Source of the DNA: Candidatus Beckwithbacteria bacterium
GTDB lineage: Bacteria; Patescibacteriota; Microgenomatia; UBA1400; UBA1449
Length of the DNA stretch: 60,216 nucleotides
NCBI GenBank assembly: GCA_012797845.1
Contig: JAAZOH010000002.1
Location: 1 to 60,216 of the forward strand
Direction of reading: 5' to 3'
Of the stretch, positions 1 to 60,216 are shown piece after piece (positions within the stretch are counted from its first letter, which is position 1; each line of letters begins with the position of its first letter). The notes under the pieces were generated by a model. That model was not told the origin of the DNA. It did not search any database and saw nothing but the letters and a program-made list of their open reading frames with translations. Made by a program: the position numbers and the translations under genes.

Positions 1-138
1 GTTTTTGGGCTGATGGCTACTTTGCTGAAACCATAGGTAAAACCAATTACTTACAAATAAAAAAGTACATTAAAGACAATAAAGAAATTATGCCAGAGAA
101 GGATTAAAACCACGGTCTTTAGACCGTGTGTAGTTTAT
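1..138 (+). mobile_element. IS200/IS605-family element, right end (partial, contig end)
   Basis: 3' end of a Y1 transposase, then subterminal hairpin CACGGTCT-tt-AGACCGTG (111-128) and terminal tetranucleotide TTAT (135-138). Identical inverted copy at the other end of the window. Confidence 0.9.
3..107 (+). CDS. tnpA: IS200/IS605 transposase TnpA, C-terminal fragment (5' partial)
   Basis: Translates FWADGYFAETIGKTNYLQIKKYIKDNKEIMPEKD*, matching the FW..GY...T.G...I..YI motif (catalytic Tyr helix) of Y1 transposases. Confidence 0.88.
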   Translation, partial: FWADGYFAETIGKTNYLQIKKYIKDNKEIMPEKD

Positions 139-1531
139 TAGGTTTGCAATACACATTGCTTAATTTAGAAGCTATTGAATGCCAATTCCAATATCTTTTT
201 ACATGCTCTCTAGCAGTCTTTCCAAAACTAGCATATTTACAAGGATTGGAAATAAAGTCAATTAAATAGTCTCTAATTTGCTTTGGATTATTAGGATCAA
301 ACATAATTCCTATTTCAGGATCAGAAATTACTTCACGTATTCCTGGAATATTAGATGCAAAAACTGGTTTTCCACAAGCCATGACCTCTGGAATAACCAA
401 AGGGAGACCTTCTCTTGTACTGGGAAAGAAAAAACTGTCACAGGCCTGGATATAAGTTGGCATTTGATCATGAGGTACTTTGTTAAAAATATGTATACCA
501 ACCCCAAGACCTTGAGTTATTCTTTGTTTATTATAATTGTCTATTTGTATACATACTTCATTATAAATAGAATCTGGCTGTCCTTGTCCTGCTCCGCCAC
601 CTATAAAAACCAAGTAGCCCTTTTCTTGGATATCTAAGGGTAAGGTTTTCCATATGTTGATTAACACATCTGGTTGTTTTCGTTGAACAAACCTACCTAT
701 AAATAATATAACGGTTTTATCTATTGGAATTCCTAATCTAGTACGTATGTGTTGCTTTTCTTTTTTTGAACAAGGTTTAAAATGTTCATCATCAACTCCG
801 AATGGTACCATCTCAAAATTCATCTGAGGTTTAGTTAAACCAGCCTCAGAATACTCTAAAGCTATATCGGAATTAGCTCCTATGTATCCTGTCATAGCAC
901 AATTGAGTAATGCATTTAAAGGTTGATGCTTTTTTGACGATTGCCAAGTAATTTGATTTACTCCCCTTCTAGTTATTGATCCACTTGTGGCAGTACTTAG
1001 GTATGTATTAATCCCTAAGGTTCTTAATAATATTGAAGCTAGATATTGTTGCTCAGCTTTATCATTATATGTTTCAGGGGTTTCTGGAATGGGTGGAAAT
1101 ACTTCCATCCATTGCACAATATCAAAATCACTACGTCTTTTTAAAAGATAGCTGATTATATCTTCAATCCCTGCTCCTACGCCATGTACGACTATTCCTT
1201 CGGGGCTAATTTGTGTCCCTCTTTGATCCGAATGTTCATATATGCCTTTAGCAATAATCTCTGTATGATGGCCGAGTACTTTAAGACCTTGTGCCAATTT
1301 TCTTGTGCCAATTTCTAATCCTCCAATCTCATATAAAGGATGATAAGGGATGACTAAAGCAACTTTAGGTGGTTGTCTTACTATCGTTTCTTTACTGAAA
1401 CTTTCACACTGTATTCTGGCAAGATTGAATATTGCAGAAGCTACAAACGGAGAATTAATTCTCTCCCCATCAACAATAGATTGAACTAGTTGTTCAGTAT
1501 TTGGGTGAAGTGTTTCTCTACCCAGTGGCAT
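119..1531 (-). CDS. glycosyltransferase family 4 (GT-B); last ~7 codons supplied by the IS end
   Basis: GGLE N-terminal loop, FIGRFVQRKQ, FPSTREGLPLVIPEVMACGKPV motif. The stop codon lies inside the IS hairpin. Confidence 0.9.
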   Translation of the reverse strand: MPLGRETLHPNTEQLVQSIVDGERINSPFVASAIFNLARIQCESFSKETIVRQPPKVALVIPYHPLYEIGGLEIGTRKLAQGLKVLGHHTEIIAKGIYEHSDQRGTQISPEGIVVHGVGAGIEDIISYLLKRRSDFDIVQWMEVFPPIPETPETYNDKAEQQYLASILLRTLGINTYLSTATSGSITRRGVNQITWQSSKKHQPLNALLNCAMTGYIGANSDIALEYSEAGLTKPQMNFEMVPFGVDDEHFKPCSKKEKQHIRTRLGIPIDKTVILFIGRFVQRKQPDVLINIWKTLPLDIQEKGYLVFIGGGAGQGQPDSIYNEVCIQIDNYNKQRITQGLGVGIHIFNKVPHDQMPTYIQACDSFFFPSTREGLPLVIPEVMACGKPVFASNIPGIREVISDPEIGIMFDPNNPKQIRDYLIDFISNPCKYASFGKTAREHVKRYWNWHSIASKLSNVYCKPNKLHTV

Positions 1532-1535
1532 AATA

Positions 1536-2111
1536 TTAAATTTTGGACAGAGAATTAGATTTCAGTTTCTTAAATTCCTTTATAAAACGAGGATGATTAG
1601 TAGGATTATATAAAATTGAGAGTAATCCCGCTTTTCTAGCACCAATAACGTTTGGTTTACTGTCATCGATGAATACACATTCACCTGGCTTAACACCTAA
1701 TCGTCTATACATAATATCGAAAATCTTTTTATCCGGTTTCTTAATTCCTAATTTAGCAGAATTTAGCATGACATTAAAATTATCAGCAAATTTAAATTTA
1801 TGACTCCATTTATCAAATATAGTAAATGTACCATTATTAATAATCCCAGTTTTATAGATATTTTTTATCTGGTTATGAAACTCCCACATTTGTATATTTT
1901 TCTTATATCCATCTGCAATTTTGTCAGCTAATGCTTGTACATCAATTATTTTATTACCGTATCCATTTTTTATTTCATCCCAAAAAATCTTGTCATTTAA
2001 AGCGCTACCGCATTTATGATCAATAGCTAGAACTATTTTTGATGGTCTCCAACTCTTTTTTTTAATAAGCAGCGGACCAACACAATCATAGATAATGGCT
2101 TTAATTTTCAT
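1536..2111 (-). CDS. HAD-superfamily hydrolase (subfamily IA, phosphatase-like)
   Basis: IIYDCVGP motif I, INNG motif II, KKPD motif III, FIDDS..NV..A motif IV. Confidence 0.85.
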   Translation of the reverse strand: MKIKAIIYDCVGPLLIKKKSWRPSKIVLAIDHKCGSALNDKIFWDEIKNGYGNKIIDVQALADKIADGYKKNIQMWEFHNQIKNIYKTGIINNGTFTIFDKWSHKFKFADNFNVMLNSAKLGIKKPDKKIFDIMYRRLGVKPGECVFIDDSKPNVIGARKAGLLSILYNPTNHPRFIKEFKKLKSNSLSKI

Positions 2112-3180
2112 ATTGGTGAATAGCTGGTAATTCTAAATTATGTTTATGAGTAAACAATTCAATTGTACGAACTTTTTCTGATCTTTCAATTATAGTTTGA
2201 AGTTCTTGGACCCTATCCTGAAATGAATGATCTTGTAGTGCTTGTCTTGCATTAAAACTAGGTAACTCCCCTTGGTAATCAGGGCAAAGAGTTATATTGC
2301 CATCTGTAGCTACTCGAACAAGGCATCTTCCCTCCTGGCAAAAAATAGGACAATCCCAACACTCTGAATCTCTCATAGTGTAACGACTATCTTTAAAAGA
2401 AAGCACTAAACCATTAGGTAATAGTGCTCGATGGAAAGCAACACCAAATTGATCTCTAGTAGTATGAAAATTTGCCTTTGGATATAGTTGTGTTACTGTA
2501 GTTTGGAATTCTGGATACGCAACAAACTCTCGTTCCCAAAACGATTTATCACTTCTGTCCAAGTTTGGATAATGTACCAAGTCTAAATATTGGACTTGCT
2601 TAACACCTAAACCCTGGCAAAAATCAATAAAACGTTCCATTTCTGAGGGGGTCATTTCACTTCGTAATAATACCCGGTTTATGCGTGTATATATTAATTG
2701 GCTAGAAGCACGAATTCCCTCCAATACTTTATGTAAATCTCCACCTCCTGTAATTTCCCGAAAACTGTCTGGATCACATGTGTCCAGGCTCACTTTAAGC
2801 ACATTTAATCCTTTTGGTAAACCACCATTCTTTTCTAAGTAAGTTGTTAACAATATTCCATTAGTAGTAATATCCACTTCTTTATATCCCATTTCGCTTA
2901 TTTCTGTAATAATTTTATCCCAATCATGTCTCAATAATGGTTCTCCTCCTGTGCCTCTCATTTTAGTCATTCCACCCTGTTCATGTAGCTGTCTGAGTAT
3001 AGTTAGAAGATCATCAGAACTGAGGTTTCCTTCATGCATAGGTGCTTTCCGAAAGTCTTCCATAGCAGCTGGAAACGCATCGTTTCTATAAGAAGAACCA
3101 CCGCAGTAATTACAAAATAAATTGCAATAAGGCCATAATGCAACTCTAGCAGTTGTATCAGCAAGAGTTTCTTTATTCAT
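2101..3180 (-). CDS. radical SAM enzyme, MoaA-like fold with twitch-type auxiliary Fe-S motif
   Basis: CNLFCNYC (CxxxCxxC), TGGEPLLR, ITTNG, VSLDT, C-terminal CWDCPIFCQEGRC..RVATDG...C. No C-terminal GG motif of true MoaA. Confidence 0.85.
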   Translation of the reverse strand: MNKETLADTTARVALWPYCNLFCNYCGGSSYRNDAFPAAMEDFRKAPMHEGNLSSDDLLTILRQLHEQGGMTKMRGTGGEPLLRHDWDKIITEISEMGYKEVDITTNGILLTTYLEKNGGLPKGLNVLKVSLDTCDPDSFREITGGGDLHKVLEGIRASSQLIYTRINRVLLRSEMTPSEMERFIDFCQGLGVKQVQYLDLVHYPNLDRSDKSFWEREFVAYPEFQTTVTQLYPKANFHTTRDQFGVAFHRALLPNGLVLSFKDSRYTMRDSECWDCPIFCQEGRCLVRVATDGNITLCPDYQGELPSFNARQALQDHSFQDRVQELQTIIERSEKVRTIELFTHKHNLELPAIHQYEN

Positions 3181-3210
3181 AACTATCTTTATAGGACACT
3201 AAATTAGTGT

Positions 3211-3236
3211 TATTATAATACGAAAATTATAATACG
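3211..3236. promoter_or_regulatory. candidate bidirectional -10 region between divergent operons
   Basis: TTATAATACG occurs twice (3213-3222, 3227-3236). TATTATAATA (3211-3220) is palindromic, giving TATAAT on both strands in the 88-bp divergent gap. Confidence 0.45.
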
Positions 3237-3268
3237 CAATAAATATATACATATTATTTATTTGAAAA

Positions 3269-4354
3269 ATGGAAACACCTGAACATCTAGCACAAACACT
3301 AATACATAAAAAAGATATCGTATGTACTCAGTGTGAAGAACCGACCATCTATCCTTTAACTGGGGGGATTATTAATATCAACGAAGTTATCTGTTCTCCT
3401 TGTTTCGATTGTCAGCCAGTAGTTGCTAGTATTTACATTAATGCTCCAGAGAGAAGAGATAAGGAATTATTTATTAGGCAAATCCTTATGCAACAACCAG
3501 GAATACCTGTGCCAACGCTCCTAGATTCAGGAGATACTTTTATTGATGGTCAACTTATAACGTATATGGTGAAAGAACTTATTCCGGGTGATACCTTATA
3601 TTCAGTTTTACATAACCGGTTACCTGAATTATCTAAGATTGATTTAGAATCTATTGCTCTGCAACTTGGAAATTATTTAGCTAGAATTCACCAATGTTAT
3701 TTTCCTTGTTTTGGAGAAATTAATGGGGATCAGTTGTCTCCTAGGTCTGAATGGCGTGATGTTTTCTGGGAAAGATTTTTACGAAGAGCAAAATCAGTAT
3801 CAAATCTTCCTTCGGACATTCAAGTTGGACCCTATCAAGCCATTGATATCCAAGTACTATTGCCTATCTTAATAAAAAAAGTGCAACAAGAAATTGGTAT
3901 ATTAGATTCAGTCACAACTCCAGTTTTAGTACATGGTGATTGCCATTTTCTCAATGTTATGGCTAATTCAACAAAGAAATGGGGTATATCTGCGATACTG
4001 GATATGGAAGATGCACATGCTGGTGATGCTGAAGTAGATTTGGCAATCATTGAGAGTCAACTTAATTTATCTCCTGAGTTTAGTACTGCATTTAAAACCG
4101 TATTGCCTGCTTTTCTTCACGGCTATAGTATGAAAAGGAGAATATCTCCTGAGTTTAAACAAAAAAGAAAACTTTATCATATTCCTTGGTCACTCTCTTA
4201 TTTTGAGGCAGTCTTACAGATGGATACACAAATTCATCCAATAACTGAACAAATAATAGGATATATGCATCGTCACTACCAGGTACTTAAAGGAATATCG
4301 CAAGGATTAACACTAGAAGAAATAGGAGTTCCCTGTATAGTAGATAATGATTAA
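3269..4354 (+). CDS. aminoglycoside phosphotransferase / choline kinase-like (APH) family kinase
   Basis: GIPVP, HGDCHFLNV (Brenner HGDxxxxN motif), ILDMEDAHAGD metal-binding motif. Confidence 0.88.
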   Translation: METPEHLAQTLIHKKDIVCTQCEEPTIYPLTGGIININEVICSPCFDCQPVVASIYINAPERRDKELFIRQILMQQPGIPVPTLLDSGDTFIDGQLITYMVKELIPGDTLYSVLHNRLPELSKIDLESIALQLGNYLARIHQCYFPCFGEINGDQLSPRSEWRDVFWERFLRRAKSVSNLPSDIQVGPYQAIDIQVLLPILIKKVQQEIGILDSVTTPVLVHGDCHFLNVMANSTKKWGISAILDMEDAHAGDAEVDLAIIESQLNLSPEFSTAFKTVLPAFLHGYSMKRRISPEFKQKRKLYHIPWSLSYFEAVLQMDTQIHPITEQIIGYMHRHYQVLKGISQGLTLEEIGVPCIVDND

Positions 4355-4412
4355 GTTACACTAACTATAATATATTCAAACTCCTTTTACACTCCCCTAT
4401 ATAATTTTTTCT

Positions 4413-4441
4413 GTGTGACACAATGAAAAAGCAGTGAGCTA
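4413..4441 (+). repeat. 29-bp direct repeat, copy 1 (copy 2 at 6631-6659)
   Basis: GTGTGACACAATGAAAAAGCAGTGAGCTA vs GTGTGACACAATAGAAAAGCAGTGAGCTA, 27/29 identical. Confidence 0.9.
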
Positions 4442-4512
4442 GAAAAAGTTAATGTATTTTTGAAGAAATGATATAGTGTTTATATATTTAAATACTAAAA
4501 ATATTTATTGTT

Positions 4513-4665
4513 ATGAGAAAAATATCAACTGATCGGATTTTTGAATTTGAATTAGCTGCACTTAAATTACTTCAAGAGAATAATAATAGGCTACCATCTA
4601 GAGAAATCGTTAGAATTTTAGAAAATACACTTGAGTTGAACCAATATGAACCCTCCACGGACTAA
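4513..4665 (+). pseudogene. N-terminal remnant of an Mrr-type restriction protein (winged-helix Mrr_N), truncated by IS200
   Basis: MRKISTDRIFEFELAALKLLQENNNRLPSREIVRILENTLELNQYE resembles the first helices of Mrr_N. The frame runs into the IS end and stops at 4665. Not in the ORF track (too short). Confidence 0.55.
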
Positions 4666-5175
4666 AGTCCGTGGTTTCCTAAACATGTTATTGATCTTGT
4701 ACATACTTAATCACAGAACTCAGATTCCTATGGCCAACAGTACCAACAAAGTACCCTTCAGACCAAAAGCTATTTGCCCAGACAGCTTCTTCCAAGCTTG
4801 GAAACAGTTCTCGCAGCTTTTTACTGGTACCACCTTTGATCAGCTGCATAATCCTACTCGGACTGTATGTGGGTTTGGCTCCAAGCAGCAGGTGTATATG
4901 GTCAGGTTGGATGTTAAGCTCCACAATCTCAAAGTTGTTAATCTGCGCACAAAAACGAATCATGCCATCCAAACGTTTTTTAATGTTTCCTACCAGTTTT
5001 CGCTTACGATACTTGGGTATAAAAGTAAAGTGATACGTAATATCATAGGCAGTGTGAGTAATATGTTTAATTTCCATATTCTCAAGTTTATCAAATTGCC
5101 AAAACATTCGTTTTTGTGCTTACAAGGATTGCATTCCTCCCACGCCCTTACAGGGCGGGGTTTCTTGCAATGTTT
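4646..5175 (-). mobile_element. complete IS200-type element (tnpA only, no tnpB), 530 bp
   Basis: LE hairpin CCC-A-CGCCCT-tac-AGGGCG-GGG (~5139-5160), RE hairpin CCACGGACT-aa-AGTCCGTGG (4655-4674). On the minus strand both hairpins are preceded by GAAA and both cleavage sites read TCAT. Confidence 0.92.
4688..5077 (-). CDS. tnpA: IS200/IS605 family transposase TnpA (Y1, HUH)
   Basis: YHFTFIPKYRK, DHIHLL (HUH), KGGTSK, FWSEGYFVGTVG, IKYVQDQ catalytic Tyr. Start set at ATG 5077. Confidence 0.95.
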   Translation of the reverse strand: MEIKHITHTAYDITYHFTFIPKYRKRKLVGNIKKRLDGMIRFCAQINNFEIVELNIQPDHIHLLLGAKPTYSPSRIMQLIKGGTSKKLRELFPSLEEAVWANSFWSEGYFVGTVGHRNLSSVIKYVQDQ

Positions 5176-5634
5176 ATGAACTCTGTTACCCAAGAAGATA
5201 GTCTCGGTTGTAGTCTTGCTTGTATTGCCCAGCTAACCCACAAATCCTATCAAGCAATTTTAAAATTAGTCGATCATCAAAAAGCTCAAACTCAGGGATT
5301 TTATTGTAAAGAATTAGTATCTATTCTATCTTACTTAGGCTATAACTATAACTATAAATACTTAAAACCAAGACTTAAAAAACTAATTTATACAAATGGG
5401 GTCATTGTCTTTATAAAACGTTCAAAAAAATATCCTAACGGACATTATTTAATTCGTGTTAATAAAACATGGATGGATCCCTGGATAAATTTTTCTGCTA
5501 CCGCAAGGATTATCGATGCAACGGCAGGTTTTAGAAAACGGCTACCTGGAACTCCAATTTATGCTTTGTTCCCAAGGCAAATATTAGTTAGTGAACAAAA
5601 AAATACCTGCTGCTACAAAAGTAACAACAGGTAA
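5176..5634 (+). CDS. peptidase C39-like (papain-fold) protein
   Basis: QEDSLGCSLAC (Gln/Cys), GHY (His), MDP (Asp). The true start ATG 5176 coincides with the IS target site. Confidence 0.6.
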   Translation: MNSVTQEDSLGCSLACIAQLTHKSYQAILKLVDHQKAQTQGFYCKELVSILSYLGYNYNYKYLKPRLKKLIYTNGVIVFIKRSKKYPNGHYLIRVNKTWMDPWINFSATARIIDATAGFRKRLPGTPIYALFPRQILVSEQKNTCCYKSNNR

Positions 5635-5682
5635 ATTTTATTTAATTTTTGATAATAAAATATAAATCTCTTTCTATATCAA

Positions 5683-6480
5683 CTACATATGTATGCTAGA
5701 CATATTGGATATGTCATGCATGCTGTAGATATATTCCAAAACTTGTTCAACTGTAGCTAAAGCCTTAGTAATAGCTAGCAGTGGGTCTTTGGCATAAAGG
5801 CTAATGTATTTCCAACTACTGCCTGAATGGTCTTCATATCCATAAAGATTAGTTAAGACTGCAGCTGTAAATTCAGCTACCACTTCCTGATCAACATTTT
5901 GCCCAGCTGTCAATTTGCCTTTTATCCGGGCATGGATAGCATGAGCTAGTTCGTGGAAAAAGACTGAGGGGTCAAAACTAGCTAAACGGATCCTTGTCCC
6001 ATCAGTAGTACAATCTCCATACCTATCTTCTATGGTAGGGGTATAACTAACGTTAATCTTTAGTTTTTCAGCCAGATCCATAAGCGGGGGTAATTTGGCA
6101 GGAGTGTATAGAGAAATAGGAGTTTCCCCTTTGGTAGCAGAGGCTGGAAAAACCGGTACTGGATAAAAACCTATACAAGTATATTCTTCCCGATCAGCTT
6201 CTCCATCAATATCTTTGACCATATGTGGTCTGATGATATATACAGCCTTACTACCTTTCTGGACAAATCTACCTGCCTTTTGCCATTGTCTAAAACCTCT
6301 GCAATCTAATTCTTCAGCCTGGATATAGGCTAGAACCCGGTTACTTAAGCTCCAGTTTCGAGCTGGAGCTTGGGGATCTAACCGAATCCTGACGGTATTA
6401 GTAATGGGAGATAAATCTCCATTCTTAAACTTCTCGACCACCTGATCGAGACTTTGTTTAACCTTAGGAGAGAATTTCAT
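5683..6480 (-). CDS. ardC: ArdC-like ssDNA-binding antirestriction protein with zincin (HExxH) domain
   Basis: WSLSN..L, GFRQWQKAGRFVQKGSKA (ArdC N-terminal domain), HELAHAIH, EVVAE. Strong AAGGAGG SD upstream. Confidence 0.8.
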   Translation of the reverse strand: MKFSPKVKQSLDQVVEKFKNGDLSPITNTVRIRLDPQAPARNWSLSNRVLAYIQAEELDCRGFRQWQKAGRFVQKGSKAVYIIRPHMVKDIDGEADREEYTCIGFYPVPVFPASATKGETPISLYTPAKLPPLMDLAEKLKINVSYTPTIEDRYGDCTTDGTRIRLASFDPSVFFHELAHAIHARIKGKLTAGQNVDQEVVAEFTAAVLTNLYGYEDHSGSSWKYISLYAKDPLLAITKALATVEQVLEYIYSMHDISNMSSIHM

Positions 6481-6536
6481 AAACCCTATCCTCCTTCTCT
6501 ACTGCAGGAATAGTAATTAAGCACCAAGCTTGCAGC

Positions 6537-6659
6537 TAGCTCACTGCTCAACCATTCCTACTACACACGAAGTCAAGGTGCGGCATTTGTGTCCTGATTT
6601 TTTGAAGGATGCAGATGCTGTGCCTTGACCGTGTGACACAATAGAAAAGCAGTGAGCTA
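6537..6659 (+). other. ~123-nt imperfect hairpin (ssDNA or RNA structure) between ardC and the R-M operon
   Basis: Outer stem 6537-6548/6648-6659 (12 bp perfect), middle stem 6564-6569/6630-6635, inner stem 6572-6595/6606-6629 (24 contiguous pairs, 6 of them G-T/U wobble on the + strand). Confidence 0.85.
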
Positions 6660-6721
6660 AGAGACTATATTTTTATTATTAGTTGAGGAAATATAACTTT
6701 GGATATAGAATTATAGGGATT

Positions 6722-7645
6722 ATGCCAATCTTTAAAGTCAACAAACAAAAGCTGGAATCAATTAAGGAAGTTAAAATTGATTTGGAAAAAGACATACAAA
6801 CTCTTACGGAAAATAATCTGACTACTATTTTTAATCTTCAATTTGTTTGTTCTGAATTTACTCATAATAACTTACGTATTGATACTTTGGCTTACGATCA
6901 AGAAACTCAATCCTTTGTGATTATTGAATATAAAAAAGATCGAAGTTTTTCTGTTATTGATCAAGGCTATGCTTATTTAGCTTTAATGCTAAATAATAAA
7001 GCTGACTTTATTTTGGAATACAATGAAAAGACTAATCAAAATCTTAAGCGAGAGAATATAGATTGGTCACAATCACGGGTTATCTTTATCGCTAATTCTT
7101 TTACCAAATATCAACAGCAGGCTATTAACTTTCAAGATTTACCAATTGAACTTTGGGAAGTTAAAAAATACAGCAATAACACTTTTTTATATAACCAACT
7201 TCAATCACCCCAAGCTTCAGAATCGATTAAGACAATTAGTAAAAATAAAACCATAAGCAAAGTTTCACAAGAGGTTAAAAAGTATACAATTAGCGATCTT
7301 TTTAAAGTAGATTGGAGAAACTCAAGAGATTTATTTGAATCTTTAAGACCTAGAATTCTAGAAATAGATGAAAGAATTGAAGAAAAATTTAATAAATTTT
7401 ATGTAGGATACAAAATTGGGTCATATAATCTTTGTACGTTAAATGTTTATAAATCTAAACTGGAGTTAGACTTGGTAAGAGTTGATAAAAAAGATCTAAA
7501 TGATCCAGAGAATAAAATAAAACTACGACCATGGAAAGAAAATAATTGGGGTAAGTTATGTAGATATACTATCCTATCTAAAAATGACTTCGATTATGCT
7601 ATGTTTTTAATTAAACAAGTATATGAAAAGTTTTATAAGGAGTAG
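6722..7645 (+). CDS. PD-(D/E)xK (NucS/EndoMS-like) nuclease fused to DUF5655-like domain
   Basis: RIDTLAYD..FVIIEYKK nuclease motif, DQG..Y, C-terminal H/NWG-type domain. ATG start 6722 preferred over TTG 6683. Confidence 0.7.
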   Translation: MPIFKVNKQKLESIKEVKIDLEKDIQTLTENNLTTIFNLQFVCSEFTHNNLRIDTLAYDQETQSFVIIEYKKDRSFSVIDQGYAYLALMLNNKADFILEYNEKTNQNLKRENIDWSQSRVIFIANSFTKYQQQAINFQDLPIELWEVKKYSNNTFLYNQLQSPQASESIKTISKNKTISKVSQEVKKYTISDLFKVDWRNSRDLFESLRPRILEIDERIEEKFNKFYVGYKIGSYNLCTLNVYKSKLELDLVRVDKKDLNDPENKIKLRPWKENNWGKLCRYTILSKNDFDYAMFLIKQVYEKFYKE

Positions 7646-7647
7646 CC

Positions 7648-9102
7648 ATGTTCGAACAAGCCTTCAAAAATATTGATGATGTTTTATGGAAAGATGCAGG
7701 AGTGAGTAACGAGCTTGATTATATCGAGCAAACCTCCTGGATTTTGTTTTTAAAATATTTGGATGATTATGAAAAAGATAAAAAAACTGAAGCTGCCTTG
7801 GCTGGGAAGCAATATCGATTTTTAATTGATGAAGCATTTCGTTGGGAATCTTGGGCTTGTCCAAAAACTCAAGATGGTAAACTGGATCACAATCAGGCTT
7901 TATCTGGTGATGACCTTAGAGACTTTGTTGACCGTCAACTGTTCCCCTATCTCAAAAAATTTAGAGAAAAAGCTGAAAGCCCAGATACAATCGAATATAA
8001 AATCGGAGAAATATTTTCCCAGCTGCGAAACAAAATTCAAAGTGGCTATACCCTAAGAAATGTCTTAGACATTATCGACCAGATGAAATTCCGCTCCCAG
8101 CAGGAAAAATATGAACTGTCGCATCTTTATGAAGCCAAAATCCAAAATATGGGTAATGCCGGCCGTAATGGTGGCGAGTACTACACACCAAGACCACTGA
8201 TTAAAACTATTGTCAAAGTAGTTGATCCGCAGATTGGAGATCAAGTTTATGACGGGGCGGTTGGTTCGGCCGGATTTTTGATCGAGGCGTTTGAGTATAT
8301 GCGCAACTTGCGGCCACTGTCGACCAATGACGTCACAACTTTGCAAAAGCAAACCTTTTTTGGTAAAGAGAAAAAATCGCTGGCGTATATCATCGGGATT
8401 ATGAATATGATCCTGCATGGCATTGATGCCCCCAATATTTTGCATACCAACACCCTTTCTGAAAATATTTTGGATATCCAGGAAAAAGACCGCTTTGATG
8501 TGGTGCTGACCAATCCCCCATTTGGCGGCAAAGAACGCAAAGAAGTCCAGCAGAATTTCCCGATCAAAACCAGTGAAACCGCCTTTTTATTTCTGCAACA
8601 TTTTATAAAATCTCTAAAAGCAGGAGGTAAAGCCGGGATTGTAATTAAAAATACTTTTCTGTCCAATACCGACAATGCTTCCATTTCCCTGCGCAAACTG
8701 CTTTTAGAAAACTGCAACCTGCATACGATTTTGGATTTGCCAGGCGGCGTTTTTACCGGAGCTGGAGTCAAAACCGTAGTCTTATTTTTCCAAAAAGGTT
8801 CAGCAACCCAGAAGGTTTGGTTTTACCAGCTTAACCTTGACCGCAACTTAGGCAAAACCAATCCGATCAATGAAAATGATTTGGCAGAATTTTTGACTTT
8901 GCAAAAAGACAAAGCTGATAGCCGAAATTCCTGGACAGTAGATATTAAAGACGTAGACGAAAAAACCTATGATCTGTCAGTCAAAAATCCAAATAAAAAT
9001 GATGAGGTGGTGTTGCGCGAGCCGAATGAGATTTTGGAAGAGATGGAAAAGTTAGACTTAGAAAATAAAAATATAATGTTGGAAATTAAAAACTTACTAT
9101 AG
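7648..9102 (+). CDS. hsdM: type I restriction-modification methyltransferase subunit M (N6-adenine)
   Basis: GEYYTPRPLI, YDGAVGSAGFL (motif I), NPPFGG (motif IV), TSETAFLFLQH. Confidence 0.95.
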   Translation: MFEQAFKNIDDVLWKDAGVSNELDYIEQTSWILFLKYLDDYEKDKKTEAALAGKQYRFLIDEAFRWESWACPKTQDGKLDHNQALSGDDLRDFVDRQLFPYLKKFREKAESPDTIEYKIGEIFSQLRNKIQSGYTLRNVLDIIDQMKFRSQQEKYELSHLYEAKIQNMGNAGRNGGEYYTPRPLIKTIVKVVDPQIGDQVYDGAVGSAGFLIEAFEYMRNLRPLSTNDVTTLQKQTFFGKEKKSLAYIIGIMNMILHGIDAPNILHTNTLSENILDIQEKDRFDVVLTNPPFGGKERKEVQQNFPIKTSETAFLFLQHFIKSLKAGGKAGIVIKNTFLSNTDNASISLRKLLLENCNLHTILDLPGGVFTGAGVKTVVLFFQKGSATQKVWFYQLNLDRNLGKTNPINENDLAEFLTLQKDKADSRNSWTVDIKDVDEKTYDLSVKNPNKNDEVVLREPNEILEEMEKLDLENKNIMLEIKNLL

Positions 9103-9106
9103 TTCT

Positions 9107-10921
9107 ATGAGAATACAAACGATAAGTATTGCAAATTATCCTCCAATTAAAAATTTAAAAATAGAGAACTTAAGTAATGTTGTAATTATTGCTGGAGCGA
9201 ATGGTTCAGGTAAAACAAGACTGAAAGAGGCTATTATTCAAACTTTTCAAGGTAGTCCTCAAATGTCGCTAGAGATTCGAGCCACTAAAGATGAAGAAAA
9301 ACAGAGATTTAATGATGATTCAATTAATGTGATTCAGGGACAGTCAAATCAAATATTAAATCAATACATGCAAAGTCGTAGTTTTGGTCGGGGTAAATAT
9401 GTTGGATCATTAGTTCAGATTGATTCTGATAGAAATATTACAACTACAAAATATAACAAAATAAATTATCAAACCTCTGATCCAGATGACCAAGATTCAC
9501 CAAGCACGTTTTATTGTCAAAATTTTGCAAATAGATGGCAAGATTTTATGAATTATATTCATCAAAAAGTGGCTGCATATAATACAAAATTAGCTGAGGA
9601 AGTAAAAAACAACCAAGAAAAAAAGGGACGCGAAATATTACTAAAATTGCCACATCCACTAGATAAATACAAAGCTATATTCAAGAAACTACTACAAGAT
9701 AAAGAATTACAAGACATAGACCCAGCTAATCCAGGCGAATTTAAATACAAAACTGATGAGGGAATAATACTGCCTTTCAAGGCATTAAGTTCTGGTGAAC
9801 AGGAAATTATCAAAATAATATTTGATATTGAAAGGAAAGATATTAAACATTCAGTTATTCTTGTTGATGAACCTGAATTACATTTACACCCTACCCTTAC
9901 TTTCAAATTAATAGAAAATTTGAAGACAATTGGCGAACAAACAAATCAGTTTATATTTCTCACTCATTCTGCAGATATTATTTCAACTTATTATTCGACC
10001 GGAGATGTATATTTTATTGATGCAGAACAAACTGGACAAAACCAGGCTCATAAATTAAGTGAGCTTGATCATAGTCATAAAACATTAGTAAAACTTATAG
10101 GCGAAAATCTAGGTTTATTTGCTGTAGGCAAAAAACTTATTTTTATTGAAGGAGATAGTTCAAGTATTGATCGAATGACTTACCATTCTATAGCCCAAAA
10201 ATATCTTCCTGATGCTAAAGTAATTCCAATAGGTTCCGTTGAGAGTATAGGAACACTAAATATCATAGAAGAACAAATAAGAAATGCAATTTTTGGTATA
10301 GACTTTTATATGATTAGGGATCGTGATGGTTTAGCAAATGATCAGATCAATGAATTAGAAAAAAGTGGGAAATTAAAATGTTTGAAACGAAGACATATAG
10401 AAAATTATTTTTTTGATGAAGGAACCTTATTTAAGGTTGCTGAAAGATTGTGTCTAACTACAATAAATCCACAAATTACCCCTACCTATATTATTTCCGA
10501 ATTAAAAAAAATTGCTTCTAAAATGTTTAATTTAAATCTTTTGCAAAGCATAAAAGATTATTTAGTACTTAATCACAACCTAGACATTCCTACTGTTCGG
10601 AACATAGATAAAAAAAGCTCTGAAGAAATAAAAATAGAAATGATAAGTGGAGTAAAACAATCTTTGTCAAAAATCAATATCGATCTTTCTGAAGTAAAAC
10701 TAGACCAATGGATTACTACAGAAAAACTCAAATTAGAACGTTCACTTCAAGCTGATGAGTGGATTATTGATTTCCGTGGCAAAGAAATATTTTCTGTATT
10801 TTGTTCCAATGTTTTTCATGATGATGTTTTGAAAATAAGACAAGCGTATGTAGATATAGCACTTCAAGAAAAACCTAATATCTTTAAAGATATTATTGAC
10901 ATATATCAAAGTTTTAATTAA
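9107..10921 (+). CDS. ABC/AAA ATPase fused to TOPRIM-like nuclease (OLD-family-like)
   Basis: GANGSGKT Walker A, LSSGEQ signature, ILVDEPELHLHP Walker B/D-loop, THS H-loop, then FIEGD...D and RDRD TOPRIM motifs and IENY. Confidence 0.85.
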   Translation: MRIQTISIANYPPIKNLKIENLSNVVIIAGANGSGKTRLKEAIIQTFQGSPQMSLEIRATKDEEKQRFNDDSINVIQGQSNQILNQYMQSRSFGRGKYVGSLVQIDSDRNITTTKYNKINYQTSDPDDQDSPSTFYCQNFANRWQDFMNYIHQKVAAYNTKLAEEVKNNQEKKGREILLKLPHPLDKYKAIFKKLLQDKELQDIDPANPGEFKYKTDEGIILPFKALSSGEQEIIKIIFDIERKDIKHSVILVDEPELHLHPTLTFKLIENLKTIGEQTNQFIFLTHSADIISTYYSTGDVYFIDAEQTGQNQAHKLSELDHSHKTLVKLIGENLGLFAVGKKLIFIEGDSSSIDRMTYHSIAQKYLPDAKVIPIGSVESIGTLNIIEEQIRNAIFGIDFYMIRDRDGLANDQINELEKSGKLKCLKRRHIENYFFDEGTLFKVAERLCLTTINPQITPTYIISELKKIASKMFNLNLLQSIKDYLVLNHNLDIPTVRNIDKKSSEEIKIEMISGVKQSLSKINIDLSEVKLDQWITTEKLKLERSLQADEWIIDFRGKEIFSVFCSNVFHDDVLKIRQAYVDIALQEKPNIFKDIIDIYQSFN

Positions 10922-10995
10922 TTTTTATAAAAAATTTTAATAACTAAAGAATTAATTAAGATATACGTTTTTACGCTAAATAAAAAAGAATATGT

Positions 10996-11409
10996 ATGAG
11001 CATTAATCATCAAGAAATAATAACCGAGATTAATAAAAATATTACTACAATAATAACTGTAATTTTGATAATTTTTACTTTCTTTTTTTATTATTCCAGT
11101 GCTTATTTTTTTGCATTTCTAACCTTAGTTTTACTTTTGATTAGTCCCAGAGTTAATGACATTAAAAAGATCAAGGTAAGTTTTAAAAATGTTGATATTG
11201 AATTTAGAGAACTTAATAAAGAATTAAAAGAAGTTATACAATCCAAAAATACATTAGAAAATAAACTTAAAGGAGCTAAAAAAATACTTAGCAATATGTT
11301 TAAACTTGGTTGTCGTATTGGAGAGGGAAAGGCTTTAGGTACAATTTCAGATGTAAAAATGATTGAAGACGAGGAAGGAAATATAACAGTTCAATATGAT
11401 GAATCCTAA
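10996..11409 (+). CDS. hypothetical membrane protein (two TM helices plus coiled region)
   Basis: Hydrophobic N-terminal pair of segments; overlaps the hsdS start. Confidence 0.6.
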   Translation: MSINHQEIITEINKNITTIITVILIIFTFFFYYSSAYFFAFLTLVLLLISPRVNDIKKIKVSFKNVDIEFRELNKELKEVIQSKNTLENKLKGAKKILSNMFKLGCRIGEGKALGTISDVKMIEDEEGNITVQYDES

Positions 11410-12490
11410 CTGGCAAACAAAAAAACTAGGCGAAGTAATAAAACTTGAATATGGAAAACCATTACCTAAATCTGATAGAAAAACTGATGGTAGATATCCG
11501 ATTTATGGCGCCAATGGAATTAAAAGCTGGAGTAATAAATTTTATTATGATAAGCCCACTATTATTGTTGGCAGGAAAGGTTCTGCTGGTGAAATTAATC
11601 TAGTGGAAGAAAAATTTTGGCCATTAGATGTTACTTATTTTACAACTTTTGATGCTAAAAAATATGATTTAAAATTTTTATATAACCTTTTAAAAAATCT
11701 TGAACTCCCAAAATTAGCAAAAGGTGTGAAGCCTGGGATTAATAGGAATGATATTTATAAAATAAAAGTTCCCCTTCCTCCCCTTTCCGAACAACGTCGC
11801 ATAGTCAAAATTCTGGATGAGGTTTTTGGACAGATTGAGAAAGTCAAAGCAAATACTCAAAAAAATCTGGAAAATAGCAAAGAGTTGTTTGAATCGTATT
11901 TGAAATACTCCTATGAAGGAAACAATGAATGGTTAACTAAAAACTTATTTGAGGTTGCAGAAATAAATAAAGATAAAAATGGTAGAAAAGACCTTCCATA
12001 TATTGGGATGGAGGATATTGAATCTAATTCTGGGAAGTTTATCGGATCATTTGAACCAAAAAGTGTAAAGAGTTCATCTTTTTATTTTAATGATAAACAT
12101 ATTTTATATGGTAGATTAAGACCTTATTTAAATAAGGTACTGATACCAGATTTTGAAGGACATTGTTCGACGGAAATATTTCCGATTAGAGTAAATAATA
12201 GTTTGGATAAAAAGTTTTTATTTTACTGGCTTATAAAAAGATCAACTACAGAAAGAATTAATTCTACATGTACAGGAGCCAGAATGCCGAGAGCAAATAT
12301 GAATAAAGTTTTTAAAGACTTTAAAGTTGTATTTCCAAAATCTCTTACTGAGCAAAAGCAAATAGTCGCTAAGCTGGATGATTTATCAGAGAAAACTAAA
12401 AAATTAGAACAAAATTATCGGCAGAAATTGGCGGATTTGGAGGAGCTTAAGAAATCAGTTCTCAATAAAGCGTTTAGTGGTGAGTTGTAA
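11396..12490 (+). CDS. hsdS: type I restriction-modification specificity subunit S
   Basis: Two TRDs separated by PLPPLSEQRRIV..LD and closed by EQKQIVAKLD...KAFSGEL conserved helices. Confidence 0.95.
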   Translation: MMNPNWQTKKLGEVIKLEYGKPLPKSDRKTDGRYPIYGANGIKSWSNKFYYDKPTIIVGRKGSAGEINLVEEKFWPLDVTYFTTFDAKKYDLKFLYNLLKNLELPKLAKGVKPGINRNDIYKIKVPLPPLSEQRRIVKILDEVFGQIEKVKANTQKNLENSKELFESYLKYSYEGNNEWLTKNLFEVAEINKDKNGRKDLPYIGMEDIESNSGKFIGSFEPKSVKSSSFYFNDKHILYGRLRPYLNKVLIPDFEGHCSTEIFPIRVNNSLDKKFLFYWLIKRSTTERINSTCTGARMPRANMNKVFKDFKVVFPKSLTEQKQIVAKLDDLSEKTKKLEQNYRQKLADLEELKKSVLNKAFSGEL

Positions 12491-12500
12491 AAATAAAGAT

Positions 12501-12538
12501 AGATTCCGGATCAGGCTTTCAATCTGTCCGGAATGACA
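12501..12538. repeat. REP-like palindrome
   Basis: AGATTCCGGATC...TCCGGAATGAC, with stem ATTCCGGA/TCCGGAAT. Confidence 0.65.
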
Positions 12539-12543
12539 TGGGT

Positions 12544-12608
12544 TAGTTTACAATTATTTACCAACTAGTTGACATAAGAGAAGCCATAGTTTACAATTAG
12601 TTGACATA
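12544..12608 (+). promoter_or_regulatory. four TAGTT(T/G)ACA boxes, candidate operator of the downstream wHTH protein
   Basis: TAGTTTACAATTA at 12544 and 12587; TAGTTGACATA at 12566 and 12598, ending at the ATG. Confidence 0.6.
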
Positions 12609-13666
12609 TGATAAACAAAGAAGAAATACTTAAAACCATAAAAGATAAAGGCATTGTCAAAAGCTCTGATTTGGTGGCTAGTTTTGGTGTGTCAAGACAA
12701 TATATTGCCAGACTTTTAGCCCAGCTGGTTTCTGAAAATGAAATTGTCAAAGTTGGCTCAACCAGAGGTGCTTTGTATGCTACTGAAAGTTATTTAGCTA
12801 AAAATCCTCAATCTGCTGCTGCTGTTTACACTAAAACTTTTAAAAATACTAATCTGGAAGAGCATAAGATTGTTGATGAGATAAAAACCAGCTTTTCCTT
12901 GTTTGATCAATTGCCGGAAAATATCAAAAGTATTTTTGAATACGCTTTTTCAGAAATGCTCAATAACGCTATTGAGCATTCGCACTCTAAAACTATTAAA
13001 GTAAAAGTCAGTTTAAATCAGAAAGAGCTTTCCTTTGTGATTGATGATTTTGGTATAGGAGTATTTAGAAGCATCATGAATAAAAGAGGCCTCAAATCTG
13101 AGCTGGAAGCGATTCAAGATTTGCTCAAGGGCAAAACTACAACAGCGCCCAAGCTCCACTCTGGAGAGGGAATCTTCTTTACTTCTAAAGTTGGAGATCA
13201 ATTTGCTTTGGATAGTTTTGGTTACCAACTTATGACAGATAATACCATTGATGATCTGTTTGTCGGCAAAACCAAGGGACAAAAACAAGGAACAAGAGTT
13301 ACTTTTAAAATCGGTATTGATAACAAACATCATCTCAATGATGTTTTTAAAGAGTATACCAATGTGAGTAATGATGGAGACTATGGTTTTGACAAAACGG
13401 AAATAAAAGTGAGGCTCTACACCATGGGTGGGGTGTATATTTCCCGCTCTCAAGCACGCAGAGTTTTGGCAGGACTGGAAAAATTTAAAGTCATCGTGAT
13501 GGACTTTGATAAAGTGCCGACAGTAGGTCAGGCATTTACCGATGAAATTTATCGGGTCTTTAAAAATAAATATCCGGAAATAAAAATTGAGAATATAAAT
13601 ACGAATGAAGCTGTCAATTTTATGGTGGAGCGGGCCAAGAAAGAAGCAGAAGTAGGAAGAACATAG
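12608..13666 (+). CDS. wHTH - HATPase_c - STAS-like (DUF4325) protein
   Basis: N-terminal HTH (SRQYIARLL), EMLNNAIEHS N-box, DDFGIG G1, HSGEGIF G2, GTRV; C-terminal SRSQARR..DF..V..VGQAF.DE. Confidence 0.85.
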   Translation: MINKEEILKTIKDKGIVKSSDLVASFGVSRQYIARLLAQLVSENEIVKVGSTRGALYATESYLAKNPQSAAAVYTKTFKNTNLEEHKIVDEIKTSFSLFDQLPENIKSIFEYAFSEMLNNAIEHSHSKTIKVKVSLNQKELSFVIDDFGIGVFRSIMNKRGLKSELEAIQDLLKGKTTTAPKLHSGEGIFFTSKVGDQFALDSFGYQLMTDNTIDDLFVGKTKGQKQGTRVTFKIGIDNKHHLNDVFKEYTNVSNDGDYGFDKTEIKVRLYTMGGVYISRSQARRVLAGLEKFKVIVMDFDKVPTVGQAFTDEIYRVFKNKYPEIKIENINTNEAVNFMVERAKKEAEVGRT

Positions 13667-13692
13667 TGTGAAAGTTTGTAACCATCTTTTAT

Positions 13693-16053
13693 ATGAACGA
13701 AGCCGAAACTCGAGCTGAATATATTGATCCAAAGTTAAAATCATCTGGATGGGGAGAAGTTGAAGGGTCAAAAGTTTTACGGGAATATCGGATAAGTGAA
13801 GGAAGAATACTGGGGAATTTAATAGATAGAAAGCCGGAAATTGCCGATTACATCTTGGTATATAAAAACCGCAAACTTGCAGTTATAGAAGCCAAAGCTG
13901 ATGAGCTGCCGGTATCAGAAGGCGTTAATCAAGCCAAAAATTACGCCAGAAAACTAAAGCTTGATTTTACCTATTCCAGCAATGGCAGAGAAATTTACGA
14001 AGTGAATATGAAGACCGGTAAGGAATGGACTTTGGAGCGCTTCCCTACCCCGGATGAACTTTGGCAAGCTAGTTTTTCGGATCAGAATGAATGGAAAATC
14101 AAATTTTCCAATATTCCCAATGAAGGTAGTTTTGGAAGTCGTTATTATCAAGAAATTGCAATCAACAATATTTTGGATGCTATAGCTGAGGAGAAAACCA
14201 GAATTTTGCTGACCATGGCTACCGGTACTGGCAAAACTGCCGTGGCTTTTCAAGTAGCTTGGAAACTGTTTCAAACCCGCTGGAATTTAAACCGTGATGG
14301 CGGTCGCAGGCCCAGAATTTTATTTTTAGCCGACCGCAATATTTTAGCTGACCAAGCTTTCAATGCCTTTTCTGCTTTCCCGGAAGATGCGCTGGTGAGG
14401 ATTAATCCTTTGGATATCCGTAAAAAAGGCTGCGTACCGACTAATGGCAGTATCTTTTTTACTATTTTTCAAACATTCATGAGTGGAGCAAATAACACTC
14501 CTTATTTTGGGGAGTATCCGGCAGATTTTTTTGACTTCATTATTATTGATGAATGTCATCGAGGTGGGGCCAATGATGAGAGTAATTGGCGCGGTATTTT
14601 GGACTACTTCAAACCCGCGGTACAACTGGGCATGACGGCTACTCCCAAGCGAAAAGATAATATTGACACGTATAAATATTTTGGCGAACCGGTTTATATT
14701 TACTCACTTAAAGAAGGTATTAACGACGGCTTTCTAACTCCATTTAAAGTTAAGCGGATTAAAACCACGCTTGATGATTATGTGTATGTTTCTGATGATC
14801 AGATAATTGAAGGCGAAGTTGAAGAAGGCAAAGTTTATGAAGAACCGGATTTTAACCGCATTATTGAAATAAAAGAACGAGAGGCTGAAAGAGTCAGGAT
14901 AGTTTTGAATGAAATAAACCAAAATGAAAAGACACTTATTTTTTGTGCTACCCAACTTCACGCTTTAGCGGTGAGAGATTTAGTTAATCAAATGAAAAAG
15001 AGTCATGATCCCCTTTATTGTGTCAGAGTAACTGCCGACGATGGGTCCAGAGGTGAACAATATTTACGCGAATTTCAAGATAATGAAAAAACTATTCCCA
15101 CTATTTTAACTACTTCCCAAAAATTATCTACCGGAGTTGATGCCAGAAATATTCGCAATATTGTTTTGATGCGGCCGATTAATTCTATGATTGAATTTAA
15201 ACAAATTATTGGTCGAGGCACTAGACTATTTGATAATAAATATTATTTTACTATTTATGATTTTGTTGATGCCTACAAACATTTTTCTGATCCAGAATGG
15301 GATGGTGAACCGATCCCAGAAATTTGTAAAAAATGTGGTCAAGATCCTTGTGTTTGTGAACCAAAATCACCCCAAGTTTGTCCCGTTTGTGGTCAATCGC
15401 CATGTATTTGCGAAAAACCACCTAGAATTTGTCCCGTTTGTGGTCAGTCACCTTGTATTTGTAAACCCAAGAAAATGTTAAAGATAAAATTACGTGACGG
15501 TAAAGAACGAGATATTCAACATATGCTTTCCACCTCATTTTGGGGGGCAGATGGCAAACCGTTGTCTTCTGAAGAATTTATCAAAAAGATTTATGGAGCT
15601 TTACCAGATTTATTTAAAAATGAAGCTGAACTACGAAAGATTTGGTCCAATCCCACAACCCGAAAAAAGTTTTTGAGTCGGTTATTTGAGTTAGGCATAG
15701 ACTTAGAACAATTAGAAAATATTCAAAAAGTAGTCAACGCTCAAAATTGCGATCTTTTTGATGTTTTAATTTATTTATCATTTAGCAAACCCTTAATTAC
15801 TAGACAAGAAAGAATTGATAAAAACAGAAAAAATATTTTTGAAGGACTTGATGATAAGCAAATAGAATTTTTAAACTTTGTTTTATCAAAGTATGAAGAA
15901 AAAGGTGTAGAAGAATTAGATGAAGAAAAACTACCAATTCTTTTAAATCTTAAATATCAAGCTATAGCTAATGCCGAACAATCTTTGGGTGATGTTAATA
16001 CAATCCGCGATATGTATTTTGACTTTCAAAAAAGACTTTATGCTGAAGTTTAA
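13693..16053 (+). CDS. hsdR: type I restriction endonuclease subunit R (EcoEI/EcoAI-like)
   Basis: ADYIL..AVIEAK nuclease motif, MATGTGKT, IIDECHRG, LSTGVDA, QIIGRGTR, and an EcoEI-type C-terminal domain. Confidence 0.95.
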   Translation: MNEAETRAEYIDPKLKSSGWGEVEGSKVLREYRISEGRILGNLIDRKPEIADYILVYKNRKLAVIEAKADELPVSEGVNQAKNYARKLKLDFTYSSNGREIYEVNMKTGKEWTLERFPTPDELWQASFSDQNEWKIKFSNIPNEGSFGSRYYQEIAINNILDAIAEEKTRILLTMATGTGKTAVAFQVAWKLFQTRWNLNRDGGRRPRILFLADRNILADQAFNAFSAFPEDALVRINPLDIRKKGCVPTNGSIFFTIFQTFMSGANNTPYFGEYPADFFDFIIIDECHRGGANDESNWRGILDYFKPAVQLGMTATPKRKDNIDTYKYFGEPVYIYSLKEGINDGFLTPFKVKRIKTTLDDYVYVSDDQIIEGEVEEGKVYEEPDFNRIIEIKEREAERVRIVLNEINQNEKTLIFCATQLHALAVRDLVNQMKKSHDPLYCVRVTADDGSRGEQYLREFQDNEKTIPTILTTSQKLSTGVDARNIRNIVLMRPINSMIEFKQIIGRGTRLFDNKYYFTIYDFVDAYKHFSDPEWDGEPIPEICKKCGQDPCVCEPKSPQVCPVCGQSPCICEKPPRICPVCGQSPCICKPKKMLKIKLRDGKERDIQHMLSTSFWGADGKPLSSEEFIKKIYGALPDLFKNEAELRKIWSNPTTRKKFLSRLFELGIDLEQLENIQKVVNAQNCDLFDVLIYLSFSKPLITRQERIDKNRKNIFEGLDDKQIEFLNFVLSKYEEKGVEELDEEKLPILLNLKYQAIANAEQSLGDVNTIRDMYFDFQKRLYAEV
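15325..15462 (+). repeat. three tandem CxxCGQxPCxC repeats inside hsdR
   Basis: CKKCGQDPCVC / CPVCGQSPCIC / CPVCGQSPCIC; units start at 15325, 15379 and 15430. Confidence 0.9.
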
Positions 16054-16139
16054 ACAAATTAATTAAGTTTCCAGATTGATAAAATAATTAGGTTTACAAC
16101 TATTTTAAAATGATATAAAACTCAGGTTTTATATAAACT

Positions 16140-16886
16140 ATGGAAAAAATAATCAAATCCGAATTAGAACCTCATATACAGAAACTTATTGATGATTTGG
16201 TAATAAAATATGGTCCAATCGCTATCGTATTAATAGGACTATTTTTAATAATAGTAATAATAACATGGGATATTCTAAAAAATAAAATAAGAGGTGAAGT
16301 AAAAAAGGGAGTCGATAAACATAAAGCAGAGATTGATAATACCTACACTAAACAAATTGAACATTATCGTCTTTATGTTGCTAAACAACACAAAGCCTAT
16401 GCCAAATTAAATAAATATTTATTAAAAACAGAAGGTTTGGCAGTATTTCAAGCTTTAAAGACATATCCAGATTTTACAGAATATACAGAAACAGAAATTT
16501 CGAAATATCTTAAAGAAAGGAACGCATCAGAAAATGAATTGAAACAATTCATTAGTTTAATGGGTGATTCTAAAGCTTTACAAAAAGAAATGCAAAACTA
16601 TACAGAATTATTTAATGTAAGAAAAGCTCGTGTTTTTTTTCATAAAACTAAAAATCATTATTGGATTAACGCATTATATTTTTCCAATAAAATTGAAGAG
16701 CAATTTAAAGATATTACTAAAATATTGAATGAAATGATTATTATTAGAGAAATACCGTCAAATGATAATAAACTTACGAAAGAAGATATGCAGACATTGA
16801 GAAGTTTACAAAAAAACTTGCAATCAAGTATTGATAAAATAGTCAAACAAATGAAGGAAGAGTTATCTGCAGGCTTAGCTAAGTAA
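16140..16886 (+). CDS. hypothetical protein with single N-terminal TM helix and helical body
   Basis: Clean 248-aa ORF co-oriented after hsdR; no recognisable motif. Confidence 0.7.
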   Translation: MEKIIKSELEPHIQKLIDDLVIKYGPIAIVLIGLFLIIVIITWDILKNKIRGEVKKGVDKHKAEIDNTYTKQIEHYRLYVAKQHKAYAKLNKYLLKTEGLAVFQALKTYPDFTEYTETEISKYLKERNASENELKQFISLMGDSKALQKEMQNYTELFNVRKARVFFHKTKNHYWINALYFSNKIEEQFKDITKILNEMIIIREIPSNDNKLTKEDMQTLRSLQKNLQSSIDKIVKQMKEELSAGLAK

Positions 16887-17015
16887 GTTAGTTTATTAAG
16901 TCCTATAATCTATACTTTACCACCTTCTTCTGATATAATTTGGTTCTAATTTAAGTCTATTTTTAGGTTTAGCTTTTTATAATCAATACTATAAGTATGC
17001 TAATTTTTATTTACC

Positions 17016-17576
17016 ATGAAAGATAGTGAGCAATCAATCGGACTATATGACTATGCCGAGCTACAATCATTTTTAGCTGCTCCATTTAGACAGTTAGAAA
17101 CTAGGCAAATACCACAAGCTCCTAGTAAAGAATTTTTGATGTGGATACCAACACAGAGACATATTGAAGTAGGTTTTGTATACAAGTCTAGTATCTGGTA
17201 CCTTGTAAAAGCTAGTGATTGGGGAATCCCGATTTGGTTAATACCTCCAGATGCTGATGTCTTACTTCATTCTCATTACGAAATTCCCGGACAAGATCCA
17301 ATAAAAGCAACCATACCTAGCGCTGAAGACTTTTTAAATGCTTCACCAACTGCCCATAATTTAATTACTTCAACTATTGGTTTAACTCAATTCCATACAG
17401 TTGATTCCTTACATCATCTGGAATTAAGAGCCATCGCAGAATCAGAAAGATATAGAACCGATATTGATGGCTACTTAAGCTTTCTTGAAAGTCTTGATGC
17501 TAGGTATGAAGTGTATCTATGGGAAGAAATGTCGGATAACCAATTAGCTTGTCTTTTGAAAAGCAGTTACAAATGA
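17016..17576 (+). CDS. hypothetical protein, possible JAB/MPN-like metallo-motif
   Basis: IEVG ... LLHSH ... PSAED resembles the JAMM E..HxH..SxxD motif with an elongated spacer. Confidence 0.45.
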   Translation: MKDSEQSIGLYDYAELQSFLAAPFRQLETRQIPQAPSKEFLMWIPTQRHIEVGFVYKSSIWYLVKASDWGIPIWLIPPDADVLLHSHYEIPGQDPIKATIPSAEDFLNASPTAHNLITSTIGLTQFHTVDSLHHLELRAIAESERYRTDIDGYLSFLESLDARYEVYLWEEMSDNQLACLLKSSYK

Positions 17577-17605
17577 AAATTATCCATATATAATTAAAAC
17601 TATAT

Positions 17606-17818
17606 ATGACTACAGCTACTCTAATTCAAGTCGGCAAAAAACTAAAAAAGGCAAGACAAAAAAGAAGTTTAACGCAGCAGCAAGTTGCCGATAAAGTGGG
17701 TATTCACGTCAGTTATTACTACCGCATTGAGCGGGGCGTTGTTAATCCTTCTATAGAAATATTAGAACAAGTTTGTAAGGTATTAAAAATTAAAGGAAGT
17801 GAGATCTTACCTTTTTAG
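17606..17818 (+). CDS. XRE-family helix-turn-helix transcriptional regulator
   Basis: LKKARQKRSLTQQQVADKVGIHVSYYYRIERG..NPS. Confidence 0.92.
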   Translation: MTTATLIQVGKKLKKARQKRSLTQQQVADKVGIHVSYYYRIERGVVNPSIEILEQVCKVLKIKGSEILPF

Positions 17819-18096
17819 TGTTTCGTGATTTTCTTCTGGCTGCTTTTTCCCTCCCGCTTTTTTAAGATAATTCTGGCTACTGATTCTAAAATATCAGCCA
17901 CTTTTTCAATATTATCTGGCGTAAGATTTTCTGGGTCTTTTTCCTCTAAGCCTATTTTGGCATATTTTAAAGCTACTACTCTACTTTCCAGTATTTTCTT
18001 AAATGTTTGCGAATGAATACACGAGAACTTTTTGAGGAAAACTTCTTCTTGACTTAAACTCAAAGCCTTATTTTTTACTGACTTATTATTTTTCAT
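17815..18096 (-). CDS. small hypothetical protein divergent from the recombinase
   Basis: ATG 18096 (MKNNKSVK...), 93 aa. The longer ORF-track call would overlap the recombinase start. Confidence 0.55.
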   Translation of the reverse strand: MKNNKSVKNKALSLSQEEVFLKKFSCIHSQTFKKILESRVVALKYAKIGLEEKDPENLTPDNIEKVADILESVARIILKKREGKSSQKKITKH

Positions 18097-18192
18097 TGCT
18101 ATATTATAACTTATTTGACCTCCAGTAATCTTTCTCTCTATCCCTATATGGATAGTTAAGCCTGACATATCAATAATTATATAATAATACGT

Positions 18193-19839
18193 ATGGAAAA
18201 TGCTGTGGCTGTCATTAGGGTATCCACTGTAACCCAAAGTATGCGGGGAGATTCACCTGAGGATCAAAAGCAACAGATCGAACGTTATGCTCAGGCAAGA
18301 AGTATCAGGATTAAGAAATATTTTGTCTTCATGGACTCAGCTTCTAAAGAGCAACAGCCTGTCCAGGAAGCTATTAACTACTGCATAAAAGCTCAGAATC
18401 ATATCCAGCTCCTTATCATCAAATCAATTGACCGATTTACCAGAGGTGGTTCATCACTGTATGACTTGATGAAAACTCGCCTTACAAAACACGGGGTTAA
18501 GTTAATCGATTTATATGGTGTCATCAGCAACCAAAGTGTTAACACCTTGGAACATTTAAGTGTAGCTTATTCCTGGAGTGTGTACAATCCTACGAAAAAA
18601 ACCGAGCTTTTAGAAGCCGAACGGGGAAAAGATGAAATGAGGGATATTATGACCCGGATGATAGGGGCTGAAATCAGGTATGTCAGACTGGGTTACTATG
18701 TCAGGGCTGCCCCGCTTGGGTACCAAAACCAAAAAATTGAGACAGTGCATGGCAGGCGGAATATTTTAGTCCCCCACCCGGTTGAATCAAAATGGATTAT
18801 TGCTATGTTCCGGCTAAAAGCTGAAGGTTTTTTATCTGATCATGAAATTGTCCAACACGTTAACTTATCCGGTTTTAAGACACGAAGATACTATGTTCGG
18901 GATACGCAAGATAAGCGCAAAGTAATTGGGTATCAGGGCGGCAAAGCCTTAACTATAAAAAATTTTGACAGGTTACTTAAAAAACCAATCTATGCTGGTA
19001 TCAACTGCGAAAAATGGACGGCTAATAAGCCAGTAAAATGCGTGTTCCCTGGTCTTGTATCAATTGACCTTTTCAATAAGGCTAATAAAGACAAGATGCT
19101 AATCTGTGAGCAAAATGGTGAGGTGCAACTTATCAAAGGTAAAGCCATGCTTAAGCGCTTTGTCAAAAGTTCCAAAACCTATTTGTATCCATATAAAAGA
19201 CTGGTGCTATGCCCTATTTGCAGACAGCCGTTCTTTGCCAGTGCTTCTAGAGGCAGATTGGGCATATACTATCCTGCCTACCATTGCAACAAACGTGGCC
19301 ATTACTACCGTGTACCTCTGAAAAAATTCAACCAAACAGTAATCAATTTTTTAAGCAGAATCAGGATTAAAAAAAAGTATAATTCTTACTACCAAAAACT
19401 GTTTAAGCGCGAATGGAAGCAAAAGCAACAATTACGAAACAAGCATCGGCTGCTAATTGACACCAGGTTACAGGAAATTGATACAGAAATTAAGCTTAAC
19501 CTTGAAAAGGTTAACATGCTCTATTCAAAAACTGCCTTAAGTGCAATTGAGGTAACAATAGGACAGCTAGAAAGGGAAAAGAAAAAGTTACAAGCCAAGA
19601 GAAGCATAACTCTAAAGAATGCCAGGAATGATAAAAACAAACATCCTCAAATTAGTCAGCCAAGTAATCAGATTCCTACACATATTATTAATGACCATAA
19701 TACAGTTAGTAGAGAAAGGCTATTTAACTACCTTTTCCAAACCTTACCCACGTATGAGGAGCTAGAAAAATTTAGTGCCAAATTAAACAGAGAATTTACC
19801 ATTCATCTGGGCCAGGAGAAGGTGATGCAAACGGCATAG
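18193..19839 (+). CDS. large serine recombinase (resolvase + recombinase + Zn-ribbon + coiled coil)
   Basis: IRVST catalytic Ser, SIDRFTRG, APLGY, CPIC...YHC zinc ribbon, C-terminal coiled coil. Confidence 0.92.
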   Translation: MENAVAVIRVSTVTQSMRGDSPEDQKQQIERYAQARSIRIKKYFVFMDSASKEQQPVQEAINYCIKAQNHIQLLIIKSIDRFTRGGSSLYDLMKTRLTKHGVKLIDLYGVISNQSVNTLEHLSVAYSWSVYNPTKKTELLEAERGKDEMRDIMTRMIGAEIRYVRLGYYVRAAPLGYQNQKIETVHGRRNILVPHPVESKWIIAMFRLKAEGFLSDHEIVQHVNLSGFKTRRYYVRDTQDKRKVIGYQGGKALTIKNFDRLLKKPIYAGINCEKWTANKPVKCVFPGLVSIDLFNKANKDKMLICEQNGEVQLIKGKAMLKRFVKSSKTYLYPYKRLVLCPICRQPFFASASRGRLGIYYPAYHCNKRGHYYRVPLKKFNQTVINFLSRIRIKKKYNSYYQKLFKREWKQKQQLRNKHRLLIDTRLQEIDTEIKLNLEKVNMLYSKTALSAIEVTIGQLEREKKKLQAKRSITLKNARNDKNKHPQISQPSNQIPTHIINDHNTVSRERLFNYLFQTLPTYEELEKFSAKLNREFTIHLGQEKVMQTA

Positions 19840-20065
19840 TTGTGGTTGTGGTAGCTCCAGAAGCAGTAACTGAGCTAGAGGTAATTGAAAGCACTCTCTC
19901 AGATTCTGGTCTTTTCAAAAAATCATCAGGTAGTTCGCAATAAAAAGGTTTGGGATCTTGATCATCACAGAGCTCTAAATAGCCAACAAACTTATTTTTT
20001 TGAGCATCATCTTCCTTTTTAACTTCTCGAATTTCTGCTGGTGGCAAATCAGTAATAATGGTCAT
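19796..20065 (-). CDS. small hypothetical protein
   Basis: 89-aa ORF directly downstream of and co-oriented with the PLD gene. Confidence 0.5.
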   Translation of the reverse strand: MTIITDLPPAEIREVKKEDDAQKNKFVGYLELCDDQDPKPFYCELPDDFLKRPESERVLSITSSSVTASGATTTTTMPFASPSPGPDEW

Positions 20066-20089
20066 TTGTGCCGATTATATAACCCTAAA

Positions 20090-20554
20090 CTATCTAGAGC
20101 CAATACACTTTTCGTAATTGATAAACTTCACCATGTAGATAGCTGACTCTTCGTCTTCAATCCGCCTCATGATTTCCCGGCTTTTTATTTGGGATAAAAT
20201 ATTTAAACTCCCCTCCCATAAGATAGTGCGGTCAATAATTGCCAACTTGCGGTGATGGTTACCTTTACAAATAAAGGGTTGCACTCCTAGATACTCAAAC
20301 CTGGTAATTTCATAATCGGCCTGCTCTGCCATAGGTCTACGATGCTCTTTGGGATCTCTGGTAAAAACATAGACTTTCACTCCATTGTTAACGAGTGATT
20401 CAAAAACCGGATACAAGAATTTCATTCTAGCACTGCTAATAAAAGGGCTTTCGATAATAACTTCCCTTTGACAATGCTGTAAGTCATAGATAAACTGCCT
20501 GTAAAAAGTATGCTCATCAAACAAGGCTGATGCAGGTAAGGGATTATTTTTCAT
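20090..20554 (-). CDS. phospholipase D-like (single HKD-type) domain protein
   Basis: IIESPFI, HRKLAIIDRTILWEGSLN (HxK(x4)D...GSxN). Confidence 0.85.
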   Translation of the reverse strand: MKNNPLPASALFDEHTFYRQFIYDLQHCQREVIIESPFISSARMKFLYPVFESLVNNGVKVYVFTRDPKEHRRPMAEQADYEITRFEYLGVQPFICKGNHHRKLAIIDRTILWEGSLNILSQIKSREIMRRIEDEESAIYMVKFINYEKCIGSR

Positions 20555-20660
20555 ATTCCTCCTCGGCTGCCTCGTAAGCGATCATTAATTTGTTAAAAAA
20601 TGCCAGGAGTGGTTCAAAATAATTTGCGTCAACCCCGCTTCTTATATTGTCTTCATATAC
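20544..20660 (-). pseudogene. 3' remnant of a gene formerly coupled to the PLD gene
   Basis: Open frame ..YEDNIRSGVDANYFEPLLAFFNKLMIAYEAAEEEYEK*, whose stop overlaps the PLD start. No plausible start before it meets the PHP gene. Confidence 0.4.
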
Positions 20661-20666
20661 ATATAT

Positions 20667-21413
20667 ATGACTCACGAAAGGCTTTTAAGAGCTGATCTGC
20701 ATACCCATACAAATTTTTCCAAAGATGGAATTACTCCTCCTAATGTTTTTGTAACCGAACTATTAAGGCAAAGTATTGGAATTGTAGCAATTACTGATCA
20801 CGATACCATGGATGGTATCCCCCCTATTCAAGATGCAATCCTAAGCCAATCTGCTGGTATTACTGTTATTTCAGGTATAGAAATAACCACGGGTACTCCA
20901 AACCAAAATGATAAGAATATAGAATTATTAGCCTATTATTTATCTGAACCAGTAAGTTCTGGATTAAATCTTTCCCAAACAATTCAAGAAGTTGCCAAGC
21001 AAAAAGGAATTATTTCCATTCCCCATCCTTTTGAATTATGGCGGCATGGAGCTGGAGAAGAAGTTGAAGCAATAATAGCTTATGCAACGGAGGCTGGAGT
21101 GCCTGTAGCAATTGAAATCTTTAATGCAAGAGCGTTGCCTGGTTTTAATAAGAGAAGTGAAAATTCATTGGCTAGATTTCAAAATACTATATATACGGCA
21201 GGTAGTGATGGCCATCATCCTTTAGAACTTGGCAGAGCTGGTTTGTTATTGGTAGTTCCAAGTAACGAAGTTTATGACAAAAATTGGTTGCTTTTAAATC
21301 TTCGCAATAAACCTCAAGTCTTTGGAGAAGCAAATCCACTTACTACTTTCATATTAAGATTATTGGTTAAATTTGAAAAAAAGCGTCAAGCAAAAATGAA
21401 ACCTCTTCCTTAA
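20667..21413 (+). CDS. PHP-domain phosphoesterase
   Basis: DLHTHT..SKDG, AITDHD, GIEIT, HPF, GSDGH. Confidence 0.92.
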   Translation: MTHERLLRADLHTHTNFSKDGITPPNVFVTELLRQSIGIVAITDHDTMDGIPPIQDAILSQSAGITVISGIEITTGTPNQNDKNIELLAYYLSEPVSSGLNLSQTIQEVAKQKGIISIPHPFELWRHGAGEEVEAIIAYATEAGVPVAIEIFNARALPGFNKRSENSLARFQNTIYTAGSDGHHPLELGRAGLLLVVPSNEVYDKNWLLLNLRNKPQVFGEANPLTTFILRLLVKFEKKRQAKMKPLP

Positions 21414-21464
21414 TATTTACCGCTTTTAATTTCGCTGCTTAAACAAATCCTAATTAAATATAGT
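21318..21464 (+). repeat. 147-bp direct repeat, copy 1 (copy 2 at 23720-23866)
   Basis: Covers the last 31 codons of the PHP gene plus downstream DNA; offset 2402 bp. Confidence 0.92.
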
Positions 21465-21608
21465 TTTTCTCAATATTTTCTAAACAAAAAATCAATACTC
21501 TATTTATAGGTATAAAATTTCATTTCAGCTACTTGTAAGAAAATACAATTAGCCTAAAATAAATATTTCCAAGATAAATAATACGTGCATTCTCTGGGTA
21601 GATAAATT

Positions 21609-22697
21609 ATGACTCAATCTAAAAAAAACATTCTATTTTTTCTAAAATTATCTTACTTATTAAGCTTTCTTCCTTTTCTTGCAGACCTTTTTTCTTATTC
21701 AGGATTTATGCAGAAAAATGTTTATCTTCCACCGTTGGCCTTTTCTTGTCTTATAGTTTTATTTCATATTTTTCTTAGCAAGAAATATAAAATTAAACTT
21801 TCGGAGCAGTTTGTTTCCAGTAACCTAATATTTCTGCCTATAGTTTTTGGGATTTTAGGAGCGTTTGCGTTTTTTCTAGAAGAATTAGGGCCATTATTCC
21901 CAAATTATTTTTTTGCCAACTATAAGATTCATTATATAGTTTTTCCCTATATAGCTTTATCATGTATGCTTTTTGGTTTTGTTCATTGTTCAAAAGAAAA
22001 AATTGAAACCTATATGAAGCAGTTAGTGCCAATTGTTACTTGCGCACTTTGTATTTTTGCAGGTTTGCTTTACTTTTCAGAACCGCTTGTTTATAAAGAA
22101 CTTGTCAAAGAAGATTCAGTAGTAGAAAATATTACAGCTTTAGGATATTTTGCTAGTGGAATTACAGCTTTTATTTTAGCCAAAAAAACCTCCTCTAATC
22201 GTTCTATTGCGTTTCATAAAATTTTAAGCCTTCTTTGTATTGTAGTTGGAATAGGCTTCATTTTTGTTTCCTTGGAAGAAATTTCTTGGGGGCAAAGAAT
22301 TTTTCATTTCCAAACACCAGCGGCTATTGCCGAACATAATCGTCAAGCTGAAATCAATCTTCATAATTCAGAAGCGTTATGGCCTTTTGTTTATAAAGCA
22401 TATCTTGCAATTGGGCTATATGGAATGTTGGCTTGGCTTGTAGATTGGATAAGTAAAGACCTCTATATCCTGCCTAAGAAATATCAACTTTGGAAAAAAA
22501 TCTGTATTCCTAAATCCTATCTTTTTGCAAACTTCTTTTTAATTGTATTGTATGTTTGGCTTCGTTCTCATCATGGACCATGGAAATACCAATTACTTGA
22601 GGAATTTAGTGAGATGATTTTAGCAATAGGAATTAGCATTCATTTGATCGAAGCTACCGTCCATATTTTTGACCCAAATGAACAAGTAGAAGATTAA
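21609..22697 (+). CDS. polytopic membrane protein of unknown function
   Basis: About 9-10 TM segments; C-terminal EEISWGQRIF..TP..HN.Q.E.NLHN motif. Confidence 0.8.
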   Translation: MTQSKKNILFFLKLSYLLSFLPFLADLFSYSGFMQKNVYLPPLAFSCLIVLFHIFLSKKYKIKLSEQFVSSNLIFLPIVFGILGAFAFFLEELGPLFPNYFFANYKIHYIVFPYIALSCMLFGFVHCSKEKIETYMKQLVPIVTCALCIFAGLLYFSEPLVYKELVKEDSVVENITALGYFASGITAFILAKKTSSNRSIAFHKILSLLCIVVGIGFIFVSLEEISWGQRIFHFQTPAAIAEHNRQAEINLHNSEALWPFVYKAYLAIGLYGMLAWLVDWISKDLYILPKKYQLWKKICIPKSYLFANFFLIVLYVWLRSHHGPWKYQLLEEFSEMILAIGISIHLIEATVHIFDPNEQVED

Positions 22698-22702
22698 TTT
22701 TT

Positions 22703-22776
22703 GGGGTTGTAGCTCAGTTGGTTAGAGCATCCGCCTGTCACGCGGAAGGCCGCGGGTTCGAGTCCCGTCAATCCCG
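22703..22776 (+). tRNA. tRNA-Asp(GTC)
   Basis: Acceptor GGGGTTG/CAATCCC, anticodon arm TCCGC-ctGTCac-GCGGA, GGTTCGAGTCC T-loop. CCA not encoded. Confidence 0.97.
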
Positions 22777-22880
22777 CACATCTTTTATCTCAAAAACAAC
22801 TATATCAAACTATTCTAAAGATTACTGCAAGTTCAAACTTATTCTATGTTATAATTAGTCAAATAATTTTTTAGGAATCT

Positions 22881-22904
22881 AGCTGCCACGATGCAGCTTT
22901 TTTT
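22881..22904 (+). terminator. intrinsic terminator-like hairpin
   Basis: AGCTGC-cacgat-GCAGCT followed by a T run, downstream of tRNA-Asp. Confidence 0.55.
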
Positions 22905-22906
22905 GT

Positions 22907-23644
22907 ATGTTATTTGAAGAAAGATTAAGAAAACTGAGAGATTTATCTCTAGAACAACAAGCACAAGGAGTACAGCAAAAAATTTGGGAATTTACGTTAA
23001 AAGAAAAATTGTTTAAAGAGTTAAGAGATGGAGTTAGGCAGAATCCTAATTATGCCGAAATAGCTGATTTTTTGCAAAGCAGTGCAGTAGTTGAAATAGT
23101 TGAATATTTAGCAGATCAGGTTTGGTGTAAACCATTAGTAAAAGAATTAGAAATAGCATCTTGTACCCACCTTTTATCACCAGATCTTTCAGAAACTGTG
23201 GATGAATCTAGTATAAGGATTATTTGCTATGAAGCTAATGCCGTTCCTGCACCAATAACTAGTAAGCAGGTTTTACCAGAAGAAAATATTAAGTTACCTG
23301 AAAATATAGCTGAAGAGACTATTGATTCCGCATCAATTATTCAGGCGGCTTTAGCTGCAGGAGGAATGAGTACTTATAATGGTGGTAAACGAATCTTTCC
23401 TGAATACAAAAAACCTTCAGGAAAAGGATTTATAACTTTATCAGGTAAACATTATCTTGTAGAAACAGTTGCAAGAAAAGAACGTCCTATAGAAATTAGC
23501 TTTACGGCGAGAGTAGACCCCTACACTCAAAGTGTCGTATATGGTCTTAAAGGTTATCATGAACTATTTTATAGTACCCCTGACGAATTATTTGATAGTA
23601 TAGCAATGAGGGTAAATAATGGCGAAAGTTTCGAAGAATCTTAG
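22907..23644 (+). CDS. hypothetical protein
   Basis: Clean 245-aa ORF, no motif recognised. Confidence 0.7.
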   Translation: MLFEERLRKLRDLSLEQQAQGVQQKIWEFTLKEKLFKELRDGVRQNPNYAEIADFLQSSAVVEIVEYLADQVWCKPLVKELEIASCTHLLSPDLSETVDESSIRIICYEANAVPAPITSKQVLPEENIKLPENIAEETIDSASIIQAALAAGGMSTYNGGKRIFPEYKKPSGKGFITLSGKHYLVETVARKERPIEISFTARVDPYTQSVVYGLKGYHELFYSTPDELFDSIAMRVNNGESFEES

Positions 23645-23719
23645 AATATTAATATAAAATAGATATTTATAATAACAAAGGATATTTGTTATAAGTCAAT
23701 TAAAACTGGTTACTTTTGA

Positions 23720-23815
23720 GTTTTTGGCGAAGCAAACCCACTTACCACTTTCATATTAAGATTATTAGTTAAATTTGAAAAAAAGCGTCAAGCAAAAATG
23801 AAACCTCTTCCTTAA
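23720..23815 (+). pseudogene. orphan 3' fragment of a second PHP-gene allele
   Basis: Encodes the identical VFGEANP...KPLP* peptide with 5 synonymous differences from 21318-21413. Confidence 0.85.
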
Positions 23816-23925
23816 TATTTACTGCTTTTAATTTTCTTACTCAAACAAATCATAATCAAACACAGTATTAAAGCTATGCTTCATATTCATAACCAAAGTG
23901 AGTAAGAAAGTTCAAATTAATTTTT

Positions 23926-26900
23926 TTATTTGTGGGAAGTATCTTTTTCAAAAATGAAATAATATACGGTAGGAATAAAAAATAGAATAATAATTCCAGA
24001 GAAACTAAGCCCAGAAATAATAGCACTGCCCACACCTCGCCACAGTGGATCTGAAATAGTAATTGGTACTAATCCCAAAATAGCAGCAATAGAAGTCAGG
24101 GCAATAGCTTCCAGTCTGCTAGCGGCTCCATCAATAATAGCTTCGGTATATGGCATTCCAGTTTCCAAGTTGAGTGTGATCTTATCAACCACCAAGATTG
24201 AGTTTTTGACCACAATCCCAAAGAGTGCTAAAGTTCCAATCATGGCTGGAAAAGACATGGGGATTTTGATAAGACTGAAAACTAAAAGCACTCCAGCAAT
24301 AGAGAGTGGAATAATAGTAATAACGATCAAAGCTTTTCTAAAAGATTTAAACTGAACAATCATAGTTAAAGTGATTAAGATAATGGCGATGATCATAGCC
24401 TGCATGATTGACTGAGTTGATTTTTGATTATCCTCAGTTACTCCGCCAATAGTCCATGAATAGTTATCTGGGAAAGAAAAATTGGTTTTAACATAATCTG
24501 ATAAATTTTGGTTCACATCAGATATAGAATAGCCTTTGGTAATACTAGCTGATACCGAAATAGTCCGAGCTCCATCTTCTCTTAAGATGAGCGAAGGATT
24601 TGATTTGAGTTGTAAGCTGCCTAATTCAGATAGAGGAATATATCCAAGGGAAGTAGGAATATAGAGCTTACTAATTTCTTCAGGTGTTTGGATTCCTGAT
24701 TGTAATCTGATAGTAATATCTTCGGTTTCATCAGATTCCTGATTCAAACGAATATCTCCAGCCGAATAGCCGCTAGCAAAGATTCTCAGCCAAAATCCAA
24801 CTGTACTATTACTTAAGCCATATTGCTGCATTTTAGTTTTATCAGGAACAAAAGTGATTTTGCTGGTGCCGGTTTTGATGCTGATATTTACATCAGCTAT
24901 ACCGTTTTGAGTTTTTAAAAATTCGCTGGTTTTTTGGGCATACTGATCAAGTTGGGCTAAATCATCGCCATAAAAACTGATTTCTACATCACCCCCGGAA
25001 GGCGGTCCAGAAGCTTTTTCAACGATTGCTAGTTTGCCTTTACTATAATTAGTAAAGCTTTTACGCAAGCCATTAGCAATTTCTGCAGAACTAATACCCC
25101 TATCCTCTTTTGGAGTTAGATTGACTGTAAAGAAAGCCTTATTATTGCCAGTGCCAGTAAAGTTAACTCCACTGGTATAAATCTTACCCAAATCCAAAGA
25201 GATAAAAGAAACTTCAGGAGTATCTTTTAAAATTTTAGGCATCAAACTAAGAGCCTCTTTTTTAGTACTTTCCAAATTAGTTCCTTCAGGTAATTCTAAA
25301 TTAAGGTACACTACGGTTTGATCTGTTTTAGGAAAATATTCACTCTCCAAAAAACCAAACCCAGCCAGGCTATAACAAAACAGACAAAACGCTAAGATAA
25401 TAAAAATAATTTTTTCTCTTCTGCCTTTAAAAGCAATAATACTGGCAATGAGATGTTTATATTTTTCGGTAATAGTTTCAAAACTAATCAATCCCGAATT
25501 TAATTTACTTATATTTATTTTGCTTTTACTGGATTTAGTTTTTAGCCAATTTTGACACAGAGGTAGTAAAACCGGTCTAGTTAGGTAAGCAATCAGCATA
25601 AATACTACTAAAGCTAACAGCTGCCATAGAAATAATGGGCTTTGATGAAAAAAGTAAGAAAATGTACCAATTACTCCCAGTGGCAAAATAATATTGAAAA
25701 AAGTTTTGACTCTTGGCGGAAAATTCGGTTTTAAAATAATTGCCATAAATGGCATGGTAATGAACATAGCCACGATAAATGAAGCTGCTAAAGAACTGGA
25801 AACTACAATTGGCATTGGTTTGATAAATTCACCAATAATCCCAGTGGAAACCAAAAGCGGCAGAAAGGCAAAAATAGTTGTCAAAGTAGTGGTGATAATA
25901 GCAATCAAAAAATCTTTCCATACCAATAAAGCGGTTTGATAAGGGGTAAATTTACCGGTTCGGTAATACATGGTCATAGCAGAAATCACCACAATGGTGT
26001 CGTCAATCAAAAGCCCAAGGGCCAAAAGCAATGACAGAAAAGAAACCGTATTTAAAGTAAGGCCGGTAAACTTCATGACAATAAAAGTGATCAAAAAAGA
26101 TAACGGAACAGCAATAGAAGCTACTAAAGCTTGTCTTAAACCAACAAAAGTAAATAAGGTAGCTACAATGAGAATAATAGTAAAAATAAGATCATGCATT
26201 AGCCGGTTAAATTGTTCATTAACTTCATCAGCTTGATCAAAAGTGGAAACAATAGAAAACTGACCAGAATATTTAGATAGCTCTTCCTGGACTGCAGTAT
26301 TTACATCTTCAACCGATTGATTGATCGTAAAATTGTCGTTGCGGTAAACATTGAAGGTAACCGCCGAATGCGCTTTTTTATCTTCTGGAGTAATGTAGAA
26401 CGATTGGATTTGCTCTGGTTTTGATCTTTCCGAAATAACGGCAATATCACCTAAAGCTACATTGTTATTATCAATAGTAATTCTGAGCTGACGAAAATCA
26501 TCAATGGAAGTAATACCTTGATCAATATTGACTGAAAAAGATAGTTGATCTGTATTCACAGTTCCAGCCGGAATAGCATTGAGCGCAGCTTGGACAGACT
26601 GAGCTATAGAGAGTGGATTTAGTTTATATGAGGTTATGGCTTCTGGTCTAATATCTATTTGGATTTCTTGCTCTTCTAGGCCCGTAGTTTCGACTTTATC
26701 AACAGCTGACAAAGCTTTAATTCTATTTTCTAAATTTTTAGAAAACCTAATCAAACTAGCGCTATCCCCTTTACCAATCAAAGCAAAGGTCCAGACCGGT
26801 TGATTTTCATAATCATATTTAACAACCTGAGGAGCTTGGGTATCAGAAGGAAGATTGGTGACTTCATCAATCGCCGATTGAACGTCAGTTTTGACTTTAT

Positions 26901-27261
26901 CTGCATCCATGCTGGAGTTAAATTCCAGATAAACGATAGAAGCTGAGTCTCGAGAGGTTGATTGATAAGTTTTTAAACCGGACAATCCTTTAATCTTATC
27001 TTCTATAGGAATAGTAACTAAAGATTCTATATCTGCTGGACTAGCCCCAGGTAAAACAGTAGTTACCACCACAACCGGAATATTGATTTTAGGATAAAGG
27101 GTTCTGGCTAAATTAGCAAAACTATAGCCACCGAGCAGAACTACTGCCAGGACCAATAAAATGAGTAGTCTAGGGTTTTTAAAATAACTGGCAATACTCA
27201 TCTCTTCCAGTTTTTTATGGAATTGTAAGTTTTTAAGATATGTAGAAGTACTATCTTTCAT
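23926..27261 (-). CDS. RND efflux transporter permease (AcrB/SwrC-like)
   Basis: PGASP..IE..VT..IE, ALGLLIDDTIVV, FLPL..GIIGEF, GIVVKNSIL, RL..I.LT motifs. Confidence 0.95.
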   Translation of the reverse strand: MKDSTSTYLKNLQFHKKLEEMSIASYFKNPRLLILLVLAVVLLGGYSFANLARTLYPKINIPVVVVTTVLPGASPADIESLVTIPIEDKIKGLSGLKTYQSTSRDSASIVYLEFNSSMDADKVKTDVQSAIDEVTNLPSDTQAPQVVKYDYENQPVWTFALIGKGDSASLIRFSKNLENRIKALSAVDKVETTGLEEQEIQIDIRPEAITSYKLNPLSIAQSVQAALNAIPAGTVNTDQLSFSVNIDQGITSIDDFRQLRITIDNNNVALGDIAVISERSKPEQIQSFYITPEDKKAHSAVTFNVYRNDNFTINQSVEDVNTAVQEELSKYSGQFSIVSTFDQADEVNEQFNRLMHDLIFTIILIVATLFTFVGLRQALVASIAVPLSFLITFIVMKFTGLTLNTVSFLSLLLALGLLIDDTIVVISAMTMYYRTGKFTPYQTALLVWKDFLIAIITTTLTTIFAFLPLLVSTGIIGEFIKPMPIVVSSSLAASFIVAMFITMPFMAIILKPNFPPRVKTFFNIILPLGVIGTFSYFFHQSPLFLWQLLALVVFMLIAYLTRPVLLPLCQNWLKTKSSKSKINISKLNSGLISFETITEKYKHLIASIIAFKGRREKIIFIILAFCLFCYSLAGFGFLESEYFPKTDQTVVYLNLELPEGTNLESTKKEALSLMPKILKDTPEVSFISLDLGKIYTSGVNFTGTGNNKAFFTVNLTPKEDRGISSAEIANGLRKSFTNYSKGKLAIVEKASGPPSGGDVEISFYGDDLAQLDQYAQKTSEFLKTQNGIADVNISIKTGTSKITFVPDKTKMQQYGLSNSTVGFWLRIFASGYSAGDIRLNQESDETEDITIRLQSGIQTPEEISKLYIPTSLGYIPLSELGSLQLKSNPSLILREDGARTISVSASITKGYSISDVNQNLSDYVKTNFSFPDNYSWTIGGVTEDNQKSTQSIMQAMIIAIILITLTMIVQFKSFRKALIVITIIPLSIAGVLLVFSLIKIPMSFPAMIGTLALFGIVVKNSILVVDKITLNLETGMPYTEAIIDGAASRLEAIALTSIAAILGLVPITISDPLWRGVGSAIISGLSFSGIIILFFIPTVYYFIFEKDTSHK

Positions 27262-28690
27262 ACTTAATCGTATCGCCGGAAACGACAGTTCTATCTAAAA
27301 TAATAACGTCGCCATCTTTTAAGCCTTTACTAATTTCTACAAATCTACCAAAAACATTGCCAAGCTTGACGTTGCGGTACTCCACTTTATCCCCTACAGC
27401 CACATATAAAACTGTTTCTGTTTGGGTTTGAGAAACTGCATCAATGGGAACATATGGAATAGCGCTGCCTGTATCCGGATAGCCAATAGGAATAGAAACT
27501 GACAAATATTGACCATCAGTCACACTACTACAATATTCATTTGGCAAGTTATAAAAGACCGTGTATAGCTGACCGTCAGTAGCTTCTTTAGAGATGTAAG
27601 AGGGATATAGTGAAACTTGTTGATTGCCAATGGTAAAAATTGATGGCTCCATTTGAGAAACCGATTTAGCCAAAGAATCTGAAAGGCTAATCAGAGCTAC
27701 ATTGTTTTGAACATCTCCCGAAATTAAAGCAATGGGAGTCCCTGCAGCTACAGCTTGGCCTGGCTGGACATACACTTTTTCAATCCGGCCAGAAAATGGA
27801 GCAGCTGGATACATCAAAGATTCAGCAACTTGAGTAATAGCTAAAGATAGCCGACTTACTTCCTTGCTTAAATCCAAGGCTTTTTCCTGTAAATCCAATT
27901 GTCGTAGAGTAACATCTTTGCTGATATTAGAAAGTTGAGCTGGTGGATTATCATCATCTACTTGATACTCAGCAGTACGAATAGCTGATTTGAGCTCATC
28001 AACTCCAGCTAAATATTGGCTTTTTAATATTTTAGTTTCTAAGATCAAAGAATCATTGACCGCATTATCATTATGCTCTTCCAGTGTTTTTATATTGTCA
28101 TTAATAATGTTGAGAATATCTTCATTCGTAGATAATTGATCTTTTAAATCAGTTAGAGTTTGATCAGCTAAAGAACGTAACTCATCGGAGTTCTCATCAC
28201 TTTTATTAGCTAAATCACGTTGCTTAGCGATAATTTCTTTTTGAGTATCATACGTTGCATTGATGTGATCGTACTGTGTTTGAGCAAGCTGGCGTTGCAA
28301 AGAAGCGACACTAGCTCCCTGATAATTACTGGATAAAGCAATGAGCCAAGTACCTTTACTGACCGACTCACCTTCTTGATGGTAAATATTTTGAACTATA
28401 CCTCCAGATTGAGCTACAACTGTTAGCACTCCCTTTTTGTCGACTTTAGCTTGAAAGTTTAAACGAGGAGCTTTACCAACATGATAGACAGAAACTGTTT
28501 TAGTCTGAGCTGATTTGACTGGCTCTTCTTCTGAACGGTTAAGATAACTGCTGCCAATGACCAGTAATAATAAAATTAAAAGCGTAGAAAAAAAAGCAGG
28601 AATAGAATGTTTTACAATAGTGTTCTTGAAAGCACTGGCTGTTTGCTTTAAAAATAAAGATGGGTTATGTAAAAAAGATTTCTTTTTCAT
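27251..28690 (-). CDS. RND membrane fusion / adaptor protein (HlyD family) with long coiled coil
   Basis: N-terminal TM, lipoyl-like GIVQ..EGESV, APFSGRI, VP.DAV, VEI.KGL..GD. Confidence 0.9.
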   Translation of the reverse strand: MKKKSFLHNPSLFLKQTASAFKNTIVKHSIPAFFSTLLILLLLVIGSSYLNRSEEEPVKSAQTKTVSVYHVGKAPRLNFQAKVDKKGVLTVVAQSGGIVQNIYHQEGESVSKGTWLIALSSNYQGASVASLQRQLAQTQYDHINATYDTQKEIIAKQRDLANKSDENSDELRSLADQTLTDLKDQLSTNEDILNIINDNIKTLEEHNDNAVNDSLILETKILKSQYLAGVDELKSAIRTAEYQVDDDNPPAQLSNISKDVTLRQLDLQEKALDLSKEVSRLSLAITQVAESLMYPAAPFSGRIEKVYVQPGQAVAAGTPIALISGDVQNNVALISLSDSLAKSVSQMEPSIFTIGNQQVSLYPSYISKEATDGQLYTVFYNLPNEYCSSVTDGQYLSVSIPIGYPDTGSAIPYVPIDAVSQTQTETVLYVAVGDKVEYRNVKLGNVFGRFVEISKGLKDGDVIILDRTVVSGDTIKYER

Positions 28691-28768
28691 AGTGATTTAT
28701 TTTTTCATTGACCATTTGGTCAACAAAAAAGGTATAATATAATACTATTAGCAATTTGTCAAATATTT

Positions 28769-29350
28769 ATGCCAAAAACAAAAGCTCAAAACGAAATTAT
28801 CAGAGAGCAATCAAAAGAAAAAATTCTTTACGCTGCTTTAAAAGCTTTTTCCCGTTATGGCTATCACGGTACTACCATGCGGATGATTGCTGTCCAAGCT
28901 AAAATTTCTAAAGGCTTGATTTATAACTATTTTTTGAACAAAAAAGAAATCATGGAATTTCTTTTGGAACAGAGAATTGCCCAAATCAAAAAAATTTTTA
29001 ATCAGGAAATTGTAGGCACTCCGGAAGAACGGATCAACTTTGCTATAAGGGAATTTTGTGACAATATTGTAAAAAATAAAGGTGTAATCCGTTTGCTTAT
29101 TTCTATCTTTTTACAACCCGGGGTACGCCTAGCTTTTAACCAAGAAAAAAAATTTGAGCATAAATTACTTAAAGATTTTGATGCTTACTTTGAAGATGTG
29201 AGAAGAAAACTGGATCACAGTCAAAAGAAGTGGACCAAAGAAACCATTACAATTATGTTTTATGGATTGGTAATGACGTATCTTTTAGACGAAGATGAGC
29301 TCAAATTTAGAACTGCCTCCAGAGAATTGTTTAATTTGGTTTTTAAATAA
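28769..29350 (+). CDS. TetR/AcrR family transcriptional regulator
   Basis: ILYAALKAFSRYGYHGTTMRMIA..AKISKGLIYNYF; divergent from the efflux operon. Confidence 0.93.
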   Translation: MPKTKAQNEIIREQSKEKILYAALKAFSRYGYHGTTMRMIAVQAKISKGLIYNYFLNKKEIMEFLLEQRIAQIKKIFNQEIVGTPEERINFAIREFCDNIVKNKGVIRLLISIFLQPGVRLAFNQEKKFEHKLLKDFDAYFEDVRRKLDHSQKKWTKETITIMFYGLVMTYLLDEDELKFRTASRELFNLVFK

Positions 29351-29631
29351 AGTTTATCAGTATTTATTGATCAATTTTTCAATTTGCAAATTATTTTAGT
29401 ATTTCTGTGCTATAATACCTCATAATTAAAAATCCGAGTAATTAAGCATTTTTTTTGCTTCGACTGATTTAAAATAGATAGTTTGGATCAATTCCCTATT
29501 CTTCTGTATTCAATAAATTAGTTCATTCCATTTGGAATAGAATTACTCCCCACTTAGAATATTCTAAGTTCAGTTTTGTATAGATTACAACTGTGATATT
29601 TTTATTGCTAGTTTTAATTTGTATATAGTAT

Positions 29632-30822
29632 ATGTATCAAAGATCAAAACGATCGGGTAATTACCGCTTTTCCCAAAGACCCAAATTTAATGGCAATGGT
29701 GGCAAGCGGAATATCAAAACATTTTCCGATATTTCTAAATTTATTCACCGAGCCAGAGATGTAGGCCAAAATGAGATTTATCAGCCCAAAACCAATTTTG
29801 AAAACTTAGCTATTGATGAAAGCTTAAAAGCTAATATTTCTAAAAAAGGGTATACCCTACCAACGCCAATTCAAGATGAAACTATCACTCACATTTTAGC
29901 TGGCAAGGACCTACTGGGAATTGCCAATACTGGTACCGGTAAAACCGGTGCCTTCCTGATTCCCTTACTCAATAAAGTCTTGCAAAATCCCAGTGAACAA
30001 GTGCTTATTATGGCTCCAACCAGAGAACTAGCTTTACAAATCCAACATGAATTTTTTAGTCTCAGTAGTCAGACTGGCATTAGTTCAGTGCTTTGTATTG
30101 GTGGAACCAGTATGTACCAGCAAAAAGATAATCTGAGCAGAAAATATAACTTTGTGATTGGAACTCCGGGAAGGCTAAAAGACCTAATCAACCAAAGGGC
30201 CTTACATATTTCCAGTTTCGGCTCAGTGGTTTTGGATGAAGTTGACCGGATGCTTGATATGGGATTTATTCATGATATTAAAACAATTCTTAGCTCCTTA
30301 CCAAGCCAGAGACAAACTTTGTTTTTTTCAGCTACGGCTTCAGGGGAAATTTTAGAGCTAATTCATGGTTTTTCCAAAGACTTAGTTACAGTTTCGGTTA
30401 AATACACTGATACAGCTGAAACCATTGATCAAGACATTGTTAAATTCAAGGGATCGGAAAACAAATTAGAGGTTTTAAATAACCTGTTGCGTCAAGATGG
30501 TTTTAATAAAGTTTTAATATTTGGTCGGACTAAGCATGGAGTCAGAAAACTATCTGAAAAACTAAACTACAGTGGTTTTCGGACCGACTCAATTCATGGC
30601 AATAAATCCCAGCCGCAAAGGGAACGGGCACTACGAAGTTTCCGCCAAAACAGAGTTAATATTTTAGTGGCTACTGATGTAGCTGCCAGAGGCTTGGATA
30701 TTGACGGGGTTACTCATGTGATCAATTATGATCTGCCTGAGAGCTATGAAAACTATATCCATCGAATTGGCCGGACCGGGCGGGCCAACCATCAAGGCAA
30801 AGCCTTAACGTTCGTTGAATAA
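29632..30822 (+). CDS. DEAD-box RNA helicase (RhlE/CshA-like)
   Basis: PTPIQ, ANTGTGKT, PTRELALQ, DEVD, SAT, ATDVAARGLD, HRIGRTGRA. Confidence 0.95.
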   Translation: MYQRSKRSGNYRFSQRPKFNGNGGKRNIKTFSDISKFIHRARDVGQNEIYQPKTNFENLAIDESLKANISKKGYTLPTPIQDETITHILAGKDLLGIANTGTGKTGAFLIPLLNKVLQNPSEQVLIMAPTRELALQIQHEFFSLSSQTGISSVLCIGGTSMYQQKDNLSRKYNFVIGTPGRLKDLINQRALHISSFGSVVLDEVDRMLDMGFIHDIKTILSSLPSQRQTLFFSATASGEILELIHGFSKDLVTVSVKYTDTAETIDQDIVKFKGSENKLEVLNNLLRQDGFNKVLIFGRTKHGVRKLSEKLNYSGFRTDSIHGNKSQPQRERALRSFRQNRVNILVATDVAARGLDIDGVTHVINYDLPESYENYIHRIGRTGRANHQGKALTFVE

Positions 30823-30882
30823 AACTTTTTTAATCCTCTAACCCTAATGCAAGACTAACTATATTTACGTTATAGTAAAATC

Positions 30883-32604
30883 ATGCATTGCATGGTTAAG
30901 AATAAAAACGCACTGTATTTAGTAGTAATCTTTCTGGCTACCATTTTTGCGTATAGCAATATTTTTGCAAATCAATTCCTAGGTGATGATTATGACTTTG
31001 TTGTCAATTGGCAAAGCATTCATAATTTTCAAAAAATTCCTCAGCTTTTAAAAGGCGAGGTTCCAGCTGGTAATGAGGGAGTATATCGACCAGTTCGTAG
31101 TTTAGTTTACGTTTTAGTTTATAGCTTAAGTAACGTTAATCCTCTTGGCTATCATATTTTTTCTCTAATAATTCACTTAGCTAGTGTTTTCCTTACTTAT
31201 TTTTTTATTAAAACGTTTTTTAAAAAACCGCTTTTAGCTTTTTTAAGCGCTTTGCTTTTTGCTTTACATCCAATTCACACCGAATCAATTACGTATATAA
31301 CCAGCAGTTTTGATGCTTTTGGATTTATGCTGTTTTTTGGAGCTTTAACAAGTTTTGCTTATTTTTTAAAAAAGAAAAAAGCGTATGTTCTTTATGTAAG
31401 CTATGCCTTGGTTTTTTTGGCTTTTTTTAGTCATGAAATGACTTTGGCTCTGCCTTTACTACTGCTTTTGCTGATTTTTACGTTTAAGAAAAAAGCTGAC
31501 TATAAAATTACAATCCCCTATTTTGTATTGGCAGCTCTATATGGATGTATCAGAATTTTTATTATTCATACTCCAGCCCGTTCTCAATATTTGGCAAACA
31601 GTTTTTATCTCACCTTTTTGGCGGTTATTAAAGCTTTTTGGCTAGCGTTTAAAACCACTTTATTTCCTTATCACTTAACTCTGGATCATCATATTTATCC
31701 AAATTTATTTACTTTTTCTAATTATCAGTTACTAAGTTTGGCAGCCCTTCAACAACACTGGTATCAGCCTGTCTTTTTGTTGAGCTTGGGGTTTCTAGCT
31801 TTATTTTTAGTTACTGTTTTTTATTTTTTCAAAAAAAATCCAATTGTCAGCTTTTCTCTCATCTGGTTTTTTCTGACACTTTTGCCGGTTGCTAATATAG
31901 TTCCCAATTACACTTTGTTTCGGGAAATGTACTTATATATTCCTTCCTTTGGTATTTGTTTAGCTTTAGCGTATTTAGGAACTTACCTACTTAAAAAAAA
32001 TCAGCAACTTGGCATTATTGTAATTAGTGTCGTGATAATTTTATTTGGAATCAGAACTTATTTTAGAAATTTAGATTGGCAAAATGAACTGATGCTTTGG
32101 CAAAAGACAGCTGAAAGTTCTGCTCAAAACCCTATGGTTTTGTATAAATTAGGCTCAGCTTATCAAGCAGCTGGCCAAGCTGATCAGGCTATTGGAGCTT
32201 ATAAATCAGCCCTTATTTTGCAAGATGATATGGGGTTTGTCTATTACAACCTAGGTCTTTTGCATCAGCAGCAAAAGCAAGTTCACATGGCCCTGGGCTA
32301 TTATGAAAAAGCTTGGCATCGCAATACTAAAGAAGCTTTACCGCCACTTATTGATTTATACAATCAAGAAGCTATCAAACAATTTCAAAATGGGGAAGTT
32401 TTAAGTGCTCAGACTTACTTACAAAAAGCTTTAGATTTAGATTTATGTTCTGCTCAAACATTCAATAACTACGGCTCAATTGTAGCTAGTCAAGGTGACT
32501 ACTTTAAAGCTAAAGTATTATTTGAGCAAGCTTTAAACTGTGATCCTAACTTTACCCAAGCTCAGGAAAATTTAGAAAAACTTGAAATGAAAAAACCTTT
32601 TTGA
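30883..32604 (+). CDS. TMTC-like GT-C glycosyltransferase with C-terminal TPRs
   Basis: F.GDD, YRP, LFALHPIHTES, Y.YIPS, RN.DWQNE..LW, TPR repeats. Confidence 0.88.
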   Translation: MHCMVKNKNALYLVVIFLATIFAYSNIFANQFLGDDYDFVVNWQSIHNFQKIPQLLKGEVPAGNEGVYRPVRSLVYVLVYSLSNVNPLGYHIFSLIIHLASVFLTYFFIKTFFKKPLLAFLSALLFALHPIHTESITYITSSFDAFGFMLFFGALTSFAYFLKKKKAYVLYVSYALVFLAFFSHEMTLALPLLLLLLIFTFKKKADYKITIPYFVLAALYGCIRIFIIHTPARSQYLANSFYLTFLAVIKAFWLAFKTTLFPYHLTLDHHIYPNLFTFSNYQLLSLAALQQHWYQPVFLLSLGFLALFLVTVFYFFKKNPIVSFSLIWFFLTLLPVANIVPNYTLFREMYLYIPSFGICLALAYLGTYLLKKNQQLGIIVISVVIILFGIRTYFRNLDWQNELMLWQKTAESSAQNPMVLYKLGSAYQAAGQADQAIGAYKSALILQDDMGFVYYNLGLLHQQQKQVHMALGYYEKAWHRNTKEALPPLIDLYNQEAIKQFQNGEVLSAQTYLQKALDLDLCSAQTFNNYGSIVASQGDYFKAKVLFEQALNCDPNFTQAQENLEKLEMKKPF

Positions 32605-34230
32605 ACATAGCATCCAACCAACTATGACCAGCGAACAAAGGCTGATAATATTACCCAAATCTCTTACAAAACTATTTTCAAATTTGACCTGAATGTGTTG
32701 TGTCCCCTTATCTACTGAAAAGGTAATTAATCCGTATTTTCCACTAGCTTTAATGAGTGTTTTAGTCTCATCAATATATACATTCCAACCTGGAAAATAA
32801 TATTTGGCTATAGTTATAGTTCCGGCATTACCTTTTTTAGTAAAAGAAATAAGGCGTTGATCAGGAGAGCTTTGCAGATTAGTAATCTGCATATCCTGTT
32901 TGCCATAATCAATTAAAGCCAATTTCTTAACCTTGGGTAAACACTGTTTAGTCCAGATTGGTAAATATTCATTTTGCCAAGTGGTGGTTGGACAGAGGCC
33001 TTCAGCGCGGTAAACCGAAGCATAGTTATAACCAACTGGCTTGAAATAATCCTGATGAAGTAAAAAAACAGAAACAATAAGCACTAACGGTAAACCATAT
33101 TTTAAAACAGTAGATTTGAAATTCTTGGCCAGCAAAATGATCAAAATAATTGCAAAAACCGTGGTCACCGTCAAAAACCGGTAAGGAAACTGCATAAAAC
33201 GAAGGTAAGGAATCAAATCCCAAAGAAACTGGCTTTGAGCTGAAATAAAAAATAAAGAAGTAAGAAAAGTAGTAATAGCAAAAATAACTAGCTGTTTATC
33301 ACCTTGGTATTTGTTGTGCATAAGCTTATAACCTAAAACCAGACAAGCTATAAATCCGCCGATAAATAAGTTTATGCCCAGAAGTGGAGGTAAAATCCCC
33401 CACCCACTTGGCGTTAAACCAGCTAGTTGTAGTGGTTCTAAAAAAGCAGCTTTATAGGCAGTGTGGCCAAATTCGGTTTGGCTATAAATAGTAAATTGTT
33501 GCTCATAGATGGCTGGCAAGAAAAAATAGGCTGCCAGACCAATCCCAAAAAAACCAGCCAAAACACAAGTGATAATAAAGTTTTTATTTTTTAAGTTTAA
33601 AAGCAGAAAAATTCCAAGACAGAAAGAACAAGCTAGACCGATAATAGTATGAGCTAAAATGATGGCTGCCCAAAAACAACTTACCATCAAAAAATAGATT
33701 TTGCTTTGTTTTGCTTTTAAATTAAATAAGGCCCAAAAAAACCAAGGCAGTAAGATAAAACTACTTAGCTCAGCTAAAGCTCCCCGATGAAATAAATCAT
33801 AGTTTAGATAGGTTGAAGTGATAAATAATATGCTTCCTAAAACAGCTAACCATTGGTTTTTATCAGTAATTTTAAAAACTAAAAGAAACATACCAACAGC
33901 CCCAATGAGATAGGCAAATAAAAACAATAGCTTAACTACCTGAAATAAAGTTAACCCCAGTAGATGTAGGCCAGCTCCGGTGTAATAAATAAGTTGAGAA
34001 TTAAAGTTAAACAATAAATAACCACCACCATTGGCTAGTTGATCAATATAGCGCACTGGAAATTGGCTAGCTTGCAAAGCCTGGGTCATCAAATCTATCC
34101 TAACTACCTGAACATCATCATGGGTAATAAATAAGCCAGCATGAAAAATTGGTTTGGCTAAAAAAGCAATTACTGCTAGTAGGATCACATATGGGAGTAG
34201 ATTATAAAAATAGTTAAATATTTTACTCAT
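32572..34230 (-). CDS. GT-C-fold membrane protein (6-pyruvoyl-tetrahydropterin synthase-related / YfhO-like)
   Basis: THDD, FPVRY..GGGY.LFNF, RGALAE, QFPYRFL, EYLP, YFPGW.V.ID. Confidence 0.85.
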   Translation of the reverse strand: MSKIFNYFYNLLPYVILLAVIAFLAKPIFHAGLFITHDDVQVVRIDLMTQALQASQFPVRYIDQLANGGGYLLFNFNSQLIYYTGAGLHLLGLTLFQVVKLLFLFAYLIGAVGMFLLVFKITDKNQWLAVLGSILFITSTYLNYDLFHRGALAELSSFILLPWFFWALFNLKAKQSKIYFLMVSCFWAAIILAHTIIGLACSFCLGIFLLLNLKNKNFIITCVLAGFFGIGLAAYFFLPAIYEQQFTIYSQTEFGHTAYKAAFLEPLQLAGLTPSGWGILPPLLGINLFIGGFIACLVLGYKLMHNKYQGDKQLVIFAITTFLTSLFFISAQSQFLWDLIPYLRFMQFPYRFLTVTTVFAIILIILLAKNFKSTVLKYGLPLVLIVSVFLLHQDYFKPVGYNYASVYRAEGLCPTTTWQNEYLPIWTKQCLPKVKKLALIDYGKQDMQITNLQSSPDQRLISFTKKGNAGTITIAKYYFPGWNVYIDETKTLIKASGKYGLITFSVDKGTQHIQVKFENSFVRDLGNIISLCSLVIVGWMLCSKRFFHFKFF

Positions 34231-34307
34231 ATATAATTACAATTATGGTAACATAAAATTATTGAAATAATGTTACTATACTGGTACATACTATCTATTT
34301 TTCTATT

Positions 34308-35774
34308 ATGAAAACTAAAAAATTTACCATTCTCCATAGTAATGACATGCATGGTGATTTTCTAGCAGAAGTTTCAGGCCAAAAAGGCGAACTCATTGGT
34401 GGCTTAGCTTTGTTATCTGGCTATATTAATAAAGTCCGAAGCGAAGAAGAAAACGTCCTCTACGTCATTTCTGGAGACATGGTTCAAGGTTCTTTGATTG
34501 ATGCTGAGTATAAAGGTATTTCCACCATGGAGATTATGAACTATCTAGCTCCTGATGTAGTAGCGCTGGGTAATCATGAGTTTGACTATGGCCTACCCCA
34601 CTTGCTTTTTTTGGAAAAAATGGCTAACTTCCCAATTGTAAACGCCAACCTTTATATTAAAAAATATATGCGGCGGCTGATGCAACCATATAAAATTATC
34701 AATAAAGCTGGTTTCGACATTCTCTTTACTGGTATTATCACGGAAAAAATCATGGATGCTTTAGCTATGGACAAGCTGGTTGGTAGTTTTGTAACCTTGG
34801 AAGAAGCTAGTAGTGAAGTTGGGAAAATTTGTGATGCCTATAAAAAAGATGATATTGATCTGACTATTCTATTAACTCATATTGGTTTTGACTCAGATAT
34901 AGCTTTAGCTAAAATGCTCAAACGTGAATGGGGAGTGGATATGATTATCGGGGGCCACTCACATACAGTTTTAGATCATCCTAAAAAAGTCAATAAAATT
35001 TTGATAGCTCAAGCTGGAGTTGGAACCAATCAGATTGGCCGCTTTGATATTGAAGTAGATGATGAGACTAATAGTATTATCAAGTATACATGGCAGCTGA
35101 TTCCGATTAATAATAAACTGGCTAAACCAGACCAAAACCTGCTTGATTATATTAATGATTACAAAAAGAAAGTCGATCAAAAATATAGCGCTTTGGTTTG
35201 TAAATTGGCCCGAAAACTGACTCATCCGAAGCGAGAAATTGAAACTTCACTTGGTAATTTAATAGCTGATATTTTTGCCCAAAATGCGGAATGCGATGTC
35301 ATGTTTGTGGGTTCTGGTTCAATCAGAGTGGCTGAGCTTGGACCAATGGTCAGCCTTGGTGATCTAAGAGCCTGCTTTCCTTATGATGACAGCTTGCACC
35401 GTTTTAGTGTAAGTGGAGAGGAGCTGAAAAAAGTTTTTGCTCACATTATGCGACCCACTAACCGTGATGGTGAGGGTGAATGTTACCAAGTCAATGTTGG
35501 AGTTGAAGCTATTTATAGTGATGCCAAGCAGCAGCTTATTGGCCTGAAAATTGCTGATCAAACTGTTTTAGACACTAAACTATACAAAATTGCCATGCAG
35601 GGCTATCACTACAATAATGCTAGTACCTACTTAGGCATTGATAAAAAATATATCCAAACCTTACCGGATCACAAAGTAGTAGCGAGCTCGGCCCAAGCAG
35701 TACTTGAAGAATACTTGCGAAACCATCAGAATATTGATAGTCAGGTTGAAAATCGGTTGATTTATAAAAAATAA
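34308..35774 (+). CDS. bifunctional metallophosphatase / 5'-nucleotidase
   Basis: HSNDMHG, GD..QGS, LGNHEFDYG, LTHIG, GGHSH. No signal peptide. Confidence 0.92.
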   Translation: MKTKKFTILHSNDMHGDFLAEVSGQKGELIGGLALLSGYINKVRSEEENVLYVISGDMVQGSLIDAEYKGISTMEIMNYLAPDVVALGNHEFDYGLPHLLFLEKMANFPIVNANLYIKKYMRRLMQPYKIINKAGFDILFTGIITEKIMDALAMDKLVGSFVTLEEASSEVGKICDAYKKDDIDLTILLTHIGFDSDIALAKMLKREWGVDMIIGGHSHTVLDHPKKVNKILIAQAGVGTNQIGRFDIEVDDETNSIIKYTWQLIPINNKLAKPDQNLLDYINDYKKKVDQKYSALVCKLARKLTHPKREIETSLGNLIADIFAQNAECDVMFVGSGSIRVAELGPMVSLGDLRACFPYDDSLHRFSVSGEELKKVFAHIMRPTNRDGEGECYQVNVGVEAIYSDAKQQLIGLKIADQTVLDTKLYKIAMQGYHYNNASTYLGIDKKYIQTLPDHKVVASSAQAVLEEYLRNHQNIDSQVENRLIYKK

Positions 35775-35790
35775 TACACTCTTTTCTAAA

Positions 35791-36243
35791 ATGCTAAAAA
35801 AGATATTTAAAATTATCAAAATTATTTTCCTAGTTTTACTGCTAATTTTGATGCTTTTAATTATGGCTTGGCAGATTGATCGGAATTTTTATCACCCATA
35901 TCTGCCTGATCTTGAAACTCAAATTCACAAAGATGTGACTACCACTAAAATCGCAATCCCCAAAGATGAACAAAGTTGTCTGGCCCAAAATGGCACCTGG
36001 AAAAAAATGGGGATCAGGCCTGTAGCTTCCTGTAATTTACCAACCCAAGATGGTGGTAAAAGTTGCACTAGCAGTGATAACTGTGAAGGAGTCTGCTTAG
36101 CCGATTTGACTAATGAAGAATTGCGAGAAGGAATGAAAGGCCGGCTTTTTAAAACTGATGGCCAATGCTCAGATTGGCTGATAGTTTTGGGTTGCAAGGC
36201 TTATGTGTATAAAGGCTGGGCCCAAGTTGTCTGTTCTGATTAA
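35791..36243 (+). CDS. membrane-anchored Cys-rich hypothetical protein
   Basis: TM helix, then C..GTW..C..TQDGGKSC..C.G.C...GQC...GC. Confidence 0.7.
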   Translation: MLKKIFKIIKIIFLVLLLILMLLIMAWQIDRNFYHPYLPDLETQIHKDVTTTKIAIPKDEQSCLAQNGTWKKMGIRPVASCNLPTQDGGKSCTSSDNCEGVCLADLTNEELREGMKGRLFKTDGQCSDWLIVLGCKAYVYKGWAQVVCSD

Positions 36244-36248
36244 AATGT

Positions 36249-36740
36249 ATGAAAAAAATTATTTTACTATTCTTATTTTTACTAGTTTTAGCTAGTTGTA
36301 ATGAAAAAAAAGATGAGCAGCGGGCTAAAGGCATTTCCGAGTCGCAGTTTCAATACAACTTTAAGACACTTAAACAAGCCCTTGATCAAGGGTATGGACT
36401 GGAATGTGTTTACGCAGATGAGTCTGGTACTAAAATCAAAGCTTTTATTCAAGGTACTTCTGTTAAAACTATGGGAATGGAACCAGAAGATCAAGCTTAC
36501 AAAATGCTAGCCAAAGGTCAAAATATGTGGACCTGGGATGAAAATAAACAAGTTGGCAGTTTGACTAATCTGAGTAATTTAAATAAAGATAATGACATTA
36601 CCATGAATGGTAAATCAATCAGGAGTTCAGAAGATGTGATTGCAGTAATCGAGGCCAATCGACAATCTTGTGCCACTAAAACTTTTTCGACTGCCGAATT
36701 TAAAGTGCCAGCCAATATAAACATAGTTAGTGAGGAATAA
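36249..36740 (+). CDS. putative lipoprotein
   Basis: LVLASC lipobox. Confidence 0.75.
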   Translation: MKKIILLFLFLLVLASCNEKKDEQRAKGISESQFQYNFKTLKQALDQGYGLECVYADESGTKIKAFIQGTSVKTMGMEPEDQAYKMLAKGQNMWTWDENKQVGSLTNLSNLNKDNDITMNGKSIRSSEDVIAVIEANRQSCATKTFSTAEFKVPANINIVSEE

Positions 36741-36741
36741 T

Positions 36742-37269
36742 ATGAAACCATATTTTTATATCGCCGGTATTTTCATTATTGCTGTACTGTTTAGTTCTTG
36801 TAGTCCAGACAATACAGACAATGCTAATCAGGCGCAAAATCAAAAACAACAGGATGTGTCGACAATTGTGCCGCCTAGGCAAGAAGAAAATTTGCAAAGC
36901 CACGGCACATTAGCTCCGGAAGAAGAACTAATTACCTTATTTTTCTCATTGATTGATCAAAAACAAATTCCCGAAGCCATTGCTTTGATGTCCAAAACTG
37001 CCGTACCAGATGATAGTACTAAGCAAGCTTGGGGAGTCCAATTTAATGCCATAACTAGTATCAATATTTTGGATATGGAAGCCTGGGATGAAACCAACTG
37101 GACCGATAACCAGAAAGTATATAAAGTTAGCCTTGAAGCGTATGTTAAAGATGATCCTTCGGCTCCAATCCCAAATTATGGCTGGGGTGATAATCCCAAT
37201 ATCCGTTGGATTGGCTTAATTAAAGAAGATGGCCAATGGAAAATTGATAGCATCTCTACCGGACCGTAA
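36742..37269 (+). CDS. putative lipoprotein (NTF2-like / DUF4829-like)
   Basis: LFSSC lipobox; C-terminal KEDGQWKI..I.TGP. Confidence 0.7.
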   Translation: MKPYFYIAGIFIIAVLFSSCSPDNTDNANQAQNQKQQDVSTIVPPRQEENLQSHGTLAPEEELITLFFSLIDQKQIPEAIALMSKTAVPDDSTKQAWGVQFNAITSINILDMEAWDETNWTDNQKVYKVSLEAYVKDDPSAPIPNYGWGDNPNIRWIGLIKEDGQWKIDSISTGP

Positions 37270-37273
37270 CTAG

Positions 37274-38020
37274 CTATTTTTGGGCAGAAACAGAAATACT
37301 GACTGCGTATTCGGTGATTGCTGAAGAGGTTTGACTGTGGACTGTAATCTTTGTAAAACCAGCCTTTTTAATCAGTTCTAGATATTTTTCCTTGAGCACT
37401 GCTCCAGCAATACATCCCGTCAGTAACTCCTTATCATTTTTTAAAGCTTGAGGCAGTGGCTTTAGCAAAACTACATCTGACACCATCAATCTGCCACCTT
37501 TTTTCAAAATCCGATAGGTCTCACTAAAAACCTTATTTTTATCTGGAGCTAAATTAATCACACAATTACTGATAACTACATCAACCGCCTGGTCTTTGAT
37601 TGGTAAATCTTCAATATCCCCTTTTAAAAACTGCGTGTTTGTATATCCACCCTTTTGAGCATTGGTCTTAGCCTTACTAAGCATTGACTGAGAAAAATCT
37701 ACGCCAATAACTTTTCCAGTTTTACTCACTTTATTAGCAGCCAAAAATACATCAAAACCAGCGCCACAACCTAAATCAACTACTGTTTGGCCTTTTTTCA
37801 AGGAAATAATAGCAGTAGGATTACCACAACCTAATCCCAAATTTGCTCCGGTAGGAGTAGAATCCATTTCTGTTTGGCTGTAGGCATTTTTCAATGTTTG
37901 ACGCTGTAGGGCAAAATTGCTGACCGGACTACAACTGCATTTACAACCACAACCTGAACCCTGAGCTAGCTGAGAATAAGAACTACGAACCAGTTCTTTG
38001 ATCTGAGATTTTTTTATCAT
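37274..38020 (-). CDS. arsM: arsenite methyltransferase
   Basis: N-terminal CGCKCSC, LGLGCGNP, DLGCGAGFD, SNCVINL, GCIAGA. Confidence 0.88.
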   Translation of the reverse strand: MIKKSQIKELVRSSYSQLAQGSGCGCKCSCSPVSNFALQRQTLKNAYSQTEMDSTPTGANLGLGCGNPTAIISLKKGQTVVDLGCGAGFDVFLAANKVSKTGKVIGVDFSQSMLSKAKTNAQKGGYTNTQFLKGDIEDLPIKDQAVDVVISNCVINLAPDKNKVFSETYRILKKGGRLMVSDVVLLKPLPQALKNDKELLTGCIAGAVLKEKYLELIKKAGFTKITVHSQTSSAITEYAVSISVSAQK

Positions 38021-38096
38021 CGTTTTATTATAAATAATAAATAAAAAGAAGAAAGTATATAAAATTGAACTAATTAAAAAAGAAAAACAAAACTAA

Positions 38097-38351
38097 TTAC
38101 ATAGTCCGACCAATCATGCAAGAAATATAGGATTTAGCTTTGGGTCCCAGTTTCTTAGCTTCAGGACTACTTGCTTCGGGATAACCCATTTGCAAAAGCT
38201 TGACCTTAGCTGTTTGAGCATCACCAGTAAATTGAACTACTTGCTTTTCAGGGTCAACGCTAATATCTGTCATACCAAGCTTTTCTAAAGTATTACTAAT
38301 GCTACTAGCACAACCCTGACATTTAATATTGACCAAATGAAGCTTGACCAT
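38097..38351 (-). CDS. heavy-metal-associated (HMA, CopZ-like) domain protein
   Basis: IKCQGCASSI (CxxC), LLQMGYP. Confidence 0.85.
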   Translation of the reverse strand: MVKLHLVNIKCQGCASSISNTLEKLGMTDISVDPEKQVVQFTGDAQTAKVKLLQMGYPEASSPEAKKLGPKAKSYISCMIGRTM

Positions 38352-38401
38352 ACTTACAGTATAGTCTTATAAAATGAAATTTCGGTGAAACTTATGAGTG
38401 G

Positions 38402-38572
38402 CTATGGTTCACAAGGCTGACTAGGCATTAATGAGCTTGGATTGCCATGCTTCACCCATTGACCATTTTGGCAAAGCCAAGTGTCTTCATTTCCGCCAAG
38501 TGCAAATCGCAAAAAAGCTATAGTAATGATGAGAACAGCAATAACTAAAATAACAATTACAATTTTTTTCAT
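38402..38572 (-). CDS. small membrane-anchored protein (EDTWLCQNGQWVKHGNP type)
   Basis: 56-aa ORF not in the track: MKKIVIVILV...GGNEDTWLCQNGQWVKHGNPSSLMPSQPCEP*. Confidence 0.75.
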   Translation of the reverse strand: MKKIVIVILVIAVLIITIAFLRFALGGNEDTWLCQNGQWVKHGNPSSLMPSQPCEP

Positions 38573-38574
38573 AT

Positions 38575-38904
38575 TTATTCACTAAGTTTTTCTGGCCAAA
38601 GCGTTCCGGCTTTTTTCTCAGCTTTATCCCCTACTTTATAATCCTCCCAAATATCATGACTAACTTCGACATTCAAGGTTTTACCTTCAGTAGTTTTAAA
38701 AACTACAATAAAACGATGTTGTTCACCTTCATCAAAATCATCAATAACTTTATGTTTTTTCTCGACTACTTCGCCTACCCAAGCACTGGCTTTGGCTTTT
38801 AAAAGCAGTTTAACCACAAAGGCAAGAAAACCAATAATTAGAAGCAGAAAAACTCCAAAAAAAATAACAATTGGTCCAAAAACCACGGCTTTGGCTGGAT
38901 CCAT
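38575..38904 (-). CDS. small membrane protein with OB-fold-like tail (DUF2500-like)
   Basis: GGAGG SD before ATG 38904; TM helix, then GEVVEK...VVFKT.EG...YKVGD. Confidence 0.7.
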   Translation of the reverse strand: MDPAKAVVFGPIVIFFGVFLLLIIGFLAFVVKLLLKAKASAWVGEVVEKKHKVIDDFDEGEQHRFIVVFKTTEGKTLNVEVSHDIWEDYKVGDKAEKKAGTLWPEKLSE

Positions 38905-38927
38905 ATTTCCTCCTTTATAATTTCTAA

Positions 38928-39017
38928 TGTCATTCTGAACCCACTTTAGTGGGTGAAGAATCTTTTTTGACAAGATCCTTCGGTTATTGCCAGTCGGCAA
39001 ATTTGCTCAGGGTGACA
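38928..39017. repeat. REP-like palindromic miniature element
   Basis: TGTCATTCTGA..GAAGAATC..AGATCCTTCG..CTCAGGGTGACA. Confidence 0.75.
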
Positions 39018-39021
39018 CAGT

Positions 39022-39600
39022 TTATATTTTTTTAGCAACAGCACTAGCTAATTTTAATAAACCTTCATTATCAATAGCCCGCTCAACATTTTTATCAATC
39101 CTAATAAAATTATTATCATCCAAAATCAGATTGATATTTACAATTCTGCTTTCGTTATCAGCCCAGACCGCATAATGATCGCCGCTAATATTGGGATCAG
39201 TTTTTAAAACAAATTTTTTGGCAGCAATCTCTTTTTGTTTGGTAACCGACAAATTTTTATTGACAATAATAGCAATATAGGGTGAATTTTTCTCATCGGT
39301 CAAATAATAATCGCAAGCATTAATCTGCGTGTCATTGATGTTTTTAGCTTTGGCAATAGCAATCCCTGTAGCTTGGCTCACAAAATCAGCACTGATTTGG
39401 GTACATAAATCAACTTGAGTATCTAGTTTTGTTTGGGTTTCTGGCTGTGGTGTGGCAGTTGGACTGGGAGTGGGGCTGGAAACCTGCTTCGTATTTTCAG
39501 ATACATCAGTTTGCTCTTTCTGATCGCGAGGAATAGTACAGGCGCTGAGTATTATTGAAAATAAAATAAGTGGTATAAAGACGACTGTTTTTAGATTCAT
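39022..39600 (-). CDS. putative lipoprotein with P/T-rich linker
   Basis: ILSAC lipobox, SSPTPSPTATPQP, two-Cys domain. Confidence 0.75.
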   Translation of the reverse strand: MNLKTVVFIPLILFSIILSACTIPRDQKEQTDVSENTKQVSSPTPSPTATPQPETQTKLDTQVDLCTQISADFVSQATGIAIAKAKNINDTQINACDYYLTDEKNSPYIAIIVNKNLSVTKQKEIAAKKFVLKTDPNISGDHYAVWADNESRIVNINLILDDNNFIRIDKNVERAIDNEGLLKLASAVAKKI

Positions 39601-39644
39601 AAAACATTTTTTGAATAAATATTTATTGATCATTTAATAAATAA

Positions 39645-40079
39645 TTACTTAAACAAATAGTTAACACCCATTAAAGCTAATTTATTAATAACCAAAATTA
39701 TAAAATAAATAAGAAAAGCGAATGTTGAATATTTTAAGATGCTTAAAAAAAATTCTAATTTTTGATTACATACATTTTGCTTCTTTAAAATAAAAGATTT
39801 TGTTTCTTCAAACTCTTTTTTATAGTAGCTTATCCATTCACTACTCTTCCAAGCATCGTTTTGCATTTCCATGATTCTTAATGTTACATCGTAGTATTTT
39901 TTATAGAATCTTAGTTCATAAATTGCTGCTAACTGTATAGCTAACATTACATTTGCTTTTGGGTTTTTCTCATCTAGAACAATTCTTCTTACTGTTTCAT
40001 GATAATTTTTATATGTCTCTTCTCTAAGATGTTCACTTTTTGAAAGAAAATAATCGAAAAAATTTTCTAAAACTGACAT
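39645..40079 (-). CDS. hypothetical protein with C-terminal TM
   Basis: 144-aa ORF coupled to the upstream large gene. Confidence 0.55.
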   Translation of the reverse strand: MSVLENFFDYFLSKSEHLREETYKNYHETVRRIVLDEKNPKANVMLAIQLAAIYELRFYKKYYDVTLRIMEMQNDAWKSSEWISYYKKEFEETKSFILKKQNVCNQKLEFFLSILKYSTFAFLIYFIILVINKLALMGVNYLFK

Positions 40080-43000
40080 ATTTTAATTCTTTTTTTAGTA
40101 TTTTTTTGCAAGTTAATTTTAACTATTTTATAAAGTAAAGCTAAAGTCTTTTTAAAATATTTCCAAAATGAAATGATTAAAATTTTGCCATACTTTAAAA
40201 TTAGTTTGGCAGTTTTATTTAAAATCCCAATAATCGTTTTGCCAACCTTAGTTTTGCGATAGATAAATAATAAAATGCCTGAGATTAAAACTAAAACTCC
40301 AGCAATGATGGCATAGAGTTTCCAACCTAAGTAAACTGATTCAGTGACTTTATTATCTTGATCAATACTGATTTGTTTACCAGCCTCAATTTTTTGAGCA
40401 ACGTCTTTACCAGAAACTTCTACCTCACCGTCAGCAACTTTGACGTTAAATGCATTTTCATAATTACTGACAATAAATTTGGTATGCACATTTTTGACTA
40501 AAAAATATTCATTAGAATCTAAAGTCCCAGCGGTAAAAGCGGCCAATTTACTAGCAAACAAATCCATATCAAAACGGTCAAACTTGATGGCATAAATTTT
40601 GGCAGGAGAACTAAAGTCAGCCGTAATCTGGCCTTTTAAAAGCACTGGGTGCAAATAGTTGTCAGTTCCAAAAACAGTCCCTTCCAAAAAGGTCATACGA
40701 CCCCAAGGCTCTTCGACGTTTAAAGTTAGCGTAGTGTTGGCCATATAAATCCGGCCGGGTAAAAGCTGGTAGTATGTCACTTCACCCATATTGTGCCAAG
40801 TGCCATTTTCATAATAAGAAATATTGTTGCTTGTACGATTGCCTGTCGGAGTTGGCTCGGGTGTAGCCGGATTGTAATCAGTTGAGTAATCGCCAACTTG
40901 ATAGTATTTGATAGTTTTCTCCTCCTGGGTGGCAAAGAATAAGCCTTTATCATTGGCATGGACAAAAAGCGCATCTTCTTCGCGATTGCTTGGTAAAGTT
41001 GCCGGAGTTTTGTCTAGATTATTGTCAGTAAAAATTCGGATTGTGCGGTGATTTTGGTCTTTTACATAAGTGGAATAAATGGCATATTTTCCTCCAGGTG
41101 AAACCGAAATATCTAAAGGGTGACCTTTCGTCACTACATCTTTTTCCCAGGTTTTGTTAGCATTTCTAAACAAATAGGCCTTGTCACTAGTTATTATGGC
41201 AATACTACTGGTATCCTGGCTGCTATCAATAACTCTGACATTGCCATTAACGTTACCAAGATTAGTAATGACCGTATCATTAAAAGTTTGCAGACACTCA
41301 CCGCCGCCCTTTGGACAATCAACTATCACATTATTACTGGTAGTAAAGTGAAGTAGACCTGGATAAGACATAGGTGCCTTGCTATTTTTGATGCCTTCAA
41401 TATCAAATCTGGTGTAGGTGTACATACCTTTATTCATTAGCCTGAAAGGATAGATATAAAAACCATCAGGAGAAACATCACACTCACCGGCGCTGCCAAC
41501 ATCATTGATTTCCTGAGAAACAAATTCATGGCCTGAGCTATCAAATAGTTTTAAAAAATTACGACTATTTTTAGTGGTTCCAAAAGTGCCAATATGACTA
41601 AACAGAGCGGTTGTATTGCCGTCATAAGAAGTATCCAAACAGGCATGGGATTGACCACCAGTAGCGATAGTATTGCGCACTACTCTGATCTGATTGCCAG
41701 TTAAACTATCCAAAAAATAAACACTGCCGGAAAGATTTTGATTTTTAGTCGTGTAAAGGATAACCATTTTGCCATCTTTGGTAGCAGCCATTTGGCTAAA
41801 AATTTCCTCACCGCGGTCAAGTTGCCAGAGCAGTTGAGGTTCACTAAAAATATTTATCCCTCCGTCAGTTAGCCGGCCATTAAGTGGTTCAATTACAAAC
41901 TCCAAATTTTGATTGTTTGGCACAGCATTAACCGTTTGGCCAATAGTTTTATAGCCAGGAGCAGTGATAGTAAAAAAGTACTCACCGGGCTGCATGCCTG
42001 GCAAAGGTCCAGTCCCAGGCACATCGGAATCAAAACGCCAATCCTGATTACTAGCCATGACATGGGCATTTACCAGATTACCACTACGGTCTTTAATAGT
42101 GATAGTAAACAAGACATCTTGATCTTTGAGGGTAAAATCAACCTGATTTAAAGTCAGATTGCCTTCATCACAAGGGTTAAGACCATCGCCCATTTTAAAT
42201 TCCAGCTCTTTCGTTTCCGTTTGGCTAAAGTCCGGATGGGTCACAGTGATGGTAACTTTGCCGAGCTGATTAATGCCTTGTAAATAAAATGAGCCGGTAT
42301 TTTTACTAGTGGTGGTACTTTGACCAGTGCTAGCGGTAACCGTGGCTCCAGCCACCGCTTTGCCAAACAAATCTTTGACATTGCCTCTGACCGAGCCAGA
42401 ATACAGTGGCAAGGAAAATTCATGAGAGCTAACTTTCTGACCGTTATCAAAAGCGACCAGCTCATAGTTTTTAGTTTTGCCGCAGTACGCATTATCAGTA
42501 GAAACATCAGGAGCAATAAAAGTATTAAAATTAAACTGGTTTAAACCCTGAACCGTTTGGGTGCTTTGCCAAATAGCTGTTTGGTCAAAATTACCATTAT
42601 ATTTATTTTCAAAAATTTTAACTGTCACTGCCCCATTTTCTTCACCAGTATTTTTGATATTAAAATCAATCAAAAAATTATTGAGTGTGTTTTGCTCCAA
42701 TCTTTGGGTAAAATTATCAATTTGGAATGACGGTGGGGTTGGCAACTTATCAATGGTTAGGATAAAGGTATTATTAGTTTCATAATATTCAGGAATCATT
42801 TGCGAAGGATCAACGTTAAAAATGACTTTAGTTAGCTCGCCTTCGGGTGGTGTAAAGGGAATGGTTTTGAGCCAGAGAAATGGCACATTGTAGTTATCAG
42901 CATCTGATTTTAAGAATTGTAAATATTTGGAAAAATTACTTTCTTCAATCAAAAAATCACCCACAATATCGCCGGCAGTTTTAGGCGGACCATTGCGTGC

Positions 43001-43621
43001 TCCAAAATAAATCAGTTCAGGAATAGTTTCTTTAAAAAGCTGCCCGCCACCAGAAACTTGACCATCGCGATTACGGGTATGCCCCCAACTAGCCTCGGCC
43101 TCAATATCGGCAGCATAAGCTTTGCCATTGTTAACTACTTTAAAAGTCAGAGTGTGATCGCGATCATTGTAAACCACACCATGATAGACAAAATTACCAT
43201 ACGGACTGCCGACGGAAATATCCGGAGCATAATACAATTCATCTTGAGCGCAGACATTGTGACAATCTTGCAGCTGAGGCACGATACAGTTCTCGATCAA
43301 AGGCTTGCAGACAAACCAAGCATTAAAAACCGTATCTACCGAAAAGCTGCTAATATCACCTTTTTTAGCCGCATCATACACATCCTTCATTAAAGAAATG
43401 GCTTTTCTGATGCTGCCAAATTTACCGACAGAACAATTTTGCTGAAACAAATCCCAACAGTAAGAACCTTGCCAGACAAATTTGTAGGTAGCGCATTGGG
43501 CATAACACACTTTTTCGCTCTGAGGATAGGCGTAAGTTTTTTTAGGGAAAACAAATAAACTAAAAAATAAAAAGGTAAAAAGAGAAAAGAGAAAATAGTA
43601 TTGTATTAAAGCTTTTTTCAC
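40067..43621 (-). CDS. large surface-anchored multidomain protein (Cys-rich N-term, Ig/CARDB-like, carboxypeptidase-regulatory-like, beta-propeller, FecR-like, C-terminal TM)
   Basis: Signal peptide; VDP..I.E..ETNN; G.V.D..G..V.GATV; APGYKT; V..GEVEV; C-terminal hydrophobic helix with basic tail. Confidence 0.75.
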   Translation of the reverse strand: MKKALIQYYFLFSLFTFLFFSLFVFPKKTYAYPQSEKVCYAQCATYKFVWQGSYCWDLFQQNCSVGKFGSIRKAISLMKDVYDAAKKGDISSFSVDTVFNAWFVCKPLIENCIVPQLQDCHNVCAQDELYYAPDISVGSPYGNFVYHGVVYNDRDHTLTFKVVNNGKAYAADIEAEASWGHTRNRDGQVSGGGQLFKETIPELIYFGARNGPPKTAGDIVGDFLIEESNFSKYLQFLKSDADNYNVPFLWLKTIPFTPPEGELTKVIFNVDPSQMIPEYYETNNTFILTIDKLPTPPSFQIDNFTQRLEQNTLNNFLIDFNIKNTGEENGAVTVKIFENKYNGNFDQTAIWQSTQTVQGLNQFNFNTFIAPDVSTDNAYCGKTKNYELVAFDNGQKVSSHEFSLPLYSGSVRGNVKDLFGKAVAGATVTASTGQSTTTSKNTGSFYLQGINQLGKVTITVTHPDFSQTETKELEFKMGDGLNPCDEGNLTLNQVDFTLKDQDVLFTITIKDRSGNLVNAHVMASNQDWRFDSDVPGTGPLPGMQPGEYFFTITAPGYKTIGQTVNAVPNNQNLEFVIEPLNGRLTDGGINIFSEPQLLWQLDRGEEIFSQMAATKDGKMVILYTTKNQNLSGSVYFLDSLTGNQIRVVRNTIATGGQSHACLDTSYDGNTTALFSHIGTFGTTKNSRNFLKLFDSSGHEFVSQEINDVGSAGECDVSPDGFYIYPFRLMNKGMYTYTRFDIEGIKNSKAPMSYPGLLHFTTSNNVIVDCPKGGGECLQTFNDTVITNLGNVNGNVRVIDSSQDTSSIAIITSDKAYLFRNANKTWEKDVVTKGHPLDISVSPGGKYAIYSTYVKDQNHRTIRIFTDNNLDKTPATLPSNREEDALFVHANDKGLFFATQEEKTIKYYQVGDYSTDYNPATPEPTPTGNRTSNNISYYENGTWHNMGEVTYYQLLPGRIYMANTTLTLNVEEPWGRMTFLEGTVFGTDNYLHPVLLKGQITADFSSPAKIYAIKFDRFDMDLFASKLAAFTAGTLDSNEYFLVKNVHTKFIVSNYENAFNVKVADGEVEVSGKDVAQKIEAGKQISIDQDNKVTESVYLGWKLYAIIAGVLVLISGILLFIYRKTKVGKTIIGILNKTAKLILKYGKILIISFWKYFKKTLALLYKIVKINLQKNTKKRIKICQF

Positions 43622-43736
43622 TTGTGTAAATTTTGTTTTATTATAATACTTTTTATTTTTTTACAACATATGCTTTTCAAGCTTTAATAATATAAATTAT
43701 TAATTGATATCTCAAGATGATAAAATACACGACCAT

Positions 43737-44252
43737 ATGGAAAGAATGACGTCATTTTTAGGAAGCAGAAAAAGAGAAGTGCTTAGCAAAATAGCTGAAC
43801 CAATACTTATTATTTTACTAAGTATTGCACAACCAGCTTCTGAAGCTTCTGCTCAAAATCCAGCAACTGATAATAATACAGCTATTATAGATATAGTGCC
43901 TGGATTTTTAGAAATAAGTCCATCGTTTTCAGAAGGTGAATTTAATATCAAAGTTTCTGATGCTAGAGGAACCGGAGCAGGATGGTCTTTGTCAATGCAA
44001 TGTTCTGGCTTACCAGAAAGTTGCCCAACAATTTCTAATACAGAGCCTATAACCATTATTGCTGGACAAGATGAAGAAGGGACAATGCCTTCCAGCAGCT
44101 TAAATCAATTGCCAATAAAAACAAGCGATGAACCTTTAACAATTTTATCTGCTGGTCAAGATCAAGGAATGGGAACTTATATATTTTCTCCTCAAGTAGT
44201 TTGGGAAGGTTCATTACCAGATTCTGAAATAATTATTTTGACTATACAGTAG
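43737..44252 (+). CDS. secreted WxL-domain-like protein
   Basis: Signal peptide; VSDARGTGAGWSLS resembles the WxL V.D.RG...GW.L motif. Confidence 0.55.
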   Translation: MERMTSFLGSRKREVLSKIAEPILIILLSIAQPASEASAQNPATDNNTAIIDIVPGFLEISPSFSEGEFNIKVSDARGTGAGWSLSMQCSGLPESCPTISNTEPITIIAGQDEEGTMPSSSLNQLPIKTSDEPLTILSAGQDQGMGTYIFSPQVVWEGSLPDSEIIILTIQ

Positions 44253-44258
44253 TCAGTA

Positions 44259-44855
44259 TTACTCAAAACCGTGTTCTTTTTTCCAAACCTCTAAATCTTC
44301 TTGCATTTTTTGGACGGCCGCATCATGGCTAGCATTCATTTCAGCTACCCTATCTTCGTAGGCTTTGTGTTGGGCAGCTACTTTTTCTTCCCAGGCTTTA
44401 TCTTGCTCGGCTTTGTATTTTTCAAAGTCAAAATCAGAAGAGTTATTTTGAGAAACTTGAGTTGGTGTCGGTGTAGCTTGAACCTGATAGTTGTACTGGT
44501 ATTGATTAGTAGTTTTTGGAGCAATAGTTGGAACTGCTGTTGGTTTAGGAGTTGTAGTAGCTGTTGGAGTTCCAGTTGGCGGAATCGGAATAGCTTTAAA
44601 AGCTGAGGCTTTATCATCTTCTGGCTGTGGAGCAAAAGCCTGTTCAAAAGCCTCAACTACTTCATTAATTTTTTTATTAAAAATAGAGGTAAATGAGTCG
44701 GGGTTAAAATCAGCCTCAACCCCCTTGGTATATTTAATTGTCAGAAATAAGAGTGATCCTATTAGTAAAAAAACCAAGAAAATTGGAAAGAAAATATTTG
44801 ATTTGTATTTTTTAGGAACAGTGTGAATAGAGTTGTTAGGTTTTTTTGAGGGCAT
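44259..44855 (-). CDS. membrane-anchored hypothetical protein with P/T linker
   Basis: N-terminal TM, PTGTPTATTTPKPT, helical C-terminus. Confidence 0.7.
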   Translation of the reverse strand: MPSKKPNNSIHTVPKKYKSNIFFPIFLVFLLIGSLLFLTIKYTKGVEADFNPDSFTSIFNKKINEVVEAFEQAFAPQPEDDKASAFKAIPIPPTGTPTATTTPKPTAVPTIAPKTTNQYQYNYQVQATPTPTQVSQNNSSDFDFEKYKAEQDKAWEEKVAAQHKAYEDRVAEMNASHDAAVQKMQEDLEVWKKEHGFE

Positions 44856-44978
44856 ATAATTAAATCTTTATTATCTATAAATTATAGCAAGACTTTCAAA
44901 ACTCTCTGAATAACAAAAAGTATAGACATCTTATAATTTTATTGGTAAAAATTAGTATATTATTTTCAAACTTAAAAT

Positions 44979-45680
44979 ATGGAAACTCAATTTAACCAAA
45001 GCGAGGCTGGTAAAGAAAAAGATTTTCAATATGAAGAAATATTATTAATTCAAAGCGCAGACTCTGAATTAGGACTGAGTCTGCAAGAAATTGGTTTCAA
45101 AACAACTATTTTAAGCTTAGAAGAGTTCCCTTCAAGCATTTTGGATTTAAATAAATATGGCTTAGTTATTTCAGATCAAGATATAGACGCTAATCAAATA
45201 GGGCATGATATAGTGCTAGCGGTGTTAAAAGAACCAAATGAGACTACAAATCCCTTTAGTGGTTATTTAACTATATCGAGAAACGATCTAGTAATAGTTT
45301 TGCAATTAATAAAAGACTCTCCAAACTTAAGAGTTGCGTTGGGAAAATTAAAATACTATTTATACCTTGAGGCAAGAGAAGCTCAAAAAGCTGACCCTGA
45401 CAGTTTTTGGAATGATGCATCAGAAAATACAGATTTTGATGTTGTTGCTTCATTTAATCTTTTAAAAACTCATCCCCGCTTTAATAAACTAAAAGAGAGA
45501 TATCCGGGACTAATAGATTTTGAGCAGATATTAAAAGATTCTGAGCGTAGTTTTTTTTCTAAAAGGCTTGTAATTCACTGTCTTTGGCAATTACTTTATC
45601 ATTTATCTATCGGAAGTTCTGAAGAACATTATGCAATGCTTTTTACTAACTTAGAGAAGTATCTTATAGAATTGACATAA
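44979..45680 (+). CDS. hypothetical protein, possible degenerate receiver-like N-terminus
   Basis: ILLIQ...IGFKT...LVISDQ pattern. Confidence 0.55.
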   Translation: METQFNQSEAGKEKDFQYEEILLIQSADSELGLSLQEIGFKTTILSLEEFPSSILDLNKYGLVISDQDIDANQIGHDIVLAVLKEPNETTNPFSGYLTISRNDLVIVLQLIKDSPNLRVALGKLKYYLYLEAREAQKADPDSFWNDASENTDFDVVASFNLLKTHPRFNKLKERYPGLIDFEQILKDSERSFFSKRLVIHCLWQLLYHLSIGSSEEHYAMLFTNLEKYLIELT

Positions 45681-45791
45681 AATACTTATTTAAATTTAAA
45701 GGATTTATTTGTCATATAATTAGATTAATTATTTACACATACATCATATTGTAGCAAAATTACTATTAAGTTAAAAAATTATTTAATCATT

Positions 45792-46265
45792 ATGAGTGGA
45801 CCAGAAGATGGAAAATCAAAAGAAACAACCATAAAAAAAAGTATTGGAAGTGCATTAATTGTTGAAGATCTTTTAAATATAAGAGAACTAATGGAAGCAA
45901 TTCTTAAAAGAAGACTTAATGAAGAAGCAGTAATTATAGTAGCGGAAAGTGGAGAAGAAGCATTAGAAAAATTGACTAATAATTCTATTAAACCTGATTT
46001 AATAATAACTGATCTACGGTTAAAAGGAATCAGTGGTATTGAGACACTAAAGAAAGCACGAGCCTTGTTTGGAGAAGATGTGGGTTTTAATCATGTTTGT
46101 CTTGTGTCAGGAACAATGGACCAAACGCCTGAAGAACAAAATTTTTTAAATAGCATCGGAGCTGTTTGTAAAATTAAAGGAAATCCTGTCACCCTTATAG
46201 AAGAACAAATAAAACTGGCAACAGAAAAACTAAATCAAGAACCTGTAACACCTCCTGGTGATTAA
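45792..46265 (+). CDS. single-domain response regulator (receiver)
   Basis: LIVEDL, AESGEEAL, PDLIITDLRLKGISG (phospho-Asp), VSG, K. Confidence 0.85.
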   Translation: MSGPEDGKSKETTIKKSIGSALIVEDLLNIRELMEAILKRRLNEEAVIIVAESGEEALEKLTNNSIKPDLIITDLRLKGISGIETLKKARALFGEDVGFNHVCLVSGTMDQTPEEQNFLNSIGAVCKIKGNPVTLIEEQIKLATEKLNQEPVTPPGD

Positions 46266-46386
46266 TTTAGAATTACTTCATTTCAAAAATTTGCACCTGT
46301 CAGGGTTTTAGGTCTATGTAAAGTCCGGGCTGATCAATATTGCTGACTTTATATCAAATTATAATTTTGGTATTTACTAACTTTCC

Positions 46387-48861
46387 TTAATTCACTTTTT
46401 CCAGCCATATTTTATCAAGCAACGTATTAGCTTCTCTACCACGAATAGTTAATGAATGACACCCTTTAGCCAAACCAAATATTTTCGGATTAAATTCACT
46501 ATTTTGCCAGTCACCATCGCCTCGCCATGAAACATATCTATTTGCAAATGTATTACCTGTTACTGGTATATCCCACAACATATAGTCACTCTCAGGCTCA
46601 TGATCTATATTGATGTAAAAAGAATTTGATGATTCACTAGAAGCTTTAACTAAGGCAAGAATTTGGTAATATCCATCTTCAGGAGCAAATACCATAATTT
46701 CAGCTTTTCCTCCTGCTTTTATTTGATTGGTATTATTAGTTTGATAAACATAGTCATTTACAGCTACAAATGGGACTTCTACTGAACTACTTCCGAAATT
46801 ATAAACACACTGAATAGCTGGAAGAAGATTAGTTGTAACCGGAGATGTAGTAGGTGTTGGCATTGGTGTTGATGTAGAAATAGGAGTCGGAGTTGGTGTG
46901 GGCATCGGAGTTGGTGTGGAAATAGGAGCTTCTTCGCCAGATACAGAAGATAAAACCATATCGTTGCTGTACCAAAGATATTCTATGGCAAACTTTTTAG
47001 CCCGAATTGCATTAAACAGCCAAATCTCATTATCAGTCATATAGCGATTTTGTGCTGACCAAAAAGGAATTGAATCTTGAGGAAAAGCGAGATAGTCTGG
47101 CTTGACCAAGTGATGAAACATCATAATATCAATGTAATCGTTATGATATTTTTCAGAATCAAGAAAATTTAAATAAGAATATTGATTAATACATTCTGTC
47201 CCATCAATATTCCAATCATCTCTACCTCCAAAGCTACTAGGCATATTGGTTCCTATAAAAATATAGCGAATGGGATCAATATAGGGCTTAAGTGCTCGAT
47301 AAACAGGTTCAACATTATGTTTAAATTCAGAAGGAATATCCTTATTCATTTTATAATAAAGTTGAGCTCCTTGACCCAACATATCAATTGTTACACAGGT
47401 ATATTGAGGATGAGGATGATAATTATGGTTATCTAATAAATAATTTGAATAAACATTATTTGTACTAATCGATTCATAAGAATTATTATCACCTTTTCTA
47501 GTTAGTGAATGAAAAGCGTAAGCCTTAGCTTTTTCTTGCCAGTTACTATTGTCAAACATTAATCCTTCTAAAGCTAAAATTGCAGCTCTTCCAGCATTTT
47601 CTTCACCTTTAGAATCATTAACAAATGTATCTTTATTATTACTTAACGGGGGAACATTATCTAGAATAAATTCTGCATTACGTTGTAGTGAAGATTTAAT
47701 ATCTTGTCTTAGTTCTTCAGGTAATTTTGGCCACAACAGCCAAGCCGCAAGGCCATAAGAATAAGCTTGAAGATGGAGTGTGTTGCAATTGGCTACGTTA
47801 ATGTCAGTACAATTTGCTTGATAATCAAATGTTTTAAAAGTTTTAGTGGCTTCAGATAAACTATTAATTGCCCTATTTAAATTTATAGGATCTTCATTTT
47901 CACGATATTTGACAGCAAAAACTAAAGCTGAATCAGACAAGATTCGCAACGGTGTTTTAAACTCATTTTTTATACTCAAATCTTTTTGGCCACCAACAAT
48001 CTTTTCGTTGTCTTTATCTATAAAATTAGTTGTGAACTTTCTACTGCTATTAGCATAATCTTCAATATATTTGTCAATATAAGATAAAGCTTGGCCACGC
48101 ATATCTTGATCAAAGGCAGTAATTTGAGTTTGTTTAAAATCATCAAAATAAATTGCTTTATCTTTTTTTGCCCAGTTTATTGCTAAAACCAAACTAGAAA
48201 CTTTAGTCATATCAGGTTTAATTGCTTGATTGCCTTCTAATGCTGTAGCCATACTCAAATTAACTTCATCAATACGTGCATAAGTGCCTCTATCCGTTGT
48301 GATAATTTCAAAACTATGCCAGCCTGTACTTCTTTTTACTCCAGTAAAAATTCCTTTAGTGCTACTATTATCTATAGTTCTGTAATAATAGTAATTTGGT
48401 GCAAGTGTTGGATGAACTCCCAGCATCACATATTTGTTTTCATCTCTAGCCATTAAAAAACCGCCAACATCATTGGTTCCCGGGTCATAAAACTTTATGG
48501 AAAAAATACCTTGCTGTGGTAATTCAAAGGTTTTAATTACCTGAGCAGCACTTCCATCAGAAGTGAGTTTTAAAGAAAAATCACCTTCGTTTTTGATATG
48601 ACTATCAAATGAAACTTGTTGTTCATCATTGGAATTAATTGCCCAGCCATTCAAATCATTATTAAATCCACTAGCAATAATCGTTTCTCCTTCCAAATTT
48701 TGGTAAAAAACCTCAGCTTGTTTTTCGGTTTTCTTATTAAAAAATAAAAAATATAATATTAACGCAATTAAAAAAAATGTTAAAAAAACAAATAAATATT
48801 TATATTTATTGAAAATCCCAAAATGTGTTTTTAATTGTAAAAATTTATCTTTTAAATTCAT
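46387..48861 (-). CDS. membrane-anchored extracellular glycan-active protein (lectin-like + helical toroid + PT linker + CBM-like)
   Basis: N-terminal TM, beta-sandwich region (GWHSFEI), helical region (GEENA, NHNYHPHPQY, GRDDW), PT repeat, C-terminal H.L.I.GRE..T.LDKI. Confidence 0.6.
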   Translation of the reverse strand: MNLKDKFLQLKTHFGIFNKYKYLFVFLTFFLIALILYFLFFNKKTEKQAEVFYQNLEGETIIASGFNNDLNGWAINSNDEQQVSFDSHIKNEGDFSLKLTSDGSAAQVIKTFELPQQGIFSIKFYDPGTNDVGGFLMARDENKYVMLGVHPTLAPNYYYYRTIDNSSTKGIFTGVKRSTGWHSFEIITTDRGTYARIDEVNLSMATALEGNQAIKPDMTKVSSLVLAINWAKKDKAIYFDDFKQTQITAFDQDMRGQALSYIDKYIEDYANSSRKFTTNFIDKDNEKIVGGQKDLSIKNEFKTPLRILSDSALVFAVKYRENEDPINLNRAINSLSEATKTFKTFDYQANCTDINVANCNTLHLQAYSYGLAAWLLWPKLPEELRQDIKSSLQRNAEFILDNVPPLSNNKDTFVNDSKGEENAGRAAILALEGLMFDNSNWQEKAKAYAFHSLTRKGDNNSYESISTNNVYSNYLLDNHNYHPHPQYTCVTIDMLGQGAQLYYKMNKDIPSEFKHNVEPVYRALKPYIDPIRYIFIGTNMPSSFGGRDDWNIDGTECINQYSYLNFLDSEKYHNDYIDIMMFHHLVKPDYLAFPQDSIPFWSAQNRYMTDNEIWLFNAIRAKKFAIEYLWYSNDMVLSSVSGEEAPISTPTPMPTPTPTPISTSTPMPTPTTSPVTTNLLPAIQCVYNFGSSSVEVPFVAVNDYVYQTNNTNQIKAGGKAEIMVFAPEDGYYQILALVKASSESSNSFYINIDHEPESDYMLWDIPVTGNTFANRYVSWRGDGDWQNSEFNPKIFGLAKGCHSLTIRGREANTLLDKIWLEKVN

Positions 48862-48936
48862 AAATATTCTTTTTAATAAAATTATTTTTTAATATTCATC
48901 CATAAGTTAAATACAAAGATAACTTTATCATCTTTA

Positions 48937-50424
48937 TTAGCTAATTTCAAAAATCTGCGCCTGCCAGGGTTTTAAGTCTATATACAAACCATGGGTAATA
49001 ATATCTTGGGTTTTATATACAAACTCTTTTTCAGACAGTTTTTCCAAAAACTTTGTTTTCTCTTGTTGGTTATTTATATCCGGCAATCTAATATTGGCTT
49101 GGCTATCATGGGAAGAATAGTTGATCACAAAAATAACCCGCTGCCCATCTTTTTCCCATTGATAGGCAATAATATCTAGATGATTTAACTTACCCACACT
49201 TTGAGCAGTGAGCTTTTGCCAGTTACCACTGTGTAACACATCTTGATTTAAAAGTCCTAATATTTTTTCATAATATGCTAATAAACCTTTGTGTACTGGT
49301 TCTTCGTAAGCTCGAGCCAGTTGTACTGGTATTTTATGGCTGCGGCCCTCTAACTGACCTTGATGCAATAAACGCATACCAGGTAGCGTAGCTGTTAGTG
49401 TGGCAGCAGCAGGTGATTTGATATAACCAAACTCAGCTACAACTCTAGGCTCGTCATGGTTTTCGACAAACCTAGTCCATTTAGAGCTCATTCTTTCGGT
49501 TTGCAGATACATACTGATTTCTGAGGCATGATCGGTTTTAAGCATATCGTAAAGCTTTTTATCATAGGTAAAATCAAAACCTAATCCCTGAAGCTGTTGC
49601 TCTCTCTCCCAATAGACTTCAGCAATAAAAACAAAATCAGGAAAATCTTTTTTAACATCGCTAATGACTGTGTCCCAAAACTCGCAGTCAGGATATGTCC
49701 AGCCACCTTGTTCTAATTGAGCTTTCCAAGTAGAGGCAAAAATATCATTAAGAGCCAACATAGCCATATCGCAGCGTAAGCCATCACAATGGCTGGCAAT
49801 TTCGCTTAACGTAAAAAGTAGTGCTTCTCTAGTTTCGGGGTTAAAGTAATTAAGTTGAGCAGTATCGGTCCAAGGTGGAAAATAGGGATCACGGCCATGA
49901 GCAATATAAAACTCTTCGTCACCAAGATTAACGGGGAAATAATCATCCTTCATTTGAGCAGCTATTTCAGCTGTAGTTTGAATGTAGTACTGCGGATGAT
50001 CCTTGACCCATTTATGGTCTAAAGCCGTATGATTGGGTACAAAATCCAAAACTACTCCAATACCTAGCTTGTGTAGTTTTTCCCGGACTTGATCAAGTTC
50101 ATTCCAGTCACCTAAATTTGGGTTGATGTCATAATCCCGGATGGCATATGGTGAGCCAATTACATCTTCTTGGGTCCAATCTGGCAAAGCTTGGTAATAA
50201 TCTTCATGCAAATATGTTAGCGAAGCTGAAACACTGACACCCAATCTGGTTGGTTTCCAGATTCCCATTAGCCAAAGATAGTCAAAACCTAGGTCTTTGA
50301 AACGTTGCCAATACTTATCAGGAATCTGATTGAGCGTGATAGACTTACCGATTTCTTTGGTAATTTCTCTCAGCCAAACACGAGTATTAATTTCATACAA
50401 AGTAGGATTGGGGCGAAATTTCAT
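48937..50424 (-). CDS. alpha-amylase family glycoside hydrolase (GH13)
   Basis: LDFVPNHT, DGLRCDMA, IAEVY, FVENHDE. Confidence 0.92.
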   Translation of the reverse strand: MKFRPNPTLYEINTRVWLREITKEIGKSITLNQIPDKYWQRFKDLGFDYLWLMGIWKPTRLGVSVSASLTYLHEDYYQALPDWTQEDVIGSPYAIRDYDINPNLGDWNELDQVREKLHKLGIGVVLDFVPNHTALDHKWVKDHPQYYIQTTAEIAAQMKDDYFPVNLGDEEFYIAHGRDPYFPPWTDTAQLNYFNPETREALLFTLSEIASHCDGLRCDMAMLALNDIFASTWKAQLEQGGWTYPDCEFWDTVISDVKKDFPDFVFIAEVYWEREQQLQGLGFDFTYDKKLYDMLKTDHASEISMYLQTERMSSKWTRFVENHDEPRVVAEFGYIKSPAAATLTATLPGMRLLHQGQLEGRSHKIPVQLARAYEEPVHKGLLAYYEKILGLLNQDVLHSGNWQKLTAQSVGKLNHLDIIAYQWEKDGQRVIFVINYSSHDSQANIRLPDINNQQEKTKFLEKLSEKEFVYKTQDIITHGLYIDLKPWQAQIFEIS

Positions 50425-50488
50425 GGGCAGTTGTTCTCAAAAATGAATTAGGATATTATTGTCAAATACTATTAAAGCAAATCTAGCT

Positions 50489-51109
50489 ATGAAACCGCAA
50501 ACCCTAATTGCTTTTGCTGCTACTTTATTATTAACCGCTTGTTCTGTTTCAGTGACTGATGCAGACCAAGTTCCCAGTCCAAGCCCAAAGGAGATACCTA
50601 TGAGTCAAGCACCAGCCATGCAAATTGATGCAGAAAAAAATTACACCGCTATTTTAAAAACTGATAAAGGCGATATTACAATTGCTTTAAATGCTAAAGC
50701 TACACCAATTACCGTCAATAATTTTGTTAGTCTTGCTAAAAAAGGTTTTTATGATGGTACAAATTTTCACCGGGTAGTTGAAGGTTTTATGATCCAAGGC
50801 GGTGATCCTAGCGGGAATGGGACTGGCGGACCAGGCTATCAATTTGATGATGAATCGTTTGAAGGTGAGTACACTCGTGGAACTGTAGCAATGGCTAATG
50901 CTGGTCCAAATACTAATGGTAGCCAATTTTTCATCATGCATCAGGATTATGATTTACCAAAAAATTATGTGATTTTTGGTAAAGTTACTGACGGTATGGA
51001 TATAGTTGACCAAATTGCCACCTCAGAAGTGACAGCTGGAGCCGGGGGAGAACTTTCTAAGCCACTTTCTCCAACTCTTGTTCAGACTGTAAAAATTGTT
51101 GAGAACTAG
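50489..51109 (+). CDS. cyclophilin-type peptidyl-prolyl isomerase, lipoprotein
   Basis: LLTAC lipobox; FYDGTNFHRVVEGFMIQGGDP; VAMAN.GPNTNGSQFFI. Confidence 0.95.
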   Translation: MKPQTLIAFAATLLLTACSVSVTDADQVPSPSPKEIPMSQAPAMQIDAEKNYTAILKTDKGDITIALNAKATPITVNNFVSLAKKGFYDGTNFHRVVEGFMIQGGDPSGNGTGGPGYQFDDESFEGEYTRGTVAMANAGPNTNGSQFFIMHQDYDLPKNYVIFGKVTDGMDIVDQIATSEVTAGAGGELSKPLSPTLVQTVKIVEN

Positions 51110-51659
51110 GCTTCTCTGGAGCAGGGATTAGAGTTGCTTGAATACCATGAAGTTCTAAAAAGGAAACAATAACTTGGCTCCAATACTTTACTAAAACGAG
51201 TTTTTGAGCTGTAGTAAATCGATCATACTTAGTTCTTTTGCTTACTATTTCTTTAAGAAATTCGTATTTGAGCTTTATATCTTTAAATTGCTCTAGAATT
51301 TTTACATCATTTATAAAATGAATTTGTTTTAGCGCCATTAAAAGACCACCTAGTGAATTTAATGTCATTCTATTGTTTGCAAGAGCATCTTCGGGTTGAG
51401 GAGATTGTTGATGCCGCCATGTTAGACGCGCTTGATGATTTCCTGCAAGATTATCTGAAATTAAACACGAACTCAGAAAAGTACATAACATATTAATTCC
51501 TGGATAGTTACTTTTACCCTGAAAACAATATCCTCTATCATGGATAACTAAACCCACTTTATCAGGATCAGCAAAATCTGAATATTCTATTTCCCCATGA
51601 TCGCTTAAATATGACTCTGGTCTATTTCCAGTATTTGCGTTTGCTATTGCCTCAAGCAT
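51057..51659 (-). CDS. hypothetical protein
   Basis: Clean 200-aa ORF; 3' end overlaps the cyclophilin 3' end. Confidence 0.6.
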   Translation of the reverse strand: MLEAIANANTGNRPESYLSDHGEIEYSDFADPDKVGLVIHDRGYCFQGKSNYPGINMLCTFLSSCLISDNLAGNHQARLTWRHQQSPQPEDALANNRMTLNSLGGLLMALKQIHFINDVKILEQFKDIKLKYEFLKEIVSKRTKYDRFTTAQKLVLVKYWSQVIVSFLELHGIQATLIPAPEKPSSQQFLQSEQELEKVA

Positions 51660-51693
51660 AAAACTTTTTCTTTTTTATAAATTTATAAAATAA

Positions 51694-52296
51694 TTATGGT
51701 TTATCTTGTTCTAGGGCCTTTTTTAAGCCTTCTAAAAACCCGCTTGAATTAGCTGAATTTTGGATAACAGTGCATCCAAAAACTTGTTCAAGTATATCTT
51801 TTACTAGTTGAGTAGTTTCTTGACACCATTCTTCCTGAGTCCTCTCTTCTCTTTTTCCTCTAAAACCCTCTCTAAAATTATTGATCCTTTCCAATAACTC
51901 TGGATATTTTTCAGAAATTTCATTTAAAAAACCTGGCTCAGTCTCCTCAATTACATTAATTCCAGCTAATAATACAGATATAGAGTTTGTCTTTATGCGA
52001 TTTTTTTGAAGATAGGTTTGTAAAGTAGGAAATGTATTTAATGTTTTAAAAAAAACTTCTCTCTTAGCTTGTGATGGAAAATCATCAGCAAAATAAGGTT
52101 TTTCTAGAAAACGAATCAGGTTTTTTTTAAACATAGTTCTAAGTGATTCAGATATCTGACTTTGCTCTTGATGATCTATTACTATGTAACCCATATCAAA
52201 AACAGTAAAAACAAGATTATGAATACTACCATCGACTTCTAAAGACCAAGGAAATTCATCAAACCTAACTGTATCAACTGTAGGAGCTTCATTCAT
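51694..52296 (-). CDS. hypothetical protein
   Basis: Clean 200-aa ORF. Confidence 0.65.
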   Translation of the reverse strand: MNEAPTVDTVRFDEFPWSLEVDGSIHNLVFTVFDMGYIVIDHQEQSQISESLRTMFKKNLIRFLEKPYFADDFPSQAKREVFFKTLNTFPTLQTYLQKNRIKTNSISVLLAGINVIEETEPGFLNEISEKYPELLERINNFREGFRGKREERTQEEWCQETTQLVKDILEQVFGCTVIQNSANSSGFLEGLKKALEQDKP

Positions 52297-52394
52297 ATCT
52301 TTATTTTTAAGATAATTATGTATTCGCCAATAAGTTATATGATAATATGAAAGAGTAACATGTAAAAATGTAATTTTTAGAAAAGGAGATTTTT

Positions 52395-52913
52395 ATGAAA
52401 AAGATAAGCTATTTTTGGATTCTAGCCATCAGTTGTTTGATGTTGGCTTCATGTGATGTAATTGTCAATATGACTCCAAAAGCGGCTTCAGATGCAAATG
52501 AATCAGCAGCTAAAGCAACTCCCGCTCCCAGCTCAACCCCAGAAGAAGTTACTTTTGAAGATGAACAAGCTCAAGATGATGAGCAGCCTGGTGAAGAGGC
52601 TCGAATGGAAACTAAGCAACAAGTTGCCCAAATAGCTCTGACTCAAGCCATGGCTCAGCTTCATAATAAAGTCTATGATGATGTGAATCTAACTATTGGC
52701 AAATTTGATGGTGACTATGCTTCTGGTGGAGTTAAATTTGCTGGGGAAATGGGTGGTGGTTGGTTTTTAGGAGCTAAAGAAAATGGAGCTTGGGTTATTG
52801 TTCAAGATGGTAATGGTACTATTTCTTGTCAAAAAACTGACCCCTACAACTTTCCGGTAGATATGGTGCCAGAGTGTTATGATGAAGTAACTATGCAGAT
52901 AGTACAAAGATAA
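52395..52913 (+). CDS. putative lipoprotein
   Basis: AGGAG SD, MLASC lipobox, G.W.IVQDGNG..SC motif. Confidence 0.78.
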   Translation: MKKISYFWILAISCLMLASCDVIVNMTPKAASDANESAAKATPAPSSTPEEVTFEDEQAQDDEQPGEEARMETKQQVAQIALTQAMAQLHNKVYDDVNLTIGKFDGDYASGGVKFAGEMGGGWFLGAKENGAWVIVQDGNGTISCQKTDPYNFPVDMVPECYDEVTMQIVQR

Positions 52914-52919
52914 ATATAT

Positions 52920-53129
52920 ATGAATACTATTTCTCAAGAAGGTCAAAAACCAATTGGTTTTGAAGGTTCTGCAGTAAGTAGTGAAATACAAGATTTATTA
53001 GCAAAACTTCTTTTTGTGAGTGACCCTAAAGAAAGAACAGCTATTTCGCAAGAAATTGAAAGATTAAAACAATCACCAGAAGCTCAAAAGGACGCACAAA
53101 GACAATTTGAAGCTTCTAAGTTGGAATAG
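52920..53129 (+). CDS. small hypothetical protein
   Basis: 69-aa ORF directly downstream. Confidence 0.5.
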   Translation: MNTISQEGQKPIGFEGSAVSSEIQDLLAKLLFVSDPKERTAISQEIERLKQSPEAQKDAQRQFEASKLE

Positions 53130-53139
53130 ATTTATAAGA

Positions 53140-53156
53140 GCCGCGCAACACGCGGC
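53140..53156. terminator. GC-rich hairpin between convergent genes
   Basis: GCCGCG-caaca-CGCGGC. Confidence 0.5.
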
Positions 53157-53171
53157 CCCTTATTATCACCT

Positions 53172-54920
53172 CTACTTTACTGTCACACTTTTTGCCAAAT
53201 TTCTAGGTTTGTCCGGATCAGCCCCTCGTTCTAAACCCAAGTAATAGCCAAGTAATTGCCCCACCATAATATTGCCAAAAACACTCAACTCGCCTAAGTC
53301 TGGGGTTTGGATCCAAGTATCAAACTCAACTGAGTTTTTAGGGCCAACGCCAATTACTTGCCCACCCCTAGCTTTAACTTGAGCTGCTGAAGAGCAAATT
53401 TCACTGAAGTACTGATCAAAATTAGCCAAGACAAAAATCGGGGTGCCTTTTTCAATCAGACTAATAACTCCATGCTTGAGCTCACCGGCTGCAAAAGCCT
53501 CTGCATGGATGTAGCTGGTTTCTTTAATTTTTAAAGCAAATTCCAAAGCAGCTGGATAATTTAAATCTTTGCCGATCACAAAAATATGGTGGTTTTTTGC
53601 TAGTTTTTTAGCTAAGCTTTGCAATTGATTCATCTGCTTTGCCTGCAAAAATGAGCTAATTTTAGAAAAGTCAGATAGCTGAAATTTTCCGTTTAAATAC
53701 TGAGTAATTCTAACCATATGAGCTAGTTGCGAGGTAAAGGCTTTAGTTGAAACTACAGCTATCTCTGGTCCAGCAGCTACTGGAATAGTCAAATCAGCTA
53801 GACGTTGCAAAGTTGAACCTTGAGCATTAACTAAAGCAATTACTTTAGCACCCTTCTTTTTGGCGGCTTTAATTGCCAGAAGTACATCAGCAGTTTCACC
53901 ACTTTGAGAAAAAGCTATAATCACGCTTTTTTCAGTAGTAAAGTCTAAAAAAGACCGACACTCATGTGCCATATAAGCTCTACCAAAGGCACCTTGTTTG
54001 GCTAGTAAATACTCTCCTAGCAGTGCGCAATGATAAGCGGTGCCACAGCCAGTTAGCAATACTTGATCAGCTTTTTTAATTTGCTGGGCTGCGAGCTGAT
54101 AAGTTTTACCTTCAGATTTGGCAATTTTTGGCAAAATCGTAGCCTGTTCGTTCACTTCTTTGATAAAAAAATGCCGGTAGCCTTCTTTAGCAATTTTTTG
54201 GTTGCCCAGGTGATTTGCCTGCTTTTTCTTTTGGATTGGTTTTTTATCAGCCACTTTAAAGTAAACAACTTCGTTTTCAGATATAACTACAGCTTCACCA
54301 TCATCCAAGTAAACTACCTCTTTAGCTTTGCCAGCTAAGGCATTTTGATCAGAAGCCAAAAACTGCTCTTTACCATTAATTCCGAGTAGCAAGGGCGAGC
54401 CATCACGGCAGCCAATCAGCTGCTTACTTTGAGTATCAAAAACCACAATAGCATTGGAACCTTGCAGCTTGATAAAACTTTCCAAAGTAGCTGTAACAAA
54501 ATCAGGTTTATGTTTAAGCTGTTCCTCAATCAAATGAGCAATGACTTCAGTATCTGATTGGGATGTGAAGTTATGACCTTGTTTTTCCAACCCTGCTTTC
54601 AGCTGGTTGTAATTTTCAACCATGCCGTTGTGCACTACTGCAATCCGGCCCCTACAATCAAAATGCGGATGAGCATTCGTTATGGTTACCCCACCATGAG
54701 TAGCCCAACGGGTATGACCTAAAGCAATGTGACCTTGAGGATATTTAGTTTCGGCTTGACCAATTTTGCCCACATGCTTTTCATACTTTAGTTTTCCATT
54801 TTGTAAAACTGCTAAACCCCAAGAGTCATAACCCCGATATTCCAAGGCCTTAAGGCCAGTCAAAACCGTTTGGCCAGCTTGACTTTTTGAATCATTAAAA
54901 ATTGCAAATATGCCACACAT
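53172..54920 (-). CDS. glmS: glutamine--fructose-6-phosphate transaminase (isomerizing)
   Basis: MCGI N-terminal nucleophile, LEYRGYDS, GHTRWATHG, SQSGETAD, STKAFT, ELKHG, PRNLAKSVTV. Confidence 0.98.
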   Translation of the reverse strand: MCGIFAIFNDSKSQAGQTVLTGLKALEYRGYDSWGLAVLQNGKLKYEKHVGKIGQAETKYPQGHIALGHTRWATHGGVTITNAHPHFDCRGRIAVVHNGMVENYNQLKAGLEKQGHNFTSQSDTEVIAHLIEEQLKHKPDFVTATLESFIKLQGSNAIVVFDTQSKQLIGCRDGSPLLLGINGKEQFLASDQNALAGKAKEVVYLDDGEAVVISENEVVYFKVADKKPIQKKKQANHLGNQKIAKEGYRHFFIKEVNEQATILPKIAKSEGKTYQLAAQQIKKADQVLLTGCGTAYHCALLGEYLLAKQGAFGRAYMAHECRSFLDFTTEKSVIIAFSQSGETADVLLAIKAAKKKGAKVIALVNAQGSTLQRLADLTIPVAAGPEIAVVSTKAFTSQLAHMVRITQYLNGKFQLSDFSKISSFLQAKQMNQLQSLAKKLAKNHHIFVIGKDLNYPAALEFALKIKETSYIHAEAFAAGELKHGVISLIEKGTPIFVLANFDQYFSEICSSAAQVKARGGQVIGVGPKNSVEFDTWIQTPDLGELSVFGNIMVGQLLGYYLGLERGADPDKPRNLAKSVTVK

Positions 54921-55029
54921 ACCTTAAATTTCAAATTGCAAATTTCAAATATTAAAATAAATATCAAATCACAATTTGATGTATTAAAAATAATTAGATA
55001 GAAATTAGAAATTGGAACTGGAGTAAATT

Positions 55030-55215
55030 CCTGACTTTTAGTAATAACTTTGTCACAAAATTACTTTTGGATTTAATTATTACATTGTGGGCTAAGTCTG
55101 ACCCAGAAGGTTTCCGCAGATGCTAACCAGCTTATGCTAGTTGTCCGACTTCCCTCGATAAACTCGGGACCTTCTTCCTCGTCTCCCCTAGATGAACTCG
55201 GGGCCTTGCGCTCGT
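55030..55215 (-). ncRNA. glmS ribozyme (GlcN6P-activated), variant with insertions
   Basis: In the glmS 5' leader, in canonical order: A^GCGC (55212/55211), P1 CCCC/GGGG, GACGAGG, AGAAGGU, UUUAUCGAG, UCGG, GCGGA, ACCUUCU, then AGUAAU..GUGACAAAG..AUUACU. Confidence 0.85.
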
Positions 55216-55282
55216 GCTACTTTTATGCTCCTTTACCTCCTTTCGCGTTAATTACGCTACCATAGTACAATAATCTTACCAT

Positions 55283-56572
55283 ATGTTTGCACGAGCATTT
55301 TATACTACAACTCTCAAACCTTTTTTGTCCAAATTTATCACTATCGACCTAGACTATGTCATCTCTGGTTCGTTTTGGCAAATTGGTCGGCAAGTAGTCA
55401 ACAACCTAACCTCTTTAGTGGTAGCAGTGTTAATGGCCCGACAGCTGAGCCAATCAGCGTATGGTACCTACAACTATTTAATGTCGGTGTTGGGAATTGT
55501 AGTTTTAGCTTCTTTACCTGGTATGAATGCGGCTGTGACCCAAGCTTCAGCCAAAAAAGAACCCAACATTTTACTGCCTGCTTTTTGGGACAAAGTTAAA
55601 TGGAGTTTATTAGGCAGTTTAGCTACTTTAGCTTTGGCAATTTATTATTATTTCCAAAACCAGCCAGAACTAGTTTTTGGTTTGCTGGTTATGGCGCTTT
55701 TTTTCCCCATTCACTTTTCACCCCAACTCTATGAAGCTTTTTTGCACGGCAAAAAACGATTTAAAACTACTGCCATATATGAATCAATTTTTAATATTAT
55801 TTTATGCTTACTTTTTGTTATTACTCTACAAATAAGCTCTAACCCAATTATCTTTTTTGCTATTTATGTGATTACCCAATCAGTGCTCAAACTATTTTTT
55901 CTTTACAAAACATACCAGCAATTTCCAGCCAAAGATAAAACTCGGCCCAAAACTATGATTGTTTATGGTCGACATTTAAGCGTTTTAAATGCTGTTAGCA
56001 TTATTTCTTCACAAATTGATCGGATTTTGCTTTTTACTTTTTTAGGCCCGGCTCAATTAGCCATCTACTCTTTGGGTATTTTGCCGTTGGAAAAAGTCCT
56101 GCTGGTTTTTAGTAACATCACCGCCTTAGCTCTACCCAAGTTTGCCGAAAAAACCTTGGGTCAAATTAAACTCAGCTTGCCAAGGCGCATAGTAGAGCTC
56201 ATGGTGGTTGGTGCTTTTAGCGTCATAGTGTATTGGTTACTGGCTCCTCCATTTTTTAAAATATTTTTCCCAAAATACATAAGCTCAATTACCATTTCCC
56301 AGCTGTCCATGCTGGCCCTTATTTTCCGTTTGCCGGCTCTCCTACTACAGGCTTTTGGTCAGGCAAAAGTCACTCTTTTTCCTAAAAACTTTTTATATGC
56401 AACCAGCGTTATTCCGCAAATTTTCTTTATCCTGATTTTGTACGCTGCCATCTTTTATTTTGGGCTCTTGGGAGCTATTTGGGCTCGGGTTTTGATTGCA
56501 GCTATTGTACTAGTTGTCGGACTTTTCAACTGGAATTATTTGATCCGAATCCGCAGTGATAACAGTCTATGA
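55283..56572 (+). CDS. oligosaccharide flippase (Wzx/MATE-like)
   Basis: About 12 TM; LMARQLS..YG.Y, YGRHLS, DRILL..FLG..QLAIYS. Confidence 0.9.
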   Translation: MFARAFYTTTLKPFLSKFITIDLDYVISGSFWQIGRQVVNNLTSLVVAVLMARQLSQSAYGTYNYLMSVLGIVVLASLPGMNAAVTQASAKKEPNILLPAFWDKVKWSLLGSLATLALAIYYYFQNQPELVFGLLVMALFFPIHFSPQLYEAFLHGKKRFKTTAIYESIFNIILCLLFVITLQISSNPIIFFAIYVITQSVLKLFFLYKTYQQFPAKDKTRPKTMIVYGRHLSVLNAVSIISSQIDRILLFTFLGPAQLAIYSLGILPLEKVLLVFSNITALALPKFAEKTLGQIKLSLPRRIVELMVVGAFSVIVYWLLAPPFFKIFFPKYISSITISQLSMLALIFRLPALLLQAFGQAKVTLFPKNFLYATSVIPQIFFILILYAAIFYFGLLGAIWARVLIAAIVLVVGLFNWNYLIRIRSDNSL

Positions 56573-57819
56573 AAACTTTGCAAGTAGCCTATCGAATTCC
56601 TCCTGATGGTAGGGGTGGCTTAGAAAACCACACTATCCAAATTTGTAAAACCCTGGCTCAAAGCAAAAATCAAGAAGTGGTTTTATTTACCCTTAAAAAA
56701 ACAAAGCTGGGAAAATTTGCCCTGGAAAAGAAACAGTCCAAAGGAGTTTTGATCTATAGATTACTAGTGCCAATTCCACACAACCGCTTTCAGTTCTTCT
56801 TGCAGACTTTGCTTTTCAAACCAATCCTATGCATGGCTTTTATAAAAATTTTACTAGTAGAAAAACCCAAGCTAGTTCATTTTCGCCATTTACTTGGTTT
56901 GAGTGGCTTGCTTCCGGTTATAACTAAAATCTTAGGTAAAAAAACCTGTTTAGACCTGATTGATTACTGGTATTTGTGCCCGGCTATTACCTACCCCTGT
57001 TATGGACAGCTAAGCTTTTGTAGCCAATACTGTTTTTGGCAACAGGAATTAACAGCTCTAGGATTAGTTGTTCAAAACATTCCCTTTTTAAAATACTCCT
57101 ATGCTAGAGGTATGGTCATTTGGCACCAATATTATTGGCGTTTTATTATCAATCATGTTGTAGACATGGTTTTGACTAATTCTTTGCATATCCAAAAGTT
57201 CTATCGCCAACATGGTTTTACTGCTAACAAAGTTGTACCCTGTGGAATTCAACCTTTTAAAGCTTTAGCTAAAACCAATCAAAATAAGATAGTACTTGGC
57301 TTTATTGGGACAGTTTCCCAAGCTAAAGGAATTGAGATTTTGCTTAAAGCATTTGCAAAACTTAGCAATAAAAATGTCACATTAGCTATATATGGGCCTG
57401 CTACTTCCAACTATCAAACTCTGTTTCAAAGATCTAAAAAAATTAGGTATTATGGCCCTTATCAATTGCGCGATTTGCCGACAATGTTGGCTGGAATCGA
57501 TATTTTAGTGGTTCCTTCGGTTTGGGAAGAACCTTATGGTTTAGTAGTTCAAGAAGCCTTAATGAGCCAAACAGTAACGGTGGTTTCTAAGATTGGTGGC
57601 CTAACTGAGCAAATTATCGAAGGTAAAAACGGCTTTTTATTTACAGCTGGTAATTATCAAAACTTAGCTCAAAAATTGGAGCCATTAATAACTCATTTTG
57701 AAAAAATTAAAAACAGTCTTGATTACACATTAAAACGCCGTAGTCTCGAGGATGAAACCAAGGATTTGATCAAGTATTATCAAAATATTATTGGGGATTC
57801 TGAAACAAGCTCAGAATGA
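56569..57819 (+). CDS. glycosyltransferase family 4
   Basis: GGLENH, FIGTVSQAKG, VPSVWEEPYGLVVQEA. Confidence 0.92.
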   Translation: MKTLQVAYRIPPDGRGGLENHTIQICKTLAQSKNQEVVLFTLKKTKLGKFALEKKQSKGVLIYRLLVPIPHNRFQFFLQTLLFKPILCMAFIKILLVEKPKLVHFRHLLGLSGLLPVITKILGKKTCLDLIDYWYLCPAITYPCYGQLSFCSQYCFWQQELTALGLVVQNIPFLKYSYARGMVIWHQYYWRFIINHVVDMVLTNSLHIQKFYRQHGFTANKVVPCGIQPFKALAKTNQNKIVLGFIGTVSQAKGIEILLKAFAKLSNKNVTLAIYGPATSNYQTLFQRSKKIRYYGPYQLRDLPTMLAGIDILVVPSVWEEPYGLVVQEALMSQTVTVVSKIGGLTEQIIEGKNGFLFTAGNYQNLAQKLEPLITHFEKIKNSLDYTLKRRSLEDETKDLIKYYQNIIGDSETSSE

Positions 57820-58838
57820 CATTAATCATGGGACACTTGCAGCAAAAATACACCACAAATTATTTCTTACAATTTGACCAAAAGGGTCGGAAAACCAATT
57901 ATGGCGTGGTGGGTTTGGAAGATTTTTTGTTGGGTCAACCCAGACCTCAGGATCAAAGTATTTTACGCAAAATTGATTTTAAAAATAAAAAAGTTTTGGA
58001 TATCGGTTTTGGCCGAGGTGAAGTCATTAAATATGCCAAAGAGCATGAAGCTAAAAAAGTTATTGGTGTTGATTTTTCTAAACCAGCTTATGAAATTGCC
58101 CTGAATTTTCTAGACATACATCAGATCGAAGCCAAACTTTACTGCCAGGACGCGCTTAATTTTATCCAAAATACTAAGCAGCGATTTGATATTGTCATCA
58201 TGTTTGATGTAGTTGAGCATATCCCCCGCTCTGAACTAACTAGACTCCTTAAGGCTCTCAAACTAAAACTTGCCCAAAAATCAATTTTACTGATCAATAC
58301 CCCAGTATTTGCCCTTGATAATGATGTGGCAAAAGATGGGCTGAAGGCTCAAAACTTTGAAGACACCGATGAGATCGCCGCTACCAAAGATCTGCATATC
58401 AATCGTTATACCAAAACTTCTCTTAAAACCTATCTTCATAGTTTTGGCTTTTTTCCACTGTCTGGCCATATTTTTGTTTACCATTTATCAGGTCAAAATT
58501 GGTTCAACCCAATTGGTCATAACTGGCGAGTGGCTGCCAGCCAAGATTACCCAGTTAATCCCACAGTTTGGTACAAAAAAGAAGTTTATGAATATGCTTA
58601 CTCCAGAAAACAAAAACGCTTGGAAAATAAAAAACTAAGTAACAAACTTCTCAGCTTTCCTAAGTGGTTTGTCAAAGCTTGTCTTTACCGCCTTGATTAC
58701 CGGACAGCTGAGGAAAAACGGCGAGCTCAAATTCAGACACTGCCGATCCTTTATGGGCCCAAGCGTGGCCAAAAAATTAGCGGCAATGTCTTTACCGATC
58801 TTAAATTCCAGAAGCAACTTCTTGGTCTTCGAAAATAG
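57816..58838 (+). CDS. class I SAM-dependent methyltransferase
   Basis: VLDIGFGRGE, GVDFS, FDVVEHI. Confidence 0.88.
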   Translation: MTLIMGHLQQKYTTNYFLQFDQKGRKTNYGVVGLEDFLLGQPRPQDQSILRKIDFKNKKVLDIGFGRGEVIKYAKEHEAKKVIGVDFSKPAYEIALNFLDIHQIEAKLYCQDALNFIQNTKQRFDIVIMFDVVEHIPRSELTRLLKALKLKLAQKSILLINTPVFALDNDVAKDGLKAQNFEDTDEIAATKDLHINRYTKTSLKTYLHSFGFFPLSGHIFVYHLSGQNWFNPIGHNWRVAASQDYPVNPTVWYKKEVYEYAYSRKQKRLENKKLSNKLLSFPKWFVKACLYRLDYRTAEEKRRAQIQTLPILYGPKRGQKISGNVFTDLKFQKQLLGLRK

Positions 58839-58920
58839 TGTCATTCTGAGAAACGTAGTGACGAAGAATTTTTTTTTAGATCCTTCGTCTCCGTTTGCGA
58901 CGGTTTCCCTCAGGATGATA
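58839..58920. repeat. REP-like palindromic miniature element
   Basis: TGTCATTCTGAG..CGAAGAAT..AGATCCTTCG..CTCAGGATGATA; same architecture as 38928-39017. Confidence 0.75.
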
Positions 58921-59023
58921 CAAAGAAAAAAGTACCACACATAATCTTGGGCTTGCAAAAAATCTCCAAAATCAGTATATAGATAGGTATATTGTTACTG
59001 CTGCCTAAGTAACCTGATACGTT

Positions 59024-59611
59024 ATGGACACAACCAGTAAAACCTTGGAACTTCGAGTCAAAGATTTTCTCAAACAAATCAGTCTTAATGAAGCCACAAT
59101 TAGCACTATTTTGGGTGGTCTAGTAGTAGTGATTGTAGCTTTGCTGATTTATAACTATGTCAAACAGCTAGGCACAGAAGCCCAGATCAGTAATACAGCT
59201 GCCAGCACTAGCAATGAAGAGCTTATAAAGCTACAGGCTGGTAGCAACACGTACAAAGTCCAAGCCGGTGAAGGCCTTTGGCAGATTGCTGAAAAAGAAT
59301 ATGGTAATGGGGAGTTTTGGACCGATATTGCTCAAGCCAACTTATTGGACAATCCTGATTTTGTTGAACCTGGCCAAATCTTAGTCTTGCCTCAAGTTGA
59401 TAAATCCAAATTTGGGCAAATCTTATCAGCATCTTCCACCCAAAAACTGACTAGCAATACTTATACCGTTCAGTTAGGTGATGATCTTTACAATATTTCA
59501 ATCAAGGCTTATGGTACTGGCGAACGCTTCATGGAAATAGCTCAAGCCAATAATTTAGCTTCTCCTGATTATTTGGAAGTCGGTCAGGTCCTGACAATTC
59601 CCAGAAATTAA
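59024..59611 (+). CDS. membrane-anchored LysM-domain peptidoglycan-binding protein (2x LysM)
   Basis: TM helix; YKVQAGEGLWQIA..YG and YTVQLGDDLYNIS..YG...IAQAN.L..PD. Confidence 0.92.
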   Translation: MDTTSKTLELRVKDFLKQISLNEATISTILGGLVVVIVALLIYNYVKQLGTEAQISNTAASTSNEELIKLQAGSNTYKVQAGEGLWQIAEKEYGNGEFWTDIAQANLLDNPDFVEPGQILVLPQVDKSKFGQILSASSTQKLTSNTYTVQLGDDLYNISIKAYGTGERFMEIAQANNLASPDYLEVGQVLTIPRN

Positions 59612-59633
59612 CGGTATAATAAAAAATTGAAAT

Positions 59634-59704
59634 GCGGGTATAGTATATCGGTATTATGCTACCTTCCCAAGGTAGAGAGACGGGTTCGACTCCCGTTACC
59701 CGCT
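59634..59704 (+). tRNA. tRNA-Gly(CCC)
   Basis: Acceptor GCGGGTA/TACCCGC, anticodon arm CTACC-ttCCCaa-GGTAG, GGTTCGACTCC T-loop. Confidence 0.97.
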
Positions 59705-59762
59705 CAAAAGAAAAAAACAAATTTTGAGAATTATTTTACATATTTAGAGGCATTACTTGTAT

Positions 59763-60083
59763 ATGACCACTTGTTGGGCAAGTGTCCTGGGTGGGTGTAA
59801 TAGAAAGTCCCAAGAACATATAGTTTCCAGAAATATAATAAAAAAATTGGAAGTAAAAAATACTATTTCAATTTTTGGCGCTCCATGGAATGAATGTGGA
59901 GTAACTCATCTTAACCCATCATCTTTAACTTCAGGTATATTGTGCAGAAAACATAATCAAATGTTATCTGAGGTTGACTTAGAGGCAGGAAAATTATCTA
60001 CCATACTAAACGATATCTTTATTATTTTAATAGATAAAAAGTACGATAAAACTAACATAGAAAAAAAATTAAATGGCAAATAA
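59763..60083 (+). pseudogene. HNH-type Zn-finger endonuclease-like gene truncated by IS insertion
   Basis: CWAS..GC..SQEH ... LCRKHN..LS.VD (EH...CxxHN). The stop TAA lies inside the IS end starting at 60080. Confidence 0.6.
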
Positions 60084-60216
60084 ACTACACACGGTCTAAA
60101 GACCGTGGTTTTAATCCTTCTCTGGCATAATTTCTTTATTGTCTTTAATGTACTTTTTTATTTGTAAGTAATTGGTTTTACCTATGGTTTCAGCAAAGTA
60201 GCCATCAGCCCAAAAA
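60080..60216 (-). mobile_element. IS200/IS605-family element, right end (partial, contig end)
   Basis: Exact reverse complement of positions 2-138; tnpA fragment at 60111-60215. Confidence 0.9.

Follow-up and report, generated by a model that had tools for sequence, protein, structure and literature searches.

At positions 119-4354 of the window (the whole 60,216-nt stretch that was analysed), four intact genes encode a GT4-family glycosyltransferase, a HAD hydrolase and a radical SAM enzyme, all on the minus strand, and an APH-fold kinase on the plus strand. This cassette is rare and conserved in ultra-small CPR bacteria, and at its centre is a new, twitch-type radical SAM subfamily that is a sister of MoaA. 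We propose that the cassette gives CPR bacteria an accessory pathway to a small molecule, which would be a metabolite derived from a nucleoside or sugar by modification and glycosylation, and we give this reading slightly less than an even chance.

The coordinates and strands of the genes (Table 1), the 11-bp overlap of the radical SAM and HAD genes (2101-2111) and the 4-bp gap between the HAD and GT4 genes (1532-1535) were exactly as given in the original prediction. All four products scored far over Pfam cut-offs (Glycos_transf_1, 1.2e-32; HAD_2, 1.8e-10; Radical_SAM, 2.4e-19; APH, 5.7e-15). The radical SAM and kinase genes diverge from an 88-bp region (3181-3268) that contains two copies of an 11-bp direct repeat, ATTATAATACG (3212-3222 and 3226-3236), each with TATAAT inside and each also reading TATAAT on the minus strand. 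A bidirectional TATAAT region had been predicted here, and the motif is indeed present twice and on both strands, but its status as a promoter gained no statistical support from a consensus promoter scan (13 sites versus 20.2 expected in shuffles; not significant). The "bidirectional promoter" can thus be described as a feature of the sequence, but not as a proven promoter. The hairpin across the GT4 stop codon is possibly the end of the operon, tentatively so because its T-tail, GTTTTAATCC, is weak.

Table 1. Features of the cassette and their positions in the window.
Feature	Position	Strand	Details
GT4-family glycosyltransferase	119..1531	-	470 aa; PF00534 1.2e-32
HAD-IA hydrolase	1536..2111	-	191 aa; PF13419 / PF00702
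Radical SAM enzyme	2101..3180	-	359 aa; PF04055 2.4e-19
APH/ELK-fold small-molecule kinase	3269..4354	+	361 aa; PF01636 5.7e-15, PF03881 29 bits
Radical SAM CX3CX2C motif CNLFCNYC	3103..3126	-	SAM-binding [4Fe-4S] cluster; A1 alignment
Radical SAM auxiliary-cluster region CWDCPIFCQEG...RVATDGNITLC	2284..2361	-	C274-x2-C277-x3-C281 ... R289 ... C299
Divergent AT-rich intergenic region, 88 bp	3181..3268	.	read directly from sequence
GC-rich hairpin, 7 bp, across GT4 stop codon	111..128	-	terminator-like match

Sequence and predicted fold both placed the radical SAM enzyme closest to MoaA, as its MoaA-like core had suggested. Its best NCBIfam matches were MoaA models (TIGR02666/TIGR02668; 111-113 bits versus cut-offs of 284-325), and when its AF2 model (pLDDT 92) was compared with the PDB, MoaA ranked first (1TV7/2FB3; TM 0.67/0.73; 20% identity) and viperins next. 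E. coli MoaA, searched against the window by tblastn, matched the core of this enzyme alone (27% over 194 residues). The two share the CX3CX2C motif and, towards the C-terminus, an auxiliary [4Fe-4S] site in which three cysteines are homologous. Across an alignment of 39 family members (A1), the CX3CX2C motif (residues 19-26; C19, C23, C26) was nearly invariant, and C274, C277, C281, C299, Q282, E283, G284, R289 and D293 were invariant. These residues include the CxxC-x3-C tail already recognised in the original prediction (C274-x2-C277-x3-C281), which did not mention C299. By a hand alignment anchored on the C-terminal cysteine, C274, C277, C299 and R289 correspond to C261, C264, C278 and R268 of S. 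aureus MoaA (numbering as in PMC9026282). Equivalents of MoaA R17, T73, S126, D128, K163 (as R166), N165 and R268 are kept in the family, those of K69 and R71 partly, and those of R192 and R266 not.

The enzyme is MoaA-like, yet it is not MoaA. It scores at a third of the MoaA cut-offs, and the family did not cluster with bona fide MoaA, the bit score dropping from 238 to 86 at the first real MoaA. None of the approximately 43 family clusters contains Mob_synth_C, the C-terminus reads ...HQYEN without the GG tail, as predicted, and the R266 equivalent is missing. An 8-residue insertion not present in MoaA carries a fourth invariant cysteine (C281) plus QEG, and a PGAMEDFR segment after the first cluster is likewise specific to the family. 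Ordinary molybdenum-cofactor biosynthesis by a divergent MoaA (GTP 3',8-cyclase) would agree with the sequence and fold matches and with the retained R17 equivalent and three cluster cysteines. That identity is largely refuted by the scores, by the missing MoaA features and by the genomic setting, and we regard it as hardly credible: E. coli MoaB, MoaC, MoaD and MoaE gave no tblastn match in the window (E >= 0.34), in agreement with the predicted absence of moaC, and moaB/C/D/E were absent from all of the approximately 30 family neighbourhoods examined.

The radical SAM family is rare (approximately 43 clusters in 5.8 billion proteins), and no paper describing it was found in the literature, consistent with the pathway having been called undescribed. 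In a scan of species genomes, clear relatives (32-67% identity) were all in CPR/Patescibacteria MAGs, with the exception of one on a 2.6-kb contig that carries the label Rikenella and was probably mis-binned. Weaker full-length relatives (25-28%) occurred in Streptomyces, Micromonospora and Thermoactinomyces. The gene set recurs beside the radical SAM gene in other genomes. The order radical SAM-HAD-GT4, with genes often overlapping or near-abutting, was present in Levybacteria (L005/L006/L008) and in L001 and L089, and the divergent kinase-radical SAM pair in L002/3/4, L010, L088, L089, L092, L094, L184 and L186. The kinase is exclusive to radical SAM enzymes of this family, all nine known members of its subfamily being divergently adjacent to one. 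In an NJ tree of the family, every kinase, HAD or GT4 context fell within one clade. GT4 is missing in clade members L088, L186 and L002, so the tailoring that it provides may be optional.

The catalytic residues of the kinase (H222-x-D224-x4-N229 and D245) are invariant, and its subfamily comprises only 4 clusters in 5.8 billion proteins. Fold searches with its weak model (pLDDT 65) returned AmiN, APH(2''), aminopropanol kinase and homoserine kinase. The HAD protein is YihX-like, with TIGR02247, YjjG and a glucose-1-phosphatase model as top NCBIfam matches; motif I (D-x-V-G; D9-C-V-G in the window), motif III (K125) and motif IV (D149-D150) are kept in 8 orthologues. Lacking the Asp+2 general acid, it need not be a phosphatase; the E. 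coli glucose-1-phosphatase YihX likewise has no Asp at +2 (FDLGNV). The GT4 protein is a retaining-type GT-B enzyme with a 55-residue N-terminal extension and an E-x7-E motif at residues 374-382; of 1.84 billion representatives of 50%-identity clusters, only about 5 are close to it. Among solved structures, its nearest relatives are sucrose-phosphate synthase Tll1590, PimB', MshA and GlgM. MshA was also its top NCBIfam match (91 versus a cut-off of 462), with BshA, SPS and GlgM matching as well, and it scored far under every family cut-off. Good alignment was limited to the donor-binding C-terminal half, and the N-terminal (acceptor) domain matched no Pfam family. HAD lies directly upstream of GT4, and the two are translationally coupled.

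A nucleotide- or sugar-derived small-molecule pathway, as originally predicted, is still the most economical reading of the cassette; its class of substrate, the order in which its enzymes act and its role in the cell are what we infer from the genes. In the proposed route, the APH-fold kinase would phosphorylate a precursor resembling a nucleoside or sugar on one of its hydroxyls, and the resulting nucleotide-like phospho-substrate would be bound by the radical SAM enzyme in a MoaA/viperin-type pocket. The enzyme would cleave SAM and remove a hydrogen from the substrate's ribose or sugar moiety. Its auxiliary [4Fe-4S] cluster would probably have four Cys ligands; if so, this cluster would serve electron transfer and not guanine binding as in MoaA, and the chemistry would thus not be GTP 3',8-cyclisation. 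GT4 would then put a sugar from an NDP-sugar on the phosphorylated intermediate, and the YihX-type HAD would take the phosphate off, by analogy with the "synthase/phosphatase" and "cryptic phosphorylation" logic of other pathways.

A nucleotide-type substrate is favoured by the closest folds (MoaA, then the CTP/UTP-binding viperins), by the seven MoaA residue equivalents kept from R17 to R268, by an NPPL-motif amino-methyltransferase within the cassette in L088, L089 and L186, and by purine and nucleotide genes recurring beside family members. HisG was over its cut-off in L001 and L018, HisG/A/I/E were present in L091, and a stand-alone PurH IMP-cyclohydrolase domain was present at 11 loci. 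In the Streptomyces locus L018, the radical SAM gene shares an operon with genes resembling those for adenylate kinase and pyruvate kinase, a combination suggestive of NMP-to-NTP supply. The synthase/phosphatase logic is favoured because the best GT4 relatives (MshA, sucrose-phosphate synthase, GlgM) use phosphorylated small acceptors, and by the HAD-GT4 coupling and the YihX-like lack of Asp+2. Known pairs of this kind (MshA-MshA2, sucrose-phosphate synthase/phosphatase, GlgM) resemble the cassette in these acceptors and in the coupled HAD, but the cassette GT4 aligns by its C-terminal half and scores under cut-offs, and its HAD is not SPP- or T6PP-like. A radical SAM enzyme followed by a phosphatase on a nucleotide has a documented precedent in PolH/PolJ (NikJ/NikL) of polyoxin/nikkomycin synthesis, where a dedicated phosphatase dephosphorylates the nucleoside monophosphate after the radical SAM step (PMC5365060). 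The likeness drawn here is one of logic ("phosphate as a handle"); the cassette has no enolpyruvyl transferase, and the organisms and remaining genes differ. Against this main reading, HisG, the IMP cyclohydrolase domain and the NMP kinases belong mostly to other clades or distant relatives and not to the window, the R192 and R266 equivalents are lost with K69 and R71 only partly kept, the poor kinase model gives no substrate class, GT4 is missing in some clade members, and HAD lacks Asp+2.

NDP-sugar genes beside distant relatives fit an NDP-sugar substrate equally. The radical SAM enzyme could oxidise, epimerise or dehydrate an NDP-sugar (DesII, BtrN or AviX12-type) for a cell-surface glycan, with GT4 serving an envelope acceptor and the kinase and HAD salvaging sugar 1-phosphates. 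Distant relatives in Thermoactinomyces and Micromonospora lie beside such genes (epimerase, DegT, RmlD, aminotransferase); the order in L019 is GT4-radical SAM-?-epimerase/dehydratase-DegT aminotransferase, and L021 has RmlD and a radical SAM gene overlapping an aminotransferase gene. A WbuX-like N-acetyl-sugar amidotransferase-type PP-loop protein adjoins the radical SAM enzyme in 5 loci, and in L001 the cassette is followed by a sortase and by additional genes of the GT2 and GT4 types. The auxiliary cluster of BtrN is fully Cys-ligated, and a cluster of that type would suit BtrN-like oxidation; some APH-fold enzymes are anomeric sugar kinases, and YihX dephosphorylates sugar 1-phosphates. 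BtrN, DesII and BlsE are also twitch or related enzymes acting on (amino)sugar or nucleoside-sugar substrates in GT-containing clusters, but they are much further from the window enzyme than MoaA (BlsE and DesII, TM 0.45-0.53; BlsE model, 32 bits versus a cut-off of 400), and the BlsE and BtrN analogies first drawn are generic only. We consider NDP-sugar modification unlikely, as the cassette has no nucleotidyltransferase, flippase, polyprenyl-phosphate transferase or membrane protein, the closest GT4 relatives use soluble phospho-acceptors, and the L088 and L186 cores have no GT at all. It is improbable that the product is a mycothiol-like or compatible-solute-like glycoside, in which an unusual polyol or cyclitol phosphate made by the radical SAM enzyme would be glycosylated by an MshA/SPS-like GT4 and dephosphorylated by HAD, with an aaRS-like ligase adding an amino acid in other clades, as MshC does. 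Mycothiol synthesis combines a GT4, a phosphatase, an aaRS-paralogue ligase and a GNAT, and the same classes occur here: besides the MshA match of GT4, L002, L088 and L089 have GNATs near the cassette, and in other clades the most frequent neighbour is a truncated LeuRS-like protein. However, GT4 falls far short of the MshA cut-off, no LmbE/MshB-type deacetylase was seen, CPR genomes commonly contain GNAT, NUDIX and HIT genes as fillers, and no precedent is known for a radical SAM cyclitol synthase.

The cassette does abut a defence island in the window, as predicted (IS200, an ArdC-like gene, PDC-S18 and type I R-M), and in L005, the locus most closely related to it, an Eco47II R-M system adjoins the cassette. 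Production of a toxic or chain-terminating nucleotide analogue against phage, like that of prokaryotic viperins with kinases, would fit this placement. Viperins are NTP-binding and second-closest in fold, and PADLOC model names catalogue pVips together with kinases. Pairing with a kinase gene and a location that is now and then in a defence island are further points in common. Viperins, however, have no auxiliary cluster; the matches are weak (38 bits versus a cut-off of 180 in NCBIfam; 47 bits in PADLOC, over the generic radical SAM core); the cassette kinase is APH-type and not an NMP kinase; and pVips have nothing that corresponds to HAD and GT4, a GT plus HAD being in no catalogued PADLOC 2.0 defence system. 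Apart from that viperin match, none of the four proteins corresponded to a PADLOC model, and the viral contigs of IMG/VR yielded no family member. Defence genes flank the two closest loci only; neighbours in L001, L002, L088, L089 and L186 are housekeeping or biosynthetic. The suggested anti-phage or host-manipulation role thus comes down to adjacency, and we judge chemical defence quite unlikely. A RiPP maturase that cross-links or epimerises a ribosomal peptide ahead of glycosylation is very improbable: weak matches to SPASM/twitch maturases (StsB, WgkB, SkfB, SuiB) and a YcaO/nitroreductase cluster upstream in L001 speak for it, but MoaA and viperin are much closer, no conserved short ORF for a precursor peptide lies beside the radical SAM gene across approximately 30 loci, and the cassette has no RRE/PqqD domain, peptidase or exporter.

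The distribution of the cassette is very patchy; it therefore probably has a conditional role (antagonism, defence or envelope decoration) and not a housekeeping one.

The cassette comprises genes for a GT4 protein, a HAD protein, a radical SAM protein (rSAM) and an APH-fold kinase, and all four open reading frames of the original prediction were confirmed at their positions in the window sequence. An 11-bp overlap joins the rSAM gene to the HAD gene, a spacer of 4 bp follows between HAD and GT4, and 88 bp separate the rSAM gene from the divergent kinase gene. Pfam domains were called above cut-off in every product: Glycos_transf_1 (1.2e-32), HAD_2/Hydrolase (1.8e-10), Radical_SAM (2.4e-19) and APH (5.7e-15), with the kinase also matching Fructosamin_kin above cut-off at 29 bits. 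The divergent intergenic region had been read as a bidirectional TATAAT region. It holds two copies of the 11-bp direct repeat ATTATAATACG with a 14-bp period, and TATAAT is indeed readable on both strands in each copy, but a consensus promoter scan was not enriched over shuffles (13 sites vs 20.2 expected). A promoter is for this reason plausible but unproven; the repeat could act as a shared operator as well as supplying -10 boxes.

Features of the cassette, the adjoining island and the rest of the window
Feature	Position	Strand	Remarks
Weak hairpin across GT4 stop codon	111-128		
GT4	119-1531	-	470 aa
HAD	1536-2111	-	191 aa
Radical SAM	2101-3180	-	359 aa
ATTATAATACG direct repeat	3212-3222 and 3226-3236		rSAM/kinase intergenic region
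APH-fold kinase	3269-4354	+	361 aa
Kinase N-terminal cysteines	3323-3412		residues 19-48
Mobile/defence island	4688-20000		
IS200-type TnpA	4688-5107	-	
ArdC-like HExxH protein	5683-6480	-	
PDC-S18 candidate defence gene	6683-7645	+	strong match, 347 bits
hsdM	7648-9102		type I R-M
AAA_15/AbiEii-like ATPase	9107-10921		between type I R-M genes
hsdS	11396-12490		type I R-M
HATPase+DUF4325 protein	12608-13666		between type I R-M genes
hsdR	13693-16053		type I R-M
Serine recombinase	18193-19839		
tRNAs, two	22703-22776 and 59634-59704		
AcrB-type RND transporter and HlyD-like adaptor	23926-28690	-	transporter 1111 aa, 552 bits; in an apparent CPR genome
582-aa ORF	53172-54920	-	
glmS ribozyme/riboswitch	55030-55223	-	50.7 bits (cut-off 37); upstream of 582-aa ORF

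Judged by its motifs, the window rSAM fits the SPASM/twitch group of radical SAM enzymes, with a CX3CX2C motif, a partial TIM-barrel core and a Cys-rich C-terminal extension predicted to bind one auxiliary [4Fe-4S] cluster. Its best NCBIfam matches by far were MoaA models, at about one third of their cut-offs: 113.5 bits for TIGR02668 (cut-off 325.25), 111.3 for TIGR02666 (284.05) and 98.3 for NF001199 (231). A search of 5.8 billion proteins placed it in a family of about 43 clusters (37-67% identity), and scores fell sharply from 238 to 86 bits between this family and genuine MoaA proteins. Mob_synth_C (PF06463), the C-terminal domain of MoaA, was absent from the window rSAM and from all 43 family members, and was carried by every true MoaA match (P0044-P0056). 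The AlphaFold2 (AF2) model was confident (pLDDT 92) and superposed on MoaA, viperin, SuiB and SkfB; its best fold matches in the PDB were MoaA (TM 0.67/0.73, 20% identity) and then viperins, which bind CTP or UTP.

When 39 family members were aligned, the CX3CX2C motif corresponded to C19/C23/C26, a PGAMEDFR segment proved specific to the family, and an invariant block followed: K263-D264 ... C274-x2-C277-x3-C281-Q-E-G ... R289 ... T292-D293 ... C299. The four cysteines of this block, downstream of the core, form a twitch-type extension homologous to the MoaA twitch site. In MoaA the auxiliary cluster has three cysteine ligands, and its free fourth iron site binds N1 of the GTP guanine. C281, the extra invariant cysteine, lies within an 8-residue insertion and is a candidate fourth ligand that would close this site. 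Family residues were mapped to Staphylococcus aureus MoaA by profile alignment, with the stretch after MoaA C264 matched manually, starting at the C-terminal cysteine, and residue roles were taken from PMC9026282. MoaA R17, T73, S126, D128, K163 and N165 correspond to R12 (K/R throughout), T77, S131, D133, R166 and N168, R268 to the invariant R289, and C261/C264/C278 to C274/C277/C299; R266 (L, T or I in the family) and R192 (variable) are not conserved. Three strictly conserved MoaA arginines, R17, R266 and R268, contact guanine (PMC9026282), and this set is incomplete in the family, which keeps the equivalents of R17 and R268 but not of R266. The C-terminal GG motif, a feature of bacterial and eukaryotic MoaA (PMC9026282), was found in none of the aligned members; the window protein ends in IHQYEN and E. 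coli MoaA in YIGG.

Genomic context agreed with these differences. By tblastn, E. coli MoaB, MoaC, MoaD and MoaE had no counterpart in the window (E >= 0.34), and no Moco genes were among the recurrent rSAM neighbours in 33 representative loci. The view that the rSAM is MoaA-like without being MoaA, with neither a GG terminus nor a moaC in the window, was thus borne out, and a bona fide MoaA was rejected on scores, domain content, residues and context together. Source annotations (JGI names) label the family "MoaA". This annotation is wrong in CPR genomes (Patescibacteria), and Moco capacity should therefore not be inferred from it there.

We called ORFs up to 8 kb on each side of the rSAM gene at 47 loci and clustered them, and 33 loci were left once redundancy was removed. 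In a neighbour-joining tree a single clade held all loci with an rSAM sharing 46% or more identity with that of the window, and these loci had the same partner genes. The APH-fold kinase is divergent and upstream of the rSAM in the window and at L092, L089, L002/3/4, L088, L094 and L010, and also at L184 and L186; all known members of the kinase subfamily (9/9) adjoin the rSAM divergently. A HAD gene accompanies the rSAM in the window, L005, L092, L009, L089, L088, L001, L002 and L186, and GT4 directly follows HAD in the window, L005/6/8, L001 and L089. Insertions were seen as well: an NPPL-motif amino-methyltransferase (MTS/RsmD-like) in L088, L089 and L186, and, at L001, a gene separating rSAM from HAD whose product is a HisG homologue that passes the hisG cut-off. 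Because the rSAM stands apart from true MoaA and its partners recur in other genomes, neither of the outcomes named in the original prediction as counting against it, clustering with true MoaA or lack of synteny elsewhere, was observed.

A scan of one genome per GTDB species returned clear rSAM family members (32-67% identity) from Levybacteria, Gottesmanbacteria, Shapirobacteria, Saccharibacteria, WWE3 and other Patescibacteria MAGs, and weaker full-length relatives (25-28%) from Streptomyces, Micromonospora and Thermoactinomyces; about 25 further loci came from metagenome contigs. Contig L009 (DYKN01000117.1, 2.6 kb), which is binned as 'Rikenella microfusus', has an rSAM and a HAD gene of CPR type, 51% and 40% identical to those of the window, and is probably mis-binned. 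Going by the best matches, a Microgenomates-type CPR bacterium is the most probable source of the window. Viral contigs in IMG/VR yielded no family member, only generic, partial radical SAM matches of at most 32% identity, and a phage-borne auxiliary gene was set aside. The kinase subfamily numbered 4 clusters in 5.8 billion proteins, and among 1.84 billion representatives GT4 had two full-length close relatives and three more at 37-41%. Although conserved, the cassette is very rare, with narrow lineages for three of its four proteins, and its distribution, centred on CPR bacteria, is unusual.

The GT4 product carries a Glycos_transf_1 domain (PF00534, 113 bits, cut-off 26.4) and an E-x7-E motif (EGLPLVIPE, residues 374-382), by which it fits the retaining GT-B glycosyltransferases of family GT4; its N-terminal acceptor domain had no Pfam match. 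Among solved structures it comes closest to sucrose-phosphate synthase (SPS), PimB', MshA and GlgM, most of which use small phosphorylated acceptors. Scores far below curated equivalog cut-offs (MshA, 91.5 vs 462.5; SPS domain, 54.8 vs 576; glgA_Coryne, 84.9 vs 302) excluded assignment as MshA, SPS or GlgM. Motifs I, III and IV place the HAD product in HAD subfamily IA (TIGR01509, 46.6 bits, cut-off 29.4), with D9 (nucleophile), K125 and D149-D150 invariant in six orthologues and E. coli YihX. Motif I reads D-[CLM]-V-G in all orthologues, so that the general-acid aspartate of DxD at +2 is absent. YihX, an alpha-D-glucose-1-phosphatase among the best matches of the window HAD, likewise has no aspartate there (FDLGNV).

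The kinase product fits the APH/eukaryotic-like small-molecule kinases by its HxDxxxxN motif (H222, D224, N229) and downstream metal-binding D245, invariant in eight sequences, and by PF01636 (56 bits, cut-off 23.2). It differs from aminoglycoside resistance enzymes, scoring 16.7 bits against an APH(3') cut-off of 205. The PDB held no sequence-level relative, and Foldseek returned generic APH-fold kinases only. Collection of homologues yielded only 4, and the AF2 model was weak (pLDDT 65); it gave nothing beyond a small-molecule kinase fold, and the substrate could not be read from it. At the N-terminus the kinase carries CxxC ... CxxCxxC (C19, C22, C42, C45, C48), common to some orthologues (L010, L089, L092) and missing from others (L002, L088, L094), which may be an optional zinc ribbon.

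The cassette is a variant within the known class of twitch radical SAM-centred tailoring clusters, and our literature search found no description of it or of the rSAM family. That it is a conserved, uncharacterised small-molecule tailoring cassette distinct from MoaA is very probable. The likeliest mechanism, which we advance tentatively, is that the kinase would install a phosphate as a handle, the rSAM would use radical chemistry to alter the ribose or sugar part of a nucleotide-like intermediate, with its auxiliary cluster serving electron transfer instead of base binding, GT4 would glycosylate the phospho-intermediate, and the YihX-type HAD would take the phosphate off. The rSAM-then-phosphatase logic has a precedent in PolH/PolJ, which act in that order on a nucleotide (PMC5365060). 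GT4 synthase/phosphatase pairs (MshA, SPS) offer a second. A mycothiol-like or compatible-solute-like glycoside is quite unlikely, as GT4 scores far below the MshA and SPS cut-offs. True Moco synthesis, despite the MoaA models heading the matches, is hardly credible in view of the model scores, domain content, residues and context. Maturation of a RiPP is highly improbable: no short ORF was co-conserved across the neighbourhood loci, and a role of the rSAM as a RiPP maturase was rejected. A tunicamycin-like cluster (TunB/TunD/TunG/TunN/TunM) had been suggested by NUDIX, His_Phos_1, GNAT and methyltransferase neighbours in L002 and L089; there is no TunA-type dehydratase, and it was kept only as a loose analogy. 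Small genes of these types are common fillers in CPR genomes.

Defence had been proposed from the island beside the cassette. A mobile/defence island does lie directly right of the kinase gene, and an R-M system also adjoins L005, the closest relative of the window cassette, but the other clade members have no adjoining R-M or defence genes. No PADLOC model covers the cassette. The rSAM drew weak generic pVip (prokaryotic viperin) matches and the other three proteins nothing of note, and the cassette was rejected as a known defence system. On account of these neighbourhoods and the lack of a PADLOC model, a defence role is possible but weakly supported. A pVip-like chemical defence in particular is quite unlikely: the PADLOC match (47 bits) covers the rSAM core only, the rSAM scores 38.4 bits against the NF038283 cut-off of 180, and pVips have no auxiliary cluster, whereas the window rSAM has the motif for one.

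The remaining rSAM branches (32-42% identity) have other partners. A truncated LeuRS-like protein of ~470 aa, consisting of the catalytic core with degenerate HIGH/KMSKS and lacking editing and anticodon-binding domains, is linked to the rSAM in 19 of 24 loci, and a stand-alone PurH IMP-cyclohydrolase domain (180 bits across the N-terminal 196 positions of PurH) in 11. Further partners are a WbuX-like PP-loop ATPase, SAM methyltransferases, an unknown 176-aa protein, CysRS, ValRS and transketolase, and L091 has hisG, hisA/F, hisI and hisE upstream. The conserved linkage of the rSAM to the LeuRS-like protein, the PurH domain and the WbuX-like ATPase marks a second cassette type (L011-L017, L090, L091, L096-L115) that may be more interesting than that of the window. 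In Streptomyces sp. NPDC002588 (L018, 6211-12794), a distant family member overlaps adenylate-kinase-like and pyruvate-kinase-like genes in an operon adjoined by hisG-like, DUF1152 and GNAT genes; the arrangement would convert NMP to NTP and suggests a biosynthetic cluster, as yet uncharacterised, that is based on nucleotides. The Thermoactinomyces mirandus locus (L019, 5842-11954) encodes GT4, rSAM, an unknown 296-aa protein, an NAD-epimerase/dehydratase and a DegT aminotransferase, followed by a divergent TrpRS-like and then a normal TrpRS gene; this is a cluster of the aminosugar type that includes an aaRS paralogue. At the Micromonospora locus L021, RmlD is present and the rSAM gene overlaps an aminotransferase gene. 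Two themes recur around the family, purine/nucleotide enzymes and NDP-sugar/aminosugar enzymes. Modification of an NDP-sugar for an envelope glycan is an unlikely function for the window cassette. We likewise hold it improbable that the MoaA-sister family runs an undescribed radical transformation of a purine nucleotide into a CPR-specific 'warhead' scaffold, which the window's clade would phosphorylate and glycosylate and other clades would aminoacylate via the LeuRS-like ligase.

Orphan radical SAM clusters are common; this cassette stands out as compact, with exclusive partners and kinship to two nucleotide-transforming enzymes. The biosynthetic capacity of CPR bacteria is thought to be minimal, and to our knowledge almost nothing is known of their specialised metabolites. 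As four small genes that can be expressed in E. coli, the cassette is an experimentally tractable entry point to this metabolism. Work on it might uncover novel radical SAM reactions close to those of MoaA and viperin, along with a possible CPR effector made from a nucleotide. Were the warhead proposal true, the products would resemble nucleoside antibiotics, acting as chain terminators or as mimics of aaRS inhibitors, and would serve these ultra-small episymbionts against phages, hosts or competitors.

Follow-up and report, generated by a model that had tools for sequence, protein, structure and literature searches.

Composite SCC islands of staphylococci, in which SCCmec and pseudo-SCC elements stand side by side, consist of tandem modules with accessory, variable cargo. 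Direct repeats mark their outer borders and internal junctions, imperfect inverted repeats lie at the module ends, and the Ccr serine recombinase carried by one module is relied on in trans by neighbouring pseudo-elements that have none. A comparable layout appears in a 60,216-nucleotide stretch of DNA from a Candidatus Beckwithbacteria bacterium (contig JAAZOH010000002.1, hereafter the window), where direct repeats lie at 4413-4441, 6631-6659 and, in degenerate form, 19862-19877, an imperfect inverted repeat occupies 6537-6569, and one of two predicted modules carries a serine recombinase. Our best explanation, offered tentatively and as possible rather than probable, is that the repeated 29-mer is a conserved terminal recombination site forming the left end of two tandem modules, one decayed and one with a large serine recombinase (LSR), in a composite island that resembles the SCC type. 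The two cases also differ. The recombinase here belongs to another family, whose relatives lie by tRNA genes, and is not Ccr; the target is not the rlmH 3′ end, and the repeat overlaps no conserved gene end. Furthermore, the junction holds an extra 60-nt palindrome, the right repeat is degenerate, and mobility of the island is a prediction.

Integrative mobilisable and conjugative elements at tRNA genes offer a second point of comparison. Relatives of the LSR form such elements, one of them with tandem accretion. Targeting of tRNA genes is usually done by tyrosine integrases, whereas the enzyme here is a serine recombinase, and the copy in the window has lost, or never had, the tRNA and transfer genes.

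The defence island extends over ~15.5 kb, from about 4413 to 19880, and includes PDC-S18, a type I restriction-modification (R-M) system with an AriAB-like ATPase, an ArdC-like gene and an IS200 element. It is flanked by an APH-type kinase gene and an orphan 89-aa ORF; homologues of this ORF and further copies of the IS200 TnpA were sought and none were found. The features are as follows.

4413-4441, + strand: copy 1 of the 29-mer, marking the island's left border 58 bp 3′ of the stop of the APH-type kinase gene
4442-6536: module 1, with no recombinase of its own
4513-4665: 50-aa Mrr_N-like ORF, module 1, cut by IS200
4688-5107, − strand: IS200 tnpA, with end hairpins near 4653-4675 and 5143-5157
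5176-5634: C39-like peptidase ORF, module 1
5683-6480, − strand: ArdC-like gene with an HExxH motif, module 1
6537-6569, + strand: imperfect inverted partner of the 29-mer, the 5′ arm of the hairpin
6570-6629, + strand: inner hairpin with a 24-bp stem, six G·T pairs and a 10-nt loop (GATTTTTTGA), preceded by an AA bulge
6631-6659, + strand: copy 2 of the 29-mer, forming the 3′ side of the hairpin and preceding the PDC-S18 gene
6722-7645, + strand: PDC-S18/DUF5655, the start of the module 2 cargo (6722-16053)
7648-9102, + strand: hsdM, module 2
9107-10921, + strand: AriAB-like OLD-family ATPase, module 2
between the AriAB-like ATPase gene and hsdS, + strand: 137-aa ORF, module 2
11396-12490, + strand: hsdS, module 2
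12608-13666, + strand: HATPase/DUF4325 protein, module 2
13693-16053, + strand: hsdR, module 2
17606-17818, + strand: small HTH_3 (Cro/C1-type) regulator, neighbouring the recombinase gene
18193-19839, + strand: LSR of 548 aa with a Resolvase catalytic domain
19852-19879, + strand: site C (TAGCTCcagaAGCAGTaactGAGCTAga), its first base 13 bp 3′ of the recombinase stop, a split 12-mer preceded by its own inverted outer half

The two copies of the 29-mer, GTGTGACACAATGAAAAAGCAGTGAGCTA (copy 1) and GTGTGACACAATAGAAAAGCAGTGAGCTA (copy 2), lie in direct orientation 2218 bp apart and are identical at 27 of 29 positions. Each consists of two blocks around a central region, which holds both differences; the blocks are not inverted repeats of one another. 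When up to three mismatches are allowed, these copies are the sole matches in the window (0.00 expected from 100 shuffles), and the third-best match has 10 mismatches. This alignment and mismatch scan bear out the preliminary description, which had reported a duplicated 29-bp right arm at 27/29 identity. Its distances to the downstream genes were also correct, with 71 nt from the end of copy 1 to the ATG at 4513 and 62 nt from the end of copy 2 to the ATG at 6722. Similarity between these two spacers is at the level of shuffled sequence (p 0.47), as is that between the 60 nt upstream of each copy (p 0.98). The right edge of the repeat is the tip of the palindrome in both copies, and the left edge of copy 1 matches exactly the foot of the inner hairpin. 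The combination of sharp edges and unrelated flanks fits a functional or fixed site and not a decaying segmental duplication. Duplication of a promoter along with the 29-mer was considered and rejected as not significant.

These edges also bear on a simpler account, in which 29 bp were copied once, without function, by illegitimate recombination or repair during island assembly and site C arose by chance. Such an event is made quite unlikely by edges that are sharp on both sides, by the retention of 27/29 bases between unrelated flanks, by the location of the sites exactly at the border, the junction and the end of the recombinase gene, and by the conservation of the same two blocks in the inverted partner. 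In its favour are the orphan status of the sequence, which has no other copy in any collection searched, and the p value of site C taken alone, about 0.04-0.06 per window.

A 123-nt hairpin spans 6537-6659, with copy 2 as its 3′ arm; it has a perfect 12-bp basal stem, an internal loop of 15/12 nt and an upper stem of 30 bp interrupted by an AA bulge. The 5′ arm begins with TAGCTCACTGCT, the exact complement of the last 12 bases of the 29-mer, and also carries CACACG, which complements its first bases; the 15-nt block between them shows no relation to the corresponding 12-nt centre of the 29-mer. We read two kept blocks (12/12 and CACACG) around an unrelated middle as the pattern of a recombinase half-site or a terminal inverted repeat. 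The 29-mer and its inverted partner have a half-site-like length and two conserved blocks, but a gap of 60 nt separates them at the junction. Within the window the 12-mer has a single inverted copy, at 6537-6548, and copy 1 has no inverted partner, as had been described. In addition, a possible invertible segment, raised by one Logan contig that ends at the inner edge of the left 12-mer, was rejected because the other Logan contig starts at 6550 and runs straight through 6648-6659, revealing a single-base bubble at 6549.

The predicted RNA fold of this single sequence reaches −66.8 kcal/mol (z −8.1) on the + strand and −55.7 on the − strand; the DNA folds reach −32.2 and −26.0, respectively. 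Six of the 42 pairs are G·T and pair only on the + strand. The confinement of all wobble pairs to the + strand hints at selection acting on one strand as such, either RNA or ssDNA, a feature which our main model leaves unexplained.

Stability and strand preference of this kind could also be expected of a structured RNA or single-strand promoter, such as a + strand sRNA or leader, or an ssDNA hairpin that serves as a promoter or priming site from which the divergent ArdC-like gene is expressed early. In that case the 29-mer would be a regulatory sequence common to two promoters. Transcription of the ArdC-like gene uses the + strand as template, which is what a Frpo-type promoter of conjugative leading regions, as known from the F plasmid, would need. 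A TTGACC hexamer is present in the arm, and promoter-like TTGARG-17-TAnAnT sequences lie 19-24 nt 3′ of each copy. However, 17 bp downstream of TTGACC stands AGCAGT, a hexamer unlike a −10 element; no such element is found 16-18 nt from TTGACC, and upstream of 6537 there is no clear promoter. Promoter-like matches are not enriched in the region (8 found versus 9.8 expected from shuffles), and copy 1 is unable to form the structure. Searches of Rfam 15 with the hairpin, copy 1 and site C, at gathering and at permissive thresholds (to E = 10), gave no family at its gathering score, and the permissive search returned only miRNA and snoRNA matches at chance level (E 0.1-1). Finally, PDC-S18 and ArdC-like homologues elsewhere lack the hairpin. 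An RNA or promoter role is very unlikely in our view.

A third site adjoins the recombinase gene. The last 12 bases of the 29-mer (AGCAGTGAGCTA) recur at 19862-19877, split by 4 bp, within what we term site C. The window thus contains three exact 12-mers and one gapped 12-mer, and all four mark a limit of the island, left or right, or its internal junction. By chance, 0.06 gapped matches are expected per window, and ~1.4 Mb of DNA from other Patescibacteria contains one. Between site C and the 29-mer only 12 (+4) bases are shared, and no inverted 29-mer copy was found near the recombinase gene and the adjoining site C. With the LSR gene inside the island and site C next to it, the placement is that expected of attL/attR attachment sites, and site C is the candidate right-hand attachment site. 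In 43 of 60 and 41 of 42 relatives of the recombinase, the junction between element and tRNA gene falls at the same relative position as site C.

Three other resemblances in this part of the island were examined and not retained. A D-arm-like TAGCTCAGTT in site C suggested a tRNA remnant, but ARAGORN and a tRNA model detect nothing there. Homology of the right half of the hairpin to the 3′ end of the recombinase gene is not significant. A 19-nt match (17/19) between the right edge of copy 1 (4436-4454) and the recombinase coding sequence (19758-19776) is borderline and of low complexity, and was set aside.

The LSR belongs to a large family that is widespread in Patescibacteria, with ~50% identity to its relatives. 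Genes of these relatives normally adjoin a convergent tRNA gene and are accompanied by a gene for a coupling-protein-like ATPase and by a Replic_Relax gene, a context that suggests an integrative, probably mobilisable element. The copy in the window is without the tRNA, coupling-protein-like and Replic_Relax genes of its family and is found with defence cargo instead. In one relative (L189), a decayed older element has been kept in tandem, with a 38-bp direct repeat that has one sharp edge.

The arrangement of the three sites likewise tells against a miniature palindromic repeat of the MITE, ERIC or Correia type, an unlikely explanation that would make the hairpin a 123-bp non-autonomous element with terminal inverted repeats of ~30 bp, a 60-bp core and tips of TAGCTC... 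and ...GAGCTA. Copy 1 would then be a solo right-end fragment, site C an internally deleted copy, and the 2.2-kb spacing meaningless. Correia, ERIC and REPIN elements do resemble the hairpin in size (~120 bp), terminal inverted repeats, long imperfect fold and intergenic position. The near-perfect palindrome with its conserved ends, a fold that is stable on either strand, the coincidence of the right repeat edge with the palindrome tip in both copies, and the TA at both tips of all three sites, as in TA-duplicating families, are what such an element should show. However, only one full copy is present, where such repeats have many, and the copies are placed at island borders or at the junction instead of being scattered through intergenic DNA. 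No more copies occur in the other 45 kb of the window, in public collections or at related loci, and the window holds no matching transposase. Under random truncation, the left edge of copy 1 would have to fall exactly at the foot of the inner hairpin by coincidence.

Genes downstream of the two copies differ. The 50-aa ORF after copy 1 has no match in Pfam, PADLOC, NCBIfam or PDB, and its only relatives are weakly similar (E about 3e-4) short proteins whose pattern, by our reading, resembles an Mrr_N-type winged helix. The ORF is cut off by IS200, and its earlier label as an Mrr-like remnant is only partly right. Copy 2 is followed by a full-length PDC-S18/DUF5655 defence-candidate protein (E 2.5e-104), the N-terminus of which is weakly HSDR_N-like, and its gene is the first of the type I R-M operon. 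The R-M operon had been named correctly, whereas the protein that had been called NucS matches PDC-S18/DUF5655 and is no demonstrated NucS.

Under the composite-island model, module 1 (4413-6569, 2.2 kb) would be a decayed, recombinase-less element with the 29-mer at its left end and the imperfect inverted copy (6537-6569) at its right. Module 2 would run from the second 29-mer (6631-6659) to the degenerate motif at 19852-19879, and would carry PDC-S18, the type I R-M operon and the LSR. We read copy 1 as the left terminus of module 1 and copy 2 as that of module 2. The right end of module 1 would be inverted relative to the left end of module 2, so that the two are able to pair, with the 60-nt palindrome between them, and the outer part of the hairpin would be largely a by-product of this layout. 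A site-specific recombinase may bind the common 12-bp block and the GTGTG block. The likeliest enzyme would be the island's own LSR, which would serve module 2 in cis and module 1 in trans and would integrate or excise the modules singly or jointly, as Ccr recombinases do with staphylococcal SCC islands. The differing first genes would represent different cargo behind one shared element end.

Several observations are consistent with this model. The motif lies at both borders, left and right, of a real defence island and, as an inverted pair, at its internal junction; the cargo of this island comprises known defence genes. A module 1 that has no recombinase and a first gene cut by IS200 fits a pseudo-element. 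Relatives of the LSR reside in integrative elements, and L189 provides a case of tandem accretion. The preliminary description had itself suggested two elements stacked in tandem, with the recombinase at 18193 possibly serving them, and this is reasonable given the position of site C by the LSR gene, the tRNA junction of the relatives and L189.

Other observations weigh against the same model. Serine integrases usually leave just a few identical bases at attL and attR, so a 29-bp direct repeat can be explained only if two related elements are also assumed to lie in tandem. Directly left of copy 2 there is no inverted copy of it; the partner is 60 nt farther away, and thus the junction does not look like a standard compact att site of 40-50 bp, in which two imperfectly inverted half-sites surround a 2-bp crossover. 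No relative has the motif or the hairpin, the sequence shared with site C is short, and the tRNA and transfer genes of the family are missing. Moreover, neither assembly of the only sample contains an excision junction.

The search for recurrence covered several collections. An exact-pattern scan for the 29-mer found it in none of GTDB (one genome per species), IMG/VR and JGI metagenomes, and a scan for the basal stem pair found none in GTDB genomes and IMG/VR. Comparison of the hairpin region with plasmids and phages by blastn gave only AT-rich chance matches. A covariance model of the hairpin found no instance in 1.45 Mb around 160 LSR relatives, where the 29-mer was likewise absent; the model also found none at PDC-S18 homologue loci, the motif being absent upstream of the closest of these homologues, and none accompanies ArdC-like homologues elsewhere. 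No further copies of the hairpin or the 29-mer occur in the remaining 45 kb of the window, and no excision or inversion variant was present in two assemblies of the one sample. The whole finding, which rests on one contig of that sample, is suggestive.

These results narrow what had been proposed at the outset. The sharp edges and the position at a module boundary agree with the idea of a fixed element end or recombination site, but the motif was found in no other genome searched. For the proposed cassette-exchange hotspot, nothing shows that other genomes exchange defence cargo at it. Occurrence of the motif in other genomes ahead of variable genes, and reads joining the two copies through a 2.2-kb excision, had been put forward as checks; the first yielded no instance in any collection or related locus, which largely undercuts the proposal, and the second yielded no junction in either assembly.

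The preliminary description had further likened the hairpin to attC and suggested that a serine recombinase may serve it. Serine recombinases act on duplex DNA, and these two suggestions therefore fit poorly together. An attC-like mechanism on an ssDNA hairpin is topologically possible but unsupported, in that the window has no tyrosine recombinase and no attC core sites.

A folded single-strand attachment site of the attC or CTX/IMEX kind is nevertheless worth setting out, even though we find it highly improbable. The + strand of a module 1 circle would fold into the hairpin, and its two duplex blocks, CGTGTG and the 12-bp stem, with an unpaired centre between them, would imitate a duplex 29-bp target. 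A tyrosine recombinase from elsewhere, for example of the host Xer type, would exchange one strand pair, leaving a bare 29-mer on one side and a 29-mer with a partner arm on the other. The observed topology, in which one side has a bare copy and the other the whole hairpin, is as expected, although duplex recombination with a 29-bp core yields the same topology, which is hence not discriminating. The 29-mer is sized and laid out like a simple core site, with the differences between copies confined to its centre, the hairpin is strand-specific with 6/6 wobble pairs on the + strand, and module 1 lacks a recombinase of its own. Against these points, the motif recurs nowhere else in the collections searched, and no sizeable ORF of the 60-kb window contains a tyrosine recombinase or Phage_integrase-type domain, the serine recombinase and the IS200 TnpA being its sole recombinases. 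The 29-mer, by our reading, has neither the inner dyad of dif (ATAA-N6-TTAT) nor the attC cores RYYYAAC/GTTRRRY, and its blocks are not mutual inverted repeats. Local GC skew and gene orientation are also unlike those of a replication terminus.

The comparison with described folded sites leads to a similar picture. As with integron attC, a hairpin-forming site with strand-specific folding and an unpaired centre lies at the downstream end of a module, and the next module begins directly after it. In contrast to integrons, there is no IntI or other tyrosine recombinase, no attI and no Pc. The core sites (R′′/L′′ and L′/R′; RYYYAAC...GTTRRRY) are absent, the arms being TAGCTC...GAGCTA with no 3′ GTTRRRY; the modules hold multiple genes, with promoter-like sites before the first genes; and there are two modules only, which share 29 bp rather than a few bases at a site type that is absent from the other genomes searched. 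IMEX of the CTX-phage type, which use a folded attP and XerCD at dif, likewise have a bare site of ~28 bp and a site joined to an inverted partner arm. Their resemblance extends to a flanked element that has no recombinase (module 1 contains only TnpA, the C39-like ORF, the ArdC-like gene and the 50-aa ORF) and to a folded centre that is unpaired. Unlike known dif sites, in which XerC and XerD arms flank a 6-bp centre, however, the 29-mer does not fit the dif consensus and is without the inner dyad, and the window has no Xer gene, no sign of a terminus in local skew and no filamentous-phage genes.

We know of no integron-like or IMEX-like cassette system in Patescibacteria. It would be a long shot that a folded ssDNA recombination site, unrelated in sequence to attC or CTX attP, inserts and exchanges recombinase-less defence modules of Patescibacteria next to a fixed 29-bp site with an enzyme acting in trans. 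If the very stable, strand-biased orphan hairpin does act as folded ssDNA, it would be a new type of recombination site. Three further candidates for the locus were dismissed: a retron, as there is no reverse transcriptase; IS200/IS605 ends, as the IS has end hairpins of its own; and a Tn3-type res site, the spacing of which does not fit.

If the composite-island model is true, the locus would be a worked example of how defence islands are built in the ultra-small genomes of Patescibacteria, with modules stacked by site-specific recombination behind a common end and a single LSR that can also act on a decayed neighbour. Attachment sites could then be predicted for a large, uncharacterised family of serine recombinases, enzymes that have practical interest as genome-integration tools. 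In two of three related loci that were examined, PDC-S18 likewise has with it a small HTH_3-type gene, similar to the one beside the recombinase gene.

The duplicated 29-mer of the preliminary description is borne out: its two copies lie 2218 bp apart in direct orientation, with 27 of 29 positions identical. The elements that bear on its interpretation are:

4413-4441, plus strand: 29-mer copy 1 (site A), from pairwise comparison
4430-4441: exact 12-mer, left border of the putative island
4688-5107, minus strand: IS200 tnpA with its own end hairpins, cutting a 50-aa ORF
6537-6659, plus strand: 123-nt hairpin with copy 2 as its 3′ arm, from folding
6537-6548 and 6648-6659: exact 12-mer as an inverted pair, internal junction
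6631-6659, plus strand: 29-mer copy 2, from pairwise comparison
18193-19839, plus strand: large serine recombinase gene, 548 aa
19862-19877, plus strand: final 12 bases of the 29-mer, split by a 4-bp insertion (AGCAGTaactGAGCTA), from pattern search; gapped 12-mer, right border of the putative island

Allowing three mismatches, the copies are the sole matches in 60 kb, where none is expected, and the third-ranking match across the whole window has 10 mismatches. The edges of the repeat are sharp. The distances from the copies to the next start codon were correctly given as 71 and 62 nt; these spacers resemble each other at the level of shuffled sequence (p 0.47), as do the 60-nt stretches 5′ of the two copies (p 0.98). 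Copy 1 indeed lacks a left arm: it has no inverted partner. AT-rich inverted sequences (TAATTTTTTCT and AGAAAAAGTTA, 4396-4412 and 4441-4454) flank copy 1 and could pair into a 13-bp stem enclosing it (-13.3 kcal/mol), which may be due to chance in low-complexity sequence.

The basal stem of the hairpin containing copy 2 is 12 bp long and perfect (TAGCTCACTGCT/AGCAGTGAGCTA); above it come an internal loop (15 + 12 nt), an upper stem of 30 bp interrupted by an AA bulge, and an apical loop of 10 nt. The 5′ arm of the hairpin (6537-6569) repeats the entire 29-mer imperfectly and in inverted orientation: the 12-bp block and a CACACG/CGTGTG block are kept and the middle (15 versus 12 nt) is unrelated to that of the 29-mer. 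A 60-nt palindrome (6570-6629) lies between this arm and copy 2. The arrangement could be described as a MITE-like palindrome plus a fragment, which we consider unlikely.

The predicted fold is more stable on the plus strand, both as RNA (-66.8 kcal/mol, z -8.1, versus -55.7 for the minus strand) and as DNA (-32.2 versus -26.0). Among the 42 pairs, six are G.T and pair on the plus strand only, a six-of-six bias with a chance of ~1 in 30 if transitions are unbiased. This strand bias, together with the topology, matches an attC- or CTX-type site on folded single-stranded DNA, although enzyme, core-site similarity and recurrence are all lacking and identical topology would result from a duplex reaction on a 29-bp core; we rate it the least probable of the readings weighed here. 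The 60-kb window encodes no tyrosine recombinase. It is also improbable that the hairpin serves as a structured RNA or as a single-strand promoter for the ArdC-like gene, which is on the minus strand with its start facing the hairpin: the strand is correct for this gene but the promoter geometry is wrong. A search of Rfam gave no family match. In other phyla, the small hairpin upstream of ArdC-like homologues is a different one. On an Archaeoglobales contig (L003:2890-2941) and a Planctomycetota contig (L004:3539-3572), a common small hairpin, TCTGATTG-N10-CAATCAGA, lies 15-45 nt 5′ of the ArdC-like start codon and is unrelated to that of the window.

Absence of the motif elsewhere had been named as evidence against an exchange hotspot for defence cassettes, and no copy was found in any collection or related locus searched. 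The 29-mer is absent from GTDB (one genome per species), IMG/VR and JGI metagenomes, and the basal-stem 12-mer pair from GTDB and IMG/VR, the two collections scanned for it. Plasmids and phages yielded no copy of motif or hairpin, and both are absent from all 160 recombinase-relative loci and upstream of the closest PDC-S18 homologues (67-72% identical; three loci). The hairpin is an orphan. Because the 29-mer is an orphan sequence, a functionless one-off duplication is conceivable, if quite improbable.

A small HTH gene precedes PDC-S18 in two of the three homologue loci. In L253 and L256, from other Patescibacteria, PDC-S18/DUF5655 directly follows such a gene and precedes type II R-M genes, which encode either an EcoRV-like nuclease plus a Dam-like methylase or an N6_N4 methylase; in L253 it also adjoins a different large serine recombinase. 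PDC-S18/DUF5655 appears to accompany R-M systems regularly.

Ordinary genes lie 5′ of copy 1, encoding a glycosyltransferase, a HAD hydrolase, a radical-SAM protein and an APH-type kinase (ending at 4354). Between the copies are, in order, a 50-aa ORF, IS200, a C39-like peptidase ORF and the ArdC-like gene. The former designation of the 50-aa ORF as an Mrr-like remnant is plausible but not established, because the ORF has no family or PDB match and its only relatives are weak (E ~3e-4), with a pattern recalling the Mrr_N winged helix. The C39-like ORF past IS200 (region 4513-5634) is in frame with the 50-aa ORF and does not continue the Mrr_N pattern. Adjacent deletion or replacement next to the truncating IS200 is likely.

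The first gene 3′ of copy 2 encodes a full-length PDC-S18/DUF5655 protein (E 2.5e-104, PADLOC). It is followed by hsdM, an AriAB-like OLD-family ATPase gene, hsdS, a HATPase/DUF4325 gene, hsdR, two unknown genes, a small HTH gene and the large serine recombinase gene. Within this type I R-M operon, the AriAB-like gene (604 aa; PARIS-type, OLD-family ATPase-Toprim; 9107-10921) sits between hsdM and hsdS, the HATPase/DUF4325 gene is placed between hsdS and hsdR, and hsdR carries a 48-nt tandem duplication (83%; 15363-15461).

A degenerate motif copy, site C (19852-19879), begins 13 bp past the recombinase stop codon. Its gapped 12-mer follows the inverted outer half, TAGCTC. For this gapped pattern, 0.06 occurrences per window are expected, and ~1.4 Mb of other Patescibacteria loci contain one. 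The 12-mer at 4430-4441, the inverted pair and the gapped form therefore mark a left border, an internal junction and a right border. The window is a contig from a metagenome (ENA ERZ928041, run ERR1876141) and belongs to a Patescibacteria-like organism. Two assemblies of this single sample are unbranched through site A, copy 2 and site C. The only break is a gap of exactly one base between two Logan contigs of this run, one ending at 6548 and the other starting at 6550; the uncovered base, 6549, is the unpaired one immediately above the basal stem. This gap is the signature of a single-nucleotide bubble and suggests a SNP at that base.

Relatives of the recombinase at ~50% identity are spread throughout Patescibacteria (L090-L169 and L173-L252). 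Their genes almost always end right beside a convergent tRNA gene, at its 3′ end. Of the 60 genome loci, 43 have an opposite-strand tRNA gene abutting the stop codon, as do 41 of the 42 metagenome loci; the tRNA varies in identity, Glu, Gln, Lys, Arg, Ser, Asn, Asp, Val and Ile being among the types. Directly upstream, many loci with 10-kb flanks have a minus-strand pair of ORFs (~880 and ~255 aa). Where loci were sampled with Pfam, the pair encodes a protein bearing TrwB/TraG coupling-protein domains and a Replic_Relax protein. The family represents integrative elements with a junction at the recombinase gene end, and these are probably mobilisable. In the literature we found nothing specific on tRNA-targeting serine recombinases or mobilisable elements in Patescibacteria, and such recombinases and apparent mobilisable elements look under-described in this phylum. 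In L189, a 38-bp direct repeat (92%; 1934-1971 and 11623-11660, 9.7 kb upstream) spans the last recombinase codons and 13 nt at the 3′ end of tRNA-Gln. The repeat stops sharply on the right, and leftward a weaker homology runs into a decayed recombinase 3′ end, so that older elements appear to be pushed aside in tandem; the upstream sequence looks like a remnant of one. Just outside the recombinase-tRNA junction, L149 (4703-4820; period 52 nt) and L150 (4692-4820) carry tandem repeats of the tRNA gene 5′ end and its upstream flank. The copy in the window is atypical, with defence cargo instead of transfer genes; no tRNA was found at its recombinase end, where site C occupies the place of the family's usual tRNA junction.

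Tentatively, and at somewhat less than even confidence, we interpret the region as a composite island made of modules that share a terminal recombination site. This reading fits because a rare motif recurs at border, junction and border, because the repeat has sharp edges and a two-block inverted partner, and because a decayed, recombinase-less module lies beside a recombinase-bearing one in a family showing tandem accretion. Module 1 would be the 2.2-kb segment 4413-6569, with inverted termini at both ends; the next module would open with the same terminus at 6631, separated from the first by the palindrome, and the candidate enzyme would be the island's serine recombinase. The closest known analogy would be the SCC composite islands, which are moved by Ccr serine recombinases. 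However, repeats of 29 bp are not what serine integrases normally leave behind, the internal junction is not a compact one, site C is a degenerate copy, and the model does not account for the one-sided wobble pairs. From the tandem stack, possibly served by the 18193 recombinase, that was first proposed, we retain a recombination-bounded tandem island with that recombinase as candidate enzyme, but not the attC-like cassette-exchange hotspot, the motif being absent from the collections and related loci searched.

Beyond site C, a repeat finder identified a ~150-bp direct repeat (89%; 21317-21467 and 23719-23869) that includes the 3′ end of a PHP-domain gene. The 2.4-kb segment that it flanks encodes a 362-aa membrane protein, tRNA-Asp (22703-22777) and a 245-aa ORF, without a recombinase, and looks like another insertion carrying a replacement gene end. 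A glmS ribozyme (50.7 bits; 55030-55223, minus strand) lies upstream of glmS (53172-54920).

Follow-up and report, generated by a model that had tools for sequence, protein, structure and literature searches.

The 123-nt hairpin upstream of an ArdC-family gene in the 60,216-nucleotide stretch of DNA analysed here (the window) recurs as a family that we call class 1; its structure is real and under selection, and it is on the strand serving as template for ardC that folding is selected. We give roughly an even chance to the reading that this hairpin is a single-stranded DNA (ssDNA) promoter for ardC, Frpo-like in the way it works and unrelated in sequence to Frpo/ssi; folding as ssDNA and folding as RNA are not distinguishable with certainty from these data. 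An ssDNA promoter had been proposed in the sequence-only reading of this DNA. That proposal now gains an invariant extended -10 element, a family of related hairpins and a conjugation-type gene context; TTGAC does not fit as a -35 box, and no sequence similarity to the leading region of F was found. The features are listed in Table 1.

Table 1. Features of the window around ardC, loci with full class 1 copies, and the parts of the class 2 element
Feature	Position	Strand	Remarks
R', direct copy of the hairpin's final 29 nt (6631-6659), matching at 27/29	4413..4441	+	
IS200 Y1 transposase TnpA	4688-5107		left of ardC; Pfam E 7e-37; interrupts a small ORF
ArdC-family gene (ardC)	5683..6480	-	N-terminal ssDNA-binding domain and HExxH metalloprotease motif
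ardC 5' leader	6481..6536	-	conserved as part of the class 1 module
Ribosome-binding site GGAGG	complement of 6490-6494	-	
Small hairpin of the leader, CTGCA/TGCAG	6502-6506 with 6531-6535	-	
Class 1 fold-back hairpin, whole element	6537..6659	+ (ardC template strand)	three nested stems
Outer stem	6537-6548/6648-6659	+	12/12 pairs, perfect
Outer stem, 5' arm	6537..6548	+	proposed template of the initially transcribed region
Predicted ardC transcription start, + strand folded	6547..6550	-	estimated by counting
5'-side internal loop	6549..6563	+	would be the bubble's template side
Middle stem	6564-6569/6630-6635	+	6 bp
Inner stem	6572-6595/6606-6629	+	24 bp, 10-nt apical loop
G-T pairs of the inner stem	6579/6622, 6580/6621, 6582/6619, 6587/6614, 6590/6611, 6591/6610	+	
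Extended -10, TGACACAAT	6634-6642	+	3'-side internal loop; TG in the last middle-stem pairs
Outer stem, 3' arm	6648..6659	+	non-template-like strand, downstream of the -10
Promoter-like site of the R-M operon	6683-6711		downstream of the hairpin; promoter scan
DUF5655/HSDR_N_2 protein			right of the hairpin
Type I R-M operon containing inserted ATPase genes	7648-16053		right of the hairpin
Large serine recombinase	18193-19839		right of the hairpin
Full class 1 copies	window, L163, L191, L192, L164, L166, L015/L018/L025		
Class 2, TATAAT-like box	1st part from the gene-proximal end		
Class 2, perfect hairpin GGAAGCAGG/CCTGCTTCC	2nd part		
Class 2, invariant GCGGGGTGA	3rd part		
Class 2, second hairpin TTTTGCAAGGG...CCCTTGCAAAA	4th part		
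Class 2, third hairpin GAGGGG-YAAGR-CCCCT	5th part		

Fold and strand asymmetry of the hairpin

The product of ardC matches the Pfam family ArdcN (E 2e-5), contains an invariant FFHELxHxxH motif and has 448 homologues, mostly from Patescibacteria records. Computed folding recovers across the whole hairpin the three nested stems that the sequence-only reading had described. With RNA parameters the + strand reaches -66.1 kcal/mol (z -8.7) and the - strand -55.4 kcal/mol (z -5.4), with DNA parameters the values are -32.2 (z -6.0) and -26.0 kcal/mol (z -3.6), respectively, and none of 200 shuffles folded as well in any of the four tests. The + strand is indeed the template of ardC, which is encoded on the - strand, and TTGAC does occur in both arms, at 6625-6629 on the + strand and as a mirror copy at 6572-6576 on the - strand. 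Exactly six pairs of the inner stem are non-Watson-Crick, all of them G-T on the + strand and none A-C, just as had been noted. The chance of such a bias had been put at about 1/64; the 6:0 count holds, and the odds for this one sequence are only about 1/32 when taken two-sided.

A family of hairpins upstream of ardC in Patescibacteria

The loci of ArdC homologues came from three sources, namely species-representative genomes, metagenomes, and contigs that encode particular close homologues; class 1 copies were sought in them with nhmmer profiles of the hairpin. Ten full copies in seven distinct variants were found in Patescibacteria, a count that leaves out L001, the same contig as the window. 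All of them precede the ArdC start by 50-60 nt and are on the strand opposite the gene, their sizes range from 115 to 185 nt, and besides the solitary partial copy R' the profiles matched only upstream of ardC. The conservation and covariation upstream of ardC homologues, on which the sequence-only reading had made its proposal depend, were thus both observed. In alignment A4, 97.1% of the cells are paired and 9 of the 30 pairs are changed on both sides. The paired fraction and the covariation score were matched by none of 500 shuffles and the count of pairs changed on both sides by 7 of 500, and slid controls reached a paired fraction of at most 41.5%.

The core of the outer stem, CTCACTG/CAGTGAG, is invariant in nine sequences, and the pairs flanking it covary (GC, AT or TA at 6539/6657; CG or TA at 6547/6649). 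The middle stem is 100% paired in seven sequences with two compensatory pairs, its bases changing together between CACACG/CGTGTG and CATGCG/CGCATG, and the inner stem contains an invariant tandem of G-T pairs (6590/6611 and 6591/6610). Conservation ends exactly at the outer stem, and the flanks beyond are unrelated. Over 38 pairs in nine sequences (alignment A5) there are 285 Watson-Crick pairs, 48 G-T pairs at 13 positions and a single A-C pair at one position. Moreover, the template strand folds better than its complement in all five independent variants (-65/-54, -55/-49, -75/-52, -67/-43 and -60/-46 kcal/mol). Since the asymmetry appears both in the counts of the whole family and in the folds of all five variants, it is a property of the family and not a quirk of a single copy, and the earlier claim that folding is selected on the + strand is upheld by the 13 positions with G-T against one with A-C.

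The far flanks of the related loci are unrelated and consist mostly of genes co-oriented with ardC (Na_Ca_ex, Peptidase_S51, methyltransferase). Because the hairpin stays with ardC while these flanks change, the element belongs to ardC and not to the R-M operon. The alternative kept in the sequence-only reading, a structured + strand leader of the R-M operon, is therefore rejected, on the grounds of the unrelated far flanks and of the operon's own promoter-like site. In the related loci ardC is followed by a DUF2958 gene, often in an overlapping operon, and genes for Replic_Relax, a TraG/DUF87-type coupling protein and a serine recombinase are found nearby. Judging from this gene content, the set of ardC, DUF2958, Replic_Relax, coupling protein and recombinase is that of integrative mobilisable or conjugative elements, which move as ssDNA. 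No relaxase, coupling protein or DUF2958 gene was found within the 60-kb window, which matches an ENA metagenome contig, and this absence counts against an ssDNA promoter there. The copy in the window, with its ardC and hairpin intact and the transfer genes absent, may be a relic.

An extended -10 element in a bubble-like loop

In the sequence-only reading no clear -10 box had been recognised. An extended -10 does exist on the 3' side of the internal loop, with its hexamer CACAAT (6637-6642) unpaired. It reads TGACACAAT, TGACAAAAT, TGTCACAAT, TGGCATAAT, TGGTAGGAT, TGACACACT and TGGCACACT across the variants. Four residues, T6634, G6635, A6638 and T6642, are invariant in the nine sequences of A5, and by their place in the motif they correspond to T-15, G-14, A-11 and T-7 of an extended -10. 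The other positions of the 3'-side loop vary, unlike these four, and position -12 is usually C rather than T. From T-7 to the 12-bp outer stem there are exactly 5 nt in all seven variants. As the -10 is unpaired and held at this fixed distance from the outer stem, the loop mimics an open transcription bubble. The 5'-side loop is kept at 14-15 nt and is variable in sequence except for a leading CAA. Read by eye, its complement contains no -10-like hexamer in any variant, so that the duplex form has no -10 directed at ardC. In agreement with this, a promoter scan found no site on the - strand within 6480-6700, and neither the scan nor a reading of all variants gave a duplex promoter for ardC in the leader or in the sense copy of the loop.

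No -35 box lies at 16-18 nt from the -10, which counts against an ssDNA promoter, and the ssDNA-promoter model therefore has to depend on the extended -10 by itself. TTGAC, noted in both arms by the sequence-only reading, is a misfit as a -35, because TTGACC is only 6 nt away from the -10 instead of 16-18. Pairing TTGAC with a -10 at 17 nt (AGCAGT/GACAGT) was also rejected, A-11 not being conserved there. A simple -35/-10 scan of the hairpin upstream of ssb in the F plasmid missed the boxes there too, so that box-finding is a weak test in either direction.

Proposed mode of action

If the hairpin is an ssDNA promoter, events might run as follows. When the + strand DNA is single-stranded, the hairpin would fold back on itself; the middle and inner stems would form an upstream duplex ending at T-15/G-14, an internal loop of 12/15 nt resembling an open bubble would hold the hexamer CACAAT unpaired on its 3' side, and the 12-bp outer stem would serve as the downstream duplex. 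RNA polymerase holoenzyme could then bind this pre-melted extended -10 promoter and start near 6547-6550. A count of 7 nt along the 3' arm, starting from T-7, leads to G6649, which lies opposite C6547, and the template side of the loop gives 6550. The polymerase would copy the 5' arm and then the + strand leftwards, passing through a predicted leader of 67 nt with the small hairpin and GGAGG into ardC. Once the complementary strand has been made, the -10 would point away from ardC and the strand on the ardC side would carry no -10, and expression would stop. We infer a single-stranded stage involving the + strand, the use of the hairpin by RNA polymerase, and the start site.

Relation to known systems

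To our knowledge, ssDNA promoters have been demonstrated only in enterobacterial (E. coli-type conjugative) plasmids and are elsewhere only predicted. They take the form of large hairpins on the template strand, located upstream of anti-restriction genes and others of the leading region (PMC11541004, PMC12672017), fall into classes that are unrelated in sequence to each other, and have had their starts confirmed by 5' RACE (PMC12672017, PMC11541004). They are also able to prime or stall second-strand synthesis (bioRxiv 10.64898/2026.01.09.698686). The Frpo/ssi hairpins of IncF and IncI leading regions (classes 1-3, PMC12672017; Masai and Arai 1997, cited in PMC11541004) are likewise hairpins of the template strand, and class 1 shares with them a stable stem-loop on the template strand of the downstream gene. 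As in Frpo/ssi, class 1 sits directly upstream of an anti-restriction or establishment gene, several sequence-unrelated classes would serve one role, and the fold-back arm is proposed to carry promoter elements directed at the gene only when single-stranded. Unlike Frpo/ssi, the class 1 hairpin measures 115-185 nt and not about 300 nt, has an unpaired extended -10 in a bubble-like loop instead of a canonically spaced -35, and is hosted by Patescibacteria. Profiles of class 1 and of the class 2 element described below gave no nhmmer match (E<=10) in 15 kb of the F leading region. The relation to Frpo that we propose is thus one of ssDNA-promoter-like working and not of homology.

A Gram-positive precedent, whose mechanism is unknown, comes from plasmids of the pLS20 family, in which structured sequences precede ardC and further establishment genes (PMC8708921). 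One such sequence, EGeRS1, precedes ardC in pLS20 and blocks read-through in one orientation, and the strand transferred by pLS20 is the non-template (coding) strand of ardC (PMC8708921). The likeness of EGeRS1 to class 1 is a functional analogy only, both being conserved, highly structured and placed directly upstream of ardC's ribosome-binding site. EGeRS1 also precedes other establishment operons and is repeated within one element, a shared trait, and pLS20 relatives use two unrelated types of regulatory sequence, comparable to class 1 and class 2. It differs in being 420-750 bp long with multiple repeats, against a hairpin of 123 nt here.

RNA polymerase with a sigma70-type factor uses fork-junction and pre-melted bubble templates as well as extended -10 promoters (TGnTATAAT). 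The class 1 fold resembles such bubble templates in that the duplex ends at about -13/-14, TG lies at -15/-14, A-11 and T-7 are single-stranded on the non-template side and the downstream duplex starts close to +1. In class 1, unlike these templates, both 'strands' are arms of one DNA strand.

A second element at the same position

Most ardC genes of Patescibacteria are preceded by a different conserved element of 125-145 nt, class 2, which also occurs upstream of separate DUF2958 genes. The first profile search gave 39 copies and loci fetched later contained more, so that there are at least 39. In the class 2 alignment 92.3% of the cells are paired and 17 pairs are compensatory, and three well-aligned helices contain 25 G-T pairs against one A-C, on the template strand as in class 1. 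The ArdC proteins P0004 (class 1) and P0005 (class 2) are 81% identical and carry different elements, which makes class 1 and class 2 interchangeable modules. The box of class 2 lies on the 5' side of the first hairpin, 6-7 nt from the stem, with A-11 and T-7 near-invariant. This placement is a misfit to the simple geometry proposed for class 1 and speaks against the ssDNA promoter; the box could mark where a divergent RNA starts, or it could belong to a loop-back variant of the ssDNA promoter. A -35/-10 on the sense strand of class 2 (TTGCAA and 17 nt) is not conserved, for example in L011, and a sigma54-like reading (GG-N10-GC) is only weak.

Similar designs outside Patescibacteria

In three Moorella/Neomoorella genomes and one Desulfatibacillum MAG, ardC is likewise preceded by a template-strand hairpin of like design, which speaks for the ssDNA-promoter reading. 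In Moorella there is an outer stem, the -10 is in the 3'-side loop and a -35 is in the 3' arm of the inner stem (TTGCCG-18-TATAAT); the Desulfatibacillum MAG has the same layout (TTGAGG-16-TACAAT), and the sense strand has no -10 in any of these loci. Apart from Moorella and L070, none of the candidates had this layout. Over 107 ardC loci from outside Patescibacteria there was no general template-strand bias in promoter scores or folding energies, which counts against the ssDNA promoter, so that template-strand promoters or hairpins as a rule for all ardC homologues are not supported in these loci. Nothing useful came out of pattern scans, or of scanning viral contigs with a protein-based search.

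Alternative explanations

The main rival reading, possible though somewhat unlikely in our estimation, is that transcription of the + strand turns the hairpin into a structured non-coding RNA, which would run divergent or antisense to the leader of ardC and regulate ardC or the whole element in a FinP- or CopA-like manner. The antisense RNAs of FinP/traJ and CopA/CopT are also strong stem-loops opposite the 5' leader of a key gene for transfer or establishment. Both the 48 G-U pairs against one A-C and the tandem G-U, which is invariant, are features classically seen in RNA, and the RNA folding energy is very favourable (-66 kcal/mol, z -8.7). Furthermore, in L164 and L166 the apical part of the inner stem is replaced by a G/T-rich insert of 60-70 nt, which has 15-16 G-U pairs and folds only with many of them. 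The abundant and tandem G-T pairs and these inserts are energetically more natural in RNA and count against the ssDNA promoter, and the TATAAT-like box of class 2, which on the same strand precedes the first hairpin, is in the right place for an RNA start. On the other hand, neither an RNA promoter nor a terminator was found for class 1, unlike FinP and CopA: no variant has a conserved + strand -10 on the 5' side of the hairpin or a conserved terminator after it. The only conserved -10-like motif is near the 3' end of the hairpin, and a transcript from there would exclude the structure. In addition, Rfam 15 gave no match at gathering score at the hairpin locus, where only chance-level miRNA-type matches (E>=0.25) cover the hairpin, and none in 19 related loci. 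The exact end of conservation at the outer stem also argues against an RNA, as does the loop composition of class 2, in which triloops are commonest and the heptamer GCGAAGC, known for its unusual stability as a DNA mini-hairpin, is present 19 times among 38 sequences.

The hairpin could instead do another job in ssDNA than that of an ardC promoter, as an ssi/sso priming site, a barrier to double-strand conversion, or a relaxase or recombinase site, which we consider decidedly unlikely. Strand-specific folding and a mobile-element context would be equally expected for such a site. Truncated class 1 copies (L038, L167 and R') exist, and in two of them the break falls at the inner stem's base and on opposite sides, in R' at 4413 and in L038 after GCGAAGT; contigs assembled from short reads also often end within the hairpin (L002, L019, L193). 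Against this, the fixed 50-60 nt to the start codon of ardC and the co-inherited leader point towards a role in expressing the gene, the residues that never vary coincide exactly with those of an extended -10, and a site needed once per element would not be swapped at the same position among ArdC genes that are 81% identical.

A feature of double-stranded DNA, either a palindromic operator or cruciform with an ordinary rightward extended -10, or a structure of the ardC sense-strand 5' UTR or insulator, appears very improbable to us. In duplex DNA TGACACAAT reads as a normal + strand promoter that would fire rightwards, serving the R-M operon and, at R', ORF 4513. R' spans the -10 through the 3' arm of the outer stem, is solitary, with no such copy expected by chance, and lies 72 nt upstream of this + strand ORF, which hints at an ordinary promoter; R' and its counterpart R in the hairpin are both 65-72 nt upstream of + strand ORFs. 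A DNA methylase gene follows the hairpin on the side away from ardC in L025, and EGeRS1 of pLS20 upstream of ardC blocks read-through one way (PMC8708921). However, nothing is encoded rightwards beyond the hairpin in L164, L166, L191 and L192, the R-M operon possesses a promoter-like site of its own, folding is poorer on the sense strand in all variants, and the one-sided G-T bias and the compensatory changes along 40 pairs would be left unexplained.

An att site or integration scar, as the repeat of R' and R could suggest, is not supported, since a second partial copy is missing from every other class 1 locus and the 2.2 kb between R' and R contain no recombinase and only the IS200 and a disrupted ORF. 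An IS200/IS605 end or MITE is rejected, because TnpA is 1.4 kb off with ardC in between, no Y1 transposase was called in the loci of the nine other class 1 copies, and no class 1 copies besides the hairpin and R' were found in the 60-kb window, the 15-nt match at 49201-49215 lying inside an alpha-amylase gene with no hairpin. An integron attC does not agree with a hairpin that lies 5' of ardC, keeps a constant distance from it and comes with a conserved leader, and Pfam scans of the window ORFs examined gave no tyrosine recombinase.

Implications for mobile elements of Patescibacteria

If the hairpin is an ssDNA promoter, the expression of anti-restriction functions before second-strand synthesis would be a general solution across very distant phyla. 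The element, of about 120 nt, would be easily testable for function in vitro with ordinary RNA polymerase, and would be a marker for poorly known integrative mobile elements and their early genes in bacteria of the candidate phyla radiation. If the hairpin is instead a structured RNA, class 1 and class 2 would be two new structured RNA families tied to establishment genes of mobile elements. Patescibacteria depend on DNA uptake. A wider picture, which we regard as unlikely, is that their mobile islands carry interchangeable fold-back promoters, class 1 and class 2, with the -10 on the wrong strand beside a duplex that is strictly conserved, and that the establishment genes ardC and DUF2958 would be switched on only from incoming ssDNA, natural transformation being a possible trigger besides conjugation. 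Should this reading of the fold-back modules be true, it would extend ssDNA promoters beyond plasmid conjugation and define a minimal, -35-independent and pre-melted promoter architecture.

Upstream elements of ardC in Patescibacteria

Most Patescibacteria ardC genes, and separate DUF2958 genes as well, are preceded by an element of 125–145 nt, here called class 2, which has three hairpins, a TATAAT-like box and an invariant GCGGGGTGA. Its alignment (A2) takes in the ardC loci L003–L028, L037, L040, L061, L083–L088, L102, L105, L148, L165 and L168–L171, and it shows 17 compensatory pairs, with 25 G-T against one A-C among the wobbles counted on the template strand. The heptamer GCGAAGC occurs 19 times among 38 class 2 sequences. 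The element matched no Rfam family, and the window contains no copy of it.

The ArdC proteins of loci L164 and L165 (P0004 and P0005) are 81% identical and DUF2958 is next in both, whereas the upstream elements differ, being the nested-stem hairpin (class 1) at L164 and class 2 at L165. Upstream of ardC, the homology between the two loci ends just past the start codon, and therefore the entire leader is swapped together with the element as one module.

Class 1 variants, partial copies and their surroundings

All nine class 1 sequences keep the tandem G-T (TG over GT, window 6590–6591 with 6610–6611) unchanged. It is enclosed by the invariant TGTG/TGCA box, while the adjacent pairs covary. In the class 1 hairpins L164:2610–2792 and L166:1265–1442, the apical loop is replaced by a G/T-rich insert of 60–70 nt, which contains several GGAGG-like runs and folds only with 15–16 G-U pairs. 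The sequence at the 5' end of these two hairpins (AAGCTCACTGCTCAA) recurs exactly, over 15 nt, at window 49201–49215 (- strand), within an alpha-amylase gene and without a partner arm; this match was judged to be due to chance.

The window also carries a solitary direct copy of the 3' end of its class 1 hairpin, broken at the inner-stem base, and a + strand ORF begins 72 nt downstream of it. At locus L038 the truncation is complementary, on the opposite side of the inner stem. The ORF appears to be split by an IS200-type insertion, and its second part is weakly Peptidase_C39-like. Right of the hairpin there is a defence island; hsdR is followed by two ORFs without Pfam matches and then by a 548-aa serine recombinase.

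Features in the window
Feature	Position	Strand	Remarks
Direct copy of hairpin 3' end	4413–4441		29 nt, 27/29 identical; -10 through outer-stem arm
Apparently split ORF	4513–4665 and 5116–5634	+	
IS200-type insertion	4640–5200		
Perfect hairpin in the insertion	4651–4680		
Y1 transposase	4688–5107	-	Pfam E 7e-37
Defence island	6683–19839		Order: DUF5655/HSDR_N_2 protein, hsdM, AAA_15/AAA_21 ATPase, hsdS, HATPase/DUF4325 protein, hsdR
tRNA-Asp	22703–22777		
582-aa ORF	53172–54920		
glmS ribozyme	55030–55223	-	Rfam RF00234, 50.7 bits; upstream of the 582-aa ORF

Assembly breaks and hairpins outside Patescibacteria

Five contigs from independent short-read assemblies stop 40–70 nt upstream of ardC, three of them (L002, L019 and L193) at or within the 5' arm of the outer stem and two (L027 and L194) before the hairpin start. 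Thus, the hairpin element causes assemblies to fragment, and databases will under-represent it.

Large template-strand hairpins are also found upstream of ardC in Moorella/Neomoorella (L058, L060, L062 and L069) and in a Desulfatibacillum MAG (L070). Their 3' arm bears a canonical -35, and TATAAT or TACAAT lies in a 3'-side loop that is closed by an outer stem. These hairpins are likely to be ssDNA promoters in Firmicutes and Desulfobacterota.

What the first reader, a model, noticed from the sequence alone, without database searches (positions are those of the whole stretch)
6722..16886. Type I R-M operon interleaved with five accessory genes, including an ABC-ATPase-TOPRIM possible guard nuclease
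Seen: co-oriented order NucS/DUF5655 - hsdM - ATPase-TOPRIM - 2TM protein - hsdS - wHTH/HATPase/STAS - hsdR - 1TM protein, with gaps of 2-4 bp or overlaps at several joins. The ATPase and TM genes look more AT-rich than hsdM. Known: PrrC is an ABC-ATPase nuclease embedded in a type I hsd locus that fires when R-M is inhibited, and PARIS and Gabija use ABC-ATPase plus TOPRIM modules. Inference: the 604-aa protein is a single-chain back-up effector monitoring the R-M complex or anti-restriction proteins.
Basis: partly seen in the sequence, partly recalled or inferred. Interest (0 to 1): 0.65.

Follow-up and report, generated by a model that had tools for sequence, protein, structure and literature searches.

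The report
Fused PARIS-like gene inside restriction operon
A complete type I restriction-modification operon carries extra co-oriented genes between its own, the largest being a single-chain ATPase-nuclease of the known PARIS anti-phage family; this arrangement and its presumed back-up role are already described in the literature, so the locus is a good example rather than a new kind of system.

Summary
Eight co-oriented ORFs lie at 6722-16886, some joined by 2-4 nt gaps or a 14-nt overlap. hsdM, hsdS and hsdR form a full EcoAI-type (type IB) system.

The 604-aa protein is an ABC ATPase plus a TOPRIM-type domain. Its best match is PADLOC's fused-PARIS model AriAB (E 4.5e-58), and its C-terminal half alone hits only AriAB models (E 2.2e-20). 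It does not reach Pfam DUF4435 directly, but collinear relatives at about 30% identity do. Foldseek did not recover AriB.

At least 10 of about 31 distinct close homologues sit in or beside R-M operons: eight type I, from two unrelated hsd families, and two type II. The rest stand alone. This favours an autonomous PARIS-like sensor over a PrrC-like partner of the Hsd complex.

Other genes:
- The upstream gene is PADLOC candidate PDC-S18.
- The wHTH-HATPase-DUF4325 gene belongs to a huge uncharacterised family that is sometimes hsd-embedded.
- The 248-aa membrane protein has a small family.
- The 137-aa 2-TM ORF has no homologue.

Fused ariAB, embedded defence genes and the back-up idea are all published. 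Verdict: new member of a known kind, moderate interest.

The parts
6722..7645 (+). PDC-S18 candidate defence gene (PD-(D/E)xK-like N-terminal part plus DUF5655), 307 aa
   Evidence: PADLOC PDC-S18, E 2.5e-104, aligned 1-301 of 302. Pfam DUF5655, E 1.6e-5, and HSDR_N_2, E 0.005. A 61%-identical homologue directly precedes a type IB hsdR and an AriAB homologue in L080.
7648..9102 (+). hsdM, type I methyltransferase subunit, 484 aa
   Evidence: Pfam N6_Mtase, E 2.4e-65, plus HsdM_N. PADLOC MTase_I, E 1.4e-163, full length.
9107..10921 (+). Fused PARIS-like ariAB, 604 aa. ABC ATPase at residues 1-305 (nt 9107-10021): Walker A GANGSGKT 30-37, signature LSSGEQ 227-232, Walker B D254-E255, H287. TOPRIM/DUF4435-like domain at residues ~342-604 (nt 10130-10921): E348, D405-x-D407.
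   Evidence: PADLOC AriAB PDLC02981, E 4.5e-58. The C-terminal half alone hits only AriAB models, E 2.2e-20. Pfam AAA_15 and AAA_21. The motifs are invariant in 24 homologues. The AF2 C-terminal model shows a beta-alpha x4 fold, with Glu after strand 1 and DxD after strand 3. Relatives at about 30% identity reach Pfam DUF4435.
10996..11409 (+). 137-aa ORF with two predicted TM helices and a coiled-coil tail. It is an orphan and its coding status is uncertain.
   Evidence: No homologue in the 5.8-billion-protein search. No Pfam, PADLOC or NCBIfam hit. Hydropathy scan. It overlaps the hsdS start by 14 nt.
11396..12490 (+). hsdS, specificity subunit with two target-recognition domains, 364 aa
   Evidence: Pfam Methylase_S, two stretches, E 3.2e-35. 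PADLOC Specificity_I, E 1e-61.
12555..12614 (.). Two 28-nt near-tandem repeats with a TAGTTGACAT core, in the hsdS-HATPase gap. Possible internal promoter or operator.
   Evidence: the repeat finder family D10. Best sigma-70-like match of the region, 12569-12597, 11 of 12. The total number of promoter-like sites is not above shuffles.
12608..13666 (+). wHTH - GHKL/HATPase - STAS-like (DUF4325) protein, 352 aa, uncharacterised
   Evidence: Pfam DUF4325, E 6.9e-10. HATPase_c_2, E 5.3e-6. HATPase_c, E 1.3e-5. AbiEi_4, E 1.2e-3. More than 6000 homologous clusters. One homologue is embedded as hsdR(IB)-X-hsdM; two stand alone. No convincing PADLOC model (best DrmA, E 2.7e-5).
13693..16053 (+). hsdR, type IB (EcoAI/FtnUII family) restriction subunit, 786 aa
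   Evidence: NCBIfam restrict_EcoAI, E 1.5e-244, aligned 1-783 to 1-767 of 768. Pfam ResIII, EcoEI_R_C and HSDR_N.
16140..16886 (+). 248-aa protein with one N-terminal TM helix, function unknown
   Evidence: 125 representative homologues of about 240 aa. The closest (59% identity) lies directly after a fused N6_Mtase-Methylase_S gene; another stands alone. No family-library hit.
5683..6480 (-). Flank: ArdC-N-like (anti-restriction-type ssDNA-binding domain) gene
   Evidence: Pfam ArdcN, E 2.1e-5.
18193..19839 (+). Flank: large serine recombinase, suggesting the hsd island is or was mobile
   Evidence: Pfam Resolvase N-terminal domain, E 7e-11, 548 aa.

Best explanation
The region is one co-oriented defence operon on a probably mobile island. 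It holds a complete type IB (EcoAI-family) restriction-modification system into which independent defence or candidate-defence genes have been inserted.

The 604-aa gene is a single-chain PARIS-type protein. An AriA-like ABC ATPase is fused to an AriB-like TOPRIM (DUF4435-type) nuclease.

**Shown here.**
- The domain architecture.
- The invariant catalytic motifs.
- Family assignment by HMM.
- Recurrent but non-obligatory insertion next to hsdM, hsdS or hsdR in unrelated R-M systems.

**Inferred from E. coli PARIS (PMC9122126, PMC11464382, PMC10802264).**
- The ATPase part holds the nuclease part inactive in an oligomer.
- Binding of a phage anti-restriction protein (a DNA mimic such as Ocr, Arn or ArdA, which blocks type I enzymes) changes the ATPase assembly.
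- The TOPRIM domains become active, probably by dimerising.
- They cut an essential nucleic acid (tRNA in E. coli PARIS), and infection aborts.

Because the two halves are fused, activation cannot be by release of a free AriB. It must be by rearrangement.

Embedding in the hsd operon gives co-transcription and co-transfer of first-line and back-up immunity. It does not indicate a physical coupling to the Hsd complex.
For: **Family assignment.**
- PADLOC AriAB model PDLC02981: E 4.5e-58 for the whole protein, E 3.1e-35 for the ATPase half and E 2.2e-20 for the C-terminal half.
- The C-terminal half hits nothing else in PADLOC.
- In a profile search of the PDB, AriA (8ux9_B, E 5e-8) is the only defence ATPase whose alignment runs into the helical insert (profile positions 134-294). 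PtuA and UvrA cover only about 217-297.

**Catalytic motifs.**
- Walker A, signature, Walker B, H-loop, and TOPRIM E348 and D405/D407 are invariant in 24 homologues from several phyla.
- The AF2 C-terminal model (pLDDT 85.9) has the TOPRIM strand order with the acidic residues at the strand ends.

**Link to DUF4435.** Collinear 600-618-aa relatives at 27-32% identity (tblastn E 1e-72 to 2e-87) hit Pfam DUF4435 over residues about 344-570 in 6 of the 9 genome loci tested (the viral locus L115 gave none). One reaches the gathering score.

**Genomic context.** At least 10 of about 31 distinct loci with 45% identity or more are R-M-linked:
- the window
- L001, L082, L083, L089 and L092: hsdM-ariAB-hsdS-hsdR-ygjP
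- L080: S18-hsdR-ariAB
- L010: hsdR-hsdM-hsdS-ariAB
- L097/L098: M.HpaII-R.HpaII-ariAB
- L005

Gaps to the neighbouring hsd gene are typically 0-46 nt.

**Stand-alone copies** (L085, L087, L088) show the gene can persist without hsd genes.

**Literature.** Fused ariAB exists (PMC9122126; two of 11 clades in PMC11464382). Embedded PARIS as a back-up was proposed in bioRxiv 10.1101/2024.01.29.577857.
Against: - Neither the window protein nor 23 close homologues hit Pfam DUF4435. OLD-like_TOPRIM reaches only E 0.16.
- Foldseek of the confident C-terminal model finds no significant match in the PDB, which holds AriB structures (best E 0.095). In BFVD there are only sub-threshold TOPRIM, primase and RloB-like hits.
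- The full-length model's top Foldseek hits are the retron Eco8 OLD-type effector, PtuA and GajA, not AriA.
- 195 bits on a 694-position model marks a divergent relative, not a core member.
- No close homologue was found on viral contigs, unlike classical PARIS.
- The trigger, the nuclease target and the oligomeric state are untested.
Confidence: 0.6

Rival explanations
1. PrrC-like guard. The 604-aa protein binds the HsdMS or HsdR complex, is kept latent by it, and fires when the complex is inhibited.
For: The position right after hsdM, with a 4-nt gap, recurs in L001, L082, L089 and L092. This resembles prrC inside EcoprrI (PMC12707154).
Against: About two thirds of close homologues have no detected hsd neighbour. 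The embedded ones sit in two hsd families whose HsdM share only 23% identity. Two sit beside type II R-M genes. The C-terminal half has no PrrC hit in PADLOC.
Confidence: 0.1
2. An OLD/Gabija-type ATPase-TOPRIM nuclease that senses something other than anti-restriction proteins, for example RecBCD inhibition or DNA ends. It lies in R-M operons only because defence genes cluster and embed.
For: Foldseek of the whole model ranks the retron Eco8 OLD-type effector, PtuA and GajA first. Pfam gives a weak OLD-like_TOPRIM match, E 0.16. Many unrelated defence genes embed in type I R-M (bioRxiv 10.1101/2024.01.29.577857). Stand-alone copies lie next to AbiE or HEPN-MNT modules or among ordinary genes.
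Against: PADLOC Old, GajA and retron ATPase-Toprim models score only 50-67 bits, and only on the ATPase. AriAB scores 195 bits and is the only hit on the C-terminal half. No GajB-like helicase or reverse transcriptase is adjacent.
Confidence: 0.25
3. The accessory genes are not defence genes but cargo or regulators of a mobile element. The ATPase-TOPRIM protein would act in DNA repair or element maintenance, with an addiction-like role.
For: An ArdC-N-like gene, an XRE-type HTH and a large serine recombinase flank the operon. Composition is mosaic.
Against: Two of the accessory genes match defence-specific models strongly. The same gene recurs in R-M operons of unrelated genomes without these flanks.
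Confidence: 0.05

Closest known systems
PARIS, fused form (AriAB; DefenseFinder 'PARIS merge', PADLOC AriAB)
   Same: Single chain with an AAA_15/AAA_21-type ABC ATPase followed by a TOPRIM/DUF4435-type domain. It is the best and only full-length HMM match. Relatives reach DUF4435. The alignment to AriA extends into the ATPase insert.
   Different: The match is divergent: 195 bits, about 90 residues shorter than the model. There is no direct Pfam DUF4435 hit, no Foldseek match to solved AriB, and no close homologue on viral contigs. No fused AriAB mechanism turned up in the papers read.
E. coli B185 PARIS (AriA + AriB, two genes)
   Same: ATPase plus TOPRIM logic. A plausible role as back-up to systems inhibited by DNA mimics (PMC9122126, PMC11464382).
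   Different: That system has two separate proteins forming an AriA6:AriB3 complex that releases AriB. Here the halves are covalently fused, so release is impossible. It is encoded on a P4 satellite hotspot, not inside hsd.
PrrC / EcoprrI
   Same: An ABC-ATPase-containing abortive-infection gene embedded in a type I hsd operon.
   Different: PrrC has an anticodon-nuclease C-terminal domain, not TOPRIM. It is almost always embedded and is physically masked by EcoprrI (PMC12707154; bioRxiv 10.1101/2024.01.29.577857). This family is mostly found outside hsd.
Campylobacter RloAB inside type I R-M
   Same: ABC ATPase plus TOPRIM/OLD-type nuclease located within a type I R-M locus, noted as PARIS-like by Deep et al. 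(PMC10802264).
   Different: RloAB is a two-gene system, said by those authors to be structurally distinct from PARIS. Only a sub-threshold Foldseek hit to an 'RloB-like' viral protein was seen here (E 0.057).
Embedded defence genes ('guilt by embedding', PDC/HEC candidates)
   Same: Co-oriented insertion of independent defence genes in type I R-M operons. The upstream gene is PDC-S18 itself.
   Different: The wHTH-HATPase-DUF4325 gene and the two membrane-protein ORFs have no model in PADLOC v2.0.0.

Membership tests
PARIS (fused AriAB) | ABC ATPase of the AAA_15/AAA_21 type with intact Walker A, signature, Walker B and H-loop | tested here: met
   Pfam AAA_15, E 1.3e-17, and AAA_21, E 7.2e-16. 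The motifs are invariant in 24 homologues.
PARIS (fused AriAB) | DUF4435-type TOPRIM nuclease domain with catalytic Glu and DxD | tested here: inconclusive
   **For.** The PADLOC AriAB model hits the C-terminal half alone, E 2.2e-20. E348 and D405/D407 are invariant. The model has TOPRIM topology. Six of the 9 genome-derived collinear relatives tested, at about 30% identity, hit DUF4435, one at the gathering score.

**Against.** The window protein and 23 close homologues give no DUF4435 hit. Foldseek finds no AriB or OLD TOPRIM match.
PARIS (fused AriAB) | Detected by the fused-PARIS HMM used by defence-finding tools | tested here: met
   PDLC02981 AriAB, 195.5 bits, E 4.5e-58. PDLC02982, 53.9 bits. 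The published loner thresholds were 80 and 20 bits (PMC9122126, Methods). Whether these are the same models was not checked.
PARIS (fused AriAB) | Activated by anti-restriction proteins (Ocr and others); tRNA cleavage; abortive infection | not testable with these tools
   Needs phage and plasmid challenge and RNA analysis.
PrrC | C-terminal anticodon-nuclease domain and near-obligate embedding in type I (IC) hsd | tested here: not met
   The C-terminal half hits only AriAB models in PADLOC. About two thirds of close homologues have no hsd neighbour.
Class 1 OLD / Gabija GajA / retron Eco8 effector | OLD-like TOPRIM domain, plus a GajB helicase or a retron RT-ncRNA partner for the latter two | tested here: not met
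   Pfam OLD-like_TOPRIM reaches only E 0.16 against a cut-off of 23.2 bits. PADLOC Old, GajA and ATPase-Toprim_I-B hits are confined to the ATPase half. No helicase or RT gene is adjacent. Foldseek similarity is global and ATPase-driven, TM 0.3-0.38.
Type I R-M, type IB (EcoAI family) | Full-length HsdM, HsdS with two TRDs, and HsdR with nuclease, helicase and EcoEI_R_C domains | tested here: met
   NCBIfam restrict_EcoAI scores 813.9 bits against a cut-off of 550.
PDC-S18 (PADLOC candidate) | Full-length match to the candidate's HMM | tested here: met
   E 2.5e-104, aligned 1-301 of 302. The defence function of this candidate is itself untested, as far as the searched literature shows.

The most novel reading that the evidence does not exclude
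The roughly 604-aa clade is unusually conserved: 57-67% identity across Patescibacteria, Bacteroidota, Pseudomonadota and Bacilli. It may be a distinct single-chain ATPase-TOPRIM immune sensor that has specialised for life inside R-M operons. Its preferred slot right after hsdM could reflect translational or functional coupling to the methyltransferase core.

Its neighbours here may be further uncharacterised R-M-embedded modules that act with it. These are the wHTH-GHKL-STAS protein absent from defence databases, the 1-TM protein, and the orphan 2-TM ORF. Possible roles would be a regulator or switch and a membrane effector.
Probability: 0.15. Interest if true: 0.6.

Novelty: new member of a known kind. 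Interest (0 to 1): 0.35.

Why it matters
If the fused protein does sense anti-restriction proteins, this locus is a compact natural example of layered immunity. First-line restriction and its back-up would be transcribed and transferred together.

Fused AriAB would also have mechanistic interest. The published PARIS mechanism depends on release of free AriB, which is impossible in a single chain.

The operon additionally points to cheap candidates for functional screening. The wHTH-HATPase-DUF4325 family has more than 6000 clusters, almost no literature and no PADLOC model. The other candidates are PDC-S18 and a small 1-TM family.

None of this changes current concepts. Embedding, fused PARIS and the back-up logic are already published.

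Tried and rejected
- **Sequence and profile search of the PDB with the 604-aa protein**. Only generic ABC ATPase hits plus AriA appeared. AriB never appeared.
- **Foldseek of the full model**. The hits are driven by the ATPase and are not discriminating.
- **Foldseek of the C-terminal model against PDB and BFVD**. Nothing was significant, so the TOPRIM call rests on motifs, topology and HMMs.
- **tblastn of the window's own Hsd proteins against homologue loci**. This under-detected other type I families. It was repeated with two more hsd families. The R-M-linked fraction remains a lower bound.
- **Partner test for the 2-TM ORF**. It has no homologue anywhere, and no small TM gene follows AriAB elsewhere. 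The idea of a conserved partner was rejected.
- **MADS membership.** The MAD2, MAD3 and MAD5 hits lie far below NCBIfam cut-offs. Rejected.
- **Viral contigs**. No close homologue was found.
- **Sequencing-run search**. Nothing was listed, so co-transcription could not be checked.
- **Promoter and terminator scan**. Counts are not above the shuffles.
- **Organism of origin.** Not determined.
Full report
**1. Observation**

ORF listing confirms eight co-oriented ORFs: 6722-7645, 7648-9102, 9107-10921, 10996-11409, 11396-12490, 12608-13666, 13693-16053 and 16140-16886. Successive gaps are 2, 4, 74, -14, 117, 26 and 86 nt.

Family scans identify a complete type I system:
- HsdM: N6_Mtase, E 2.4e-65.
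- HsdS: two Methylase_S stretches.
- HsdR: NCBIfam EcoAI/FtnUII (type IB), E 1.5e-244, full length.

The accessory genes are more AT-rich than hsdM. GC is 0.25-0.30 against 0.39, and GC3 is 0.17-0.21 against 0.41, with a window mean GC of 0.35. The operon is therefore compositionally mosaic.

**2. The 604-aa protein**

*N-terminal half.* Pfam finds AAA_15 and AAA_21. An alignment of 24 homologues, checked against the sequence, shows these motifs to be invariant:
- Walker A, GANGSGKT, residues 30-37
- Q104
- signature LSSGEQ, residues 227-232
- Walker B, D254-E255
- H287

*C-terminal half.* E348-G349 (in LIFIEGD) and D405-x-D407-G408 (in MIRDRDG) are invariant. A confident AlphaFold model of residues 330-604 (pLDDT 85.9, pTM 0.80) has four parallel strands alternating with helices. 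The Glu follows strand 1 and the DxD follows strand 3, which is the TOPRIM arrangement. A helical domain comes after it.

*Family assignment.*
- In PADLOC the best hit by far is the fused-PARIS model AriAB (PDLC02981, E 4.5e-58).
- When the protein is split, the ATPase half hits AriAB best (E 3.1e-35).
- The C-terminal half hits only the two AriAB models (E 2.2e-20 and 1.1e-4). It hits no Old, GajA or retron TOPRIM model.
- In a profile search of the PDB, AriA (8ux9_B, E 5e-8) is the only defence ATPase whose alignment extends into the helical insert.

*Limits of the assignment.*
- Neither the window protein nor its 23 close homologues reach Pfam DUF4435.
- Foldseek of the C-terminal model finds nothing significant in the PDB. 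In BFVD there are only sub-threshold hits to primase TOPRIM domains and an 'RloB-like' protein.
- Foldseek of the full model ranks the retron Eco8 effector, PtuA and GajA first.

*The bridge to DUF4435 is transitive.* Collinear proteins of 600-618 aa at 27-32% identity (tblastn E 1e-72 to 2e-87) hit DUF4435 over residues about 344-570 in 6 of the 9 genome loci tested (the viral locus L115 gave none). One reaches the gathering score.

I therefore call the protein a divergent member of the fused ABC-ATPase/DUF4435 (AriAB) group. It is not a core member.

**3. Distribution and context**

The protein has hundreds of homologues of about 604 aa at 57-67% identity. They come from metagenome-assembled genomes labelled Gracilibacteria, Saccharibacteria, Bacilli, Pseudomonadota and Bacteroidota. 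Neighbourhoods were read from Pfam-annotated contigs. They were also read by tblastn with Hsd proteins of three families and by Pfam scans of neighbours.

Of about 31 distinct loci with 45% identity or more, at least 10 are R-M-linked:
- the window: S18-hsdM-ariAB-...-hsdS-...-hsdR, type IB
- L080/81: S18-hsdR(IB)-ariAB
- L010: hsdR-hsdM-hsdS-ariAB
- L001, L082, L083/84, L089/90 and L092/95/100: hsdM-ariAB-hsdS-hsdR(-ygjP). This is a different type I family, with an HsdR of about 1066 aa carrying T1R_D3-like and only 22-23% identity to the window's subunits.
- L097/98: M.HpaII-R.HpaII-ariAB, with a 31-nt gap
- L005: a frameshifted copy next to a type II pair and type IB hsdMS

Spacing to the neighbouring R-M gene is usually 0-46 nt.

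The remaining loci lack detectable R-M genes:
- L085 lies beside AbiE and HEPN/MNT modules.
- L087 and L088 lie among ordinary genes.
- L096 lies beside a DUF4238 gene.

In the more distant clade at about 30% identity, only about 3 of 31 loci are hsd-linked. No close homologue is on viral contigs.

It is not met, because the association is real. The association is facultative and is not tied to one Hsd family.

**4. Mechanism**

Three facts argue that the protein is self-sufficient: stand-alone copies exist, the host R-M families are unrelated, and some copies are linked to type II systems. Embedding then serves co-expression and co-transfer. This argues against PrrC-like masking by the Hsd complex.

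The best-supported model comes from PARIS (PMC9122126, PMC11464382, PMC10802264). An ATPase scaffold keeps the TOPRIM nuclease silent until a phage anti-restriction protein binds. The nuclease then cuts tRNA or another essential nucleic acid and infection aborts.

The steps shown here are the architecture, the conserved catalytic residues, the HMM assignment and the R-M linkage. The trigger, the target, the oligomeric state and the abortive outcome are inferred.

A fused chain cannot release a free AriB, so activation must be by rearrangement or dimerisation. This is the one mechanistically open point.

**5. The other accessory genes**

- *6722-7645.* This is PADLOC candidate PDC-S18 (E 2.5e-104). 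It has a PD-(D/E)xK-like N-terminal part (IEYK motif; HSDR_N_2, E 0.005) and DUF5655. It again accompanies a type IB hsdR and an AriAB homologue in L080.
- *12608-13666.* This gene combines a weak AbiEi-type wHTH, a GHKL ATPase at the Pfam cut-offs, and STAS-like DUF4325. Its family has more than 6000 clusters, many in Patescibacteria. One of three contexts examined is hsdR(IB)-X-hsdM, and two are solitary. It has no convincing PADLOC model and almost no literature. A fused SpoIIAB/SpoIIAA-like switch with a DNA-binding head is a reasonable guess, but it is untested.
- *16140-16886.* This 1-TM protein has 125 representative homologues. The closest follows a fused MTase-S gene, and another is solitary.
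- *10996-11409.* This 2-TM ORF has no homologue at all and may not be a gene.

**6. Surroundings**

The operon is flanked by:
- an ArdC-N-like gene (5683-6480, minus strand)
- an XRE-type HTH (17606-17818)
- a large serine recombinase (18193-19839)
- a PLD-like gene (20090-20554, minus strand)

These suggest a mobile island. Its ends were not found.

**7. Comparison with what is known, and novelty**

- Fused ariAB genes are documented in Rousset 2022 and in Burman 2024, where they form two of 11 clades.
- Defence genes embedded co-directionally in type I R-M, BREX and DISARM were catalogued by Payne et al. 2024. Those authors explicitly suggested that an embedded PARIS could fire when Ocr blocks the host system. 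Their supplementary table records an embedded cassette marked 'Incorporate into PARIS model'.
- Deep et al. 2024 made the same point for Campylobacter RloAB inside a type I locus.

The finding is therefore a new member of a known kind, in a particularly crowded operon. Interest is moderate, for two reasons:
- The 604-aa clade and fused PARIS in general had no experimental data in the papers read.
- The DUF4325 family is an unexplored candidate.

Noticed in passing
window 4413-4441 and 6631-6659: A 29-nt direct repeat (93% identical) lies in two intergenic regions. The second copy is about 63 nt upstream of the PDC-S18 start. It could be a shared operator or promoter element, or the ends of a 2.2-kb insert that carries the ArdC-like gene.
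   Followed up: no
window 12555-12614: Two 28-nt near-tandem repeats with a TAGTTGACAT core lie just upstream of and over the start of the wHTH-HATPase gene. They coincide with the best sigma-70-like match in the region. This may be an internal promoter or an autoregulatory operator.
   Followed up: partly
window 15322-15501 (HsdR residues 544-603): A Cys-rich stretch with three CxxCGQ(D/S)PC(V/I)C units, the last two reading CPVCGQSPCIC, lies between the helicase and C-terminal domains of HsdR. It is encoded partly by a 48-nt tandem DNA repeat at 15363-15461. It looks like zinc-binding knuckles.
   Followed up: no
window 5683-6480 (-), 17606-17818 (+), 18193-19839 (+), 20090-20554 (-): An ArdC-N-like anti-restriction-type gene, an XRE HTH resembling R-M control proteins, a large serine recombinase and a PLD-like (DrmC/MkoC-like) gene flank the operon. 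The island may be mobile.
   Followed up: partly
window 21317-21467 and 23719-23869: A 151-nt direct repeat (89% identical) brackets an ORF, tRNA-Asp (22703-22777) and another ORF.
   Followed up: no
L097 74-2870 and L098 5992-9812: A close AriAB homologue (63% identity) lies 31 nt downstream of an M.HpaII-like / R.HpaII type II R-M pair. The R-M linkage of this family is therefore not limited to type I.
   Followed up: partly
L005 2023-3837: The AriAB homologue in an Algibacter MAG is split into two ORFs, apparently by a frameshift. It lies next to a C5-MTase/NgoFVII-like pair and a type IB hsdM that is 72% identical to the window's.
   Followed up: no
L083 9082-9954 and L064, L069, L072: A Bro-N-domain gene lies between hsdM and the AriAB homologue in a Gracilibacteria genome. 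Its homologues recur 1-3 kb upstream of distant ATPase relatives in Clostridium and Bacilli MAGs.
   Followed up: no
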